IMG/VR virus record: IMGVR_UViG_3300028025_003904
Location: 32,001 to 96,000 of that record
DNA from: a virus
Direction: 5' to 3' (one strand)
DNA: 64,000 nucleotides
Part shown: in pieces, positions 1-64,000 of the stretch
Numbering within the stretch: position 1 is the stretch's first letter
Layout of the letters: each line of letters begins with the position of its first letter
The notes under the pieces: generated by a model
Seen by the model: only the letters and a program-made list of their open reading frames with translations
What the model was told of the DNA's origin: nothing
Database searches by the model: none
Program-made: the position numbers and the translations under genes

Positions 1-24
1 GCTGACCATTAACACTATAAACAA
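1..24 (-). tRNA. 5' part of a tRNA truncated by the window edge (identity unknown)
   Basis: Minus strand reads GTTTATAGTGTTAATGGTCAGC, an acceptor 5' strand plus D-arm, directly after tRNA-Cys; anticodon lies outside the window. Confidence 0.55.
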
Positions 25-26
25 CG

Positions 27-99
27 AGGTGAATATTGGATTCGAACCAATGTAAAAGGTTTTGCAGACCTCTACCTAAACCAACTCGGTCAATTCACC
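27..99 (-). tRNA. tRNA-Cys(GCA)
   Basis: Cloverleaf; anticodon loop CT-GCA-AA; GTTCGAAT T-loop; U73 discriminator. Confidence 0.93.
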
Positions 100-105
100 A
101 TTATG

Positions 106-177
106 TAGTTCCATAGAGACTCGAACTCCAACTTTGACATCCGTAGTGTCAGGTGCTATCCATTACACCATAGAACT
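106..177 (-). tRNA. tRNA-Arg(ACG)
   Basis: Anticodon arm TGACA-CTACGGA-TGTCA; TTCGAG T-loop. Confidence 0.92.
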
Positions 178-182
178 ATTAG

Positions 183-253
183 CACGTCCTAAAGGATTCG
201 AACCTCTATCATCGCTTTTGGAGAGCGGTATGCTACCATTACACCAAGGACAT
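183..253 (-). tRNA. tRNA-Trp(CCA)
   Basis: Anticodon arm CCGCT-CTCCAAA-AGCGA; G73 discriminator. Confidence 0.92.
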
Positions 254-323
254 GTATTTATTTCCAAAGTAAAAAATTACCTTCAAAAAATTTTCCAACC
301 TTTATCTAAAAGTTGAAAAAGTG

Positions 324-397
324 TAGAGAAAATAGGACTCGAACCTATAACCCCCGACGTATCAGGTCGGTGCTCTAACCAATTGAGCTATATCTCT
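324..397 (-). tRNA. tRNA-Ile(GAT)
   Basis: Anticodon arm CCGAC-CTGATAC-GTCGG; TAGCTCAATTGGTTAGAGC D-arm. Confidence 0.93.
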
Positions 398-400
398 GTG

Positions 401-473
401 TAGGGTGAGCGAGACTCGAACTCACATCCTCTTGCTCCCAAAGCAAGTAATCTAACCATTGATATACCACCCT
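401..473 (-). tRNA. tRNA-Pro(TGG)
   Basis: Anticodon arm CTTGC-TTTGGGA-GCAAG; TTCGAG T-loop. Confidence 0.9.
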
Positions 474-479
474 ATATTG

Positions 480-552
480 TGAACCCGTTGGGAATCGAAC
501 CCAAAACCCCTACATTAAAAGTGTAGTGCTCTACCAATTGAGCTACGAGTTC
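480..552 (-). tRNA. tRNA-Lys(TTT)
   Basis: Anticodon arm CTACA-CTTTTAA-TGTAG; canonical D and T arms. Confidence 0.93.
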
Positions 553-554
553 AT

Positions 555-631
555 TGGTGGAGCAGACAGGTATCGAACCTGTTCCTCTGGATTTTCAGTC
601 CAGCGCAATGAACCTCATCTGCCACTGCTCC
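555..631 (-). tRNA. tRNA-Phe(GAA), CCA encoded
   Basis: Anticodon arm CTGGA-CTGAAAA-TCCAG; acceptor GGAGCAG/CTGCTCC followed by ACCA. Confidence 0.92.
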
Positions 632-671
632 TTTAAATCCGATTTTGATATGTAGCATCGGGAACTACCTG

Positions 672-745
672 TGTCCATAGTAGGATTCGAACCTACACAA
701 TCTGGTTTCTAAAACCAGCACGGTTGCCAATTACGTCATACGGAC
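672..745 (-). tRNA. tRNA-Leu(TAG) with short variable loop
   Basis: Anticodon arm CTGGT-TTTAGAA-ACCAG; only ~5 nt (ATTGT) before T-arm GTAGG-TTCGAAT-CCTAC; A73. Confidence 0.85.
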
Positions 746-753
746 TTCTATTG

Positions 754-826
754 TAGTGAGTGAGGGACTTGAACCCCCAACATCCGCCATGTAAAGACGG
801 CGCTCTGCCAATTGAGCTAACCCACT
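754..826 (-). tRNA. tRNA-Val(TAC)
   Basis: Anticodon arm CCGTC-TTTACAT-GGCGG; TTCAAGT T-loop. Confidence 0.9.
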
Positions 827-837
827 ATTTCACCATT

Positions 838-850
838 ATGTCAAAGAACT
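838..850 (-). promoter_or_regulatory. boxA-like antitermination element within the tRNA array
   Basis: Minus strand AGTTCTTTGACAT resembles rrn boxA; similar elements at 2041-2053 and 3568-3581. Confidence 0.5.
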
Positions 851-858
851 TATTCTTG

Positions 859-930
859 CGTTGATGGTAGGATTCGAACCTACGACCAATAGATTAACAG
901 TCTACTGCGCTACCACTGCGCCACATCAAC
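859..930 (-). tRNA. tRNA-Asn(GTT), first tRNA of the array
   Basis: Anticodon arm TAGA-CTGTTAA-TCTA; GTAGG-TTCGAAT-CCTAC T-arm; G73. Confidence 0.93.
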
Positions 931-944
931 TTATTTTTAAACAT

Positions 945-976
945 AAAAAAACCCCTAACTTTTTGGGTCAGGGGTT
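945..976 (-). terminator. Intrinsic terminator (attenuator) immediately upstream of the tRNA array
   Basis: Minus strand AACCCCTGACCC-AAAA-AGTTAGGGG-TTTTTTT: GC-rich hairpin plus U7 tract. Confidence 0.85.
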
Positions 977-1003
977 GTTTTAATTTAAGTATGTAGTTTG
1001 GTT

Positions 1004-1147
1004 TTATCCCAAGTCTACATCGTTTAATATTGTTGCCCCTAACTGATTTTTAATTCCTTTCGAACTAAAATCACACACGCGATTGCCTGCCCACATCAAA
1101 TTTGATGTCGGTTGATAAGCTATCGTATGTAGGTTAAGAGTTTTCAT
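1004..1147 (-). CDS. 47-aa putative attenuator leader peptide MKTLNLHTIAYQPTSNLMWAGNRVCDFSSKGIKNQLGATILNDVDLG
   Basis: ATG at 1147 after an A-rich leader (AAATAAAGAA), TAA at 1006-1004; very high codon diversity; contains a copy of the terminator 3' arm. Below the ORF-track length cutoff. Confidence 0.75.
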   Translation of the reverse strand: MKTLNLHTIAYQPTSNLMWAGNRVCDFSSKGIKNQLGATILNDVDLG

Positions 1148-1195
1148 TTCTTTATTTATAATAATATATATGTAATTTTTTTATTTTAAGTTAAA

Positions 1196-2040
1196 AAGAT
1201 ACGGATGAGAATACTCACGTATGCGAACCGGCTTTCGTTGGATTATTGTTTCCCAACTTTTCCACTACCTTTTGGGTAGTACCGATTCAATGCGGGTTAG
1301 TTAAGCCAACCACTCATAAAGTTACAAACTACTCTCTCTTTACTCCGCTTCTTCTACTCTGCCGAACAGATTCACACTTGCGGTGTTAGAAGTTTTTCGA
1401 AAGAATCACAGACCTCTTGCGGAGGTATCGTGGCAAGGAACAACTCCCTACTATGTACGCACCTTTCGTTTGCAACTGACGAACACTTTTGCTCTTTTTG
1501 TTTATAGTTTGCACTAACCGGCAAATTGAGTTTGGTTTGTAGATGGTTTCAAGTAGTGGTTCGCCAACCTGCTCCGTTATCTTTTGAACAACAGAATACT
1601 GAACTACTCGATGTGTTATCCCTAACACCATACTTTAAGTTTGCTTCATAACTCCTACCTTGGTAGGTGAAGAGTAAGGATAATAACGACACCACTCGTA
1701 CTTTATCTTACCTTTCGGTTTTAAGTAAACTCTGATATTGAATCACGCAATTGTTGAAAGGGATTAAGTTTCAGTTTCTCGCAATAACTCTATGGATTAT
1801 TCTTATTGGTGTTCCCACCTCAACTGAACTATCTACTTTAGCCCAGTCATTTCACCACCCTCTTTACAGTGTTACCCTCAATACTAAAGGTGAAATGATA
1901 TTCCACTTGCCTACTCAAGCTCCTTTCGAAGCCGCAAATCACTTAAACCAAATGATTCACTTTATCCTACTTTCGTAGTTTATTTCACGACCATAGGCGG
2001 CCGATGTACACTATGTAGAACTCGTCTACTATGTGCTTAT
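1196..2040 (-). ncRNA. Large structured ncRNA, GOLLD-like (~840 nt; ends approximate)
   Basis: No credible ORF, higher GC than flanks, many minus-strand GNRA hairpins (1373-1385, 1412-1426, 1710-1719, 1919-1932, 1967-1978), upstream promoter and boxA-like site, next to phage tRNAs. Confidence 0.65.
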
Positions 2041-2110
2041 ATTTTAAAGAACATTTTTAATTTGATTAACCGAGTATCTTTCATCACCTATTGGTCTCAA
2101 ATCTATAATA

Positions 2111-2142
2111 CAAATATACGAAACTTTTTTCATATATCCAAA
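2111..2142 (-). promoter_or_regulatory. Bacteroidetes sigmaA-type promoter (TTTG-N20-TATATTTG) for the large ncRNA
   Basis: Matches the -33 TTTG / -7 TAnnTTTG consensus; near-identical copies at 2351, 2965, 3103 and 3585. Confidence 0.8.
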
Positions 2143-2164
2143 AACTTTTTAACTTTTTTTTAAG

Positions 2165-2340
2165 ATTGGTTGTCTCCGGCTTTTTAGCTTACCACTTATG
2201 GTTGGGCTTCACACATTCGGTTTTATTAGATGTTGGCTTCAACAACCATTCTTAAATATTGGATGAGTAGTGGGATGGTATTTCTACCTCTCGGGTCCTC
2301 TTAACACCGGACTTCTCCACACCGGCATACTAACCTCATT
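2165..2340 (-). ncRNA. Small structured RNA(s) of unknown family with own promoter
   Basis: Two closed domains on the minus strand: TGAG-GT-TAGT...ACTACTCA (2264-2338) and TGGTTGT...ACAACCA (2167-2249); promoter at 2351-2381; no credible ORF seen. Confidence 0.5.
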
Positions 2341-2350
2341 TTCAACATTA

Positions 2351-2381
2351 CAAATATACGAAACTTTTTTCATATATCAAA
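2351..2381 (-). promoter_or_regulatory. Bacteroidetes sigmaA-type promoter
   Basis: TTTG-N19-TATATTTG. Confidence 0.75.
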
Positions 2382-2398
2382 GTCTTTTTAACTTTTTT

Positions 2399-2944
2399 TT
2401 ACAAATTTCTTTTTGATATTTGAAAGTTAAACGATACCGTCATTCTTTCTGTATCAGCTGGTTCAACATAATGTGATAGTGTAGATGGAAAAAATAATAA
2501 TCTACCTTTAACTGATGGTATTTTATGTTTTCTCCCCTCTTTACAGAATACAGTATTAGATGTTGAATCCGATAGATACCATATACCAGAAATTAAATCG
2601 TTACCATGTGAGTGATACTCTTGATACTTTCCGTCTTTATAGTAATTCCACCATATCTCATAATCATATCTAAACTTTTCACCAAAATTATACGTTTTTA
2701 TATAAAATGGATGCAATTGAACAATACTCGTTACGTGTTCTATAATCTCATTTACATATGGTGTACCATATAACAAATCACTATTATGATTAAACGATGA
2801 AAAAGCACCACCATCCCAACTTTTTGGAGATGTATATTTTTCTGGCTCATTTTTTATTTCTTTTTTAATACCTTCAATCAATTCATCCGGTACTTCCAAA
2901 TGTGTATCGAATAAAGTAATTGGAAATATATTAAATTCGTTCAT
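2399..2944 (-). CDS. Putative 2OG-Fe(II) oxygenase (TIGR02466-like)
   Basis: YQEYHSH...SGIWY...LLFFPSTLSHYV...ERMTVSFN metal/2OG motifs. Confidence 0.85.
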   Translation of the reverse strand: MNEFNIFPITLFDTHLEVPDELIEGIKKEIKNEPEKYTSPKSWDGGAFSSFNHNSDLLYGTPYVNEIIEHVTSIVQLHPFYIKTYNFGEKFRYDYEIWWNYYKDGKYQEYHSHGNDLISGIWYLSDSTSNTVFCKEGRKHKIPSVKGRLLFFPSTLSHYVEPADTERMTVSFNFQISKRNL

Positions 2945-2962
2945 CTACTATCAAAATGTTTT

Positions 2963-3154
2963 TACAAATATACGAAACTTTTTTCATATATCCAAATGAT
3001 TTCTCATTTATTTTTGGTTGCGGGAGACAGAATCGAACTATCGTAGACCTGGCTTATGAGACCGGTGGGAAACCAACATCCTCCCCGCGATTTATTATGA
3101 TACAAATATACGAAACTTTTTTCATATATCCAAATGATTTCTCATTTATTTTTT
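2963..3154 (-). repeat. ~52-bp direct repeat (2963-3014 and 3101-3152) carrying the promoter, flanking tRNA-Met
   Basis: tacaaatatacgaaactttttcatatatccaaatgatttctcatttatttt-like sequence occurs twice essentially identically; shorter copies at 2109, 2349 and 3583. Confidence 0.85.
3015..3089 (-). tRNA. tRNA-Met(CAT), initiator-type, CCA encoded
   Basis: 5' CGCGGGG with C1:A72 mismatch; loop CT-CAT-AA; ends ACCA. Confidence 0.85.
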
Positions 3155-3155
3155 G

Positions 3156-3565
3156 TGGAGATGCAGGGATTCGAACCCTGGTCCAGATAAGTTTCTAATG
3201 TAAATCGTTCACAAGTTTATTCAATTTTTCTAAACTGAAAAAATATAGAGTTTCTATTTTGCCATTATCACTCTCAACTGTGGAAGATTCACTTTAGTAG
3301 GTAGAACCTCAAACGAGACCTTATTCCTTTTTGGGTAGAAATCACACCTGGGTTCACATTCTTTTTTACCTCATGATGTGTACGAGGAAGATTAGGCAGC
3401 TACTGCGTAATCGAATGAGTTCATCCATGCCATAGCATCTTCGAACGTCATTGTAGATAATTCTACGTTTGCACTTATTGTTTGATAGGTCTTCAAAGGT
3501 TTCCATCTAACCTTACTTGCATCAATACAACCAGTCTTCATATCTGTCAAAAGCCGGTCATCCCC
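3156..3565 (-). ncRNA. ssrA: tmRNA; tag ANVELSTMTFEDAMAWMNSFDYAVAA* at 3392-3472
   Basis: 5' GGGGATGACCGGCTTTTGAC and 3' GGACCAGGGTTCGAATCCCTGCATCTCCA with G3:U70; tag ORF ending YAVAA; promoter at 3585-3616. Confidence 0.93.
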
Positions 3566-3634
3566 ATATTTCAAATAACGTTTACAAATATACGAAACTT
3601 TTTTCGTAATTCCAAATAATATATATCTTTTTTT

Positions 3635-4171
3635 TTATTTTACGTTCCGTTTTGATAATTGAAAATTAAACGCTACTGTCATTCTTTCATCATCCGATGG
3701 TTCTACATAATGTGGTAGGTAAGATGGGAAGAAAACTATTTTACCTTTCGTTGGTAAAACTTTGTGTTTAAGACCCCTATCACAAAATACAGTATGTGCA
3801 TTTGAATCATTCAAATACCAAACTCCAGAAAGTATATTGTTAGCATGACTATGGTATTCTTGATACTTTCCTGCGGTATAATAATTCCACCACATATTAT
3901 ATTCATAAATAAAATTATCACCAAATCCATTGTAAGGTGGTGTAGTTTTAACTATTTCTATAACATTATTTATTATTTGATTGTGCTCTTTAGTACCATA
4001 TAATAGTTTGCTTTCATAATTAAAAGATGAATATACACCACCATCCCAATCAATTGGAGTATCATATTTAGTATCATCTTTTATATCTTCTCTAATACCA
4101 TCAGTTAAAGAATCTGGAACTTCTATATAATTCTCAAATATTCTTATTGGAAAAATATCAATACTTTGCAT
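3635..4171 (-). CDS. Putative 2OG-Fe(II) oxygenase, close paralog of 2399-2944
   Basis: WWNYY..GKYQEYHSH...FFPSYLPHYV...ERMTVAFNFQ. Confidence 0.85.
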   Translation of the reverse strand: MQSIDIFPIRIFENYIEVPDSLTDGIREDIKDDTKYDTPIDWDGGVYSSFNYESKLLYGTKEHNQIINNVIEIVKTTPPYNGFGDNFIYEYNMWWNYYTAGKYQEYHSHANNILSGVWYLNDSNAHTVFCDRGLKHKVLPTKGKIVFFPSYLPHYVEPSDDERMTVAFNFQLSKRNVK

Positions 4172-4201
4172 ATTTAATCTTCAAAGTTTAGTATATCTTT
4201 T

Positions 4202-4762
4202 TTAAAAATCGTATAAACCAGCAACTGATTTAATATTACAATCTGAATTAAATGATATAATTGTTTTTACTATATTACTTTCTACGTTTGGTGCTCTATG
4301 TAATATAAAACTTGGGAACGTTAAAACATCTCCTTCTTTTACATCCAGCTCAATAATTTCTTTTTGATTCATTGGATTTAACAATTGAGTTTTTGGTGCT
4401 CCTTCTGGTAAATCTACATAATATACATTGGTAAATTGACAACCTAAATGGACATGCCACCCATGCTCTGAACCTTTTCTGTATTGTTGAAACCAAATAT
4501 TCCGTATAGTGATTTCATTGTATCCCATTTCTAAAAATCGCTTTTCCATTAGTTCAACTATTGGAGGCATTGCTATTTTTAAATAATGTCTTTCAACATC
4601 CCTATTTACATCCCAATCGGTTCTAGTTATATCTGTGTAATCTTTTGGATACGAATAGCGAGTTGCTTCTGCATCGTTTATTAAATCTAAAACATCTTCC
4701 TTTATTAAATCATGCTCCGATAGTTTGGAAATGATATATGGACATTCAATCCCTTTAATCAT
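4202..4762 (-). CDS. Putative 2OG-Fe(II) oxygenase
   Basis: WFQQY...HGWHVH...EGDVLTFPSFILHRA...KTIISFN. Confidence 0.82.
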   Translation of the reverse strand: MIKGIECPYIISKLSEHDLIKEDVLDLINDAEATRYSYPKDYTDITRTDWDVNRDVERHYLKIAMPPIVELMEKRFLEMGYNEITIRNIWFQQYRKGSEHGWHVHLGCQFTNVYYVDLPEGAPKTQLLNPMNQKEIIELDVKEGDVLTFPSFILHRAPNVESNIVKTIISFNSDCNIKSVAGLYDF

Positions 4763-4765
4763 AAT

Positions 4766-5371
4766 TTAATTTTCAAAATTTAAAATAACATTACCCGCTG
4801 CTACTATTCTTTCTTTTGTAGAAAATCTAGATAAAGATGGTAAATGTTCTAAATTTGCATCGAATGCGTATATATAACCTTCTTCTGGAAAAAATGAATG
4901 TGTTATTCTAGGGTCCTTATCATCTTTAAAAAATAACTTCCCCTCTGCTCCAGTACAATTATCGGGTACTTGCAGATAATATACCCAAGTCCAATCTGTA
5001 AATGTATCGGAATCTGTTGGATGAAATTTTAAATGATTGTGATAGTGTGCTTGTTTTAATTCAGGCACTGCTATGTATATCCAAGTTCTTTGGTATCCAC
5101 TTAAATACTTTTCATTGTTTAGTTCCGTAAAAAAATCTCTTACTTTATTATAACATAAAGAAAACATATTACGGGTTTCATCACCACATAGAGTTTGTCC
5201 ATCCATTTGTAAACCAGGTGCTCTCATACGAGTATCGTTAAATCTCTTATCTGGCATCCACAAGTCTCTATCAATCTGTATTTCTTTAATAACTTTTTGA
5301 TTATCAATACCACTCATAGGTATTTTGTAAATCTTATGGTTTAAAAAACCAATTTCTTCATAACTAATCAT
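4766..5371 (-). CDS. Putative 2OG-Fe(II) oxygenase
   Basis: HYHNH...WVYYLQVP...PEEG...FDANLEH...RIVAAGN. Confidence 0.75.
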   Translation of the reverse strand: MISYEEIGFLNHKIYKIPMSGIDNQKVIKEIQIDRDLWMPDKRFNDTRMRAPGLQMDGQTLCGDETRNMFSLCYNKVRDFFTELNNEKYLSGYQRTWIYIAVPELKQAHYHNHLKFHPTDSDTFTDWTWVYYLQVPDNCTGAEGKLFFKDDKDPRITHSFFPEEGYIYAFDANLEHLPSLSRFSTKERIVAAGNVILNFEN

Positions 5372-5385
5372 AACTTATTATTCTC

Positions 5386-6186
5386 CTATTTCATATTTTT
5401 TAATGCTCTTGCAGTTGCTATCCATTTTTTAGCAATTGGATTTGTTATTGGTTGTGCTAAAAATCTAGCTGCTGCTTTTGTTACATCACCATGCTTAACA
5501 CCCACTACCGAATTATCTACAATTGAGAATTTGTATCCACCAAATAATCTTTGGAACTTACCCATGTTCTCTTGACATGCTTTCCAACTCTTTACCAATA
5601 ACTCTTCTGGTACTACTCTACTTCTTTGTAGGTTTCTTTCTTTTGCTACCTCCAATGATGTGTTTACAAACACCATATAACAATCATATCCTAACTCTTC
5701 AGCGTGTCCTTTTTGTTTAGCAATCTTATCGTACTCATGTCCAGTACCATCAATAATCATACCCAATCTACCGGCTTCGTAAAAATCTTTTAATTGCTTT
5801 GTTATTACCTTCGCCTTATTACGAATTGAATCAGATGATTTACCTTGTATTTTATCCCATAATTGTGGGTCTTCTTTTTCAATTTTTGCTAAATCCTTTG
5901 GGTCTATACCATTCTTTTTTAAACCAGCTTCAAATGCCGAATCTGAATTTACAACTTTCAAACCAGATGGTGCAAACTTTGTATAATCAACTACTCCAAA
6001 TATTTCTTTTGACATAAATCCTTTACCACTACCAGGTCCACCTGCTAAAAATATACACTTAAAGATACCGGGGTCATCAACACCCTCTGCAATCATTTGC
6101 TCTTGCAACTTTTGCTTTGTTCTTTGTAAGTATATACTTAACGTAGATAGTTCATCTACTGCTTCGTTCAATAAATGTTTGGACAT
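5386..6186 (-). CDS. Zeta-toxin-like P-loop kinase
   Basis: AGGPGSGKG Walker A, VNSD, IIDGTG and ERN..R.R lid motifs. Confidence 0.75.
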   Translation of the reverse strand: MSKHLLNEAVDELSTLSIYLQRTKQKLQEQMIAEGVDDPGIFKCIFLAGGPGSGKGFMSKEIFGVVDYTKFAPSGLKVVNSDSAFEAGLKKNGIDPKDLAKIEKEDPQLWDKIQGKSSDSIRNKAKVITKQLKDFYEAGRLGMIIDGTGHEYDKIAKQKGHAEELGYDCYMVFVNTSLEVAKERNLQRSRVVPEELLVKSWKACQENMGKFQRLFGGYKFSIVDNSVVGVKHGDVTKAAARFLAQPITNPIAKKWIATARALKNMK

Positions 6187-6225
6187 AGTTTTAATTAGTT
6201 TATATAGTATAAATATATATTTTTA

Positions 6226-6399
6226 TTAAATATGTGTCCAAATTTCTCTTTTAACTATCTTACGAATGTTAGTTGTAGATACTCCGTTGTTAGATGCTAT
6301 AACTTTTAAATTACGATGTCCCATCTTCCACAATGCTCTTATCATTTCCACTTGTCCATCTGTTAGTTTGTGGTTTGGATGTTGTTCGCCTTTTAACAT
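6226..6399 (-). CDS. 57-aa small DNA-binding protein resembling the C-terminal helix-turn-helix of phage HNH endonucleases
   Basis: Translated by hand: MLKGEQHPNHKLTDGQVEMIRALWKMGHRNFKVIASNNGVSTTNIRKIVKREIWTHI; fills the gap between neighbours; not in ORF track. Confidence 0.7.
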   Translation of the reverse strand: MLKGEQHPNHKLTDGQVEMIRALWKMGHRNLKVIASNNGVSTTNIRKIVKREIWTHI

Positions 6400-6402
6400 T
6401 TA

Positions 6403-6783
6403 TTAAAGTCCTACATTTTCCCAATTCGAATTGATGAACCCAGCATCCCTACCAACGGCAACTGCCATAGCACGTGCGTTTTCGGGCTCACCCTTTGAAT
6501 TGTTGTTGATTAAAATTCTTTCTTCTCGTCCGATACCCATTACGATTTGGTGATAACGGATACCTGCGTTTTCCATTTGTTGTTTAGTAATCAGTTCCAA
6601 ATGCCAAGGCCTAGCGGTTGTTAATACAATGTGATGACCGGCTTCATACCACTCATTCATTTTCTCTTTCACACCTGGCAACACATTTACTACGTTAGGG
6701 TCTAAATCTTCAAAACGAACTTGCTCAATCAAAGTACCGTCTATATCACTAAAAATCGTTTTGTAATTTTGTTCTCTTTTCAT
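6403..6783 (-). CDS. HAD-superfamily phosphatase
   Basis: DIDGT motif I; LTTAR motif II. Confidence 0.8.
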   Translation of the reverse strand: MKREQNYKTIFSDIDGTLIEQVRFEDLDPNVVNVLPGVKEKMNEWYEAGHHIVLTTARPWHLELITKQQMENAGIRYHQIVMGIGREERILINNNSKGEPENARAMAVAVGRDAGFINSNWENVGL

Positions 6784-6862
6784 ATCTTTTTAATGTTTAA
6801 CTCTCACTACTCTATAAAGGTAAGTAAAAAAATCTACATTTCCTAATTTTATTTCATTTATT

Positions 6863-7183
6863 TTATAAATAAGCAACTCCATAAACACCATATTTGGCAG
6901 TTCCATCAATGATGTTTCCTCTACTATGTTTGGCGGCAGAGTCACGAGAAGCGGCTTTCATTAAATCACCTTTCTTAATTGGTACTCCTTTGTAATCACC
7001 ATTATAACGGGAGATAAATCCCCACACACTTCCGTTGCTAATTAGTTTAATAAACTTACTACCAACACGCATTTCTATTGGTTTGGGTGTTAGGTTTGAT
7101 AAGTGAGTTGCGTAGTAATCAGCAATTTCTAAATTAACTTTGTCAATAAATGCATTAACGATTGGGTTATTGTAGTTTTTCAT
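6863..7183 (-). CDS. Hypothetical early phage protein
   Basis: GDLMKAAS...AKHSRGNI motif seen in small phage proteins; upstream promoter-like repeat shared with 6811. Confidence 0.7.
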   Translation of the reverse strand: MKNYNNPIVNAFIDKVNLEIADYYATHLSNLTPKPIEMRVGSKFIKLISNGSVWGFISRYNGDYKGVPIKKGDLMKAASRDSAAKHSRGNIIDGTAKYGVYGVAYL

Positions 7184-7368
7184 ATCTTTGTTGTTTTATG
7201 TTTATCTCTTATTACTCTATAAAGGTAAGTAAAAGTTTTCACATTTCCTAGTCTTTCCTAAAAAACTTTTCATAAATTTCCAAAATAATATATTCAGCTA
7301 AACACACTACTGAAAATACCATAATGATTGAAACCATCCAAATATCTTTTGCTATTCTATACATATTA

Positions 7369-7749
7369 TTATGTTCTAAAGTGTGCTCCGTTTGATGACC
7401 ATCCTTTGGAGTGATTACTATATGTTGGACGAGGGGTGTATGCGAATGAACCCGCTGCCATTCGAGAGGTATTACCAATCGCATCCCAATCTGATTCCCA
7501 TTTATTATCCGATAATAAAATACCATCTTTAATGATGATGGCGTGTTTACCAGTATTACCAAAAGATGGACCAACACTTTGTATGTTCTTTCTATCCAGC
7601 TTCCAAAAGGTATTTTTACGATTTACTCTATCAACCTCAATAAACAAAATTGAACGTGCTTTTACTTTACACACCTTAATGTCTTTAGAATCAGATTTAC
7701 CATTTTTGGAAACCATCACTTCGACAATTTGACCATTTAAATATTCCAT
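7369..7749 (-). CDS. Hypothetical protein
   Basis: 126-aa ORF on the coding strand with an upstream promoter-like element (~7770-7805). Confidence 0.65.
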   Translation of the reverse strand: MEYLNGQIVEVMVSKNGKSDSKDIKVCKVKARSILFIEVDRVNRKNTFWKLDRKNIQSVGPSFGNTGKHAIIIKDGILLSDNKWESDWDAIGNTSRMAAGSFAYTPRPTYSNHSKGWSSNGAHFRT

Positions 7750-7815
7750 ATCTTTATCGTTTTGTTATATAGTAAAGATAAGTAAAATAAATTAAAAAGT
7801 CAAGTCTTTTCTAAA

Positions 7816-8523
7816 TTATTTTTTAGGTTTTTTTATTGCGGCAAATGCGGTTTTGTATGCAGGTGATGTTTTATCGTAACCCAATGCAGTTTTAACTTTG
7901 ATATTTCTACCCGTTTCTGGATTCTTTATTCGTTTATCCAATGCACCTACGGGTATCATAGATGATAATTTTTTAATATTGGCTTGTTGTTTTTCTGCAC
8001 CGGCTTTTGTTCCACTTTGTGCTTTTTTTCCAGTCTTAAACATCATCGTTTTTTCTTTATCTCTAAAATTAGAGTACGCTTGACCTATTTGATTTGGGTG
8101 AAACTTACCTATGTTTTCCTCACCACCTTCTCTAAAAATTAAATGTGCATTTCCTTTTGTATCCTTACCACCATATATAACAGAATCTTGGTTATACTTT
8201 TTTACAATATGTTCCATAAATTCTTTTGGTGCACCTGGTATAAACAAAGTTTCTTCTACTGCGTCTACCAATTTATCAGATGGGCACTTTGCATATGGTA
8301 TGGCTGAATCTTGACACTCTCTCCAATGTCCACTTACTTTAAAAAACCCTAAACCCCGTTTTCTGCAATCCGCTTCTAATTGTTTATTTAATTTTTTATT
8401 TTCAGCAGGTGTATTGGCGTAACGATATGCACTTGCCATTCCCCAACTAGGAACTTTTTTATCTACCACGTGTTGATATGCTCGTGCTAATGATGCTTCG
8501 TCTAATTTATGAAATTTTTCCAT
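7816..8523 (-). CDS. Conserved hypothetical phage protein, possibly head-packaged
   Basis: 235 aa; N-terminal LDEA; late-type motif upstream; C-terminal IKNPETGRNIKVKTAL. Confidence 0.7.
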   Translation of the reverse strand: MEKFHKLDEASLARAYQHVVDKKVPSWGMASAYRYANTPAENKKLNKQLEADCRKRGLGFFKVSGHWRECQDSAIPYAKCPSDKLVDAVEETLFIPGAPKEFMEHIVKKYNQDSVIYGGKDTKGNAHLIFREGGEENIGKFHPNQIGQAYSNFRDKEKTMMFKTGKKAQSGTKAGAEKQQANIKKLSSMIPVGALDKRIKNPETGRNIKVKTALGYDKTSPAYKTAFAAIKKPKK

Positions 8524-8562
8524 TCTATATTATTATACTAATAAATATAATAAATTATTATT

Positions 8563-9687
8563 TTACCTACCAAAACCGATTTTACCCTTTTGGATTTCTG
8601 TTTTGAATTGTTCTGTGTTGATGTTGTAGATGTCAGCTAATGTCATTCCTTCCGTTACTACATTGTCCATACCCAAATGTTTAATAAGAATATTAGTATC
8701 ATCTACATTTAGTTTATCAAACTTATGTTCCGCAATCAATCTACCTTTTCTTAATAGAGCAGAATCAATCTTCTCCTTATCCATATTGAATGTTGCAATG
8801 ATACTGATATTTAGAATATCACCCAATATACCATCGGTTAAATTTAGAATGTTAGATACACCAGTAGATGAGTGTGAATTATTCCTATCGCCAATAATCT
8901 TTTCAGCATCCTCAATCACCAAAATACAATCTTTGTTGTCCATTAAGAATGGAACAAAATCAGGATTCACAATACTCTCTGCCAAAATTGGTGGTAAGAA
9001 TAATACCTTTCTCTTCATATGGTTTGCCAACCATTTGATGTATGTGGTTTTACCCGTACCTGGTAGACCATGTAATAAAACTAATCTACCTCTTTGTTCC
9101 TTTTTAGATGTAAGTGCAGTTACAATTGAATCGTTTATCTTAACAAAATCCTTACCATAGTTTAATTCCAAATCAATCTTTGGTTTTGGTAGTTTGAACT
9201 CTTCTGTTTCAAATCCGTATGATGTTGCTTTCAATAAATGTATCTTACCTTCTTTGCTTTGTTTAGATAATTTTGTAACACTATCTAATATAGTATTCTT
9301 TAATACATCTTTTGCACAAGTATATGCAAATGATAATCTGTATTGGTTCTTCTTTATTGATTTTGACTCTGGTTCTATATAATCAGGCTCATCAAAGTAA
9401 TCTCCATCAATCTCTGATACATTTATTAAAATTAAATCCATACCATCAATCCTCTTTTCGTAAGTTGAATTACGTTTTGATTCTTTTGGTGATATAAAAT
9501 ACTCCGATTGTTGGATTTGATTAAATCCAGCAGTTTCTATTAAAGATAAAACCTTCTTATCAAACTTTATATCATTTGAAAACTTTGTACTATTATACAA
9601 TTTACCAGTCTTTAAGGCAATGTATTTGCCCATAGAAAAGTCATCACCATGTCCGGATGTATATAGTTTCTCTAATTCAGTATTCAT
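8563..9687 (-). CDS. AAA+ ATPase
   Basis: GLPGTGKT Walker A, LVIEDAE Walker B, DSALLRKGR arginine finger. Confidence 0.9.
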   Translation of the reverse strand: MNTELEKLYTSGHGDDFSMGKYIALKTGKLYNSTKFSNDIKFDKKVLSLIETAGFNQIQQSEYFISPKESKRNSTYEKRIDGMDLILINVSEIDGDYFDEPDYIEPESKSIKKNQYRLSFAYTCAKDVLKNTILDSVTKLSKQSKEGKIHLLKATSYGFETEEFKLPKPKIDLELNYGKDFVKINDSIVTALTSKKEQRGRLVLLHGLPGTGKTTYIKWLANHMKRKVLFLPPILAESIVNPDFVPFLMDNKDCILVIEDAEKIIGDRNNSHSSTGVSNILNLTDGILGDILNISIIATFNMDKEKIDSALLRKGRLIAEHKFDKLNVDDTNILIKHLGMDNVVTEGMTLADIYNINTEQFKTEIQKGKIGFGR

Positions 9688-9690
9688 ATA

Positions 9691-10923
9691 TTATAGTTTT
9701 CTCCACACCCAAACTGGTTCGCAGAATGTTTTACCAATATTTTCTTTTGCCTTTTCTATTTCTTCTTCTGTGAATCTAGCTTCATCACCTTCAATCATTG
9801 CACCTGCACCGATACTACCTGGTCTTTTAGCCATTTCCATGCCTAAACATCCTTGATACTCTGCACCTGGCAACGTACCAATAAAATCATTCATAGGGTT
9901 TGTAATCTCCTGATACCCTTTACCATCTCCTTTTGATGCTGCATACACATCGGCAATATTTACTGCTAAATATCCACCCTTACGGATTGACGGCCATAGG
10001 TTGTTGATTACTTTATGTAGGAAAGATTCATTCCAAGCATCTATGTTTTTATATCTTACCCAACTCTGTGTATCATCATACGAATATCTTTCTACATTAA
10101 AGTATGGTGGCGATGTAAATACAATATCAAAGTAATCAGGGTATTGTGTGAAATCAAAATCTTCAGCTGGTGATTCGTGGAATGTTGCTTTCTTTTCTGT
10201 TTCAAAGAAACCATTATTCTTTTTATAGAACTCTGCCTGTTGTTGATAGATTGGATGGTTTTCTTTACGCGGGTCAATACCTACATAATGTTCTCCCTTT
10301 TCACTTGCAAAGAACCCACATACTCTATCGCCCCAACCCGCTGAAAAATCTAATACATTCTTTGCTCCCACAAAATCGTATAATGCTTTGGCAACATTAG
10401 GTTTGAATTGAGAACAGATATACTTTCTTAAACTCAAACATACTCTCAATGAGTTTCTATTTACCTCATCAAACTTTAAAGTATATAATCCACCCATAAG
10501 TGAATACATAAACTCTTTTGATTCCCAAGTTCTTTTGGGTCCAGGTGATACTGTACCGTCTACACTCCAACGATTTGCTTGTTGGAAATAGTTAGATGCT
10601 GCGTTCCCCGTATTCAATCTACGGAAGTATAAATTCTTTCCGTTATAAGTTAGTGGGTAGCGAGATTCGCTTGCCTTACGTGGAAACCATTCACCTTCTA
10701 CCATAAGGTTTTGATGACGAATGCCTTTTGTTGCTAGATATTCACTCCGTGCTTCTTTCTCTGTGATTTCAGCGTATGGGATTGGATACTCCATTAGGAT
10801 TTGAGATAAAGTTTCTTTTACATCTTCTTTATCAAATGTATTCTTAATGTACGTCCATTCTTCTTTTGGAATGTGTAGATAAGGATTCATACCCTTATAC
10901 TTGTCAAAATAATCTATATACAT
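9691..10923 (-). CDS. SAM-dependent DNA amino-methyltransferase-like protein (N4C/N6A)
   Basis: VLDFSAGWGDR SAM-binding motif followed by FTSPPYF catalytic motif. Confidence 0.8.
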   Translation of the reverse strand: MYIDYFDKYKGMNPYLHIPKEEWTYIKNTFDKEDVKETLSQILMEYPIPYAEITEKEARSEYLATKGIRHQNLMVEGEWFPRKASESRYPLTYNGKNLYFRRLNTGNAASNYFQQANRWSVDGTVSPGPKRTWESKEFMYSLMGGLYTLKFDEVNRNSLRVCLSLRKYICSQFKPNVAKALYDFVGAKNVLDFSAGWGDRVCGFFASEKGEHYVGIDPRKENHPIYQQQAEFYKKNNGFFETEKKATFHESPAEDFDFTQYPDYFDIVFTSPPYFNVERYSYDDTQSWVRYKNIDAWNESFLHKVINNLWPSIRKGGYLAVNIADVYAASKGDGKGYQEITNPMNDFIGTLPGAEYQGCLGMEMAKRPGSIGAGAMIEGDEARFTEEEIEKAKENIGKTFCEPVWVWRKL

Positions 10924-10933
10924 AACTTTTTAT

Positions 10934-11701
10934 TTAAGCACCTACATTCCAAAACAATGCTCCAGGTGATGCCATTTCTTTAATATGTTTCCAAGCTTTA
11001 CTATCGTATGTTAATGATGATGGGAATGGTGGCCTTTCTTCTATTGGACAATCTTTATGGAATGGCATTCTTTTTGGTATTGTTATAGCTCTACCCATTT
11101 CCGCATTAGTAGTACCATGTCCAATTTGAACCCCATAAACCTTTGCATCAGGCCAAGCCATCTGTAATCCTCTACTTAAAACACCACTACTCATTACACT
11201 CCACACTTCCGTTGGTTGTATTGGTAATTCTTTAGCAAAATTGGATATTGTCTGAACTATGATTGGGTGGTCTAAACCAAATGGAATACACATAGTTTTA
11301 TCCCAACCCAACCCTTGTCTATCTTTTGCTCTTTTATTTATAACCGTCAACATACCCATAGGTACTTGGTTGATTTCAGCACCAGCTTCCTCTGCTTCTT
11401 TTGTTAAGTCAGTTTTTTCATCACTATCTGGAATATAGATAATTGCTTTCTTTCCTAAATCCTTACACACATATGCCAATGCAAGTTGAGCATATCCTTG
11501 TCTTGGTGAAGCATATACCCAATTATCTATTTCCGGATACCTTAAAACAAAATTATAAGCTGCTCTTCGTTTTGTTCCACCAGGTAAAAAATCTTCTCTA
11601 ACTACATTTATACCTTCTATGTTTTCTATAACGATAGGAGGCAAGTTGATTTGAGTATCTAATTGTTTGTAATCAAAATCAAAAAAATCAAATTGCTTCA
11701 T
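10934..11701 (-). CDS. PLP-dependent enzyme (fold type II; ACC deaminase/D-cysteine desulfhydrase-like)
   Basis: VVREDFLPGGTKRR Schiff-base lysine motif; SVMSSGVLSRGL phosphate loop; LFWNVG C-terminus. Confidence 0.8.
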   Translation of the reverse strand: MKQFDFFDFDYKQLDTQINLPPIVIENIEGINVVREDFLPGGTKRRAAYNFVLRYPEIDNWVYASPRQGYAQLALAYVCKDLGKKAIIYIPDSDEKTDLTKEAEEAGAEINQVPMGMLTVINKRAKDRQGLGWDKTMCIPFGLDHPIIVQTISNFAKELPIQPTEVWSVMSSGVLSRGLQMAWPDAKVYGVQIGHGTTNAEMGRAITIPKRMPFHKDCPIEERPPFPSSLTYDSKAWKHIKEMASPGALFWNVGA

Positions 11702-11745
11702 AGATACAAAGATACTAAAACTTTTTTATATAACCTAATTTTTTA

Positions 11746-12006
11746 CTATAAACTTTCGTTAATAGCATTTACATATGCAACCTTTGAAGATACACCAGCG
11801 AATCTTTGTACTTCCTTACCATCTTTTTCAATAATTACAGTAGGAACTGAACGGATATTATATTTAGTTGCTAATTCAAATGCTTCATCTACATCATATT
11901 CTTCAAACTTAACACCACTAACGGATTGTTTAACTTCTTCAAAAATTGGTTTTAGAGTTTTGCATGGTCCACACCAGCTAGCTGAAAATTTCTTTACACT
12001 AATCAT
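11746..12006 (-). CDS. trxA: Thioredoxin
   Basis: WCGPC active site; SVPT cis-Pro. Confidence 0.93.
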   Translation of the reverse strand: MISVKKFSASWCGPCKTLKPIFEEVKQSVSGVKFEEYDVDEAFELATKYNIRSVPTVIIEKDGKEVQRFAGVSSKVAYVNAINESL

Positions 12007-12008
12007 TT

Positions 12009-12737
12009 TTATCTTCCTTCTTTATTTTGTTTTTCTTTAAATTCATCATATGCATCCAATAATGCATCTACTACTGGATGTCTGTGATTTGTTAATAGAG
12101 TTTGTGAATCCATATCTTTAATCTTCTTTGCTGCGGTTACTAAAAACTTAAATCCACTTTCTCCTTTATATTTTAAATCTACTTGTTGTGAATCACCACA
12201 AACAACCATCTTACTTCTTAAACCCAAACGAGATGTAATCATTTCCATCTGGTCGTTTGTGCAATTCTGTGCTTCATCTACAATAATAAAACTATCCAAA
12301 AATGTTCTACCTCTCATAAATGCCAAAGGTACAATTTCTACTTGTCCATTTTGTAATATTTTATCAATTTTTTCTTTATTATATAATTGATAAAAGTTTG
12401 AATAAACGGGTTGCATCCAGGGTTCCATCTTTTCTCTCAAATCACCTGGTAAAAAACCAATCTCTTCTTTACTTACGGTAGGACGAGTGATAATTATTTT
12501 AGTTACAGTTTTCTTAAATAACATATCCAATGCTACTTGGCAAGCAAGTAGTGTTTTACCACTACCTGCTTTACCACTTAATATTGTAATTGCGTTGTTT
12601 AGGATTTTCTCCTTTGCTTCTTTTTGTTCATCGTTTAATTGAACCTGAAATTTAATTGGTCCTTTCGGCTTCTCAATAATTTCTTCTTTTATCTTTTCGG
12701 TCAATTCTTTGTTTTTATTTGATACATTCTCACCCAT
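12009..12737 (-). CDS. phoH: PhoH-family ATPase (start likely 12737)
   Basis: GKAGSGKT, IGFLPG, FMRGRTF, DEAQN and GDSQQVD motifs. Confidence 0.93.
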   Translation of the reverse strand: MGENVSNKNKELTEKIKEEIIEKPKGPIKFQVQLNDEQKEAKEKILNNAITILSGKAGSGKTLLACQVALDMLFKKTVTKIIITRPTVSKEEIGFLPGDLREKMEPWMQPVYSNFYQLYNKEKIDKILQNGQVEIVPLAFMRGRTFLDSFIIVDEAQNCTNDQMEMITSRLGLRSKMVVCGDSQQVDLKYKGESGFKFLVTAAKKIKDMDSQTLLTNHRHPVVDALLDAYDEFKEKQNKEGR

Positions 12738-12753
12738 AACACTATTGTTTATT

Positions 12754-14535
12754 TTATCCTTCACACGAAACACAATCAGGGTCCATTGCTCTTGCCGCAA
12801 TATCTCCTCTCAATACACTTTCAGTTCTCATATAGTATAAAGTTTTTACACCTTCTTTCCATGCTTCCATAGTTACCTGATTAATCCACTTTGGTTCTGC
12901 GGTTGCAGGAAATGCTAAATTAAGAGAAACTGCTTGGTCTATATATTGTTGTCTAACACCAGCTTGCTTTACTAAATCTAATTGGTTTATTTCTTTAAAT
13001 GTTTTGAATACATCTTTAACCGAACTACATTTGTGCATATGGTCTTCCGCAGTTACTTCGGTACATTGAACTAACTTACCTTCAAAGAAACACCACTCAT
13101 CCAAGAAATCTAAATCTTGTACCGAGCCGCCATCTGCAAGGATTTTATCCCATACCTCTTTGGTGTTTTTGGTCATCTTTCTTAACACTCTTTCTAACTC
13201 TGGGTTCTTACGAATGAATGTTCCTTTTGATGTTTGCTCTGTAAATACATTTGCTGCCCAAGGTTCAATACCACTACTTACATTACCACTCAATTTAGAG
13301 TTTGATACTGTTGGTGCTACTGCTCTCAAATGTGTATTACGGAAACCAGTATCTCTACACCACAATGGTTCTCCATACTCTGCTCCCATATCTCTACTCG
13401 CTCTTTCACTTTCTATTTTCATTTGAGAGAAAATCTTACGAGTTTCGAATTGTGCTGGCAAACCTTCAAATGGAATACCCTTTTGTTGTAAGTATGTATG
13501 CCATCCTAAAACACCCAACCCCAATGCTCTTCCTTTTACTGCTGAACGAACTGAATTATCAAATCCAACTAAACCTTTAGCTCTTTGTATAAACTCTTCT
13601 AATACACCATCTAAAAACATTGTAGCAGTATATACTAAATCAGTATCTTTCCACTCATCGTATTTAGCAAGATTAAGAGATGATAAACAACATACAAATG
13701 AATGTGATTCATCAGTATGTAATACAATCTCACTACAAATGTTTGTCATATACACCTTCAAACCATTCTTTTTATATGCTTCTGGGTTTTGTTTGTTTAC
13801 ATTACCCTTATACATAATGTATGGTTCACCAGTTGCTTTTCTTTTTTGTAATAACTTACCCCATTTTCTACGAGCTTCGGTTTCGCCATCCTGCAACTTA
13901 CGCATAAACTTATCACCCACTACTGCACATTGGTGCATATTTAGTGATTGTCTATTAACATCTCCTTTTGGTTCTCTAATCTCCAACCAATCCTCAAAAT
14001 CTTTATGTTCGATGTTCATATTTACAGATGCCGCACCTCTACGAACTGAACCTTGATTTGTAGCAAGTATAGTTGAATCATAAATCTTACAGAATGGAAC
14101 TACACCATCCGATGTACCATTACCAGTAATCTTTGCACCAGCTGGTCTGATTTGGTTTATACCAATACCAACACCACCACCATGCTTTGCTAACAACATT
14201 AATTCTAAATTCTTTGAACCAATCTCATAGATACTATCACCTACATCAATACCAAAACAAGAGATTGGTAATCCCCTATCTGTACCTGTGTTAGATAATA
14301 CAGGTGTTGCTAAACATAACCACCCTTTCCAAATGTAATCAAAAAACTTTGTAGCTAATTGAGGTTTACCCAATCGTTGTGCTACCTTTGTAGATACACG
14401 CCAATACGCATCCTTTGGTTTCTCACCATCTTGTAAGTAACCTTTTGATATAGTCTTTACATATATCTCATTATTTCCCCATTGTGGGAAGTCTACATCA
14501 ACTTCCCAACCAAATTCTTCTCCGTAATTTCTCAT
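12754..14535 (-). CDS. nrdA: Ribonucleotide reductase class I alpha subunit
   Basis: ATPVLSN, ISCF, TNICSEI, VCCLSS, APTVS and KTLYY motifs; C-terminal CVSCEG. Confidence 0.96.
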   Translation of the reverse strand: MRNYGEEFGWEVDVDFPQWGNNEIYVKTISKGYLQDGEKPKDAYWRVSTKVAQRLGKPQLATKFFDYIWKGWLCLATPVLSNTGTDRGLPISCFGIDVGDSIYEIGSKNLELMLLAKHGGGVGIGINQIRPAGAKITGNGTSDGVVPFCKIYDSTILATNQGSVRRGAASVNMNIEHKDFEDWLEIREPKGDVNRQSLNMHQCAVVGDKFMRKLQDGETEARRKWGKLLQKRKATGEPYIMYKGNVNKQNPEAYKKNGLKVYMTNICSEIVLHTDESHSFVCCLSSLNLAKYDEWKDTDLVYTATMFLDGVLEEFIQRAKGLVGFDNSVRSAVKGRALGLGVLGWHTYLQQKGIPFEGLPAQFETRKIFSQMKIESERASRDMGAEYGEPLWCRDTGFRNTHLRAVAPTVSNSKLSGNVSSGIEPWAANVFTEQTSKGTFIRKNPELERVLRKMTKNTKEVWDKILADGGSVQDLDFLDEWCFFEGKLVQCTEVTAEDHMHKCSSVKDVFKTFKEINQLDLVKQAGVRQQYIDQAVSLNLAFPATAEPKWINQVTMEAWKEGVKTLYYMRTESVLRGDIAARAMDPDCVSCEG

Positions 14536-14542
14536 AATTTAA

Positions 14543-15556
14543 TTAAAATATATCTCCCCAATCTTCGCCTTCACCTGCTTTTGAATAATCCGTTGGTCTC
14601 ATTGCAAAAAAATCAGTATGTGTTACTCCACCTGTAAGATGGTAGAACCAATCTAATTCACTTGCTTTCTTTTCATTGTATTGAAAATAATCATCTCCAC
14701 CCACGAATGGATTGTAACCTAATTCTCCTAACTTTTCATTGATTCGTTTTGTAATGAAGTGTTTTAAATCATCTTTTTTAAGATTTTCTAAATCACCTCT
14801 TTCAAATATCTTATCAATATACTTATGTTCCAAACCTTGCATTATATGTGCTGCTTCGTATATAGAAGATTTTGCTTCTTCTAACAATTCTGGGAACTCA
14901 TCACACATATGTCTGAATAATTGACAACCCATCTTTGAGTGTAGGGATTCATCTCTAACACTCCACTTCATTTGTTGTCCAATTCCTTTTAATAAGTTTC
15001 TCATTTGGAATGAATACAATACAGCGAATGATGAATACAATGCTACACCTTCCGCAAATGCTGAAAAGATTGCTAATGAACGTGCTACCTCCTTTCTTGC
15101 AATTGGGTTTGTTCTTATATCTTCTGGTGTCCAATCTGCCGTAGTTTGTGTTAGCATCTCAAATCTTGCTCTCATTGCATCATCGTGTAAGAATCCTTCA
15201 AAGTCATCTAACCCCAATGTTTCATTTAAGTAAGAATATGCTACTGCGTGGATTGTTTCTTGTGAACCAAACAACATAGCCATTTGTCTTATTTCATGCT
15301 TTGGAAACCATTTAGTAACCATTCCTGTCCAATAATCGGAAACTGCACATTCTGTTTGAGCAAAGCCCAAAAGAATGTTTCCAACTAAATTCTTTTCAGC
15401 AGGTGTAAGATTTTCGTTCCAATCTTTAACATCACCTTGCATCGGTATTTCCGTATGTAACCAAAACGCTTGAGCTTGTAGTAACCAACCTTCCGTATAA
15501 TAAACAGGGTATTCAAATGGTTTATATGCTACCCTTTCTGTAAATAATTTGCTCAT
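14543..15556 (-). CDS. nrdB: Ribonucleotide reductase class I beta subunit
   Basis: ETIHAVAY, EGVALYSSF, RDESLH and DFF motifs. Confidence 0.96.
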   Translation of the reverse strand: MSKLFTERVAYKPFEYPVYYTEGWLLQAQAFWLHTEIPMQGDVKDWNENLTPAEKNLVGNILLGFAQTECAVSDYWTGMVTKWFPKHEIRQMAMLFGSQETIHAVAYSYLNETLGLDDFEGFLHDDAMRARFEMLTQTTADWTPEDIRTNPIARKEVARSLAIFSAFAEGVALYSSFAVLYSFQMRNLLKGIGQQMKWSVRDESLHSKMGCQLFRHMCDEFPELLEEAKSSIYEAAHIMQGLEHKYIDKIFERGDLENLKKDDLKHFITKRINEKLGELGYNPFVGGDDYFQYNEKKASELDWFYHLTGGVTHTDFFAMRPTDYSKAGEGEDWGDIF

Positions 15557-15667
15557 AGTTTTTTATCCAATTTTAATTTTAGGTATAGATAAGTATTGTA
15601 TATATCCCCTTTTCAACCCAACTTTTCATAGGATTTTTCTATGTAAGTGTGGTAGTATTTTAGGATA

Positions 15668-17035
15668 TTATCCCATATCAGTTGGCATCGTTTCCAAGTA
15701 CTTTTTGTGTAATAATTTCTTTTCAATCTGAACTCCGTTATTACTTTCTTTGGTTGCCATAATACCATTTGATGATTGAGCATCGTATATTTCTATCTCA
15801 CCTTTCATCGTATCCATCTTTGTTGGGAACGTTAAACCATCCGGTCCGAATCGGTTTTTCATTACGTGAACCCTTGCAGTATTTGCCAACTTATCTTTAT
15901 CCTTACGCGATACACTCATAATAAAATCAGCTGTCATTACTTTAGCGTAACTATCTGCAATTGAATCTGCGTGAATTACTTCATCTTCCAATGCACCTCT
16001 ATTGGTTTGTGATGCTGTCCAAATTGGAACACCAATTTCTCCACCCATTCCGCGTAGTTCCTCATACACTCCACCTAACTCTGCATATAAACCATCTCGT
16101 TTATTTACAGGTTTAAGTAAATCGGCATAATCTACTATAATAAGATGTGGAATAAATCCTTGTGCTCTTAATTTATCAATATGGGATTTCATAGTTTTTA
16201 CACTAGCTCCCCTATTTGGATAATTTTTAATCATCAAACGAGCAGAATAACCTTTTAGTTTTCTTTGGATTTCTTCTTTGTTGTTCTTTAATTCTGCTAA
16301 AGGAATACCTGTATAAATTGTATCGTATCTACAACCTACATAGTTTTCACTCAACTCCAAACTATAATGTAATACGTTGAATCCCCTTGCTACCGCATCC
16401 GCACCCAATTTACATAACAACCAAGTCTTACCAATACCTGATGGTGCTACTACAACACCCAACTCACCAGGTCCTAAACCACCATCCATCAACTCATTGA
16501 TTGGTTTCCAACCAGTAGGTACTGAATTTCTCTTTACATCTTCTAAACGATATAGAATATCTAAAAAGTAATCATGTCCTAAATTGTTTTCTAAACCAGC
16601 TCTTAATGCATCCTGAATGATTGTTCCTACCTCATCATACTTACCACTTTGTAATAAGTCTACGGATTGGAAAATTGCAGATTTAAGTTTCTGTCTTTTA
16701 CAGAATTGTAGGTACTCTTGTTTAATAAAATCGGAATCAGGTGAACCAAATAAATCATAGACTTGTTGTAATCTGTCTACAATCATTTTCTTCTGCGCAT
16801 CTGTTTCTATTGCACTCAATTTAACTTTGAATACATCTAATGTAGGTGCAGCATTGCTTGTTTGATTATAGGATACAATTTCACCAACTATCCATCTATC
16901 CGCTTCTAACTCAAAAAAATCTTTTTTGGTTATATCTGAAACTTGATTTAAAAAAGGTTGGGATTCCAATAATGATGCAACTACTTTAGCTTGGTACGAT
17001 TGTCCGAACTTTTGTAGATTATCTATTGCTTCCAT
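15668..17035 (-). CDS. Replicative SF4 helicase (DnaB/gp41-like)
   Basis: APSGIGKT, IVDYAD, WTASQTNR and KNRFG motifs. Confidence 0.93.
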   Translation of the reverse strand: MEAIDNLQKFGQSYQAKVVASLLESQPFLNQVSDITKKDFFELEADRWIVGEIVSYNQTSNAAPTLDVFKVKLSAIETDAQKKMIVDRLQQVYDLFGSPDSDFIKQEYLQFCKRQKLKSAIFQSVDLLQSGKYDEVGTIIQDALRAGLENNLGHDYFLDILYRLEDVKRNSVPTGWKPINELMDGGLGPGELGVVVAPSGIGKTWLLCKLGADAVARGFNVLHYSLELSENYVGCRYDTIYTGIPLAELKNNKEEIQRKLKGYSARLMIKNYPNRGASVKTMKSHIDKLRAQGFIPHLIIVDYADLLKPVNKRDGLYAELGGVYEELRGMGGEIGVPIWTASQTNRGALEDEVIHADSIADSYAKVMTADFIMSVSRKDKDKLANTARVHVMKNRFGPDGLTFPTKMDTMKGEIEIYDAQSSNGIMATKESNNGVQIEKKLLHKKYLETMPTDMG

Positions 17036-17247
17036 TATTTTTTATCCTTCTTCTTTCTAGCTAATCTTTTTTCTTCAATTGATAAATTTACATCTACCTC
17101 AACTTTTGGTTTGTCCTCTTTCTTTGGACGTAGGGCTTTCCACTCTGATTTGGGAACGAACACCCAACCGTAATTTGCTACCTTTTGGTCAGCTTCTGAT
17201 TCTACTACTCTTCGGATTTCTCCTTCTTTACTTTTAATGCACTTCAT
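17035..17247 (-). CDS. Hypothetical basic protein
   Basis: 70-aa ORF whose stop abuts the helicase start. Confidence 0.7.
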   Translation of the reverse strand: MKCIKSKEGEIRRVVESEADQKVANYGWVFVPKSEWKALRPKKEDKPKVEVDVNLSIEEKRLARKKKDKK

Positions 17248-17271
17248 AGATTTTATCTCCGTGTTTAATTG

Positions 17272-18327
17272 TTATTTACTGTATTTACTTATTGTTCCGA
17301 AAGTTTTAACCACCCAGCTATTTACATCACCAAGTGCATCAATTACTTTCATACTCATTGCCTTTTTAATAAAAGATAGTTTATCCAATTTGGATACATT
17401 CTCTTGATATTTGGCGTTAATCTTTATTCTTGTATTAGATGATATTTCAGGATTTTCCAATTGCATTAATCTGAAATTTCTTTCTACGATTGGTTTTCCA
17501 TCTAAAATATCTTTGTAAATTTTAGGTCCTTTTCCAGCACCTCTTTCTTCACATAACTCATATAGTTTATCAAACTCTACCCTCTCCGCTTCCACCACTT
17601 CCGGAAACCTTTTAATAATTGTTTTAAGACCACACCCACTAATACCATTGATATTATCAGAGGTGTCGCCATCAAGACAGCGATATACCATAAAATTGTT
17701 GGGATGGATGCCAAACTCCTCAACAACCTTTTGCTCCGTATATAATTTCTTTTTGCTCGGTGAGTAAACTTCAACATTTGATTTAACTAATTGTAAAAAA
17801 TCTTTATCAGATGACATTACTATTGCACCATCATCTTCCGTAACCAATTGCGATGCAATATATCCAATTACATCATCTGCTTCTATACTATCAAACAACA
17901 TAATGTCAACAGGAAGATATTCAAGCAATTCTATTAAGCCAATCATTTGGCGTTTCATAGAAACACTTTCATCTTCCTTTGACATCATATCTTCATATTG
18001 ACGATTTACTCTAAAACGATTACTACCTCTATCAGCTTTGTATCCACTAAATATCTTTTTACGGCTGTCCGAACCACCTTTACCATCAAATACAATGATA
18101 CAACGAGTTGCTTTGTATTCTCTGATTGCATACCCTATACTTTTTAGGAAGCCAGTTATACCACCGATGTGGTCACCATTATCATCCATTGTGGGATTTA
18201 CCGTCCATGCTCTGATAAAAGTATTTAATCCATCTACTAATAGAACTTTTGAGTTTAAGGATTGTTCTTTTACTTTCGTATGCTCATCACTAACCTCATC
18301 TAATAACCTTTTATATAACTCGTTCAT
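17272..18327 (-). CDS. 5'-3' exonuclease/flap endonuclease (T4 RNase H-like)
   Basis: LLVDG, VFDG, YKADR, EADD, SSDKD and GDTSDNI.G..G.G motifs. Confidence 0.93.
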   Translation of the reverse strand: MNELYKRLLDEVSDEHTKVKEQSLNSKVLLVDGLNTFIRAWTVNPTMDDNGDHIGGITGFLKSIGYAIREYKATRCIIVFDGKGGSDSRKKIFSGYKADRGSNRFRVNRQYEDMMSKEDESVSMKRQMIGLIELLEYLPVDIMLFDSIEADDVIGYIASQLVTEDDGAIVMSSDKDFLQLVKSNVEVYSPSKKKLYTEQKVVEEFGIHPNNFMVYRCLDGDTSDNINGISGCGLKTIIKRFPEVVEAERVEFDKLYELCEERGAGKGPKIYKDILDGKPIVERNFRLMQLENPEISSNTRIKINAKYQENVSKLDKLSFIKKAMSMKVIDALGDVNSWVVKTFGTISKYSK

Positions 18328-18335
18328 ATGTTTGT

Positions 18336-19463
18336 TTATTCATCACTTAATACACTCGCATCTACTACCAGATTATCTGTATCTAATGAATCCTTTTTGT
18401 ATTGTAGAATAGTAAATTCACAAATTCGTTTATAGATTTGTTCTTTTACCGATGGATTATTTTCTAACATTTCTTGTAACTCTTTGGCTTGGAACTTAAA
18501 TTCTTCACCAGTTTCAGTATCAACATATGTGTACCACGCTCCACCTTGCTTAACAAAGTTATAATCTTTCATTGCTCCCAACCATGCTCCGTAGTTATCA
18601 ATACCTCTATCAAAGAAAATATCAAAATCCGCTGAACGTAATGGTGGTCCTAATCTATTCTTAATTACATTGGCTCTTACTTTGATACCAACGATTCTCT
18701 CATTACCTTTCTCATCTTTTGCTTTGATTTTACCAGTTGATGCTAATCTTAACCGAACCGAAGCATGGAAAGCAATTGCTTTACCACCTGATGTAGTCCA
18801 AGGGTCTGAAAATGCCATTGCGTTCATCTTTTGGCGTAATTGGTTTGTGAATACTAATGTAATCTTTTGTCTACCAATCACATTTGTGATTTTACGCATT
18901 GCCTTTGAAATGATGATTGCTTTATCAGTTGCGTATCCATCCTTATCGTAATCAGCTTCCAGCTCTCTCTTTGTAGATGCTGCGGCAACTGAATCAACTA
19001 CGATAGTTACTAACTTATCCTTATCACCTTTTCTTACTTGCTCAATGATTGTATCAATTGTTTCAAATATATCCTCTACGGTATCAGCCGTAATATATAA
19101 TAGTTTGGATACATCTACACCAATCGCATCAAAGAACTCTCTACTTACCGCAGTTTCGGTATCAATCAATACTGCAACACCACCTTGCTTTTGCGTTTCT
19201 GCTAACACGTGTGCCGATAATAACGATTTACCACTCTGCTCTAATCCAGTAATTTCCGTAATTCTACCAATTGGAAAACCTCCAAATGGTCTATTGGAAA
19301 CTGCAACATCCAACATAGTTGCCCCAGAGGACACCCACCCCGTTATGTTGGTGGGTGCATCCTCCGAGTCATCATCTAAAAAGAAAGCAACCTTTTGGTC
19401 TTTGTATTTCTTATTTAGATTATCGGCAATTTGTTGTGCTAAATCCGCTTGAACTTTTGCCAT
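18336..19463 (-). CDS. recA: RecA/UvsX recombinase
   Basis: GLEQSGKS, VVDSVAA, FTNQLR, GGKAIAFHASVR and KNR motifs. Confidence 0.93.
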   Translation of the reverse strand: MAKVQADLAQQIADNLNKKYKDQKVAFFLDDDSEDAPTNITGWVSSGATMLDVAVSNRPFGGFPIGRITEITGLEQSGKSLLSAHVLAETQKQGGVAVLIDTETAVSREFFDAIGVDVSKLLYITADTVEDIFETIDTIIEQVRKGDKDKLVTIVVDSVAAASTKRELEADYDKDGYATDKAIIISKAMRKITNVIGRQKITLVFTNQLRQKMNAMAFSDPWTTSGGKAIAFHASVRLRLASTGKIKAKDEKGNERIVGIKVRANVIKNRLGPPLRSADFDIFFDRGIDNYGAWLGAMKDYNFVKQGGAWYTYVDTETGEEFKFQAKELQEMLENNPSVKEQIYKRICEFTILQYKKDSLDTDNLVVDASVLSDE

Positions 19464-19481
19464 TGTAACTCCTTTTTATTT

Positions 19482-20342
19482 TTATGAATTGAATAAATCT
19501 TCAAATGCCGATGCTACATCAACCTTTGTAGAAGCAGGTTTTTCTTCTGCTACATCCCAAGGTAACTCTGTAATTGGCTCTGTCGATTTAGGTACTGAAA
19601 CAGGTTGAGGTACTACTTGCTCCTGAACCGATTGTGGTTTAGGTGCTAATGTTTCAGATGCAACCGATGGTGCAGGTGATTCTTCATCCTCATGTTGTGC
19701 AGTTGGGTTTAACCAATTTTCTAAAACACCTTTCAATTCAGCGTAAGATAACTCACTATAAATGTCAGTAATTTCTGTCTGCTCATTTAATAATTTGTTT
19801 TCTAACTCTGCGTTTTCGGTTAATTTAGTTACATTTGGTTTTACTCTGATACGAGTCTCTGGATATGTTTTACCAGCTTCTTCTACAATTTCGATTACCA
19901 CATCACGACCTTCGTTCTCATCGGTAATATCACCATAATCAGGGTCTGCAATGATTGCAAGAATCTCTTGATATACAGTTTTACCAAATCCCCAAAACTT
20001 AACTCCTTCGTTTTCTTGTCCACGAATAACCACAGGTGCGAATGTACGCAATTTCGGCTCCATCTTCTTACCTGCTTTCCAATTTTCAGTATCACCTAAT
20101 CGTTTTAACTTTTCGGCAAACTCTAAAATCGGGTCAGGTCTTCCAAAAGAAGCTGGTGATAAATAAGTTTTGTTGTTAATGTTGTAATGAAATAAAAGTT
20201 CAATAAAAGGATTTTGTTTGTTGAACTTATAAGGAACTATGCGTAATACATATTTTCCTGGTTTTGGTTTCCAAAGAGCATCTGTCTTTTTGGATGTGTT
20301 TTGCAACGAATTGAGACGCTGCTTGATTGCACTAATGTCCAT
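19482..20342 (-). CDS. Single-stranded DNA-binding protein (gp32-like)
   Basis: WKP.PG...RIVP, FWGFGK and DITD..EGRD motifs; acidic tail ending AFEDLFNS; next to recA. Confidence 0.85.
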   Translation of the reverse strand: MDISAIKQRLNSLQNTSKKTDALWKPKPGKYVLRIVPYKFNKQNPFIELLFHYNINNKTYLSPASFGRPDPILEFAEKLKRLGDTENWKAGKKMEPKLRTFAPVVIRGQENEGVKFWGFGKTVYQEILAIIADPDYGDITDENEGRDVVIEIVEEAGKTYPETRIRVKPNVTKLTENAELENKLLNEQTEITDIYSELSYAELKGVLENWLNPTAQHEDEESPAPSVASETLAPKPQSVQEQVVPQPVSVPKSTEPITELPWDVAEEKPASTKVDVASAFEDLFNS

Positions 20343-20440
20343 AATGTACGTTTTTGTTTTTAAGTTTTATTTATTTTAGATTTTAAGATTATCGCGATAA
20401 ATCTTACACGTATAAATATCGGATTCTTAAAATATTGAAA

Positions 20441-20472
20441 CAAAGATACGAATATTTTTTCGTATCTCCAAA
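20441..20472 (-). promoter_or_regulatory. Bacteroidetes sigmaA-type promoter of the SSB operon
   Basis: TTTG-N20-TATCTTTG; a late-type motif follows at 20411-20419. Confidence 0.7.
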
Positions 20473-20473
20473 A

Positions 20474-22009
20474 TTAATTGAGGATAATTTTATTTGTTTT
20501 AATTAACTCAATTAAATCTTCATGAGAATATGCAAGTGTTTCTGCATAGTTTATATCATTATCGTATTTCATAAACCAATTTGCCAATTTATTATCTAAA
20601 TCGTATTCTTCATTTTCACGTTTATATACTGATTTATCAATTATCCCATTACCAGTTGCAACTAAAAACCAACTATAATCTTCAAATTGTGTAAACATAT
20701 TATCAGTATCCATAGTATTTGGTGTTCTCCGTTTCCAACTATCTAATCTACGTTTCATTTTTGGAGATAAAGTAGTTGTTTTTTGGTAATCTTTCCAAAA
20801 ATCAGTATCATTTCTATCGGTAAAATAATGAAATTGTAAAAAATCAGTTGTTGTTTCACAAGTATCTGAAATTAATGTGTTGTAATCATACATTTCATCT
20901 TCGTGCATATTGTGAATGTGGTCAGATGATAAATTCCGTAATTGTGTTATTATTAACCAAATAGATGTTGCTTCAATTGGTTCGGTAAAAGTAGAACTTA
21001 ATCCAATTGCTATACAATTTTTAACCCAAGATGTAACATATCTTCCAGCATCGAATGGTATAACTTTATTGATTTTTATTTCCTGTCCTACCATTTCTTC
21101 AACCTCTTTCTTTGCTTCTTCTACACTAATATATTTATCATCGAATACATACCCACATCCCCATCTATTTTGTAAAGGTATTTGCCACATCCAACCATAT
21201 TTCATTGCTACTGCTTTAGTATATGGTGGTAGAGTATCTGATTTTGGTAAAAAGAATGGTATTGCTTTACTTACTTTTAATTTGTCTTTATATGATTTCC
21301 ATTCTACGCCAAAGTGTTTTCCAATAAACAAACGATTAAATCCAGTACAATCAAAAACAAAATCTGTTTTAATTTCAATATCATCACATTTAATTGAACC
21401 AATACCACCATTTTCATTAGATATAATATCAGTTATTTTACCTTCTATTCTTTTTATACCACGTTCTTCGGCTTTCATTCTTAAAAATTTAGCCAATAAA
21501 CTTGCATCAAAGTGGTAACTGTAATTTGAAACAAAACTTACTTTATCATTTTCTTTTATAAATGGAGATTTATTACCATATGCTAGTTTAGAAACCAAAT
21601 TAACATCACCAATTGTTTCTTCGTTTGCAATAGCATTTATATATGCGTATTGTTGTCCATTATCTGGCAATCCAGCTACTAATGTATTTTTTGATGGTGT
21701 AAAATTATAAGGACTTAAATTAGAATCTGAAACTTTAAAGTTGTGCATATATTTTTTACCATCACCTCTCCAATTTTCAAAACTAATACCCATTTTAAAA
21801 GTAGCATTTGTATATTGTATCAGTTCATTTTCACTAATACCCAATGCATATAATATCCAAGGTAGTTGTGGAGTAGAACCTTCACCTGCTCCCAATATAC
21901 CAATATCTTCACTTTCTACAAGTGTTATATTATCTTTTGGGCATATGAGTTGTGCATATAATGCAGTCAACCATCCAGCAGTTCCACCACCAGCTACTAC
22001 TATTTCCAT
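20474..22009 (-). CDS. Flavin-dependent tryptophan halogenase family protein
   Basis: GGGTAGW, GAGEGSTP, ATFKMGI (catalytic Lys), WMWQIP and EPIEATSI motifs. Confidence 0.9.
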   Translation of the reverse strand: MEIVVAGGGTAGWLTALYAQLICPKDNITLVESEDIGILGAGEGSTPQLPWILYALGISENELIQYTNATFKMGISFENWRGDGKKYMHNFKVSDSNLSPYNFTPSKNTLVAGLPDNGQQYAYINAIANEETIGDVNLVSKLAYGNKSPFIKENDKVSFVSNYSYHFDASLLAKFLRMKAEERGIKRIEGKITDIISNENGGIGSIKCDDIEIKTDFVFDCTGFNRLFIGKHFGVEWKSYKDKLKVSKAIPFFLPKSDTLPPYTKAVAMKYGWMWQIPLQNRWGCGYVFDDKYISVEEAKKEVEEMVGQEIKINKVIPFDAGRYVTSWVKNCIAIGLSSTFTEPIEATSIWLIITQLRNLSSDHIHNMHEDEMYDYNTLISDTCETTTDFLQFHYFTDRNDTDFWKDYQKTTTLSPKMKRRLDSWKRRTPNTMDTDNMFTQFEDYSWFLVATGNGIIDKSVYKRENEEYDLDNKLANWFMKYDNDINYAETLAYSHEDLIELIKTNKIILN

Positions 22010-22368
22010 TATTTACCCCATTTTTTGTTTTGTACAATCTGTGCAATGATGCCATATACTGAAAGGTCTTGGTATGTATCTGTTAAAGATTCACCTACAT
22101 TATCTTGTGCACCAATAATAATCATTTGCTTCAATCTATTGATTTTATCATTGATACGAAACCATAATCCAGTAAGAGATAGTTTTATATCACCATCACT
22201 TCTACATTCAGTTCCTACTGAAATGTTACCTGGTCCGTAGTTTGATTGTTTGCGGCAGAATAGTTCGTATTGTTCTACCATAATGCGTTTGTATTCTGCA
22301 GTAGTTTCTGGATAGTCTTTTTCCGCTTGAGCCACTATTTGTGGGTCTGTGTAATCGTTCTGTAACAT
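22009..22368 (-). CDS. DUF1599 / nucleotide-modification-associated domain 1 protein
   Basis: K..NYG, RINDKINRL and ESLTDTYQDLSVYGII motifs (MazG-like helical fold). Confidence 0.75.
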   Translation of the reverse strand: MLQNDYTDPQIVAQAEKDYPETTAEYKRIMVEQYELFCRKQSNYGPGNISVGTECRSDGDIKLSLTGLWFRINDKINRLKQMIIIGAQDNVGESLTDTYQDLSVYGIIAQIVQNKKWGK

Positions 22369-22382
22369 ATTTTATTTTGGTT

Positions 22383-22796
22383 TTAATTAATTTGCAATCC
22401 TTCAATCTCAATCACATCAAATACTCTCGTTGTTATTTTTCTAACTCCTTCCGCATTTGTAAGTAATATACAATTTCTATACTCTTCCCAATCTACCTCA
22501 TACTTTTCATCCAACATACCACCCGTCTTTTCCATTATTAATTGGTTTAGAGCGTTGATTGTATATAAGGTATTGGTTTGTTTTTTTCTATGTACTAAAA
22601 TAGTCTTTAATTCGCTTTCTGGATGCTGTCCTTCCACAACTACATTATAAGTTACAAACAAATCGTTAGGGACGTTTTTGTTCTGCAATACATAAATGTA
22701 GTTATATGCTAATTTATAACTTTTTTTTATAAAATCCAAATTATTCTCAATATCTTTTTTAGTTGAGAATGTACATAGTAACTGCGTCTTTATCAT
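22383..22796 (-). CDS. Conserved hypothetical phage protein
   Basis: 137 aa; QLLCTF and HRKKQTNTLYTINALN motifs. Confidence 0.75.
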   Translation of the reverse strand: MIKTQLLCTFSTKKDIENNLDFIKKSYKLAYNYIYVLQNKNVPNDLFVTYNVVVEGQHPESELKTILVHRKKQTNTLYTINALNQLIMEKTGGMLDEKYEVDWEEYRNCILLTNAEGVRKITTRVFDVIEIEGLQIN

Positions 22797-22836
22797 ATCT
22801 TAATTTTATACTCCCTATAAGTATAATAAAAACAGA

Positions 22837-24492
22837 TTATTGTTTAAGAAATGTATTTAATTCAGTTTCTTTTGGTATTGTCTTTCCAATTGGTTCTAAA
22901 TTATCTATACCATCATAATGTTTGTTTGAACCAACCGCACGAGTTCTACTATTTAAACCCAATACATTTTTACTCAAATCAATACATCTTTCTCTGTAAT
23001 CTTTTATTTGTTGATTATTTTCATTTGCAGTTTGTATTGCAACATTTGCATCTTGTTTTCTAATAACACCAATTTTAGGAACTGGATTACCCTCTGTGTA
23101 ATGTATAGCAGCAGTATCTCCCGTTGCAGTTATTTCTATATTACTTCTTAATACACTATCACCAATTACATATGCCATCGTATTGTGTAAATCATATAAT
23201 GTATATTTCCCACCAGCTTTACGAACATCATTTAGTAATGTAGATTTAATAAATTCTTTTGTATTTGATAATTCATCTTTATCTACTATTTGATTTGGGT
23301 TTCCTTTTGATGGTTTTTGTAAATTAGTAAAAAATTTATCATTTGCTGGATTATCAAGTAAATCATTTATTTCTTTTTCAGTCAATGTTTGATTTCTTAA
23401 AAATGTACTTTGTGATTTAAAATATAACTTACCATTATCAGCTTTTACAATATCAGTTTCTTTTGTATTTGGATATTTTTCTTTGGTATATTCAGTTAGT
23501 TTTTGTTTTTTACCATTTATTCGAACTTCCTCACAAGTGTATTTATTAAAAAACGCACTTTTAACATCAATGATAGAACCAATTACATTTGTTGATTTTA
23601 GTTTTACGGCTTTGCCATTAACTTTTGTTTCATATTCATCATCACCATTATGTGATAATTTATCCAAATCTGCTTTACAATTCGCACCACGTTTATTTAC
23701 CCCACCATCACCTTTGGTTGTTTTTACGGATACATAACCTATAAATAATTCACCCTTTTCACCATTTGGTTTTACAAATGCAATATCATTTTTTCTTTCC
23801 GAGTCTGTAAGTAGATATGCTTCTACACCGGCATCCAAAGATTGTTTTAATGTTTGCAATTCACCAACTTCTCCTAACCATTTTTGTATAACATTTACAC
23901 CCGAATTAAATGTTTTTATTGCTAATTTTGTTTTATCATCAAACTTTTTTATTCTCTCATCTAACAATTTAGATGCTTGTTTTCTACCACTATCGGTTGA
24001 TACATCTATAATATTTCCACTTTCATCTACTAATTGTCTAACTAATGTTCCATTTGGTAATTCTTTATATTCGGGAGATGTTAATCCCTGCGTTGTTTCT
24101 GATTTTTGTGAAAATATAACCTTTAAATCATCAATTTGTGTTGTAGATAATTTTTCATCAGGAGTTTTTGCTTTACTAACATCATCTCTTTTTGCCTTTT
24201 TAATAGCAGCTGCGGATGGTTTTTTATATTTTCCAGGATTAGATTTGGCAGTATCTTTACTTACATCATATACATTTCCTGTTTTTACATTTTGGACCGT
24301 AACATCATTTGCTTCACACATTGCTTCAATACAAATATCTTTATATGGTGATAGCTTTGTATCACTAATAATTTCACCCAATATAAAAATATGAGATGGG
24401 TTTTTAAAATCAACTATACCAACTCTGTAAGTTAATTCTTCTAATATAATATCATATATTTCTTCTAAATTATCTAAAATCATAATTTTCAC
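22837..24492 (-). CDS. Hypothetical protein with possible PD-(D/E)XK nuclease-like core
   Basis: 551 aa; GEVGE...RKNDIAF...YVSVKTT spacing resembles PD-(D/E)XK motifs I-III. Confidence 0.6.
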   Translation of the reverse strand: MKIMILDNLEEIYDIILEELTYRVGIVDFKNPSHIFILGEIISDTKLSPYKDICIEAMCEANDVTVQNVKTGNVYDVSKDTAKSNPGKYKKPSAAAIKKAKRDDVSKAKTPDEKLSTTQIDDLKVIFSQKSETTQGLTSPEYKELPNGTLVRQLVDESGNIIDVSTDSGRKQASKLLDERIKKFDDKTKLAIKTFNSGVNVIQKWLGEVGELQTLKQSLDAGVEAYLLTDSERKNDIAFVKPNGEKGELFIGYVSVKTTKGDGGVNKRGANCKADLDKLSHNGDDEYETKVNGKAVKLKSTNVIGSIIDVKSAFFNKYTCEEVRINGKKQKLTEYTKEKYPNTKETDIVKADNGKLYFKSQSTFLRNQTLTEKEINDLLDNPANDKFFTNLQKPSKGNPNQIVDKDELSNTKEFIKSTLLNDVRKAGGKYTLYDLHNTMAYVIGDSVLRSNIEITATGDTAAIHYTEGNPVPKIGVIRKQDANVAIQTANENNQQIKDYRERCIDLSKNVLGLNSRTRAVGSNKHYDGIDNLEPIGKTIPKETELNTFLKQ

Positions 24493-25813
24493 CTGTTACT
24501 ATTGTTGCTGGAAACTCTTTTGAATCTATTATTTTTTCGTATATTTCTTCATATAAATATGTAATTTCGTAATTAGGAACATCAAATACAAATGCATCAT
24601 AGTTATACATTATCAGTTTTCCCAATCCTTTATACTTTTCTTTTATTTGTTTTAGGATTTGAATGTTTCGTTCTGTTTCGTATGCTTGAATTACATAGTT
24701 TAATACTTTTGCTGGTGGTGGATTATCTTCACCAAACTTTTCCTTTTTGATTTGTATATTATAGTGTGGTGTCATCACAAACCCATGTCTATCCAAATCT
24801 GCTTTGTATTTTAATGCTAATAAATTTACCTCATTAAAGAATGGCAACTCTTGCATTTCAGAACTTACCCCACCATATATAGATTGGAATACTAATTGTT
24901 TTGCCGCATCTCTTGCTCCATCCAAATCAGCTACACCACATATAGCAGCAATCCAATCGTAAAAATCTAATTGACTATTGAATTTACTCATCCATTCTTT
25001 AACTCCAATTTGATTTTTAATTAAATCAATAAGTAAATGTGGGTGATATGCTGAATAATCTATACTCACTAACTTACCATCTTTGAATCTACTAACGAAT
25101 GCCTTGCGTACATCACTCTTTTTTGGGATGGCTGAATAGTTTACACCGCCATGCCTATTTGAAGGCCGTAGAGTGGAAGTAAATAGGTTATATTCGGTAA
25201 ATACTAACCCATCCTTATTGATATGTTTTTGTGGTAGTAAATCCCTTAATTTTTCATCTACAAATATACCTGATTTTTCTATCCATTGGAATACTTCGGT
25301 TGCATCTTTTACAAAATTAAATACAGATTCACCAACTCCATCTTCTAATTCATATTGTAATATGTTCTTTATTATACCAACTTGCTTTGATAATGGAATA
25401 CTATCGTTTAAGTTGTTTTGATATTGTTGTGGTGTACTTCGTTTGTAGAATGATTGTATTTCTCTGAATGGTTCTTCTTCGTTTGGTCCGCTTGTAATGA
25501 ATCTGTATAAATCAATATCAACCGATTGTTTTAATTCGATTAAATGTTGCACACTCTTACCATTTATGAGTGCTTTACTTCGTGGTGATTCTTCTAATAA
25601 CTTTAACGCATCTTCTCTTAAACTTAAACCATCGGTGTGGTTTATATTGATTACATAAAGTTTTTTCATAGAACTAACCACAATGAATGATATGCGATTG
25701 TTTAGAGCATGCTTATCCACATCCGAAAGTTGAATGTAAATTCTACTTGGACGAGTATTAAACTCCAATAAGAAATCATTAAACGATTGAGAATCCTCTA
25801 TGTATATAACCAT
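24470..25813 (-). CDS. polA: Compact family A DNA polymerase
   Basis: TSTLRPS, DYSAYH (motif A), RDAAKQLVFQSIYG (motif B), NYVIQ and YNYDAFVFD (motif C); promoter at 25818-25849. Confidence 0.8.
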   Translation of the reverse strand: MVIYIEDSQSFNDFLLEFNTRPSRIYIQLSDVDKHALNNRISFIVVSSMKKLYVININHTDGLSLREDALKLLEESPRSKALINGKSVQHLIELKQSVDIDLYRFITSGPNEEEPFREIQSFYKRSTPQQYQNNLNDSIPLSKQVGIIKNILQYELEDGVGESVFNFVKDATEVFQWIEKSGIFVDEKLRDLLPQKHINKDGLVFTEYNLFTSTLRPSNRHGGVNYSAIPKKSDVRKAFVSRFKDGKLVSIDYSAYHPHLLIDLIKNQIGVKEWMSKFNSQLDFYDWIAAICGVADLDGARDAAKQLVFQSIYGGVSSEMQELPFFNEVNLLALKYKADLDRHGFVMTPHYNIQIKKEKFGEDNPPPAKVLNYVIQAYETERNIQILKQIKEKYKGLGKLIMYNYDAFVFDVPNYEITYLYEEIYEKIIDSKEFPATIVTGENYDFR

Positions 25814-25849
25814 CTTACAAATATAACAAAAAGATTTGGTATATCCAAA

Positions 25850-26209
25850 TTATCCTCTATAAAATTTTGTAAGGTTTTTCACATAAGTATCTATGTTACC
25901 CATAGTTTCTTGTGCGTAGTTTATGGAACGTTGATTTAGTTGTTCTACCTCAAACTTATTGCCACCTGCTATTTTCCATCTCAAAGTACAAGTCAAATAA
26001 TTATCCATATACTTATATGAATCATAATTACTTTTATCAACTTCGTATATTATACCAGTTACATCATTTCGTTTTCTTACAAAATAGCGTAAGATATAAC
26101 CCGCCATATAATCTCTTTCGTTTGGAGACGGTTCGGAGGTTGTTATTCTTTTTTCAATTGTTTTTGAACCAATTTTTAACCCCAAATATGTAGATACATT
26201 ATTATCCAT
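25850..26209 (-). CDS. Hypothetical protein at the end of the baseplate operon
   Basis: 119 aa; DY..GYILRYFVRK motif; coupled to the upstream gene. Confidence 0.7.
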   Translation of the reverse strand: MDNNVSTYLGLKIGSKTIEKRITTSEPSPNERDYMAGYILRYFVRKRNDVTGIIYEVDKSNYDSYKYMDNYLTCTLRWKIAGGNKFEVEQLNQRSINYAQETMGNIDTYVKNLTKFYRG

Positions 26210-28245
26210 TAGTTTCCTGGTCTATATTTGAATTTTATACTAGTTTGCCATAATGCAGAATCTACTGTATGATTTACTTCTACTACTTGCAATAACCCTT
26301 TACTATCGTTAAATGGTAAATCCTCTATATTACATATTTTACCAACCGTAACACCTGATACTCCTAATGTTGTTATTTCTAATTCAATTGGTAGTAATGG
26401 ATTATTTTTTGTAGTACCACTATCCTTTCCAAAATAAAGATATTTTAATAATTGTGTATCTTTTACAGAAACTTTAAATCCATTTTTATCTGTTGGTACA
26501 TTAAATTCAAATTCATTGTGTTTATAACTTATAATAGTGCAATTTTCATCAACTACTCCACTAATTCCAGTCATACCTTCATATGCACCTTCTACTGCAC
26601 TAAATATTTTTTTAATACCTTCCCAAGATTTTTTAGCCAATTCAACCGCTTCATCTGCTAATTTGATTTGGTCTTTTGGAACTCCCGTGCCTCCTACAAT
26701 TGGTATTTTATCAGCTGATTCTTTGTATCCAAAACAATCACACTTATCTGGGTTGTATTCAAAAAATAAATTTTTACCAATTTCTCTATTTTTTTGGTCT
26801 CTATTTTGTGTCATAGCCATTGCTGCTATTTCTTTTGGTAAATCACTTACAAAATTTACACCCGTAATCGTTGTATTATCTCCAAATAAGTTTAATGTAG
26901 ATACCTTTGGTGGAGTTGGTGGAATTAATGAATAGTCTACAATGGTATATACCATTTTATTCTTATCTTTTGTGGAAGAAACTTGTGGAGCAAGGTCTGT
27001 TAAACCAGCTGATGCTTTATTTATTTCTGTACATAAATCCGCCAATATATCTTTTGAATTACCATTTGAATGTTTATTAAATAATTCCTCTAAAAATTCT
27101 TGCTTAACATAAATATTTTTTATATACCCCCATCGGCCAGCATCAAAGTTTACAACTCCCCCATCTATATCCCAACTAGTACCAGTTTGTTGTACATACG
27201 TTTGACCTTTTCCTCTATGCTTTATATCTTGTGTATTTAAAATATCTAATATCAATTTACCATCTGCCGATTTTGTTGGATTTGCTGCTTTTTCATTTGT
27301 AAAAATTATATTTTCCGAATTACTCAACATATTTGGGTGAGCACAAGCAATAGCTCTATCTATATCTACAATAAACGAATTTTTTTCGCCATTGTTTTTA
27401 TTTATTGTAAAACGGACAATCCATTCCATATCAATATAAATTGAGTCTGATGTGGAATCATATGATAAACCAGCTGCTTCAGCTAATAAAGATGTACCTT
27501 TTTCAACTATACCACGATTAGAATACCCATAGTTAATAAAATGGTCTCTAAACGCATTATAGTTTGATTTTAATTTTTTAAACTCCTCATCTGATAAATT
27601 AAATAAAGATGAAATTTTACCATCTAATTTTTCTTGTGTAGATGATGCGGTTGTTGAATCTTTATCTTTTACAGTATTTCCAAAAAATGCAGATATTTCA
27701 TTTTTACTACCTACTTTAAATATTACATCAACGGTTGCATCATCATTTACAGATATACTAAAATCCATAAGTGGTCCAACTATAATATCTTTTGAATTAC
27801 CAGCACTATTACAATATGTTCTCCATGCACTTACATCATCAACCAATTGTTTAGCCTGACCGCAAGTCAATGGTGATGCATCTTGTGGTGTACCATCTCT
27901 TTTCTTACTCCACCCCCAAACAATAGATTTTGCAGAACCTACTCTAAAAAAGTCCTGATATTGTTTTAGTTGACTCATTGATGCAAACTTAACAGTAACA
28001 CTACCTTCGCGTATTACACCAAGAGAACCTGTTGGTTTTATTTCCAAATTTGTTATTACAGGTGGAAACCTTTCAGTTCCTCTATTACTATATTCGTAAC
28101 TGGCGTTTGTACCGATTGTTTTATCTCCGTTATATTCGCTGAATAAAACAAATGGAGCAGCTCCGCTAAATAAAGTCCTTTCTACATTTTGAATTTTTTT
28201 CAAAATGTCTGACTCTAATGGTGTAAAAAATGGAAAACTATTCAT
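26209..28245 (-). CDS. Putative baseplate hub protein
   Basis: Follows the LysM-type gene; C-terminal LEITTLGVSG...QVVEVNHTV...WQTSI typical of hub proteins. Confidence 0.6.
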   Translation of the reverse strand: MNSFPFFTPLESDILKKIQNVERTLFSGAAPFVLFSEYNGDKTIGTNASYEYSNRGTERFPPVITNLEIKPTGSLGVIREGSVTVKFASMSQLKQYQDFFRVGSAKSIVWGWSKKRDGTPQDASPLTCGQAKQLVDDVSAWRTYCNSAGNSKDIIVGPLMDFSISVNDDATVDVIFKVGSKNEISAFFGNTVKDKDSTTASSTQEKLDGKISSLFNLSDEEFKKLKSNYNAFRDHFINYGYSNRGIVEKGTSLLAEAAGLSYDSTSDSIYIDMEWIVRFTINKNNGEKNSFIVDIDRAIACAHPNMLSNSENIIFTNEKAANPTKSADGKLILDILNTQDIKHRGKGQTYVQQTGTSWDIDGGVVNFDAGRWGYIKNIYVKQEFLEELFNKHSNGNSKDILADLCTEINKASAGLTDLAPQVSSTKDKNKMVYTIVDYSLIPPTPPKVSTLNLFGDNTTITGVNFVSDLPKEIAAMAMTQNRDQKNREIGKNLFFEYNPDKCDCFGYKESADKIPIVGGTGVPKDQIKLADEAVELAKKSWEGIKKIFSAVEGAYEGMTGISGVVDENCTIISYKHNEFEFNVPTDKNGFKVSVKDTQLLKYLYFGKDSGTTKNNPLLPIELEITTLGVSGVTVGKICNIEDLPFNDSKGLLQVVEVNHTVDSALWQTSIKFKYRPGN

Positions 28246-28246
28246 A

Positions 28247-28528
28247 TTAAAATTTTCTTGTAACCGATGATGCGTTGTTTGGGATTCTTAATTGTAATCC
28301 CGGTTCTAATTTTGTATCTATATCTGTAAGATTATTGTATGTTGCTATTACCCACCACAATTTAGAATCACCATAAAATTGATTTGCTAACAAATCTAAT
28401 CTGTCATCTTCTTCTGTTATTATTAAAATATCAGAATCAACTGGTTCTATATATGGCAATAATATAGAATTATATACTAATCCTTTAGCATTTTTGTATT
28501 CTACCGATAAATTACTATATCTTCCCAT
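28247..28528 (-). CDS. LysM/tail-X-like baseplate protein
   Basis: DRLDLLANQFYGDSKLWWVIA..N...PGLQLRIP. Confidence 0.85.
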   Translation of the reverse strand: MGRYSNLSVEYKNAKGLVYNSILLPYIEPVDSDILIITEEDDRLDLLANQFYGDSKLWWVIATYNNLTDIDTKLEPGLQLRIPNNASSVTRKF

Positions 28529-28538
28529 ATTTTTTTAA

Positions 28539-30986
28539 TTAATTTTGAGCATTATCAACGGCTCTTACTTTGAAAAGTTTATCTTTACCAAAAATATTCT
28601 TTTTCCAATCACCTGTTTTTGGGTCATATTCTTTCTGTTTTCCCCATTTTGGAGTCTGTACAGGTGAATCATTTGAACTTGGAGTTATTGCTTTGTTTAC
28701 TGTAAATGAATTAGATTCAGCTGCATTAGCTGTACCTAATGTGGGTGTGCTAGTTTGTTTCAAATAATCAGCTGCTGCATTTGTTTGTTGAATATCTGCA
28801 TTTGCTTCTAGTGTAGGTAAATCTGTTCTTGTTGAATTTAAATATTCTTCTGCTTTTTGTGTATCGTATAAATCATTATCTGCTTCTACAAATGTTTGAT
28901 ATGGAGACATTTCCCCAGCACCTTTTGGTGTAAATTCAAATTTATTTAAAGCAGTTTTAGGTAACTGAACCATATCTATTGTTGGCATAGATGGTCTAGG
29001 TGGTAGTTGTAAAGGTGGAAGTGGTATTCTACCTTCTTTTTCCAATGTACTATACAAATATCCAGGAGGAGTTATTCCATCATAAAAATTTTCTTTTCTT
29101 CCAACATTCAAAACTTTATATGTAAAATCCATTTCACACATAAATGGTGATTGTGATTTTTTTTGAATTTCCCATGGTGCATTATCCGGAACTGTCATTG
29201 TGCAATTAGTCAAAAATCCACTTTCTTCATTTATTAAATTGCCTATTTTCAATTTTAGTAATTTACCAAATATACCCTGATTTGTACCAAATCCAGATGG
29301 CTTTGTTAATTGCATTAATGCATTTACTTTTTTCCAAAGTTCTCCTAATTCAAGTTCGTTTGTAGCATATAATTGAACTTTAAATGATATTTCTCTTTCA
29401 AAACTTTCATAAAAATAAAACTTGTATGGAGAACCAATGCCTTTGGCTTCTGACCAATTAGGTGTAGGTGTATCTGTTAAACCTGTCAATGTTGACATTA
29501 ATTTTATTTCTACTCCTGATTTTCCTTCTATCAAAGTAAAAGATACTTGAATTAAATCATACCCTTTATCATTTAACGCGTCTTTTGATAAATTTCTATG
29601 CTCTTTGTTTATTTTACCAACTAAATTATCACCCGTTCTATTATCGTAACCTCCAAATAATCCAGTATTTACATCATTATCTTCATCATAAGCCATATCC
29701 GAAAATCTTTTTGGCTTATTTACATTAATTACATCTATAATTTTATACTCACCAGCTCTAGTATTACCAATTGGTGAATTTGTAACATTTAAAAATCCTT
29801 CTCTATCGTAATAAACTCCACCAAGTTCTACTTTGTCAGTTCGATATGTATTTAAACCCTCTGATTTTGATTGCAATACACTATTTGCTTTTGGAGAATT
29901 AAATCCTAATGTGGGAACACCATCTACATTATTTCGTTTAATAGCAAGATTATCTAAATCCTGTGTAGTAGCTAAATTTGTAGCATTTACTAAATAATCG
30001 TCCTTTTTGGTAAATGTATAAATTAAATTAGTATCATACAATCTCTTACCAGAATCAGTAACAAAAATATTTAATTTTGCATTATATCTACGAGATGAAT
30101 TAGCGTTATATATTATACTTTGTGGGTTTATATTTTCTACTAAATTACCACGAAGATGTTTTGGAACTCCTGGATTATTTTCCGTAACCCCATATAAAGT
30201 ACCATCGTATATTTGGCCAATATTTGGCTTTCTTGCAAATTGAGATTGGTTAAAATTTACACCATTCTGTGGATTAGTATATCCGTTAGATTTATCAAAC
30301 TTGTAATTTACTTTTTGACCATTTACTAACCCATCAACATACATAGATGGATACATAGTTTGCTCTCTTTTAACTCCACCTACAATTCCACCTAATAATG
30401 TAGGTTCTTCGGTACCCTGTTTTCCAATTCCCAATTGATTTGCAACACCACCTACTTTTTTCGAAGCATAATCTGCTATAACACTTGTTGCTGCAGGTCC
30501 TATGTTTTGTATATATTGTGTTGGAGTGGCAAATGAACTTAAAAAATTACCAACTGCGGTTTTTTTGTTTTCAACACCACCAGTTAGCATATCAGTATAT
30601 AGGCCTTTTGTGGTAGATGTTCCTTCAATTAAATCACTTGGTAATTGTGGTTTAATAGTTTCATTTAATTTGTTATTTAGAAAACTACCAGCACTTTTAC
30701 CAATACCACCAAGTTTACCTAATCCTTTTTCAATTAAATTACCAGCTACTTTTAATGATTTTTGTTTTAATTTTTTTGTATCTACTTTACCTTGTGTAAG
30801 AATACGCACCGAATCCGTACCATATATAGTTGGTATGTTTTCAACAAGGTTTTTTAATTGCTTTACATCGTTTGAAAATTTATCATTTGGCTTTGGAGAA
30901 AGCATATCTGATTTAACATTTCTAGGATTTAAATTATTATCCTGAAAATTGTGTTCGTTCAATAAATCTCTTAATGCTTTTCCCAT
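28539..30986 (-). CDS. Putative tail tube initiator/baseplate protein
   Basis: Follows the tape measure; LTDTPTPNW...Y..FEREISF...LKIGNL...PWEI tube-like domain. Confidence 0.55.
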   Translation of the reverse strand: MGKALRDLLNEHNFQDNNLNPRNVKSDMLSPKPNDKFSNDVKQLKNLVENIPTIYGTDSVRILTQGKVDTKKLKQKSLKVAGNLIEKGLGKLGGIGKSAGSFLNNKLNETIKPQLPSDLIEGTSTTKGLYTDMLTGGVENKKTAVGNFLSSFATPTQYIQNIGPAATSVIADYASKKVGGVANQLGIGKQGTEEPTLLGGIVGGVKREQTMYPSMYVDGLVNGQKVNYKFDKSNGYTNPQNGVNFNQSQFARKPNIGQIYDGTLYGVTENNPGVPKHLRGNLVENINPQSIIYNANSSRRYNAKLNIFVTDSGKRLYDTNLIYTFTKKDDYLVNATNLATTQDLDNLAIKRNNVDGVPTLGFNSPKANSVLQSKSEGLNTYRTDKVELGGVYYDREGFLNVTNSPIGNTRAGEYKIIDVINVNKPKRFSDMAYDEDNDVNTGLFGGYDNRTGDNLVGKINKEHRNLSKDALNDKGYDLIQVSFTLIEGKSGVEIKLMSTLTGLTDTPTPNWSEAKGIGSPYKFYFYESFEREISFKVQLYATNELELGELWKKVNALMQLTKPSGFGTNQGIFGKLLKLKIGNLINEESGFLTNCTMTVPDNAPWEIQKKSQSPFMCEMDFTYKVLNVGRKENFYDGITPPGYLYSTLEKEGRIPLPPLQLPPRPSMPTIDMVQLPKTALNKFEFTPKGAGEMSPYQTFVEADNDLYDTQKAEEYLNSTRTDLPTLEANADIQQTNAAADYLKQTSTPTLGTANAAESNSFTVNKAITPSSNDSPVQTPKWGKQKEYDPKTGDWKKNIFGKDKLFKVRAVDNAQN

Positions 30987-30990
30987 TTAA

Positions 30991-33693
30991 TTATCCTTGA
31001 CTATTATTTTTAATATTTTGAACATGTCCTTTGTAAATTTGTCTACTATCCAAACTAACAACAACCGCCAAGTTTTTAATATCTGCCCTTAAACCTCTAA
31101 TTTCTTCTATCAATCCACCATCTCCACCGTCACCACCGGAGGAATTACCACCTAACATTACATCACCACCCAATGCCATAAATCCACCAACTGCTAACAA
31201 ACCAGGAAGTGCCAAAAGAGATGCTCCGGCAAAGGCCATTAACGATGCTGATAATGCAGCAAAGCCACCTGCCATTGCAAGTAATCCTAATGCAGAATCA
31301 ATTGATAATAATGGTAATAACGCCGTCATCATAGATGTTATACTACCTACAATTACTGAAATACCAGTTGCTATTGATGTTATAACACTCGTTATAACTA
31401 CACCAATTGCTTGGATTGCTGGAGTCATTAAACTTAATCCATATCCAAATGCAACAAATGCACCTGCTAGTGCAAGTATAACCCCAACACCTAACAATCC
31501 AAAAGTTCCTGCGGTTGCTCCAAATGATACCAATGCAGGTCCTAATAAATTTAATCCAGCTGCTGCGGATGATGCAGCTAATCCGAATAACCCCATCCCA
31601 ATTGCACCAGGTATCATAAGTATAAATGCACCTGCGGTTGCTGCTAATGTACCAACTGCGAGAAGTGGAACTGTTGCAAATGATAACAAACCAACTGCCA
31701 ATTTAGATAAACCCTTACCAGCCGTTGCTCCAAATGCACCAACTGCCATCATACCAGGTGTACCCAATGATAATAATAATAAAGCAGGACCTGCCAATGC
31801 AGTATTTAATATACCCATACTAACACCCGGCTTCCCCATAGCTTGAAAACCTTTGGCCATTTGTGTTTGTTGATTTGTGGAACTTTTACTTGGAGGTGTA
31901 GTTGGTGTTATAGCTCCGCCTTTTCCTAAATTTTTAATTGTTTTTATTTCTTTGGTATCCGTTATACCACCAAAACCTTGAAACCCCTTTCCAGTAAGCA
32001 ATCCCCCAACTCCTTTTGCAGCATCTTTTAAAAAACTAAATCCTTCTTTGGCATCTGCAACTTGAGATTTAAAGTCTTTCATACCAATCAACATACCACC
32101 AATACCTTTAACAGCAGTTCCGGTTATACCAGCTCCCATTTCTCTTACCGTAGCGGTAATTGAGTTAAATGAACCTTCTAATTGTCCAACTGGTGTTAAT
32201 GCTTTTTTCTCATTTGCAACCATTTGCATTAATTCAGCATTAGATACACCAATAGCCTTTGCCAAAGCTGCTCTTTCAACTGGACCCATTGCTTCTAATT
32301 CTGCCAAAGTACCAGCAGCCTCTATTGCCGCTTTCATTGCTCCAGCACTATCACCTGCAAATGCCAACTCTCTTGCTTTATTTAAATTTATATTTTTACC
32401 TATTATAACAGATGCTTCCATTTCGGCGGCTACTGATGATTGGTAATCTAATAAACCATCACTTATCTTTGAAGCCGTTGCTAAATCAACACCCAATCTA
32501 CGAGCTTGTACTGCTGCTTCCGCTATGTTACTCCCACCATTTTTTGAGTATAATGCAAAGAACTCTGTGTTTTCTGCAATATCTTTCATTACACCCGCAG
32601 GAGCTACACCATTAGCTGATGCCAATTGGGATGCAGCTTCTAACGTATTCATTGCAAATTCAGATGAACGACCTGATAGATTACCAAACTGATTTACTAA
32701 TGTAGCCGCTTCTTCCCCACTAACACCCAATCTACCAGTCAATGCACCAACACCAAGACTCAATTTAAGTGTTACATCGTTTGCATCACCCAATTTTTCA
32801 GCTAAAGATGTTACACCTTTTGCTGCATCATCACCCAATAGTTTTGATACTAAAAATGATTGAGATTTTAGTTGGAACATTTGACCAACAGTACCACCAA
32901 CACTTTTAGATAAATCATTAAAATCGTCTACCAATCCACCAATGTATATCAATGACATACCAGCCATATTCTTAAACGATGAAAAGAATACCTCAATGGT
33001 GGCTGCTATTTTTTTAAATTGTGTGTTTAAATTATTTAAATCACCATAAACATCACTATAAATATCTTTAATTTCTTTCGATGTATTTGCAATCGAATTT
33101 GCTTCTAATACTATATTTTTTAATGCCCCAATTTGTTTTTGTAAATTTTGAAATGTTTCGTTTTCTTTACCATTTATCAATGCATATGCATCGGCTTGGG
33201 TTTGTAGTAAATTTAAAGATTTTTCAATTTCATTATTTTGTATGCTACGTTCTAAAGTATCCTCTTTATTTAGTGAAGATAATTCAGTAGCTAATGATAG
33301 GGTTTGGTTATATGTTGATGCAAAAGCTGTTAATTCTGCTTTCTTTGCACCAGAGGCGGCTTTGGCAGATGCAGTTAATTTTTGTGAAATGGATAATGTA
33401 TCCATCATTCTACTCTTAAACCCGCTTAATGAATCTGGTATTTGTTTATAAACATCTGCTAAACTTTTAGTTTCTTGTAATTGTTTAGTTTGTTTATCTA
33501 ATACTAAATTTTGAGCATTTCGTATTTTTTTAAAAGCAGATATTGTTTTATTTAATTCAGAATTTATATTGGATATAGCAGTAGATTGGTCACCCAAAGT
33601 AGATGACAATCCTTTTTTGATTGCATCCAACTCTGTTTGGAAATCTCGTATTTGTTTTACGAGTTTTTCTACATCTTGATTTTGCTTTGCCAT
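30991..33693 (-). CDS. Tape measure protein
   Basis: 900 aa, helical and Ala/Gly-rich with hydrophobic C-terminal repeats; downstream of tube and chaperone genes. Confidence 0.85.
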   Translation of the reverse strand: MAKQNQDVEKLVKQIRDFQTELDAIKKGLSSTLGDQSTAISNINSELNKTISAFKKIRNAQNLVLDKQTKQLQETKSLADVYKQIPDSLSGFKSRMMDTLSISQKLTASAKAASGAKKAELTAFASTYNQTLSLATELSSLNKEDTLERSIQNNEIEKSLNLLQTQADAYALINGKENETFQNLQKQIGALKNIVLEANSIANTSKEIKDIYSDVYGDLNNLNTQFKKIAATIEVFFSSFKNMAGMSLIYIGGLVDDFNDLSKSVGGTVGQMFQLKSQSFLVSKLLGDDAAKGVTSLAEKLGDANDVTLKLSLGVGALTGRLGVSGEEAATLVNQFGNLSGRSSEFAMNTLEAASQLASANGVAPAGVMKDIAENTEFFALYSKNGGSNIAEAAVQARRLGVDLATASKISDGLLDYQSSVAAEMEASVIIGKNINLNKARELAFAGDSAGAMKAAIEAAGTLAELEAMGPVERAALAKAIGVSNAELMQMVANEKKALTPVGQLEGSFNSITATVREMGAGITGTAVKGIGGMLIGMKDFKSQVADAKEGFSFLKDAAKGVGGLLTGKGFQGFGGITDTKEIKTIKNLGKGGAITPTTPPSKSSTNQQTQMAKGFQAMGKPGVSMGILNTALAGPALLLLSLGTPGMMAVGAFGATAGKGLSKLAVGLLSFATVPLLAVGTLAATAGAFILMIPGAIGMGLFGLAASSAAAGLNLLGPALVSFGATAGTFGLLGVGVILALAGAFVAFGYGLSLMTPAIQAIGVVITSVITSIATGISVIVGSITSMMTALLPLLSIDSALGLLAMAGGFAALSASLMAFAGASLLALPGLLAVGGFMALGGDVMLGGNSSGGDGGDGGLIEEIRGLRADIKNLAVVVSLDSRQIYKGHVQNIKNNSQG

Positions 33694-33699
33694 TTATTA

Positions 33700-33903
33700 T
33701 TAAAATCCGTGCTTTTTCATTATACTACGAAATTCTTCGTTTTCATCACTCATACGTTTCATAGCATTTACCACTTCAACTGGTGCTCCCGCTTTTTTAG
33801 CTGCTGCTGCATATCTATCAGCTACACCTTGTTGTAATCCTTTGAAAAAATTATCAACAATTTTTACTAAAATTCCTTCTTTTAGTTGTTTTTTATTATC
33901 CAT
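33700..33903 (-). CDS. Hypothetical protein
   Basis: 67 aa; late-type motif at 33923-33931; LKEG N-terminus. Confidence 0.7.
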   Translation of the reverse strand: MDNKKQLKEGILVKIVDNFFKGLQQGVADRYAAAAKKAGAPVEVVNAMKRMSDENEEFRSIMKKHGF

Positions 33904-33940
33904 AATACTAGATTTATTCTTATATAAATATCCATAAACA

Positions 33941-33971
33941 AAAAAAGTTAGGATTTTATCTCCTAACTTTA
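33941..33971 (-). terminator. Intrinsic terminator
   Basis: AAAGTTAGGA/TCCTAACTTT inverted repeat with U tract, overlapping the stop of 33956-34171. Confidence 0.65.
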
Positions 33972-34160
33972 CTATTTGCTTTACTGATTTGCTCTTGTTC
34001 TGCTTTTTTAATTTTCATTAAATTATTCACATACAACCTTCTTATATGTAGTGGTAGATTATAAACATCCGAAAATGTAAATCCACCACTACTACCCATT
34101 ATCAAAAAGAATATCTCTTCGTGTAGCTTTAAACTATAATCAGTTGGAAGGGTAAAAAAA
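33956..34160 (-). CDS. Tail assembly chaperone C-terminal extension (gp51-like), probably reached by frameshift
   Basis: LHEEIFFL...GGFTFSDVYNLPLHIRRLY; no ATG near its 5' end; overlaps the upstream gene across a T7 run. Confidence 0.7.
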
Positions 34161-34976
34161 GTTAATCCCAAACGGGATGTCTAGCGCCTCCTCTTCGCCT
34201 GTGATTTCAGAAACAAAATCGTATTTAAGGTTCAAATCCGGTGAGATTGTTTTTACATATTCCCTAAATGCTCTAGTATCTTTTGCTAACATATTTTTAG
34301 CAAATCTACCAATATTTCCTCTATCAGTATCACCATCAACAGATACAATCATATATTTTAAACGAGTAGATACATCGGATGAATTATCTTTGTTTTTAGA
34401 TAATCTTTCCATTGCTTGTGTTTCTGCGTTTATATCTTTTTCATCTTTGTGAGTTAATAACTTAAATGTTATTTTCTTTTTACTTAATGGTAATTCTAAT
34501 TCATAACGATTTTCTGGATTAAGAATTGATAAATCAATATCTTTTGTTTGTATTTCCGATAAATCAATTACTACTTTTTGTTTTTCACCACTAAATGGGT
34601 CTGTAACCTCTACATCATAATCAGGTCCATATCCTAATACACGAGTTGCTAAAAATACAGCGTTCTTATCACCGATAACCAAATCATCTGGATTTACACC
34701 CAACTGAACTACTACCGATTCAAATAGTTTATCTAACACCACACCTTTACGGATTAGATTTTGAGAAGAAAGTATATCTTCTTCCTTTGCTGTCATATAT
34801 TTAATTTCCAAAGTTCCTTTACTTAAAGGATTTCCTACTGCATAACACTTACCTTCCGATGGTAATGAAATGATTTGAGTTGGAAAATCAAATGTTTTTA
34901 CTGGTGTTGGTTGTTCTGTTTTAGGTTGCGTTTTTATTGGTTGCGAACCTCTTGAAATGTTTAATTCTTCTTCCAT
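34140..34976 (-). CDS. Tail/baseplate hub assembly chaperone (T4 gp26-like)
   Basis: LPSEGKCY, YMTAKEEDIL, GDKNA...R..GYG and IPFGINFF motifs; between tube and tape measure. Confidence 0.8.
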   Translation of the reverse strand: MEEELNISRGSQPIKTQPKTEQPTPVKTFDFPTQIISLPSEGKCYAVGNPLSKGTLEIKYMTAKEEDILSSQNLIRKGVVLDKLFESVVVQLGVNPDDLVIGDKNAVFLATRVLGYGPDYDVEVTDPFSGEKQKVVIDLSEIQTKDIDLSILNPENRYELELPLSKKKITFKLLTHKDEKDINAETQAMERLSKNKDNSSDVSTRLKYMIVSVDGDTDRGNIGRFAKNMLAKDTRAFREYVKTISPDLNLKYDFVSEITGEEEALDIPFGINFFYPSN

Positions 34977-34978
34977 AA

Positions 34979-35206
34979 CTATAATAAATTGTTGTTGTTT
35001 ATTCCTATTCTTCTAATACAATCCGGTCTTGCACATAGTTCGTTTGGTAAATTGCCACAAGAACATTTATTCTCATCTATGTGAGATGAAAACTTTTGTA
35101 CACTATCCAAAAGTAATCCTTTAGTTTGAGCAGGTTGTTGCTCTTTGAGTAAATCTCTAATTTCAGTTAATAGAGATTTTATTATTGCAAATTGTCCTAA
35201 TTCCAT
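34979..35206 (-). CDS. Hypothetical protein with C-terminal Cys cluster (start likely 35206)
   Basis: CSCG....LCARPDC; late-type motif at 35224-35232. Confidence 0.6.
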   Translation of the reverse strand: MELGQFAIIKSLLTEIRDLLKEQQPAQTKGLLLDSVQKFSSHIDENKCSCGNLPNELCARPDCIRRIGINNNNLL

Positions 35207-35240
35207 AACATTATTTTTGTATATATAAATATACCAAAAC

Positions 35241-35271
35241 AAAAAAAGTGTGTAAAAAATTACACACTTTT
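35241..35271 (-). terminator. Intrinsic terminator after the tail tube gene
   Basis: AAAAGTGTGTAA/TTACACACTTTT inverted repeat with U tract. Confidence 0.75.
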
Positions 35272-35295
35272 CTTAAATTTTTAATTTTGTTAATA

Positions 35296-35784
35296 TTAGT
35301 ATTCTAATACACAATAATCTACTGATAAAGTGATTGTGATGTTTACGGGGTCATTCGAACTCCAATCCATTTCACCAAATTCAGCTGATGCAATAAATGC
35401 TCCAACTAATTTCCAGTTTTCAATTTTATCACCAACAGGTCCTAATGCGTAGATGTCAATATTTTTCTTATAGAAATCTGAATAACCATCACGACCAGTA
35501 ATAGATTCGTGCGAAGTTCTAATCCATTCCATTACCGCCTGTGCTCCAGATGGAACAATTGGGTCATATAATGTGATAGTTAAATCATCCCAGTTAGATT
35601 TTCCTTTTATCTTACGTTTTACGTTGATATGGTCCAATGTGATAGTTTCACTTGTATATTTTGGTCTATTAGCTGCTTTTATCATAAATGATGGGATACC
35701 ATCCACTTCCATTACGAAACGTTGAGCTAATTTAGGTTCAAAATTAGTATAGAACATTTTATCAAACCCTAATACTTCTGCCAT
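35296..35784 (-). CDS. Tail tube protein (gp19-like)
   Basis: FEPK...RF, ITLYDP, VMEW and W.L.GAF motifs; directly after the sheath. Confidence 0.9.
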   Translation of the reverse strand: MAEVLGFDKMFYTNFEPKLAQRFVMEVDGIPSFMIKAANRPKYTSETITLDHINVKRKIKGKSNWDDLTITLYDPIVPSGAQAVMEWIRTSHESITGRDGYSDFYKKNIDIYALGPVGDKIENWKLVGAFIASAEFGEMDWSSNDPVNITITLSVDYCVLEY

Positions 35785-35834
35785 TTTTTATTTCTCCTTA
35801 TATCTTTTATATAAATATATCTTTTTTAAATTTA

Positions 35835-38114
35835 TTATGCTCCAAACGTTGCACCAGTTGGTAAAATGTTGAAGTCAATTTGGATAAATTCAGCAGTTTT
35901 AGTAGGTTGTAAGAAAATTGCTCCTTGTAAGATGTTTCTATCAATCACATCTGGTGTGTTGTTTGAATCATCCATTACAACTCTAAATGCGTATAAACCT
36001 TGTCTTTGTTGGATACCCTCTAAATATGGATTTACAGTATTTAAGAATTTGTTTCTAGTTTCTGCCGTATTTTGTTCAAATACCAAATATCTCGAAGTAG
36101 ATGCGATATACTTTTTAACTGTAATCAACAATCTTCTTACGTTAATTCTATCTAATGCAGATGGTCTAGATTGTAAAGTCTTTTGTCCAAATGCTACGAT
36201 ACCTTGTCCTGGGAATTGTGCGATTGGATTGACTTTTCCTTCGTATAATGTATCTCTATCAGAGTGAGTTAAACGATTTACTACACCAATTGCTCCAGTA
36301 ATACCACCACGATTTAAACCTGCTGGTGCGAACCATTCAGCTGCCGTATTATCGTTTGCTGCAAATACCGCTGGCATCAATACCGATGGTGGAACTGCTA
36401 CCATTTTGTTAGTATTCAAATCAATTGTCTTAATCCAAGGGTAGTAAGTTGCTGCGTAGTTAGTATCTAAACCTTCTGCTACCTCAACTGCTCCATCAAT
36501 TGTACCATCTTGTGCTACTGAATCCATAATATAGAAACAATCAGTACGAGCTTCACACAAATCAATACCCGCTTGTGCTACTGATGGGTGTAATGTTTGA
36601 ATAACACCCGGCATAACTACCAAATTAATATCATATTCATCCTGATTAGAAATTGCATCCAATGCTTTTTGGTATGCTATCGAACCATTTTTTGCAGATG
36701 TTGATAAATCAAATCCTTGTGAGTTTACATTTGTAATAGAAGTTCCTTTAGCTATTGTTTTAGCCGGGCTCATACCATCAAAACCACCTTGTAATGCTAC
36801 TGCAAATGTTCTTTTAGATACATCACCCGCATTCGAACCAGTTAATGGTAGTCCAGCATCACCATCCAATGAGAATGTAAGTGTAGTTGTTGCGTTAGCA
36901 GGAATTGGTTTTAAGAATTGTGCATTATCTGTTGCAAATGTTCCTTCAAAATCAAATCCACTTACATAAGATGAAGTAGTTGCTGATTTTGTTTGGTATC
37001 CAACTTTTGGTAAGTAATTTAATACTGCACCAGTTGCGTATATTGGATATTGATAACCAGCATTACCATATGGTGCAGCGGTTACAGGAATTACATCTGG
37101 ATTTATTGGTGTAATGTAAATATAACGAGATTTGTTAGAATAATCACCATATTCAGTAATTTTTCCACTTGCATCTGTTTGTATATATCTATCACCAATT
37201 GCTCTTGCAATATAGTTAGGTGATGTTGGGTCTAAATTTAAATTAGAATAAGTTTCTAATACATTTTTTCTCTTATCGGTATCAGCGTATTTTCTAACTT
37301 GCAATGTAAATGTTGCGTAATCTGAACCAGCAACTGAACCAGCTGCCTTAACATCTGAAATTATAATTTTAAATCTTGTGTTTTCAGCATTACCATCGGA
37401 AATTGTATTTACTTTAAATAAATCATAACGGCTACCACCTATTAGTTGTGATTGAATATATGGAGTTGAAGCTCCAACTGCATCACTATTAAAATTTTGT
37501 AATGGTAAAACTACAAGTGATGCTGAATTAATAGCCGATGCACTAATAGCTGCTGCATCTGTAAATGATACATATGAGTAAGCGTTTTTGTTACCCATTG
37601 CATTTGTTCCAAATACTTTAGTTACTGCCAATGGGTCAGCTGGGTTTAATGATGCATAATATGTATCACCAATTTGACTACCAGATATTTCAATATTGTG
37701 TGAACCAATTGATTCATAATGAGTTCCAGCAAATGAAGCAGATGTATTAGATTGTTCTGTATTGTTTAATACATATAACAATGATGATGATACTGCTACT
37801 CCACCAGTAATACTACCAATTAATCCAATTGGTCCTAATTCTTTATATCCACCCAATCCAGCAACTCTTACGATTGTTGCTACACCAGTTTCTCTTAAAT
37901 AATTTTGTACTGCATTTTCAGTATAATAAGTGCTATCAACAACACCAAAAATATCTTCAAATTCAGATTGAGTATTTACAATTGTAGGTTTGAATGCTGG
38001 TCCCTGCTTTAAAGGTCCGATGAAAACTCCACCGATTGCACCAACACCCTGTGCTATAAAAGATAAATCATTCTCTCTAGTGAAAACACCAGGTGATACG
38101 ATTTTTTCAGCCAT
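35835..38114 (-). CDS. Tail sheath protein (gp18-like)
   Basis: SPGVFTRE, YYPW, WFAPAG.NRG, GQKTL, RINVRRL and FEQN motifs. Confidence 0.95.
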   Translation of the reverse strand: MAEKIVSPGVFTRENDLSFIAQGVGAIGGVFIGPLKQGPAFKPTIVNTQSEFEDIFGVVDSTYYTENAVQNYLRETGVATIVRVAGLGGYKELGPIGLIGSITGGVAVSSSLLYVLNNTEQSNTSASFAGTHYESIGSHNIEISGSQIGDTYYASLNPADPLAVTKVFGTNAMGNKNAYSYVSFTDAAAISASAINSASLVVLPLQNFNSDAVGASTPYIQSQLIGGSRYDLFKVNTISDGNAENTRFKIIISDVKAAGSVAGSDYATFTLQVRKYADTDKRKNVLETYSNLNLDPTSPNYIARAIGDRYIQTDASGKITEYGDYSNKSRYIYITPINPDVIPVTAAPYGNAGYQYPIYATGAVLNYLPKVGYQTKSATTSSYVSGFDFEGTFATDNAQFLKPIPANATTTLTFSLDGDAGLPLTGSNAGDVSKRTFAVALQGGFDGMSPAKTIAKGTSITNVNSQGFDLSTSAKNGSIAYQKALDAISNQDEYDINLVVMPGVIQTLHPSVAQAGIDLCEARTDCFYIMDSVAQDGTIDGAVEVAEGLDTNYAATYYPWIKTIDLNTNKMVAVPPSVLMPAVFAANDNTAAEWFAPAGLNRGGITGAIGVVNRLTHSDRDTLYEGKVNPIAQFPGQGIVAFGQKTLQSRPSALDRINVRRLLITVKKYIASTSRYLVFEQNTAETRNKFLNTVNPYLEGIQQRQGLYAFRVVMDDSNNTPDVIDRNILQGAIFLQPTKTAEFIQIDFNILPTGATFGA

Positions 38115-38190
38115 TTTTAATTTCTCCTTTTAATAATAATTTTTTATCTTAATATAAATATATAAGATTGTGATGAAAAGATATATTTGT

Positions 38191-38433
38191 TTATTGTTTT
38201 GGTGTAAATTCCCCAGTATCAATATCTAAATTTCCTTCACCATATTCGGTTTGGATTTTAGATAATAATTCTTTCTCTTCTAAACCAAATTGTTGATATT
38301 GTTCTTGTAAGAATTTTTCATCTCTTTCAATTGTAGCTTTTTGAATTGCCAATTGACCTAATGAAATAACAATATCATTAAAGCTATCACGTAATTCGAT
38401 AATTTTATTCTTGTATTCTTCTTTAATTTGCAT
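38191..38433 (-). CDS. Small coiled-coil protein (start likely 38433)
   Basis: Ends YGEGNLDIDTGEF; late-type motif at 38457-38465. Confidence 0.7.
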   Translation of the reverse strand: MQIKEEYKNKIIELRDSFNDIVISLGQLAIQKATIERDEKFLQEQYQQFGLEEKELLSKIQTEYGEGNLDIDTGEFTPKQ

Positions 38434-38491
38434 AACTTTGTTGTTTATTTTATATATATAAATATATAGTTTTGTACCCAAACATCAAAAT

Positions 38492-39442
38492 TTAACCGAT
38501 TTTTTCTTTAATTTCTTCTATTTGCTTTTGTTGTTCTTTAATTGCTTCAATTAATAATGCTACAATTTTTTCGTATTGAACTGCAAGGTATCCTGAATTT
38601 CTTTCTACTACAATTTCAGGTAAGATTTCTTGTATTTCTTGTGCTATTATACCAACATCTTTACCTTTTTGGTTATGTATTTCACCAAATCCTTCTTTCC
38701 AATCAAATGTATTACCACTAATTTTGTTTATTTTAGATAATGCATCTACGATTGGTTCAATTTTTTCTTTTAATCTCCTATCGGATGAAAAATATGCAGT
38801 AATATCACCAGTTGCAGTTATTGCTCCTTGTACTGCTATACCACCAGTAAACGTTCCTCCACCAAATGGATTACCCGTAGGTCCCGTAGGACCGGTTGGA
38901 CCAGTTGGTCCAGTTGCACCTGCTGCTCCTTGTGGACCGGTTGGTCCAGTTGCACCTGCTGCTCCTTGTGGACCAGTTGGACCCGTAGGTCCTTGATTAC
39001 CTTGAGTTCCGTTTGAACCGCTTGGTCCTTGATTACCTTGTGGACCAGTTGGGCCAGTAGGTCCTTGATTACCTTGCGTACCATTTGAACCATTTGGTCC
39101 TTGATTACCTTGCGGACCGGTTGAACCATTATTTCCGTTTGGTCCTTGATTTCCCTGTGGTCCTTGTACTCCAGATGTACCAGAAGTAGCCGCAGTATAT
39201 GATGTTCCATTTATACTTAATGGTCCTAATAATGATAATGAACCAGTCAATCCCAACGAACCGGTCATAGTATGTGTATCATCTAACGAATTACCAAAGT
39301 TAAATGAACCTGATACGGATGATTGTGTAACATAATATACAGATGTTGATATGATATATTGTTCGGCAGTAATATTTCCTTTTACAGATAAACTACCCGT
39401 TACATTTAATGAGCCAGTAATCGAACTACTATGTATTTGCAT
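38492..39442 (-). CDS. Collagen-repeat tail fibre with C-terminal S74 intramolecular chaperone
   Basis: G-X-Y repeats (GPQGNQ, GPT); SDRRLK...GIIAQEI...[15 protein letters not shown]. Confidence 0.9.
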
Positions 39443-39444
39443 TA

Positions 39445-42400
39445 TTAACTATTTTTTAATTTTTCTATTTCGTTTCTTAACTCTACAATTTGAGATTGTT
39501 GTTCTTTTATTGCTTCTATAAGCACCGCAGTTAAACCTCTTTCTCTTACCGTTAAATATCCATTATCACCCATTCTTACTAATTGCGGGAATACCTTTTC
39601 TACTTCTTGTGCTATAACCCCTATATCTTTTGTAACACCCATAAAGGTTGCGTGGATTGCTTTACCATTCCATTCGTATTCGTATCCATTTAATCCCATT
39701 ACCTTATCCAATGCTCCAGCGATTGGAGTTAGATTATCTTTTAATTGAATATCAGATGGAGTACCAAACGATGCAACATCACCACTTGCTACAATTGAGC
39801 CTGAAACTTGTAATCTATCAGTTGTATTATCAGATGCAACAGGTCCAATTAAAACATTAGTACCATTATCAGTAATTTGAGTTGCAGTTCCTAATGTAGA
39901 TGAGGTTGCAAATTTAACTACTTTATTTGTAGTTCCACTTACAGTTACCGTACCACCAGTTGCCGATGTACCCGATGTTCCACTTGCTCCAGTTGCTCCT
40001 TGATTTCCTTGTGGACCGGTTGGTCCAGTTGAGCCAGCTGCTCCTTGTGGTCCAGTTGCTCCTTGTGCTCCACTTACACCCGATGTACCAGTTGCTCCTT
40101 GATTTCCTTGTGCTCCGTTTATTCCACTTGTACCATCAATTCCACTTGTACCATTTAATCCACTTGTACCACTAACACCTGATGTACCAGATGTTCCGTT
40201 TGCTCCCGATGTTCCATTTTCTCCATTTGAGCCAGTATTACCTTGAGGTCCTTCTGCACCTTGAGGTCCTATTAGACCAGTTGCACCTTGATTGCCTTGC
40301 GGACCAGTTGGTCCTTGATTACCCTGTGCTCCACTTGTACCATTCGTTCCAAAGAAAGTACCATTTACACCCGATGAACCAGATGAACCAGATACCCCCG
40401 TTCCTACACCAAATGTAAACATAGCATAACCAGCGAATGGAACACTAAATGTTATTGTTGTTTGGTTTATAGAATCGGATTTAATTGATTGTGGTATCAT
40501 TACATACCCATTAACATCATATATGGTTACTGATGGGTATTCGTTTCCTAACGCATGGGTTATTACCCAAGTTGTATCTTCTACTAATTGTGTATGTGTG
40601 TATGCCGAACCATTTGTTGTTCCCGATGTACCAGTTGTACCGGATGTTCCACTTGCTCCTTGATTTCCTTGTGGTCCAATTGGTCCTAAATCGGAAATGT
40701 TAATCGTTCCTTGCATTGAAGAATGAAACTGACAAACATAGTATAGTGTACTAGGAGCATTGTATGGTATTGCAAATGTAATCGTACCACTTTGAGTTCC
40801 GTTATTTGTTACACCACTATTATATACATTACCAGAACTATATGCTCCAGCAGTAGTTTGTATCCAAAACGGATGACCTGTTGCACTTACTGTAAATGTA
40901 TATGTAAATCCACGTATTAAATTTAAAGTTGGATTAGATGCACCATCTATTGTATATGCAGATGCTCCACTATTAACAACGCTAAAGTTTCTTGCTCCAC
41001 TTATTCCAGATGTACCAATTGTACCTTGCGGTCCTTGTGCCCCATCTACCCCACTTGTTCCATTTGCTCCGTTTACACCAGATGTACCATTTGTACCATT
41101 TGCTCCAGATGTTCCACTTACACCCGATGTTCCGTTTGTACCATCTAAACCAGAAGAACCCGATGTTCCGTTATTTCCACTACTTCCCGATGAGCCACTT
41201 AATCCACTAGTACCATTTTCTCCGGATGTTCCAGATGAACCACTCAATCCATGTGTACCACTTGAACCACTAGTACCGTTTACACCACTTGTACCATTTG
41301 CACCAGTTTCTCCTTGAACTCCTTGAGGTCCAGTTTCACCCTGATTTCCTTGTGGGCCGATTGGTCCTTGTCTACCTTGTGAACCATCATCACCTTGCGG
41401 ACCAGTTGGTCCTTGATTTCCTTGCTGTCCATTTGGTCCTTGATTACCTTGTGGTCCGATATTTCCTTGTACTCCGGTTTCTCCTTGTGTTCCTTGTGGT
41501 CCTTCAATTCCTTGATTACCCTGCGGTCCAGTATTTCCTTGATTACCTTGATTACCTTGCGTTCCTTGTGGACCTGTGTTACCAGTTGGACCTTGCAAAC
41601 CAGTTATTCCTTGCGGACCACTATCTCCTTGTCTTCCTTGCGGACCAGTATTACCCAATGCACCTTGTGCACCAATATCTCCTTGAACTCCTTGCGGTCC
41701 AGTTGGTCCTTGATTACCCTGCGTTCCATCGATTCCTTGATTACCTTGTGAACCAGTTGCTCCTTGATTACCTTGTGGACCAGTTTCTCCTTGATTTCCC
41801 TGTGCTCCAGTTGGTCCTTGATTACCCTGTGTTCCATCAATACCTTGATTTCCTTGTGGACCAGTTGGGCCCTGATTTCCTTGTGTACCATTGATACCTG
41901 ATGTTCCATCTACACCAGTTGTTCCCGATGTACCAGCACTACCAGCCGTACCTGATGTAGACCCAAAGTAAGAGTCTATTTGTTTAGCAGTTACAATTAC
42001 TGATGGTGTATCAGGACGAGTTGGATTGGTTAAACCACTTTGTGCAGCTAATCTCGCAGTACTATCCGGAGATGTAAAGGCAAATTGTACATAATCGTTT
42101 GCATTTAAATCAAAAAAGAATGAAACAAATGGTATCATCTCTGCATCTGGTGCAGTAAGTTGTACTATACTTGTACTACCACTAACTGCTTGTCCATTTA
42201 CCAATGCCCAAAAAGAAAACTCATCTGTATTTGAACTTGTCTTTGTTATTTGTGGTGATATACCAAATTCATATGTTGCACTTGTAGATACTTTTAAATG
42301 AGAACCACTCTCTATAACGATACCATTGGATTGTCCAGTAGTATTAAACGTCATAATTGTTGCTATGTTTGAACCAGAAACAATTTGAGTTTGTGTTGAA

Positions 42401-43764
42401 CTGAACTCACCAAATAAGTTAGTTAATACAGGTGCGTTTGTACCAGATGTACCAGCCGTACCCGAAGAACCATTTGCTCCTTGATTACCTTGTGGTCCTT
42501 GATTACCCTGTGCTCCCGATGTACCATTTGTACCATTTGTACCACTCGTTCCACTTGTACCAGTAGTTCCCGATGTACCATCGTTTCCACTTGTACCACT
42601 TGCTCCTTGATTCCCTTGCGGTCCTTCAATTCCCTGCGTTCCTTGATTTCCTTGTGCTCCAGTTATACCTTGTACACCTTGATTTCCTTGCGTTCCTTCA
42701 ATTCCCTGCGTTCCTTGTGTTCCTTGTGTACCTTGTGTTCCTTGTGGGCCAGTTTCACCTTGATTACCTTGCGGACCAGTTGTTCCCTGATTTCCTTGTG
42801 GTCCTTCAATTCCTTGATTTCCTTGTGGACCAGTTTCTCCTTGATTTCCTTGTGTTCCTTGCTGACCCGTTTCTCCTTGATTACCTTGTGTACCTTGAGT
42901 TCCTTGTGGTCCTACATTTCCTTGATTTCCTTGCGGTCCTACATTTCCTTGATTACCTTGATTGCCTTGATTTCCTTGTGGTCCTTCAATTCCTTGTACA
43001 CCCTGTGCTCCGATTTCTCCCTGATTTCCTTGTGGACCTGTTGCTCCTTGATTTCCTTGTGCTCCTTGAACACCAGTTGGTCCTTGTCTACCTTGTGCTC
43101 CATCCGTACCAGATGTACCATCTAACCCACTTGTACCATCATCCCCACTTGTACCACTTAAACCGCTTGTTCCACTTAAACCCGATGTACCATTTGCTCC
43201 CGATGTTCCTGATGTTCCAACAGTTCCCGATGTACCAGATGAACCAGCATTACCAACTGCTCCTTGAGCACCTTGTGGACCAGTTGCGCCCATTGTAACC
43301 GTCTTATATCCAACACGATTTTCCGATGATGCATCTATAACTAAAAAAGTATCAGATGTTACTGCTGCTAAATCTTCTAAATACAAATAGTTGTTTAACC
43401 AAACAGAACCAGTAAATTCATGCTTATCATCCGATGTATTACCAAATCTAGTTGAACCTGATGTTTGCAAAACCGATGATGAAACAAGTGTTACATAATA
43501 TTCATTTGCAGTTAATCTACCACCAATAGTAACATTGTTTGAAAATGATGCATTTGATGCCGTTACGTTTCCAGTAAGAGTTAAAGAACCTGTGTTAGTA
43601 CCTAATACAACAAATACCGCTTCACCACCGGCACCATCTGTACCGATTTCTAATGTATTTTTTGTAGTATTTAAGTAGGGTTCGCCTTGTGCTAAATAGC
43701 CAGGTGATGTGTTTGTTTTATCACTTTGACTACCGCGTCTTATCTGAAAAGTTGTAATTGCCAT
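39445..43764 (-). CDS. Long collagen-like tail fibre (1439 aa) with globular inserts and S74 chaperone
   Basis: QIRRG N-terminus; several collagen blocks and GTS repeats; SDIQLK...GVIAQEV...LIEAIKEQ. Confidence 0.9.
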
Positions 43765-43818
43765 TATATCTGTATTTCTTTCTTATATAAATATCTATAC
43801 ATCCTATAAATATATCAT

Positions 43819-46110
43819 TTATAGATTTTTAATTCTTATCACCGATGTATAATTACCCCAAACATCTGCTGTAAATTGGTAATTAGATTTAGCTGGTAAG
43901 CGGAATGTGAATGTATCTTTTGTATATCCATTGTTAAATCCATTATATATCAGTACTAATGCTTCCGTACCATCTGCTGATAATTTATATCTTGCAATTG
44001 GTCTAGAACTATTGTAAAGTGATATTGGGTAATTAGCGGTTCCAGTTGTCCAAGAACTACCACCTAATGATAAATCTGGAACTAACCACTCTGTTGCCGC
44101 AGATATTATATCTTCGTTTTGTTTAGCGTGTAAGTACCCAATGTATGCCCAATCCAATGAACTCTTACCTAACCACGTTGTATCACCCCATTTTGCATCA
44201 AATGCATCATCACCTAATGAATTATTTTCTCTATCTAAACGAGCAGTTCCAATTTCTTCTCCAACAACCGATTGATACCACATAAACAAACCATCTGCAT
44301 AACACATACACCATACTGCCATAGCATACATTAATGATGGACAAACCTCAAGTCTGTTACGGTCTGTGAATCGTAGTGATTTATTTATATTTACTTCTTT
44401 TCTTGCCATTCCAAAATCAGAACCTTCTATTGGTTCTTGTTTATACCAAAAATAACCACAAGCCAATCTATCGTGACTAGGTCCCAATAATTCTTCTAAT
44501 ATTTTTTTGGTAATATCGGTATTATGTACAATTGAATAAACCTGAAATTCTTGTTTCATTCTCAATTGGTAATTTGTCACATAGTGATATTTGTAATTTT
44601 CAATTGCACCTTTATACCAAGCATAATATGGGCCCGTTTGAGAATATGGAATTGTCCCATTTATATAATAATCGTGATAATCGGAATACAATTTAGTAGA
44701 TGTAATTGAATTACCAGGTTCCATTGATTCCCAACCATACCCCGCCGAAGCTATATATCTTGATTGGTAAATTCCATTTCCATAATTTGAAAATTGAGGG
44801 GTTACCCAATCAATATATAAAGGTGTATTATCATTTTTTAAACTTTGTACCTTTGCTAACGCATTATTAAAACATTTATTCCAAGCTACTCCCGCTGCTT
44901 CAATAAACAGTGCAGGTGATAGGTGTTCAAAATCGTACTCAAAATGTATGCAGTTAAAAGGTACACTTTCCACAAAATATCCTAGCATTCTACCAGTTAA
45001 GTTTTCACCTCCAGTTCCACTACCCCATTCAGTTGTCCATTGATATGGATTGGCTTGTGCATATGTATATGTGTATCCTCCACCATTATATGTCCATGTA
45101 GACCTTTGATTTTCAGGAACATCATGTGCCATTAACAATGCAGTTGTTCTATGTTGCCACATTTCACTTAAATCTACATCAACGAAATTAACACCCCAAG
45201 CATATGCTACTGCACCTCTAAAGATTAAATCACCATCAAAATGTAATTTTTTATTTTTGGGAATTTGTTGATTATATCCCCATTGTGTATTTATATCCGT
45301 TGATTCGGATATACCTTTATTTAATCGTGTAGATGTTCTTACCGCATGAGAACCCGTATATAGTATATCCATTAAAGGTACAGCCATATCTACCCATTTT
45401 TTATCTGCTCCCTTTTCATTTTGTATAGGAGTAATATCCGGCATTCTTCTAAAATAAGATGGTCCATTATGAGTTACATCTGGTATCCAATAATCGGGTC
45501 TAAAAAAATAAGTTTTATTTCCAACTATGTGTTGTCTATTTGCATCTGGCGCTAAATGGATAATAGCAGTTGTAGTATTAATACCATTACCATCCCCAAC
45601 AAATGCATTATTATTGTACTGACCAGTAACTAATCGTAAATCATAACCCTCCATTGCCGATAAATCAATGTTTGTAATGGATGATGAATTTAATGTTCCA
45701 ACATCTATAATCCATTTTTTAGAAGTATTATATGGTCTCGAATCCCAAACTGCATCTGTTAGTAATGAGCCACTCAAAGATAAAGATGTTCCACCTACAC
45801 TTGAAGTATTTGCTATTAAATTATCACCATCTTTTAATCTGTCCTCTACCCAACTTGTATCCGTACCTTGCATTAACTCCTGCGGTTCACCCGTCATTTT
45901 ACCATCGTTTCCTAACGTAATATAATAAGTTAGATAGTTAGTAGGTATTACATAGTTACCGGCGGGAGCTAGTGTAGTTTTTGCTTCGTTTGTATAGAAT
46001 ATTGTATTTAAATCCAAAGATGTATTACTTGCATATAATTTAATAGATGCGTTTTCTTCTCTTGGATTTATTAGTTTTGCTCTTGCGTCACTTAATGATG
46101 AGTATGCCAT
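43819..46110 (-). CDS. Large virion-associated protein, paralog 1 (possible glycoside hydrolase-like barrel)
   Basis: Shares LAPAGNYVIPTN N-domain, DFE motif, YADG and WGNYTSVIRI with the next two ORFs. Confidence 0.7.
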   Translation of the reverse strand: MAYSSLSDARAKLINPREENASIKLYASNTSLDLNTIFYTNEAKTTLAPAGNYVIPTNYLTYYITLGNDGKMTGEPQELMQGTDTSWVEDRLKDGDNLIANTSSVGGTSLSLSGSLLTDAVWDSRPYNTSKKWIIDVGTLNSSSITNIDLSAMEGYDLRLVTGQYNNNAFVGDGNGINTTTAIIHLAPDANRQHIVGNKTYFFRPDYWIPDVTHNGPSYFRRMPDITPIQNEKGADKKWVDMAVPLMDILYTGSHAVRTSTRLNKGISESTDINTQWGYNQQIPKNKKLHFDGDLIFRGAVAYAWGVNFVDVDLSEMWQHRTTALLMAHDVPENQRSTWTYNGGGYTYTYAQANPYQWTTEWGSGTGGENLTGRMLGYFVESVPFNCIHFEYDFEHLSPALFIEAAGVAWNKCFNNALAKVQSLKNDNTPLYIDWVTPQFSNYGNGIYQSRYIASAGYGWESMEPGNSITSTKLYSDYHDYYINGTIPYSQTGPYYAWYKGAIENYKYHYVTNYQLRMKQEFQVYSIVHNTDITKKILEELLGPSHDRLACGYFWYKQEPIEGSDFGMARKEVNINKSLRFTDRNRLEVCPSLMYAMAVWCMCYADGLFMWYQSVVGEEIGTARLDRENNSLGDDAFDAKWGDTTWLGKSSLDWAYIGYLHAKQNEDIISAATEWLVPDLSLGGSSWTTGTANYPISLYNSSRPIARYKLSADGTEALVLIYNGFNNGYTKDTFTFRLPAKSNYQFTADVWGNYTSVIRIKNL

Positions 46111-46126
46111 AATTTTATTTTAATTA

Positions 46127-48919
46127 TTATCCAATTAGTGTATAATAAACTCCCGAACCATATATACCCGTTGTGCAATTAACATAACTACCACTTGCAT
46201 CCAACTGAATTGTAATGTATAGGTTTGTATTATCACTTATTGATTGTGTATATGGACTACATCCAAATGAACCAGTATTAGTTTCACCAAATCTTGCTGA
46301 TAAATTACTACCTGTTGCATCGGTAGGATAATATGAAATAATTGAGCCCGATGTTATTTTCATTGAACCCATATTTACATAAGTTGAGCTAGATACGGAT
46401 GAACCGGTCATATAACTTGATGTTATATCTGCGTAAATATCGTTTGAACTCCAATATATTTTAGAATTATTATATTCCGGAGATACACTACCACTAACTC
46501 TTGCAAAGAATGTTAAAGTTCGTTGGTTTGGAGGTGATATATTTCTAATTCGTATTACCGATGTATAATTACCCCAAGTATCTACTAAATATTCTTTATT
46601 ATCCTCTGTTGGTAATCTTACTCTATGTGTTTCTTTTGTATATCCATTATTAAATGGACTTATAACTAACATCAATGCTTCTGAACCATCATCTGATAAT
46701 TTGTATGCAACTATTGGTGCTTTTAAATAAAACAAAAATACAGGATAATTCTTTTCACCGGTTAGCCACTCACCATTCCAATATGTTTCAGCTTTTATCC
46801 AAACCGTACTTGCTGCTATTATATCTTTGTGTTGTAGTACTTGCCAAAATCCAATATATAACCAATCCCAAGTACCATTACTACGAGAACGAGTTTCACC
46901 ATATGCACCAATTGTTTTGTAAAATACCTGATTTTCAGTTCCATCATATCCTAAATAATTTTGCCAATAAGCTATGGATTCTGGTTCTTCTCCTTGTGTA
47001 TATGCTTCCCAACACCAACTACCATCCGCATACGCCATTGACCAAACCGCTTGGGATTGTATAGTAGATGGTGCAGGTTGTGGACGATACATTCCATTTT
47101 TATTACCATTCCATTCAACATAAATTCTTTCAAAACCAAAATCTGATGCATCTATTGGCTCTTGAAATTGCCAAAAATAACCCATAGCTCTAGCGTTACC
47201 AGCAACAGTTGCACCAAATATATCAAATAAAAGTTTTTTAGTAATATCATAACTATGTACTAATTGATAAGCTCTCCAAGTATCCAATCCAAAGTTTTGA
47301 TAATTGGTTATATAGTGTCTATTTATAGCATCACCGGCACCAACATAGAATGAAGTAACTCTTCCTCCTAATGCAGTATAATCTACACTTCCACTTGTAT
47401 AGTAAGCATTATAATCATAATATAGAGTACCATTTCTTAATTGAGTAAGAGATTGGTTAATTCTAGCGTTATCCGAATCATTCCAGCCACCATACCAACC
47501 GGGTGCATATATACCACCGGCATAGTTACTAAATGTAGGAATAAAACCATTTTCGTTTGTATAAGCAAAGTAATTATTAGCTTGCGCGTAAACTTTACAA
47601 GCATCTATACATTTTTTAAATCCTAATCCACATAGATAACTTGAACCTCCTGCACCTGAAAAATATTCAAAATCAAATTCTCTTATACGGCTATTACCAT
47701 TTTCTTCATAGCATCCCAATAAATTATTGGCAGGAGAGTAAGCTCCCCCATTTGTACCTGAATTAATTGCCCACGTCCAATGGTATGGATTTATTTCGGA
47801 ATATTTAACACCATGTACACTATAACCGTTTGCCCAAGTATCATTATCAACTACCAAAGATTCCATCATGGCGGCGCATTTTTGAGTATCGCTTTCTACA
47901 CTAAAATTAGGGTCTCTTCCTATAATATGCCCCACTGCACCTCTAATAAAAAAATCATTATCAAATTGTAATCTATCATTTGGATTTGCAAAGGTTTCTT
48001 CATATTCTGCTCCATATGGGTATTGTGCAAATCCAGCTTTAACTAACGTTGTTACACATTTGTTTCTTCTGGTTGATATACGTCTAACTCTATTTAAAGA
48101 ACCTAATCCTGTACTTTTATAGATTAAATCTCCCAACGGAGTACCCATATCAAGAAATTCTTTTTTTGAACCTGAATTATCTATTATCGGTAATGTATCT
48201 GGTAATCTTCTAAAAAACGAAGTATATTCATAATTGTAAGATGGTATAAAATAATCAGGTCTAAATGTATAAGTTAAACTACCAGTTGTTACTACACGAT
48301 TTGGGTCAGCCGCTATATGAACGATTGCACTTGTTTGTGTTCGTTCTTGGAAGCCAGGAACTCCAGGTTGCCCTCTCCAAGTTCTACCACTATTTAGCCA
48401 ATTGCCACAAGTTATTTTTATTTCATATCCTTTCATATCGGAAAGGTCTATATTTTCTAACGAACGAGATTGATACGCATTCATATCAACTTGCCAAGCT
48501 TTATATGTGCCCGCTTCTGGTGTTTGAGTGTACCATATAGTATCGGTAAGTAATAAACTAGCAGTATCTAAAACCATTGCAGTACCACCACCATTTATAT
48601 AAGCCCAAGGGTAATTGGCTATCTTTACACCACCACTATGTATAGTATCATCTACCCAACTCGTATCCATACTACCTGTCATCACTTCCAATGGTTCAGT
48701 TGTCATTCTACCATTTGAACCCAATGTTACATAATACGATTTATAGTTAGTTGGGATTACATAATTACCGGCTGGTGCTAAAACCGATTTAGATGCATTC
48801 GTATAAAAAATAGTCCCCATCGTAAAGAAGTTATCATTAGCATATAATATGGATGAACTATGTTCTTGTGTTGGGTCTATTACTCTTGCTCTAGCTTCTG
48901 TTATATTTGCGAATGCCAT
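46127..48919 (-). CDS. Large virion-associated protein, paralog 2, with extra C-terminal domain
   Basis: Same motifs as paralog 1; last ~135 aa are homologous to the C-terminus of 51439-52809. Confidence 0.7.
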   Translation of the reverse strand: MAFANITEARARVIDPTQEHSSSILYANDNFFTMGTIFYTNASKSVLAPAGNYVIPTNYKSYYVTLGSNGRMTTEPLEVMTGSMDTSWVDDTIHSGGVKIANYPWAYINGGGTAMVLDTASLLLTDTIWYTQTPEAGTYKAWQVDMNAYQSRSLENIDLSDMKGYEIKITCGNWLNSGRTWRGQPGVPGFQERTQTSAIVHIAADPNRVVTTGSLTYTFRPDYFIPSYNYEYTSFFRRLPDTLPIIDNSGSKKEFLDMGTPLGDLIYKSTGLGSLNRVRRISTRRNKCVTTLVKAGFAQYPYGAEYEETFANPNDRLQFDNDFFIRGAVGHIIGRDPNFSVESDTQKCAAMMESLVVDNDTWANGYSVHGVKYSEINPYHWTWAINSGTNGGAYSPANNLLGCYEENGNSRIREFDFEYFSGAGGSSYLCGLGFKKCIDACKVYAQANNYFAYTNENGFIPTFSNYAGGIYAPGWYGGWNDSDNARINQSLTQLRNGTLYYDYNAYYTSGSVDYTALGGRVTSFYVGAGDAINRHYITNYQNFGLDTWRAYQLVHSYDITKKLLFDIFGATVAGNARAMGYFWQFQEPIDASDFGFERIYVEWNGNKNGMYRPQPAPSTIQSQAVWSMAYADGSWCWEAYTQGEEPESIAYWQNYLGYDGTENQVFYKTIGAYGETRSRSNGTWDWLYIGFWQVLQHKDIIAASTVWIKAETYWNGEWLTGEKNYPVFLFYLKAPIVAYKLSDDGSEALMLVISPFNNGYTKETHRVRLPTEDNKEYLVDTWGNYTSVIRIRNISPPNQRTLTFFARVSGSVSPEYNNSKIYWSSNDIYADITSSYMTGSSVSSSTYVNMGSMKITSGSIISYYPTDATGSNLSARFGETNTGSFGCSPYTQSISDNTNLYITIQLDASGSYVNCTTGIYGSGVYYTLIG

Positions 48920-48920
48920 T

Positions 48921-51434
48921 TTATAAATCTTTAATTCTTATTACCGAAGTATAATTACCCCAAGTACTTACTAATATTTCTTTGTTTGCTTTAGTTGGTA
49001 ATCTTAAACTAAAATCAGTTTTAGTGTATCCAATATTACAAGCGTTTTGAGTTATAAGAAGAGCTTCCGTTCCATCTGCGGATAATTTATATGCGGATAT
49101 TGGAGCATCTCTATTATATAGATATACTGGATTATTATACTTTCCGGTTTTCCATTCACCATTCCAATAAACTTCTGGCTTTACCCAATCAGTATTTGCT
49201 TCTATAATATCTTTATGTTGTAATACTTGGAAATAACCAATATATAACCAATCCATAGGACTATTAGCATGGTCACCAGTATCCCCGTACATAGCGTTGA
49301 TATTACCAGTTACACTACTATCTTCCAATCCATTCCAACCATAATAATTTGCCCAATATTTAAATGCATCTTTATCTTCATCTTGTCCTATTGAACCACC
49401 ATCCCACATAAATAAACCATCTGCATAAGCCATACACCAGACTGCGTATGATTGAAAAACGGATGGAGCTATATATGCCCTAGAACCTGCATTCCCACCA
49501 GTACCAGGTAAATATCCCCCATAATTTGTACCATTCCTTACATATGTTAAATCGGCACCAGCTACCGGTTCATGTCTTCTCCATAAATATCCAGCACATT
49601 GCATGGTTGAAGCCGTTGCCTCATTATAGGTTGTATCTATTACTTTCCTTGCTACATCATAATTGTAAACTAAAGAATATGTAAACCATTGTGGAGCCGC
49701 ATCGTTAAAGTAATTTGTTACAAAGCAATATTTAACATATTCACCAAAACCTTGCCATAACCCATAATCCCCAACTGCTTGGTCTATTGTCCAAGTCCCA
49801 TTTGTAACAAATTTATCATAGCGTTCAAATAATTTATAATTTTCATTTACATTTGAACCAGTAGAAAAATAAAACCAACCATCACCTACGGCTCCGTATT
49901 TGCCTCTATTATCTATTCCACCACCATAATAAGACCATTTTGGGAAACGTTCTTTATTTGGTATTTGACCAGTTGCAATTCCATATGCAACTACACTATC
50001 ATAACATCTCTTTAATGCATACCCAACATAATAATCGTTAGTTCCATTATATACCTCAAAATCTTCTTGTATGTGGTCTGCTAAATATAAATTTGCAGAT
50101 GTTGCATCATAACCACCAGGTTTTCCCAAATAAGTACATAGTTGATTTGCAGGTCCTTCGCTTTGATAAGCAGTTCCAGAGTTTATTTCAGTAGTCCAAT
50201 GGTATGGATTTACATAATTATATCTAAATCCTGAATAACTACCATTTTCCCAAGTAAAATTATCTACAATTAAAGAAATCATCATAGCCGGTATTTCCAT
50301 ACCGTTTGGCCAAGATGGAATACCAGGAACTGCTCTTTGCATTGCGTTTCTAATTGGAAAATCTCCACCAAATACAAATTTACCAATACCATCATGTTCT
50401 TCATCAAAATCAGGTTCGGTGTACCAATTGAGCTCCAAATCCATAATCTTTTTGGTTGAAACTCTACCTTTTTCAGTTATTCCTTGATTTTTCCATGTTC
50501 CTATTCTCCAATCTACATTTTTTGAATATGGGGGTGTTCCATTACTTAATGGTGTTATATCGGCAAGAGGTAGTGACATATCACTAAATAATTTTTGCTT
50601 TCCAAATTTATCTTTTATAGGAAGTACTTTTGGCATTCTTCTTATAATGGTTGATGCCTCATAGTTTTCATTTGCATACCAGTAATCTGGTTTAAATGTA
50701 TAAGTTAAACTCCCAGTTGTTACTACTCTATATGGGTCATCTGCTAAATGAATTACACCTTGAACTATACTATTTAATGTATATCCGGGTGATGTATCTG
50801 GAGTACCACTTAAATTTTCGTTTCTATTACTACCAGTATGGTATTCACCATTTATTACACGAAGGTCATATCCCTTCATATCTGTAATATCTATGGATTT
50901 TAATGAACGAGATACAAATGCATTATTACCAGAACCACCTGCTGAATGTAATTTTCCATTTTCTATTACAAATGATTTAAATGCACCATTTGCATCCGGT
51001 CTTACATATGTTGTATCCCAATAATCATCTGTTACATAAATTCTACCTTGTGCGGATTGTGATAATGATAATTTCATCCCACACCATTGAAAATAACTAT
51101 CAGTACTGGGAACGTATCTAGAACAAGTTAAATCCATTTTAGCTGAACCACTATATCCCGTACAATCTGCCCAATTTGTATCAAAACTACCAGTCATCAA
51201 TTCCAATGGTTGTGTTGTAAATCTTCCATTAGAACCCAATGTTGCATAGTATGTTTTAAAATTTGTAGGAATTACATAATTACCAGCAGGTGCTAAAACA
51301 GATTTAGATGCATCTGTATAAAATGTTGTACCTAATGTAAAAAAATTATCACTAGCATAAAGTATAGAGCCACTATTATCTAATCTAGGATTAGTAATCC
51401 TGTCTTTTGCTTGAATGTACGATGAATACCCCAT
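48921..51434 (-). CDS. Large virion-associated protein, paralog 3
   Basis: Same N-domain and IQEDFE, WCMAYADG, WGNYTSVIRI motifs. Confidence 0.7.
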   Translation of the reverse strand: MGYSSYIQAKDRITNPRLDNSGSILYASDNFFTLGTTFYTDASKSVLAPAGNYVIPTNFKTYYATLGSNGRFTTQPLELMTGSFDTNWADCTGYSGSAKMDLTCSRYVPSTDSYFQWCGMKLSLSQSAQGRIYVTDDYWDTTYVRPDANGAFKSFVIENGKLHSAGGSGNNAFVSRSLKSIDITDMKGYDLRVINGEYHTGSNRNENLSGTPDTSPGYTLNSIVQGVIHLADDPYRVVTTGSLTYTFKPDYWYANENYEASTIIRRMPKVLPIKDKFGKQKLFSDMSLPLADITPLSNGTPPYSKNVDWRIGTWKNQGITEKGRVSTKKIMDLELNWYTEPDFDEEHDGIGKFVFGGDFPIRNAMQRAVPGIPSWPNGMEIPAMMISLIVDNFTWENGSYSGFRYNYVNPYHWTTEINSGTAYQSEGPANQLCTYLGKPGGYDATSANLYLADHIQEDFEVYNGTNDYYVGYALKRCYDSVVAYGIATGQIPNKERFPKWSYYGGGIDNRGKYGAVGDGWFYFSTGSNVNENYKLFERYDKFVTNGTWTIDQAVGDYGLWQGFGEYVKYCFVTNYFNDAAPQWFTYSLVYNYDVARKVIDTTYNEATASTMQCAGYLWRRHEPVAGADLTYVRNGTNYGGYLPGTGGNAGSRAYIAPSVFQSYAVWCMAYADGLFMWDGGSIGQDEDKDAFKYWANYYGWNGLEDSSVTGNINAMYGDTGDHANSPMDWLYIGYFQVLQHKDIIEANTDWVKPEVYWNGEWKTGKYNNPVYLYNRDAPISAYKLSADGTEALLITQNACNIGYTKTDFSLRLPTKANKEILVSTWGNYTSVIRIKDL

Positions 51435-51438
51435 ATTA

Positions 51439-52809
51439 TTAAATTCCGGTTAATGTGTAGTATATACCAGGACCAAATGAATCGGCGCAACTTACATAAT
51501 TACCACCACCATCTGTTTGAATTGTTACATATACATCTATATCAGAACCAACAATTGAATTAGCTGCGCCACATAGGAATGAACCCGTACAATTTTGTGT
51601 ATAACATGCTGATATATTAGTACCAACATTATCCGTTGCAAAGTATGATATGGTTGAACCAGTTGTTAAAGTTACAACTCCCATATTTACATAAGTAGAT
51701 GAAGATACAGCCGATGCGGTTAGATACCCATTTGTAGTGGTTGCGAATATATCATTATTTGTATTCCAATATATTTTAGCATTCGTGTTAGTAGGCGATA
51801 CACTACCACTAACTCTTGCGTAAAATGTAACGGTTTGTTGTGCAGATTGTACAGGAGAACTCAATGTAAATCCAAAGTTTGTATTACCCAATGGTGATTC
51901 AACAATTACAATTGAACCAGTTACCGTTGATAATTTATTAAAACTTGCACTTCCAGCTGCCGAACCTGATATTCCATTTATTTTACCACGTCTTTTTAGA
52001 GCTCTGTTATGAATAGTACTACCTCTAAATCCAGTATCAATTACATTAGAACCAGAGTATTGAACTATAAATCTATCAGGTAATTCACCCGAATCATAAG
52101 TAAGTGTAACTGCACCAAATGTTGTTCCTAAATCTACTGAATATGAATATGAACCAGTTACTCCGCCCAAATATTTAACCTCTGCAACATCTGCTGCTAA
52201 TGTAGTTAAAGAACCAGTTGCTGGTAAATTATATTGAGATGTATATGTATAAAAATCGTTTGGAGCATCTTCGTAAAAATAATATGCTTCGGGTATTGGA
52301 AAGGTTGTCCTATCAGGCCCAGCCAATCCACCATATGCAGATGAAATAAACGCAAAACAAGGACACAATTCACCATAAGATGCACTATATAATACTAAAT
52401 TTCCATTTATTATCATTTCAGCACCACGTGGTAAGAATGCATCTACACTTGATGAGTAAGCAGCTGCTACGGATGCATATCCAACACCCTGTTGTTGTTG
52501 GACCATCCACCATTGGTCGTGAAATCTTCTTGCTTTGAATGGTACATTTGGTCCTAATACAGGCCAATAACCCAACACTAACCCATCATATAATCTACCA
52601 CAATTTGCAGATGCGGATGTATCATTGTATCCACCAAACTCACCAATAGTTACTGGATAAGTATCGTTTATCTCCGGTGCTCCGGTTAGATTGACATTCT
52701 TATATACATCATTTTGAGCTGCAGTTAATGAAAACGAACTAGCTGTCAATGACATTTCTGTCCGTATGTCCCCTAATGATATTTTTGAACCTGATGATGG
52801 TAAAGGCAT
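51439..52809 (-). CDS. Putative fibre-tip/adhesin protein
   Basis: MPLPSSG..ISL.DIRTE N-terminal anchor shared with 60865-61815; S/T-G-S rich. Confidence 0.6.
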   Translation of the reverse strand: MPLPSSGSKISLGDIRTEMSLTASSFSLTAAQNDVYKNVNLTGAPEINDTYPVTIGEFGGYNDTSASANCGRLYDGLVLGYWPVLGPNVPFKARRFHDQWWMVQQQQGVGYASVAAAYSSSVDAFLPRGAEMIINGNLVLYSASYGELCPCFAFISSAYGGLAGPDRTTFPIPEAYYFYEDAPNDFYTYTSQYNLPATGSLTTLAADVAEVKYLGGVTGSYSYSVDLGTTFGAVTLTYDSGELPDRFIVQYSGSNVIDTGFRGSTIHNRALKRRGKINGISGSAAGSASFNKLSTVTGSIVIVESPLGNTNFGFTLSSPVQSAQQTVTFYARVSGSVSPTNTNAKIYWNTNNDIFATTTNGYLTASAVSSSTYVNMGVVTLTTGSTISYFATDNVGTNISACYTQNCTGSFLCGAANSIVGSDIDVYVTIQTDGGGNYVSCADSFGPGIYYTLTGI

Positions 52810-52840
52810 ATATAAAAGTATTATTCAACTAATATAAATA

Positions 52841-54934
52841 TCAGTCTAATACCTTTTTCAACATTTTAATTACCTCCGTGTATTCGATTGATTTAGAACA
52901 CTCAAATTGTCTTTCAGTACCTTTGTGGTCTGGACACCAATTCCAATCACCAGGGTCCAAACGATAGCGGTTAAAACAACCACTACATTTAGTTTTCGGT
53001 GCAGTTATTCTATATGTATCTAATCCAGTTTCTGCAAATCCTTCGGAGAATCCTGATATTAGTATGGTTGGTGTTTTGGTAGCCCAACTTACCCAACTCA
53101 ATCCACTACCAATTCCTATGAATGCCTCACTCTTTTGTAGTTCTTCTATTACATTATCTATTGGTCCATTTGGTAGTTGAGTAATTCCAGTTGGATGATT
53201 ATTTCCCATATACCCATCCCCCTCTCTACTTAAAAGAACAACTTTATATCCGTTATTATTTAACCAATCTACTACTTTTTGCCAACCACCATCGTTGTTC
53301 CAATACTTTGATTGAGCAGTTCCATGTATTGCAATTGCTACTTGCTTTTCACGTTTTATTTCTGAATTTAGCTTTAGTAATGGTCTAACCTCTTTGTATT
53401 CTAATCCCAATATATCAGTTGCAGTTTTTTGTAAAGGATGTTGTTTGAAATCATTTGGAACTCTTGCAAAATCTACTTCTGAACTTATATCATCTTTATA
53501 GTACCAACCTATACGATACATAGTATATAAATTAGGTGCAGTTTCTCCCGGCTCTATGAATTGTAATTGTGGATATTGTTCTTTAAAAAACTGATTATGG
53601 AATGTAGATACTATTACATCGCAATTCCATTTTTTACGGAACTCTTCTGCTATTGGAAACCAAGCTAATGTATCACCCAATGATTTAGACTCTAATGCAA
53701 TATAAACTCTTTTACCAGTTGCATCATAATCATGCTCATAAACTAATACATTATCCTTATATACTTCAATTTTCCAATTTATAAAATACTTTTTACCAGC
53801 TTTTGCCCAATGTCCATCTTTTAATTGAGTAATAAATTCTAAAACATTAGTATCTTTGTTTATAAATTTAACTTCGTATTCATCGGTTGTTGGTGATTTT
53901 ACATCCAAATAAGGACCATCTACAAAATTTACATCAAATGTAGGTTTTAATAAATTTGGTCTTTTAATTAAATTATTGTAAATCACCTTTTCTGGTTTTA
54001 ATTCTTTTACTATATTTTCTAAATTCACTTTTTGATTATCACTTATGTATGTTGCTACACCATCGTAGTAATTTTCGTAAGTGTGTAGTTTTTTAAGAAA
54101 CAAAGGTAACCTATATGATAATGCTTCTTTAACTGCAAGTGGATTTAGTTCCCACTTTGATGGAAAATAAAATAAATCAGCCCCTTTGTAGAACTTTTCA
54201 GTATCACTTTGCTCTCCCCAAATTATACAATTATCAGGTTTGTTTTCCATCAATGGTCCCCAATAGAATTGGAAGTTACCAGCTTGATTTCCTACAAAAT
54301 GAAACTTTACTTTATAGTTTTCTTTTTCACATAACCTTGCTAACTCAAATATATCACCTTGATTTTTACCATCTGTAAATAAACCAACGTGAAGAATGTG
54401 TTTGTATTCTTTATCAAATCCTACAACTTTCTTTGCTTCATCTTTATCACCATCCCAATACTCAATTGGATATTCCCAAATATCACAATCAATGTGAGTA
54501 AAGTATTTGGCAAATTTCTTTCTACTCCATTCACTTACTAATACAAATTTATCAGCCGTATAAAGTAAATCTTTTGGTTCTGTATAAGATGAATGAGTTG
54601 TTATTACTATGTTGTAATTTCTACCATTATCAAAAATCTCATTTAGATATTGTTTATCTACAAAGGTTTCTGGTATCTCTTGGAAATGAATAATATGTGG
54701 TTGCTCTTTACGAACAATACCAACAACATCACTTTTATGTTCTCCAATTGTTATTACCTCACATAGTTCTTTTATTTTGTTTCGTTGAACTACAAAGTCC
54801 ATAGATACACAATTATATTCTACAACAACTATGTTAAACTCATCCTTAAATGATTGGATTTGTTTTAATAGGTATTGAGGCATACCACCCGTTGAAAGGT
54901 GAGGAACTATATATAATAACTTTTTCTTATCCAT
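52841..54934 (-). CDS. GT4-like glycosyltransferase fused to an AAH/TibC-like protein O-glycosyltransferase domain
   Basis: PHLSTGGMPQY and FPSKWE.NPL..KEA (GT-B); SLGDTLAW, FIGIGSGLSWVSW, ISGFS and C..C...WCP.HK...FECSKSI iron-finger-like Cys motif. Confidence 0.8.
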   Translation of the reverse strand: MDKKKLLYIVPHLSTGGMPQYLLKQIQSFKDEFNIVVVEYNCVSMDFVVQRNKIKELCEVITIGEHKSDVVGIVRKEQPHIIHFQEIPETFVDKQYLNEIFDNGRNYNIVITTHSSYTEPKDLLYTADKFVLVSEWSRKKFAKYFTHIDCDIWEYPIEYWDGDKDEAKKVVGFDKEYKHILHVGLFTDGKNQGDIFELARLCEKENYKVKFHFVGNQAGNFQFYWGPLMENKPDNCIIWGEQSDTEKFYKGADLFYFPSKWELNPLAVKEALSYRLPLFLKKLHTYENYYDGVATYISDNQKVNLENIVKELKPEKVIYNNLIKRPNLLKPTFDVNFVDGPYLDVKSPTTDEYEVKFINKDTNVLEFITQLKDGHWAKAGKKYFINWKIEVYKDNVLVYEHDYDATGKRVYIALESKSLGDTLAWFPIAEEFRKKWNCDVIVSTFHNQFFKEQYPQLQFIEPGETAPNLYTMYRIGWYYKDDISSEVDFARVPNDFKQHPLQKTATDILGLEYKEVRPLLKLNSEIKREKQVAIAIHGTAQSKYWNNDGGWQKVVDWLNNNGYKVVLLSREGDGYMGNNHPTGITQLPNGPIDNVIEELQKSEAFIGIGSGLSWVSWATKTPTILISGFSEGFAETGLDTYRITAPKTKCSGCFNRYRLDPGDWNWCPDHKGTERQFECSKSIEYTEVIKMLKKVLD

Positions 54935-55571
54935 TTTGTAAATTTCGTATTACCTCATCAAAATATGGTAATTCTATTTGTATTTCATCGTTGTAATCTT
55001 TACTTGTCAAACTCAATTCACCTAATGCTTTTAGATTATCTATAATGTATATTGGTCTTTTGTTTTTATCTCTGTTCCACCAATACAATAAATCATCTCC
55101 AAAGAATATGCGTAATCTTTCATCTATTTTTATATAGTTTTCTTTACGAATAAACATCATACAACCAAATCCTAAATACCTACATTCCGCTTCTTTAAAT
55201 TCAAATACATCTACATTTGTATTAAACGATGTACCTAAATTTCTATTCGAATCAAAACCAATTATTCCAAAATCTAAATTGTTTATTGCTTCTAAATTGT
55301 GTTTTATTGTTTGAAAATTGATTTCTATATCATCATTTAATAAACAAACAATATTATTTTTAGCAAGTTCAACGCCGATATTCCAAGCTTTATTTACAAA
55401 TAAATTTTCTTTTGGGATTAAAATTGTTAGTTCTGGGTCTAAATAGCAACCATGTGAATTATCAATTAAAATAAATTCAGCATTTGGAATGTTTGCTCGT
55501 TTGTAATCATCAATGATATTACATAATCGTTTTGCATCTTTCCACATTGTGGGTACTATAAAACTTATCAT
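54927..55571 (-). CDS. GT2-family glycosyltransferase
   Basis: FIVPT, LIDN, AWNIG, LLNDD and FFGDD motifs. Confidence 0.8.
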   Translation of the reverse strand: MISFIVPTMWKDAKRLCNIIDDYKRANIPNAEFILIDNSHGCYLDPELTILIPKENLFVNKAWNIGVELAKNNIVCLLNDDIEINFQTIKHNLEAINNLDFGIIGFDSNRNLGTSFNTNVDVFEFKEAECRYLGFGCMMFIRKENYIKIDERLRIFFGDDLLYWWNRDKNKRPIYIIDNLKALGELSLTSKDYNDEIQIELPYFDEVIRNLQNG

Positions 55572-57391
55572 ATTTTAAATGTTTTGTTTGCGTTATTTTC
55601 ATTTTTACCAAATCTAGATACAACATCTATTGGATTATTTGGATTTTCTTTATAGCAATAATCATCTAATCCCAATTCTTCAAATCGTTTAGCAATTCTT
55701 TCGTTGTAATGATACATAATGGTTCTTACTCTTCTTTGAATATCTGCTCTACTTAAATCATGTGTGTTTCTACCAGTTGTATTATTATAGATAAACTGAA
55801 TATAACACATTCTAGGTATTCGCATCATTAGTGTTCCCAAAAATGTTCTTACTAATAATTCATAATCATCTGCGATTGCTAAATCTCTGTTATGTCCACC
55901 AATTTGGAAATAGGTTTCTCTTCTCCAAGCTCTAATATGATTTGGAACACCTACAATATGACGAATTGTTTTTGGATTTATATTTGGTGCAATGCAAGAA
56001 TCAAATTTTATCCCACCTACATCAACACTTTCATATTTACCATAACCAAATGCAAACCCATTAGGATAGTGTAGTGAAGTCCAATTCTCATCACATTCAG
56101 CATTATCGGTATAAAAGAAACCAATTTCCGGGTGAGTTTGTGATGCGGAAAAAAGATAATCAGTACAATCAGTAGTAAGGTAGTCATCGTGGTCTAATTC
56201 TGCTAATAAATATCCTCTACACAAAGTTGCGGCTCTATATTTACTTTCACCAATTATACCGCCACTCTTTTCTCTAAAATCATATACCTTAACTCTTGCA
56301 TCGTTTTTAGCAATTTCTTCTGCAATTTTAAGTGTTTTACCACCATCTGTTGAATCATTTACCAATACCCATTCCCAATTAGTATAAGTTTGGTTTTGTA
56401 AAGATTGATATGTTTTTAATAATTTTTCACCAGTATTATATATTGGAGTAAAATACGAAATCAATTGTGAAACATCGTTTTTTAAAATGTTTTCCATAGC
56501 ACAATGATATGCATGCTCACCGGTATTTCCATCAATGGTAGGAATAGTAATCCATTTATTACGAATTTGTAAGGGTTGATTTGCTAAATTTGGAAAATTT
56601 CTCCAATCGTCTGAAATGGTTACAATAGAATCTGGCTTTAACGATACAATTGTTTTTTCAATATCTACATCATTTTGCAATTGTAATGTAATTAAACTAT
56701 CATCTTCGTAATCACCTATTTTGTACGATTTTAGTTGTACTTGTTCTCCTTTATTTATAAGTAAAACTTTTGGAACTTTTGCAGTTGGTGTAGTTTCTAA
56801 CTGATTGTAATAAGAAAGTTCTTTTGGAATGTAACTAAACCATTGTGGATTTTCTGCATAGATTTTATCTATTAAAATACCATCACCTGCGTAATCTCCT
56901 GTGAAACTATACTCATTAAATACACTATGGTGAAAAATTAGTTGGGCAATATCCACACCCTGATATTTCATATTTTCAGGTTTAGCTTCTCTTACATCTA
57001 AACCAGTAAAATCTTTACCATCCACATATTGATTTACAACAAATATTCTTTGCGTTCCATCACTTGCTTCAATTGCATTTGTAACCTCCGAAAAAAATTC
57101 GTGATGAACTACATTATCATCATCTACTATTACAACAAAACCATCATCAAATGTTTTTGCTAAATCACTCATTTGTGGATACAAATAATCCGTACCATTA
57201 CTACTTACAAAATGTAATTTAATTTTTGGTGTATCTAATTTATTTAATAATTCTGCGGATATATCTTTTAATCTCGTAGTATCAAATAAAATATGCCATT
57301 GAATATCTCCGTTATAATTATCAAATATAGATACTCTTACTTTATCTAAATTATTTACTCTACTGCAACGTGTTATTATGTTAAATTTCAT
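55568..57391 (-). CDS. Two-domain GT2-family glycosyltransferase
   Basis: VDDDN in the N-domain; TPIYN, LQNQTY, VNDSTD, ELDHDD and ADDYEL in the C-domain. Confidence 0.85.
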   Translation of the reverse strand: MKFNIITRCSRVNNLDKVRVSIFDNYNGDIQWHILFDTTRLKDISAELLNKLDTPKIKLHFVSSNGTDYLYPQMSDLAKTFDDGFVVIVDDDNVVHHEFFSEVTNAIEASDGTQRIFVVNQYVDGKDFTGLDVREAKPENMKYQGVDIAQLIFHHSVFNEYSFTGDYAGDGILIDKIYAENPQWFSYIPKELSYYNQLETTPTAKVPKVLLINKGEQVQLKSYKIGDYEDDSLITLQLQNDVDIEKTIVSLKPDSIVTISDDWRNFPNLANQPLQIRNKWITIPTIDGNTGEHAYHCAMENILKNDVSQLISYFTPIYNTGEKLLKTYQSLQNQTYTNWEWVLVNDSTDGGKTLKIAEEIAKNDARVKVYDFREKSGGIIGESKYRAATLCRGYLLAELDHDDYLTTDCTDYLFSASQTHPEIGFFYTDNAECDENWTSLHYPNGFAFGYGKYESVDVGGIKFDSCIAPNINPKTIRHIVGVPNHIRAWRRETYFQIGGHNRDLAIADDYELLVRTFLGTLMMRIPRMCYIQFIYNNTTGRNTHDLSRADIQRRVRTIMYHYNERIAKRFEELGLDDYCYKENPNNPIDVVSRFGKNENNANKTFKI

Positions 57392-58323
57392 TATCTTAAA
57401 CTAGCTTCAAATCTGGAATTATGTTCTTCTAAATCTTTAAAATCTTTTGTACTATCGCAAAAATTACAAAAGGCTTCTCTTGGAAAAGTAAATCCGTATT
57501 TACAATTTATAGCACAATTTGTTTCGTATCCACATCCTTTTATTTCTTCAACTACTTTATCAAAATTATCATCATAATGCCAATGGTCACAATGTACCAT
57601 AATACCATTTTTTAACCAAGCTGATTTTAGTTGTTTACCCAATGCTTCCGCTTGGATTTCAGCCTGTCCCCAATGTGTTGATGATTTTAATTCTGTTGGA
57701 TTACCATTTTCATCATAAAATTCTTTTAAAGGTAATATACCTAAATCATAATATGATGAATTTTTACGGATATGCGGGTTATTGGTATAATCTCTTTCTT
57801 TTAATAAAACAAATTCATCTGTAACACTTTCTACATTTTTATCAGTAATCCAATATGCAAATCCAAATTGTCTGTTATCAACATCATGTTGATATTTTCG
57901 TAATTGTATTTGTTCAATACCATTGGCTTCCATCATTTCCAATGAATCATTTAACCACTCACTATTAAATCCGGCTATTTGTTCGGGTAATGTAATCCAA
58001 TCACCCTCTAAAAATAAAGTATATTTGTAATCTCTACAATAATGATTTAATCTGTTTATACCAGCACCAACTCCCAAATTTTGATTTGATTGAATTGGTA
58101 CAATATCTACTCTATCTTTCCATTTAGCTTGCAATTCATAGCAAGCATCTAATATCAATTTAGATTCACCATTTATCCATATAAACCATTTAAATCCACT
58201 ACAATTTGTTGATTGTAAAAATGTATTGATTGTAAGACTTAAAAATTTATCACGATTTAAACCATCGTGAGTTAAAGTTGCTATACAAAAATCTTTCATT
58301 TTGTTATTTATAAGGAGAACCAC
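57391..58323 (-). CDS. GT-A fold glycosyltransferase-like protein
   Basis: NLGVGAGIN, LFLEGDW and NNPH motifs. Confidence 0.65.
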   Translation of the reverse strand: MVLLINNKMKDFCIATLTHDGLNRDKFLSLTINTFLQSTNCSGFKWFIWINGESKLILDACYELQAKWKDRVDIVPIQSNQNLGVGAGINRLNHYCRDYKYTLFLEGDWITLPEQIAGFNSEWLNDSLEMMEANGIEQIQLRKYQHDVDNRQFGFAYWITDKNVESVTDEFVLLKERDYTNNPHIRKNSSYYDLGILPLKEFYDENGNPTELKSSTHWGQAEIQAEALGKQLKSAWLKNGIMVHCDHWHYDDNFDKVVEEIKGCGYETNCAINCKYGFTFPREAFCNFCDSTKDFKDLEEHNSRFEASLR

Positions 58324-58888
58324 CTACCCAAAGTACTAAACTTTTACGAGTCCCCTTTGTTACAGGTGTTACTCTATGTAATAAGAATGATGGAAATAAA
58401 ACTGCTGCTCCTTTTTGTTTTGGCATTGTTTGAAAATCACCATCGGACCACATTTCTAAATCACCACCTTCGTAATCATCCGGGTCTGATAATTGAATTG
58501 TAACACTTATTTTTCTATGATTTATACTACCTGGTCCAATATCGGTATGCCAACCATAGTGACCGCCACCTTCATAGTATTCAGTATATTGTATTGAATC
58601 TATAATAGAATGTAAGTTAAATTTCCATATTGCATTATTTGCTTCTATTGATAAATCTCTTATTCTATCATATACCCAAGCAGATTGACCATCGTGGTGC
58701 ATCCATTTAATTTTAGATTTTCTAAATTCAGTTGTATCACCTGCAATTGTACTTGCCGTTTCAAAACTATAACATTTTTGTAAATTACTTATCCACTCTA
58801 ATTCTTGTTCGCTAAATGCAGAATCAAATGAATAATAATTAGTTTGGTCTATTGTATTATCAATACTATATATTGGGTATAATTGCAT
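58304..58888 (-). CDS. PKHD/prolyl-hydroxylase-type 2OG-Fe(II) oxygenase
   Basis: WHTD...RKIS...YEGG...FPSFLLHRVTPVTKGTRKSLVLW. Confidence 0.88.
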   Translation of the reverse strand: MQLYPIYSIDNTIDQTNYYSFDSAFSEQELEWISNLQKCYSFETASTIAGDTTEFRKSKIKWMHHDGQSAWVYDRIRDLSIEANNAIWKFNLHSIIDSIQYTEYYEGGGHYGWHTDIGPGSINHRKISVTIQLSDPDDYEGGDLEMWSDGDFQTMPKQKGAAVLFPSFLLHRVTPVTKGTRKSLVLWVGGSPYK

Positions 58889-58897
58889 ATTTATTTT

Positions 58898-59515
58898 TTA
58901 TCTAAAAGTAGCTCCACCAACCCATAGTACTAAACTCTTACGAACTCCTTTTGTTACAGGTGTTACTCTGTGTAGTAAATAACTTGGGAATAGAATTACC
59001 GCACCCTTTTGTTTTGGCGCTGTTACTTTTCCACCATGTGTCCAAATTTCAAAATCACCACCTTCGTAATCATCCGGGTCTGATAATTGGATTGTAATAC
59101 TTATTTTGCGATGATTTAATGGGTGTGGGCCAACATCTAAATGCCAATCGTATCCACCTTGCTCTTCGCCAGTATATTCCGTATATTGTATAGCATCTTT
59201 TATAGATGCTAAATCAAATTTCCAAAGATTAAAATTTGCTTCTAATACTTGTTGCATTATTTTTTCATACATCCACTCCGTTTTATCTGCTTCGGGTGGC
59301 ATCCACTTAATATTAGATGTTCGAATAGAGTTTTCTTCTTTTTCACCATCGTTATTTTCAATTTCACTTTGTACAAGTGCTTCTTTAAAATCATACAATT
59401 TTGAAATTCGTAACACATTACGGATTTCTACATTACTAAATCCTTTTTCAAACCAATAATAATCTGTTTGAATTAGGTTAGGGTTTTGGGGAAAGCTTGG
59501 GTAAAATTCTAGCAT
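58898..59515 (-). CDS. PKHD/prolyl-hydroxylase-type 2OG-Fe(II) oxygenase (tandem paralog)
   Basis: WHLD...RKIS...YEGG...HRVTPVTKGVRKSLVLW. Confidence 0.88.
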   Translation of the reverse strand: MLEFYPSFPQNPNLIQTDYYWFEKGFSNVEIRNVLRISKLYDFKEALVQSEIENNDGEKEENSIRTSNIKWMPPEADKTEWMYEKIMQQVLEANFNLWKFDLASIKDAIQYTEYTGEEQGGYDWHLDVGPHPLNHRKISITIQLSDPDDYEGGDFEIWTHGGKVTAPKQKGAVILFPSYLLHRVTPVTKGVRKSLVLWVGGATFR

Positions 59516-59520
59516 AATAA

Positions 59521-60342
59521 TTATATTTTATATTTAAAGTAATCGTAAAACCATTTATATTTGTTGACAATATAGTTTGATGCGGTTTCTCCTAACACAT
59601 CCATATAATCTTCTTTAGGAGGTGTAAATTTATTTCTTATAGAATGGTCCGCATATGCACCATACATTTGGTCATTTTCGTGTGTTAATTGCTGTATATT
59701 ATTAAAATCGTGCTCATAATAAGGAATTTCCAAATATTCATATAATTCCTCCATTGTTTCTTTTGGAAACTGACAAAACTCTTCAAATTTAATAAAATGA
59801 ATATGTTTATCGTTTTTTTGTAAAATACATTCCCAAAGATTTTCTAATGGTAAATCAATCATATCTTCGTTTATCATATGGTCAATTCTTGTAATTGTTG
59901 AATTTCCCATTGGACGACTATAATCTGTAACATTAAAATCTAATAATGGATTTTTTCTGTATCGTTTCTCCATAGAAGAAAATATACTTCGTAAATCTCT
60001 AACCATAACCACAATTTTTGGATTTGGGTCATATTCATTTACAAAATTATATTCACCCACCCAACCTTTAAATTTATCAATAGCATATGGTTTATCAGTT
60101 AAACCACTATAATACCCATTTATTCCGTTTTTTAAAAAGGAAGTTAAACCTGGCATTAATTCTTTTTGATTTTGATTTTTAAATAGTACGTGATTTGTAA
60201 AAATATTACGAACTTGTAACATCATAACAAACACCCCAGATGTTGGGGATGGAAAAATATCAGGATTTTGACCTAATACATTTTGCAATAAAGTAGAACC
60301 ACTTCTTGGAAAGGAAGCATTATAAAAGACTCTTTTTATCAT
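59521..60342 (-). CDS. PAPS-dependent sulfotransferase
   Basis: FPRSGSTLL 5'-PSB loop; MVRDLRSIFSS 3'-PB motif; promoter at 60366-60397. Confidence 0.88.
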   Translation of the reverse strand: MIKRVFYNASFPRSGSTLLQNVLGQNPDIFPSPTSGVFVMMLQVRNIFTNHVLFKNQNQKELMPGLTSFLKNGINGYYSGLTDKPYAIDKFKGWVGEYNFVNEYDPNPKIVVMVRDLRSIFSSMEKRYRKNPLLDFNVTDYSRPMGNSTITRIDHMINEDMIDLPLENLWECILQKNDKHIHFIKFEEFCQFPKETMEELYEYLEIPYYEHDFNNIQQLTHENDQMYGAYADHSIRNKFTPPKEDYMDVLGETASNYIVNKYKWFYDYFKYKI

Positions 60343-60402
60343 TATAACTTTGATATATTATCTTACAAATATACCACTTTTTTATTTAAAAACCAAATTA
60401 TT

Positions 60403-60840
60403 TTATGGATTGTTTTCTTGAGTTGGTGGTACATAATTTTCATCCATATATATCCACTCTCTTCTTTGCTCTACAAAAACCCAATAGTCTATACCATCAA
60501 CAGGAACTTCCGGTTTTGCAAATTCTGGTTTTAATTCCCATTGATATGTAGTTGTATTTAATACATAACAAGGATTTTCGGGGTCTGTTAATAAAGGTAT
60601 TGGTGCGTAAAATGCATCTGCTTCGGCATCGTAATGATAACCTAATGATGCATAATTATATCGTAAAGCAACTCCACCATCTGGTAAACCATCTTGTCCA
60701 TAGTGTATCCCACCACGTGTATTATACGATGTTTGTATCCATAATGAAGGGTCTCCGTGTCTTTCGGAATCAATATCGGATTGCTCCGCTACGATTACAT
60801 CTACTACTATACCATCTTCTATTTTTGCAAAATGTCCCAT
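60403..60840 (-). CDS. Tail-fibre-associated hypothetical protein
   Basis: HFAKI...WIQTSYN...LRYNYA..G..YD...DAF motif, typically downstream of glycine-rich fibre genes. Confidence 0.7.
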   Translation of the reverse strand: MGHFAKIEDGIVVDVIVAEQSDIDSERHGDPSLWIQTSYNTRGGIHYGQDGLPDGGVALRYNYASLGYHYDAEADAFYAPIPLLTDPENPCYVLNTTTYQWELKPEFAKPEVPVDGIDYWVFVEQRREWIYMDENYVPPTQENNP

Positions 60841-60864
60841 ATTATATTTTTACTTTTAATTCTA

Positions 60865-61815
60865 TTATGTCCATCTAATAACAACTTTTCCACTACCACC
60901 ATTACCTGCGCCAGGTGCTCCCGGTGTATTTGCCCAAGCATTTATTTTTCCACCACCGCCGCCGCTTCCACGTGAACCTTCACCATGTGTTGCATTTATT
61001 CCATTCGGATTTGTTCCTGCACTACCTCTACCACCACCATTTCGTCCGTAACCTTCGTCTTGATTACCGTAACCTCCAGCTCCCCCACCTCCGCAGACGT
61101 TATATCCAGTAGGACCGCCATATGGAAAATATGAACCACCATCTCCGCCTGGTCCTCCTCCACCATTACGTCTTGCTCGACCAGCTTGGACACCTCCGCC
61201 TCCACCGCCTGAACCTTGACCAGCTCCTCCACCAGGACCTCCGGGATTACCTTGTGTACCATCACCCGCAGCTCCGCCATATGGTGCTCTACATCCACCA
61301 CCACCTGAACCACCGGGTGCTGTGGGTGCTAATCCAGCCCCGCCACCACCACCGGTTGCTTGAACGTTTCCTATGGATGAACCACCACCGGCAGAACCAG
61401 GTCCACCAGATGGTGCGCCTGCGCCTCCACCACCAACGGTTACACTAACAGGTGATGCTATATAATAATTAGTTTCAACTCTACCACCGGCTCCACCGCC
61501 TCCGCCGCCATCGGTATTATCACCCCAACCGCCGCCACCGGCTCCAGCTACTACTAATGTACCAAATGTTTTTCCACCACCAGTTAAAAGTGTACCAGGT
61601 GAGTTCCACTCTGCAAAGTTATGTCCACCAGAGTTAAATGTATATGCTCCTTGTGCGTTAGCAAAAAATGATGAATATCCCCAAAACTCACTCATAGAGT
61701 CTGGAGAAGACCTTCCAATAGCAGCTGATAATGTTCGTAGTGAACTATTACTATTACTTCTAGATAACTCTGCGTTTATCTGTGAAATTGATATTGTTCC
61801 CGATGGTAATGGCAT
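60865..61815 (-). CDS. Glycine-rich fibre-tip/adhesin protein
   Basis: LVVAGAGGGG, VTVGGGG and GGSGKVVIRW glycine-rich domain signature. Confidence 0.8.
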   Translation of the reverse strand: MPLPSGTISISQINAELSRSNSNSSLRTLSAAIGRSSPDSMSEFWGYSSFFANAQGAYTFNSGGHNFAEWNSPGTLLTGGGKTFGTLVVAGAGGGGWGDNTDGGGGGGAGGRVETNYYIASPVSVTVGGGGAGAPSGGPGSAGGGSSIGNVQATGGGGGAGLAPTAPGGSGGGGCRAPYGGAAGDGTQGNPGGPGGGAGQGSGGGGGGVQAGRARRNGGGGPGGDGGSYFPYGGPTGYNVCGGGGAGGYGNQDEGYGRNGGGRGSAGTNPNGINATHGEGSRGSGGGGGKINAWANTPGAPGAGNGGSGKVVIRWT

Positions 61816-61834
61816 AATATAATATTTTATTTAA

Positions 61835-62263
61835 CTATAAATATAAAACTTTTTTAATTTCTCTAAATGTTTCTCTCGGTTCACCATCTGTGCAAATTGA
61901 AATAAAGTCCTCTAATGGTTCTTCATAATTATCTACAAAGTATGTTTCCCTTCCTCTTTCTTTTGTAGTGTAAAGATATATTTCTTTTACATTACAATCT
62001 TTTTTTAATGCTTCACGAAGTTCTCTATAAGGTGCTACCATTGATATGATTACACCTTTATTTTCAGAGTCCAAATATCGAACTATATCAAATGATTTTT
62101 CAATATTTTTTAATCTTCCTTCTTTTGTATAATCGGTATTTGGAAATAACTTTCGCATCTTATCACCATCTATATGAAACATATGGTTTCCAAGATGCAT
62201 TTGTAACATTTTTGCCATTGTAGTTTTTCCACTACCCGGCTGTCCTATGAATAAATAAATCAT
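61835..62263 (-). CDS. cysC: Adenylylsulfate (APS) kinase-like protein
   Basis: GQPGSGKT, IDGDKMR, R..NI, SMVAPY...R and YEEP motifs. Confidence 0.8.
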   Translation of the reverse strand: MIYLFIGQPGSGKTTMAKMLQMHLGNHMFHIDGDKMRKLFPNTDYTKEGRLKNIEKSFDIVRYLDSENKGVIISMVAPYRELREALKKDCNVKEIYLYTTKERGRETYFVDNYEEPLEDFISICTDGEPRETFREIKKVLYL

Positions 62264-62317
62264 AACTCTATTTTAATTATAAACATAAAGTTACGATTTA
62301 TTCTTCACAATTCCAAA

Positions 62318-64000
62318 TTATTTATTCTTTAATTCGTCTAATTCAGCTTTCAATTCTTTGATTGCTTCTATAATAAGTGGAACAATCTTTTCGTATTTAA
62401 CCGTTAAGTAGTTCTCACCCGATTTAGATATAATTTCACCACTTTCTAATACTAATCTATCTATTGGTGCTAATACTACTACCTCTGGTAATACTTCTTG
62501 TACCTCTTGTGCCGATACTCCGACTTGTTGCTCATCTGTTGTATAACCCAATGATTTAGCCACATCACTATTTGTGTAGTGGAAACCATTTAATTGTTGT
62601 ACTTTTGATAATGCGTTTTCAATATTACCAATTCTTACTTTTAATCTATCGTCAGATGAATATGCCGTAATATCACCAGTTGCAGTAATTGCTCCTTGTA
62701 CCGCTATACCTCCGGTGAATGTACCACCACCAAATGGGTTTCCAGTTGGTCCAGTTGGTCCAGTTGCTCCTGTTGGGCCTGTTGCTCCTGTTGGTCCTTG
62801 TCTACCTTGTGGGCCTGTTGGTCCAGTTGGGCCTGTTGCTCCCGTTGCTCCTTGTGGTCCAGTTGCTCCCGTTCCACCCGTTGCTCCTTGTGGTCCAGTT
62901 GCTCCCGTTCCACCCGTTGCACCTTGTGGTCCAGTTGGTCCTTGTACTCCGTTTGCACCATTAGAGCCAGTTGCTCCAGATGTACCAGAAGTGGATGCTA
63001 TGTAAGATGTTCCATTTATAGTTAAATCACCAACTACACCAATTGAACCACTAACTCCTAAAGAACCAGTTATTTGAGTTGCCGATACTATGTTTACCAA
63101 TGTACCATTATCTGTAATGTTTGAGTTAGCAACGTGCTCTCTCCCACCACCTTTTAATAAACTATTAGCCGTAGGGTATGTTTCATTACCTAAATCATTA
63201 TATGTTTCTGGTCCTACCAAAAATACAGATGATGTTACAATAGTACCATCTCCTCTGTGTACAAATATAAATTCATCTAAAACTGAATCATAAAGGAATG
63301 AACCAGAACCACCCGTTGAACCACTATCTACTGAAACTACACCTGAAAATCTAACTGCTGGATTATCGGTATTTAATATTACTGTGTTTGTCCCAATACT
63401 TACCGCAGATGCAGTAATGTTTTGTACCGATGATGAACCTTGTACTACGAAATTAGAACTAACAAAAAGAGAACCAGTAATTACTTGAGTTCCAGTAAAT
63501 GTATTATCACCACTTAATTTAGCGTAAGTCGTTACTGCACTACCACTATATGCGGATGCTGATGCAAATGCTCCAGCTGCTGCTTGCGTAGCAGTTGTGA
63601 TATTATCAGTTTGAGTATTATTTGTTGTTGCAATACTTGCACTTAAAGCAGTTTCACCTGCTAAACTTGCAGAGAATGATGTTGCTGCACTAGCACTATA
63701 AGCAGATGCGGAAGCAAATGCCCCAGCTGCCGATGCAGATGCTGCAGTAATGTTGGTATTAGCTGATTGTGTGTAATCGTTGAATGAACCAGTAGTTGCG
63801 TAGATTTGTGCTACACCAGCTGATGATGAATTTGCTACTTGTTGAGTAACGTTTCCATTACCATCTACTACGTTGATTGAACCAGTTGTGATTTGAATAT
63901 TACCAATTTGAATACCACCACCCGCAATACCATTGATTGTGGTTACTACCTGATTTGTAGTTGGGTCAACCATTTTGATTGAAGCAGTAGAAATGTAAAG
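62318..64000 (-). CDS. Collagen-repeat tail fibre with S74 chaperone (5' end outside the window)
   Basis: Frame stays open to the window edge ([13 protein letters not shown]); SAS/TGS-rich, GPT/GAT collagen repeats; SDDRLK...AQEVQ...IIEAIKEL. Confidence 0.88.

Follow-up and report, generated by a model that had tools for sequence, protein, structure and literature searches.

The leader that precedes the first tRNA block of this lake phage is probably a trp-type ribosome-mediated transcription attenuator that gates the block; judged from comparative sequence analysis, the probability of this reading is about 0.68. The leader lies on the minus strand of the window, i.e., the whole 64,000-nt stretch of viral DNA that was analysed, between a GOLLD RNA and tRNA-Asn (Table 1). 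The case for attenuation is carried by a short ORF and the place of its stop codon, by three helices with covariation, by the coverage of amino acids and by the link to the tRNA block.

Table 1. Positions of the leader, its pairing segments and its neighbours in the window
Feature	Positions	Strand	Remarks
GOLLD RNA, conserved 3' domain, upstream neighbour	1202..1611	-	Rfam RF02032
AT-rich spacer with TATAAATA at 1160-1153	1148..1201	-	related element before the ATG in relatives
Leader ORF, 47 codons plus TAA	1004..1147	-	homologous frame kept open in relatives
Region 1, CTCTTAAC, codons 3-5, putative anti-antiterminator	1133..1140	-	predicted to pair with region 2
Internal leader hairpin, TACATAC (1131-1125) with GCGTGTGTG (1080-1072)	1072..1131	-	in every minimum-energy fold
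Region 2, GTTAGGGG, codons 35-38, putative antiterminator 5' arm	1036..1043	-	copy of the terminator 3' arm
Inner stem, ATGTAG (1020-1015) with CTACAT (996-991)	991..1020	-	TAA stop in loop
Region 3, CCCCTGAC, putative terminator 5' arm and antiterminator 3' arm	967..974	-	
Region 4, GTTAGGGG (959-952) plus seven T (951-945), putative terminator 3' arm and U-tract	945..959	-	
tRNA block: Asn, Val, Leu(TAG), Phe, Lys, Pro, Ile, Trp, Arg(ACG), Cys	1..930	-	

The initial annotation had drawn attention to the ORF at 1147-1004 for the variety of its codons, and a recount reproduced both the ORF and its codon counts. The ORF encodes 19 of the 20 amino acids, Glu being absent; all 19 types occur within the first 27 codons, with 27 distinct codons in the first 29 and 32 in the first 37, and the TAA stop is at 1006-1004. 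The start context is A-rich and without a Shine-Dalgarno sequence, like those of the phage's genes, where an SD-like 4-mer was seen in 11 of 86. A search of PHROGs found no family for the leader peptide. An AT-rich element (TATAYTTAT or ATATATATTA) occurs 3-17 nt 5' of the ATG in 57 distinct upstream sequences, regardless of the sequence beyond; in this phage the spacer with the related TATAAATA may serve to start transcription or translation of the leader. The leader's element is unique in the window and unlike the window's five-fold promoter-like box, which we take to be of the TTTG...TAnnTTTG type; because the phage's own box is of this other type, a sigma-70 promoter scan was uninformative.

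Among loci anchored on GOLLD, which were not ascertained on the ORF, 9 relatives had the unit of ORF, hairpin and tRNA. Pattern scans extended the set to 82 loci (134 matches, less 52 without a tRNA within 320 nt, these being chance matches or contigs ending early), and removal of duplicates left 63 distinct versions of the leader unit, all from uncultured phage contigs. Each version lies 163-293 nt before a tRNA gene, which is Asn-GTT in 60 of the 63. The association of leader and tRNA array suggested by the initial annotation held up: there is one leader per array, and it always heads the tRNA block. Since the 63 sequences share descent, the shuffle, permutation and Fisher figures given below overstate independence. 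A search of viral contigs for relatives by way of the neighbouring 2OG-Fe(II) oxygenase gene (2399-2944) gave 6 pattern matches, 0 of which were confirmed. When deposited phage genomes were searched by blastn with positions 1-6000, only tRNA, GOLLD and oxygenase pieces were matched and no record had the leader; with positions 931-1200 only AT-rich matches to query positions 1-65 were obtained. These searches of deposited phage genomes thus yielded no cultured model.

The short ORF has been kept open in these relatives, as the initial annotation's reading would have it. From the ATG to region 2 the leader frame is free of stops in 61/63 versions vs 0/63 for each of the other two frames, and the stops in this segment number 2 in the leader frame vs 205 and 285 in the others. 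In the relative L151 codon 19 is a stop, yet everything else has been kept. The position of the stop is also conserved: it lies 12-18 nt past the last paired base of region 2 in 47/63 versions, exactly 15 nt in 26 of them, and in three short variants it overlaps or abuts region 2. In the window's own leader this distance is 30 nt, not 15.

Covariation among the relatives supports three mutually exclusive helices, 1:2, 2:3 and 3:4. The initial annotation had noted copies of AGTTAGGGG at 1044-1036, inside the ORF, and at 960-952, and had placed CCCCTGACC at 974-966, all of which we confirmed. It had overlooked a third helix, in which codons 3-5 would pair with the internal copy and complete the trp-type 1:2/2:3/3:4 layout. 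For helix 3:4, the terminator-like hairpin at 976-950 has 10 pairs followed by the T-run and was independently detected in a terminator scan; hairpin and T-run are found in 63/63 relatives, with 83.1% pairing and compensatory changes at 5/8 pairs. The proposed antiterminator, helix 2:3, in which the ORF-internal copy pairs with the terminator 5' arm, likewise has compensatory changes at 5/8 pairs (pair types include GC 38/AU 22; UA 38/UG 11/CG 10; and GC 37/UA 10). In it 93.3% of 504 cells are paired, the observed values are attained in 0/500 shuffles, and pairing falls to 24-66% when the partner is slid. Tested against 200 shuffles, region 2 reaches p<=0.05 in 60/63 versions. It begins in all three codon phases (17/24/22 of 63), from which it follows that the constraint acts on the RNA.

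Helix 1:2 was studied in alignment A2, which comprises 39 sequences in a common register (all 40 of that register except L095); in the other 23/63 region 1 is shifted by one base. All 273 cells of this alignment are paired (100%), with 2/7 pairs compensatory and 19 doubly changed cells, the pair types being UA 22/CG 9/UG 8 and AU 28/GC 10. The combination TTAAC/GTTAG was found 42 times, TTGAC/GTCAG 9 times and the mismatched TTAAC/GTCAG 0 times; the changes are synonymous Leu swaps (TTA/TTG) matched about 100 nt away. In 63/63 versions no other segment pairs better with region 1 than region 2 does. For 1:2, 2:3 and 3:4 alike, a sequence's own partner gave better energies than swapped partners, and 0/2000 permutations were as good. 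By a measure that counts pairs, not cells, helix 1:2 is not significant (480/500 shuffles) and helix 2:3 is borderline (15/500).

Two further stems were found in the leader. In 60/63 relatives ACATAC, the 5' side fixed by the search pattern, is opposite GTGTGT or GTATGT. The inner stem ATGTAG/CTACAT described in the initial annotation does exist where it was placed, and it is confined to one sub-family (the window's leader, L146, L038, L039, L063, L011, L230 and L151), within which it is invariant. RNAalifold on the whole alignment returned 2:3 together with a 1:4 pairing (AAAACYYU with GGGGUUUU); we dismissed the latter as a by-product of the likeness of region 1 to region 3 and of region 2 to region 4, since it could form only after the termination decision. 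For the window's sequence two global folds are isoenergetic, at -63.9 and -64.0 kcal/mol. Folding with a ribosome mask, a check that the initial annotation had called for, gave in the model the terminator fold with the mask at the stop codon and the 2:3 fold with the mask at codon 20.

The initial annotation had further claimed that the leader samples codons. Measured against the window's other ORFs and random codons, its diversity exceeds chance: 19 types in 27 codons were reached in 0.06% of 1,722 47-codon windows from the window's long ORFs and 27 distinct codons in 29 in 0/1,722, the leader alone attained both values among 552 short-ORF windows, and with composition-matched random codons 0-0.1% of trials got that far. 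Because the cut-offs had been picked after looking, these p-values for a single sequence flatter the leader, and the family-level coverage tests are the sounder evidence. Those tests agree that the leader is stocked with all amino acids. They were run on the 52 distinct ORFs with 29 aa or more (L151, with 18 aa, and L226/L227, with 26 aa, were excluded), whose peptides are 31-53 aa long. All 20 amino acids are present in 44 of them, 19 in 6 and 18 in 2, vs a mean of 13.6-15.9 types in same-length windows of this phage's proteins. The window's own leader, without Glu, is unlike the 44/52 relatives that have all 20. In 43/52 leaders coverage is complete upstream of region 2, and in four it is complete within the first 28 codons, for which the iid probability is 1.4e-5. 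Conserved columns fix only 9 types, and resampling of the variable positions gave a Fisher p of 1.7e-6 over 14 representatives. Cys, which makes up 0.8% of the phage's proteins, is present in 52/52 leaders at a minimum of 7 different alignment columns, i.e., at least 7. Divergent members outside the N-terminal pattern, L086 (44 aa), L240 (39 aa) and L239, also have 20 types. At 29/52 loci the tRNA block is intact on its contig; there, absence from the segment upstream of region 2 was seen in 0/231 cases for amino acids that the following block serves with a tRNA and in 12/320 for the others (p 0.0018). Sampling stands at the level of amino acids; at the level of synonymous codons the effect is weak, with a mean excess of +2.5 codons over expectation and P<0.05 in 15/52 leaders. 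This small excess may follow from the G+C-rich stems, and we do not build the case on it.

The peptide had been expected to be unconserved, and this proved wrong. Its first ~26 residues are conserved across relatives: W, H and F never vary and P and G seldom do, while the codons at the conserved Thr, Leu, Pro and Gly positions vary synonymously. Codon-position entropy shows a mild excess at the third position (1.12 vs 0.95 and 0.96 for positions 1 and 2), a weak signal of selection at the peptide level. Part of the conservation is probably owed to RNA helices, since codons 3-5 are region 1 and the codons of L-H-T and [S/R]-[V/M]-F form the ACATAC/GTRTGT stem; it would also be expected of a peptide that itself has a function. 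The switch might then be real and answer another signal, either as an arrest peptide (W-x-G-I-x-[M/V]-F) triggered by a small molecule or by a factor from phage or host, or as a sensor of ribosome availability or translation inhibition like the antibiotic-sensing leaders. The conserved N-terminus, with its synonymous variation at P and G, would suit such a peptide, and known leaders of this general kind answer many insults, e.g., the whiB7 uORF (PMC10274678). However, an arrest peptide needs no 20 amino acids, coverage is complete before region 2 in most leaders and is upheld by residues such as Cys that shift position between sub-families, and some of the peptide conservation coincides with helices. 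We consider this alternative unlikely.

We infer that the leader is translated and that transcription past it either terminates or reads through, depending on the ribosome, as follows. RNA polymerase from the GOLLD promoter, or from the AT-rich element nearby, would transcribe the 47-codon leader, whose four segments could take up two exclusive states, 1:2 plus 3:4 (terminator on) or 2:3 (terminator off). In a ribosome-free leader region 1 would hold region 2, and 3:4 and the U-tract would halt transcription 14 nt before tRNA-Asn. A ribosome that is not delayed would reach the stop codon and sit on or beside region 2, and 3:4 would again form. A ribosome slowed between regions 1 and 2 would keep 1:2 apart and leave region 2 free to pair with region 3, so that no terminator would form and the tRNA genes would be transcribed. 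Because the codons before region 2 cover all, or nearly all, 20 amino acids, a lack of any one charged tRNA would increase transcription of the tRNA genes, and the leader would act as a supply-and-demand regulator of the phage's own tRNAs. Coupling of ribosome and RNA polymerase is assumed in the host, which is probably Bacteroidota-like. The direction proposed here, with stalling leading to read-through, and the natural cause of slowing, perhaps loss of host tRNAs to anticodon nucleases, are the more conjectural steps; depletion could also arise from host shut-off or starvation.

The direction might be the reverse, with translation of the leader opening 1:2 and permitting 2:3, so that the tRNA block would be on when the leader is translated and off without ribosomes, stalling playing no special part. 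Region 1 is at codons 3-5, so any initiating ribosome would disrupt 1:2, and the last paired base of region 2 is mostly 15 nt before the stop, at the edge of a terminating ribosome's footprint, so region 2 might be free; ribosome footprint sizes are established. But the stop is kept tightly beside region 2, at 12-18 nt or even overlapping it in the short variants, which suggests that the terminating ribosome interferes, and coverage of all 20 amino acids upstream of region 2 would be purposeless. A reversed switch therefore strikes us as decidedly improbable.

Amino-acid operon attenuators include trpL, hisL, leuL and pheL and the multivalent thrL and ilvL. The phage leader shares with them a short ORF (translated in the operon leaders), the 1:2/2:3/3:4 alternatives, a terminator just before the regulated genes and, as modelled for the phage, selection of the fold by the position of the ribosome. 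Among the marks of the attenuator class it has an intrinsic terminator, an antiterminator 2:3 and a helix 1:2 that overlaps the ORF, the effect of the ribosome being modelled. It differs in preceding tRNA genes rather than biosynthetic enzymes, and in that its region 1 is at codons 3-5 and its region 2 is inside the ORF, 12-18 nt before the stop. Unlike trpL, hisL, leuL and thrL, leaders of this family have all 20 types, mostly once or twice each, and no run of a single residue; the tandem or clustered codons of the classical operon leaders are absent, as are any likeness in sequence and a match to a curated model. Over 1-8000, curated Rfam leader models run with cmscan in E-value mode returned only Thr_leader, at the terminator region, with 25.8 bits vs a gathering score of 55 and an E value of 0.16.

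T-box riboswitches also sense tRNA supply through a terminator/antiterminator pair, binding one uncharged tRNA directly and being untranslated, and they are a precedent for an RNA-only switch with a tRNA, protein or ligand as its direct partner, in which the open frame would be incidental or would merely clear structure. In favour of such a switch are the strong folding of the leader RNA (-64 kcal/mol over 230 nt) and the presence nearby of other structured RNAs, GOLLD and tmRNA. Against such a switch, the phage frame, unlike a T-box leader, is kept open across relatives (61/63 vs 0/63), stop position and amino-acid coverage are conserved, and no leader-type Rfam family reached threshold over 1-8000, where only GOLLD, tmRNA and tRNAs did so and the T-box model gave no match at E<=1. 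We hold an RNA-only switch to be very improbable.

Two cellular systems resemble parts of the proposed attenuator. In mycobacteria, PMC10274678 describes activation of whiB7 (wblC) when any of many genes for tRNAs, synthetases or amino acids is knocked down; stalling in its uORF is believed to lead to antitermination, and uORF composition sets the response, much as proposed for the phage leader. As described there, that uORF is alanine-enriched and belongs to a cellular stress regulator, where it controls a transcription factor; it has no link to tRNA genes and is non-homologous. The trn L-array of Anabaena PCC 7120 (PMC8421152 and PMC10272220) is an accessory set of tRNA genes, off by default and induced by impaired translation, as proposed here, whereas its control is at the promoter, by the repressor TrcR on direct repeats, and it is cellular and megaplasmid-borne. 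The string 'attenuat' is absent from both texts, 'leader' from PMC8421152 and 'leader peptide' from PMC10272220.

The upstream neighbour of the leader belongs to GOLLD: RF02032 matched 1611-1202 over model positions 1-416 with 296.7 bits (gathering score 150; E 9.3e-85), and the match recurred in a scan of the whole record. The whole GOLLD RNA probably runs from about 2100, past the promoter-like box at 2124-2109, and word depths in four metatranscriptome contig sets ranged from tens to about 12,000 over 1241-1984. From the end of GOLLD to the leader ATG are 54 nt with no terminator between. On the other side, tRNA-Asn starts at 930, and the 14 nt between the T-run and that gene leave no room for a promoter. 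The first tRNA block continues with tRNA-His just past the window edge. The second block has 12 genes, including Glu, with its own promoter-like box and a 738-aa ORF before it; a leader was sought before it and none was found. Control by the leader thus need not extend to all 23 tRNAs.

The RNA data are assembled contigs, from which 3' ends, strand and level are not readable. RNA contig depth drops steeply past GOLLD, and the cover of only 0-8.6 over 993-1116 is evidence of nothing. Contig X15 record 1 (RNA library; 1108-1424) bridges the 3' part of GOLLD into the leader start, and X17 record 18 (depth 5.7), unbroken across 905-1200, could be read-through RNA or DNA carry-over. The missing terminator after GOLLD, the fall in depth there and the bridging contig would fit an ordinary terminator of the GOLLD transcript beside an unrelated small protein gene, with the repeated 9-mer due to chance or a duplication remnant, but this reading, already disfavoured, has very little probability left, given that regions 1, 2, 3 and 4 covary, that PHROGs has no family for the peptide, and that the leader unit stays with tRNA-Asn in relatives where two tRNA-Gly-like genes intervene after GOLLD.

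By a widely shared view, phage tRNA arrays keep late translation going and help the phage to escape defences that cleave tRNAs; to our knowledge, the timing and control of their expression are largely unknown. We found no published account in the literature of such a leader switch before phage tRNAs. In our estimate the chances are even for the broader proposal that a single 40-50-codon leader is a sensor for all amino acids and tRNAs, in which evolution keeps at least one codon for each before the antiterminator, so that depletion of any charged tRNA would switch on the phage tRNAs. The leader would then regulate decoding capacity by feedback and, by reading the host tRNA pool directly, would also serve in counter-defence. 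A compact general sensor of translation stress might serve as a tool, and the link to GOLLD places an abundant RNA of unknown function in a transcriptional setting. If the attenuator reading is true, a textbook mechanism that senses one to three amino acids and serves enzyme operons would be extended to sense all twenty and to serve RNA genes. It would also be the first regulatory logic described for phage tRNA arrays, with decoding speed gauged by a test peptide and tRNAs made on demand.

The virus record is linear, with 120,104 bases and an estimated completeness of ~66%, and the window takes in bases 32001-96000. The phage is myovirus-like, encoding a tail sheath, tail fibres, a ribonucleotide reductase, a DnaB-type helicase and several 2OG-Fe(II) oxygenases; its G+C content is 34%, and many lake-water metagenomes hold near-identical DNA. 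The whole record carries 23 tRNA genes, which cover all 20 amino acids. Every sequence feature listed for the leader in the initial annotation was re-derived from the sequence and found in place.

Features of the leader region and its surroundings, with strand and evidence or remarks
Feature	Position	Strand	Evidence or remarks
Promoter-like box, five copies of one type	2109-2124, 2349-2364, 2963-2978, 3101-3116, 3583-3598	(-)	identical 16-nt box GTTTCGTATATTTGTA
tmRNA	3565-3153	(-)	83.7 bits; predicted tag of 26 residues; phage-encoded
GOLLD RNA, conserved 3' domain	1611-1202	(-)	296.7 bits
AT-rich spacer, 54 nt	between GOLLD and ORF	(-)	sequence
Leader ORF	1147-1004	(-)	sequence
Hairpin with T-run	976-945	(-)	hairpin/terminator scan
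tRNA-Asn	14 nt past T-run	(-)	first in block of 11 tRNAs

Each copy of the box is embedded in a longer repeat, and the chance expectation for the five copies is 0.12. Between them they stand ahead of the GOLLD RNA, the tmRNA, the first oxygenase gene, a short unit and an RNA-like unit of ~180 nt (2345-2165). At 2399-5371 (-) there are four tandem ORFs (178-201 aa), of which the first two are clearly paralogous by translation; the one scanned, 2399-2944, matched a 2OG-Fe(II) oxygenase PHROG (3e-27). Elsewhere, ORF 20474-22009 (-) matched a PHROG annotated as tryptophan halogenase (2e-109), an unusual auxiliary gene in a phage. A second tRNA block, outside the window, was searched for a leader and had none, being preceded instead by its own promoter-like box, similar to GTTTCGTATATTTGTA. 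The minus strand between the two blocks holds a 738-aa ORF with a signal-peptide-like start (record 29539-31948, outside the window). No T-run of six or more was found anywhere in the 2.4 kb between the blocks, and transcription from the first block might therefore continue past this stretch.

Deposited phage genomes gave no match resembling the leader, so the neighbouring GOLLD RNA was taken as the anchor for finding relatives. Scanning the viral collection for a GOLLD motif returned 94 stretches, the majority with a GOLLD homologue. All of the nine closest loci repeat the arrangement of the window, with an AT-rich element followed by a short ORF (N-terminus MKT(L/F)xLHT), a T-run hairpin and a tRNA. 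Pattern scans gave 12 true members among 25 stretches of the viral collection and at least 115 stretches in metagenomes. At least 82 loci, with at least 63 distinct sequences, had a tRNA 163-293 nt past the ATG, and this was tRNA-Asn-GTT in 60 of the 63 distinct sequences listed. In two loci (L045 and L134), the sequence after the terminator resembles a tRNA-Asn with a damaged T arm that ARAGORN skips, the next call being a tRNA-Gly 290 nt past the ATG. Members with other N-termini (L086, L239, L240) came from a mid-ORF motif scan and one GOLLD locus. A near-identical relative, L151, has TAG in place of the invariant Trp codon 19, leaving an 18-codon leader, with helices, terminator and tRNA-Asn spacing all retained; it could be a natural early-stop variant or an assembly error.

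The initial annotation had proposed that a segment inside the ORF can sequester the 5' arm of the terminator, and the relatives bore this architecture out. All 63 listed sequences have a terminator, and in all 63 a segment within or at the end of the ORF (region 2) complements its 5' arm (region 3), beating shuffles at p≤0.05 in 60. Across the alignment of the 63, pairing in the antiterminator helix 2:3 reached 93.3% (504 cells); changes on both sides were seen at 5 of the 8 pairs, with pair types that included GC 38/AU 22 and UA 38/UG 11/CG 10. None of 500 shuffles matched the observed paired fraction, doubly changed cells or covariation score, and with the partner moved one to three columns along, pairing fell to 24-66%. 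Pairing in the terminator helix, 3:4, was 83.1%, a value depressed by alignment offsets. A third helix, which the initial annotation had not seen, joins region 1 (CTCTTAAC, 1140-1133, codons 3-5) to the same region 2 as a putative anti-antiterminator. In the 39 sequences of one shared register, 273 of 273 cells of helix 1:2 were paired, and two of the pairs switch jointly (UA 22/CG 9/UG 8 and AU 28/GC 10/GU 1), the changes on the 5' side being synonymous Leu codon swaps. Neither of the mismatched combinations (TTAAC with GTCAG, or GTCAG with CTAAC) occurs among the listed relatives. For all three helices, own partners paired better than borrowed ones (0 of 2000 permutations as good), in statistics that, like all those for the family, are drawn from sequences related by descent. 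The start of region 2 is spread over all three codon phases (17/24/22), indicating that it is constrained as RNA rather than as peptide. In the window's 230 nt, the fold with 1:2 and 3:4 is isoenergetic with the 2:3 fold (-63.9 vs -64.0 kcal/mol). When a ribosome-covered segment was masked in the folding, a check that the initial annotation had suggested, a modelled ribosome at the stop codon left the terminator fold, and one at codon 20 the antiterminator fold. The layout as modelled is the four-segment scheme of classical attenuators.

The ORF is probably translated, judging from its pattern of substitutions and stops. Between the ATG and region 2, the 63 listed sequences hold 2 in-frame stops vs 205 and 285 in the other frames, neither of which is open in any of the 63. 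Synonymous variation is seen at conserved Thr, Leu, Pro and Gly residues, and the start context is A-rich without a Shine-Dalgarno sequence, resembling that of the phage's own genes. The ORFs range from 38 to 53 codons, yet the distance from the final paired base of region 2 to the stop codon stays at 12-18 nt in 47 of the 63 (15 nt precisely in 26), so that a ribosome terminating there would have region 2 at its trailing edge. Three short variants have a stop codon that overlaps or abuts region 2; in the window's leader it lies 30 nt past region 2, and an extra inner stem, ATGTAG/CTACAT, spans it. Short ORFs with covarying stems were found upstream of tRNAs in relatives, as anticipated, but the expectation of an unconserved peptide failed for the N-terminal part. 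Much of that conserved part overlaps RNA helices, namely region 1 and an ACATAC/GTRTGT stem present in 60 of the 63 listed sequences, and conservation at codons 1-3 and 6-8 is partly ascertained, as the search patterns fix them.

The unusual diversity claimed for the window's ORF fell in the extreme tail of three null models, with cut-offs set post hoc and the ORF being one of ~550 short ORFs in the window, so a single sequence could not settle the question. Among the 52 distinct listed leader peptides of at least 29 aa, all 20 amino-acid types occur in 44, 19 in 6 (the window's leader, without Glu, being one of these) and 18 in 2; same-length segments of this phage's proteins average 13.6-15.9 types, and 0.08-1.6% attain 20. 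All 20 are encoded ahead of region 2 in 43 of the 52, and the peptide's own set is complete there in 49. Four members have all 20 within the first 28 codons (iid probability 1.4e-5), and the divergent L086 (44 aa), L240 (39 aa) and L239 have 20 each. Descent alone is insufficient to explain this coverage. Conserved columns fix nine types only (F, G, H, K, L, M, P, T, W). When the variable positions were resampled from this phage's composition, P was 0.012-0.35 per representative; combining 14 representatives, which are <50% identical in variable columns and not fully independent, gave p = 1.7e-6. Rare residues also shift position: Cys is present in 52 of 52 peptides at no fewer than seven alignment columns, and the places of Tyr, Val, Asp, Glu and Arg likewise differ between sub-families. 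In the 29 of 52 loci whose tRNA block is uncut by a contig end, amino acids served by the block were missing before region 2 in 0 of 231 instances, and other amino acids in 12 of 320. The sampling of synonymous codons fared less well. An excess over this phage's usage exists but is weak (mean +2.5 codons; 15 of 52 at P<0.05), and it may be a by-product of the G+C-rich stems; the window's leader has 34 distinct codons vs 28.9 expected (P 0.004).

The leader's immediate upstream neighbour is GOLLD (1202-2124, -), which itself follows a promoter-like box; in phages, GOLLD is described near tRNA islands (10.1101/2024.12.08.627333). In four freshwater metatranscriptome sets, comprising assembled contigs only, word depth over the GOLLD region ran from tens to ~12,000 and was far lower in the surroundings; one RNA contig joins the 3' part of GOLLD to the leader, and another, of low depth, runs across leader and terminator into the first part of tRNA-Asn. 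Close relatives carry two tRNA-Gly-like genes, absent in the window, within 12-13 nt after GOLLD, one with an odd anticodon loop according to ARAGORN. The leader unit is intact despite these two intervening genes in most of the nine loci, and so goes with the tRNA block rather than with GOLLD.

The element would share its mode of working with the trp, his, leu and thr leaders. It differs in that the runs of cognate codons that define those leaders are absent, and in that the genes under its putative control are tRNA genes; curated amino-acid-leader models gave no match to it. Closest in spirit are the uORF of whiB7, with its response to deficits of many amino acids and tRNAs (PMC10274678), and the trn array of Anabaena, switched on by translational stress (PMC8421152, PMC10272220). 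Control of the latter is described there as acting through a promoter-bound repressor, TrcR, whereas the phage element would be an attenuator. A full-text search, with slight coverage of subscription journals, found no published description of phage tRNA genes preceded by a leader-peptide attenuator.

In sum, sequence comparison supports the architecture and the amino-acid sampling, with synonymous-codon sampling weak, and the evidence fits a ribosome-mediated attenuator ahead of the tRNA block. Reasons for caution are the relatedness of the sequences behind every statistic, the conserved N-terminal part of the peptide, a second tRNA block that has its own promoter-like box and lacks a leader, and RNA data made up of contigs. 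We infer the direction of the switch as follows. With no ribosome on the leader, or a fast one, the terminator would form; a ribosome delayed between regions 1 and 2 would allow the antiterminator to form and the tRNA block to be transcribed. With all amino acids encoded ahead of region 2, a slowdown in decoding any one of them would turn on the tRNA block; candidate natural triggers are decay of host tRNAs, starvation and anticodon nucleases.
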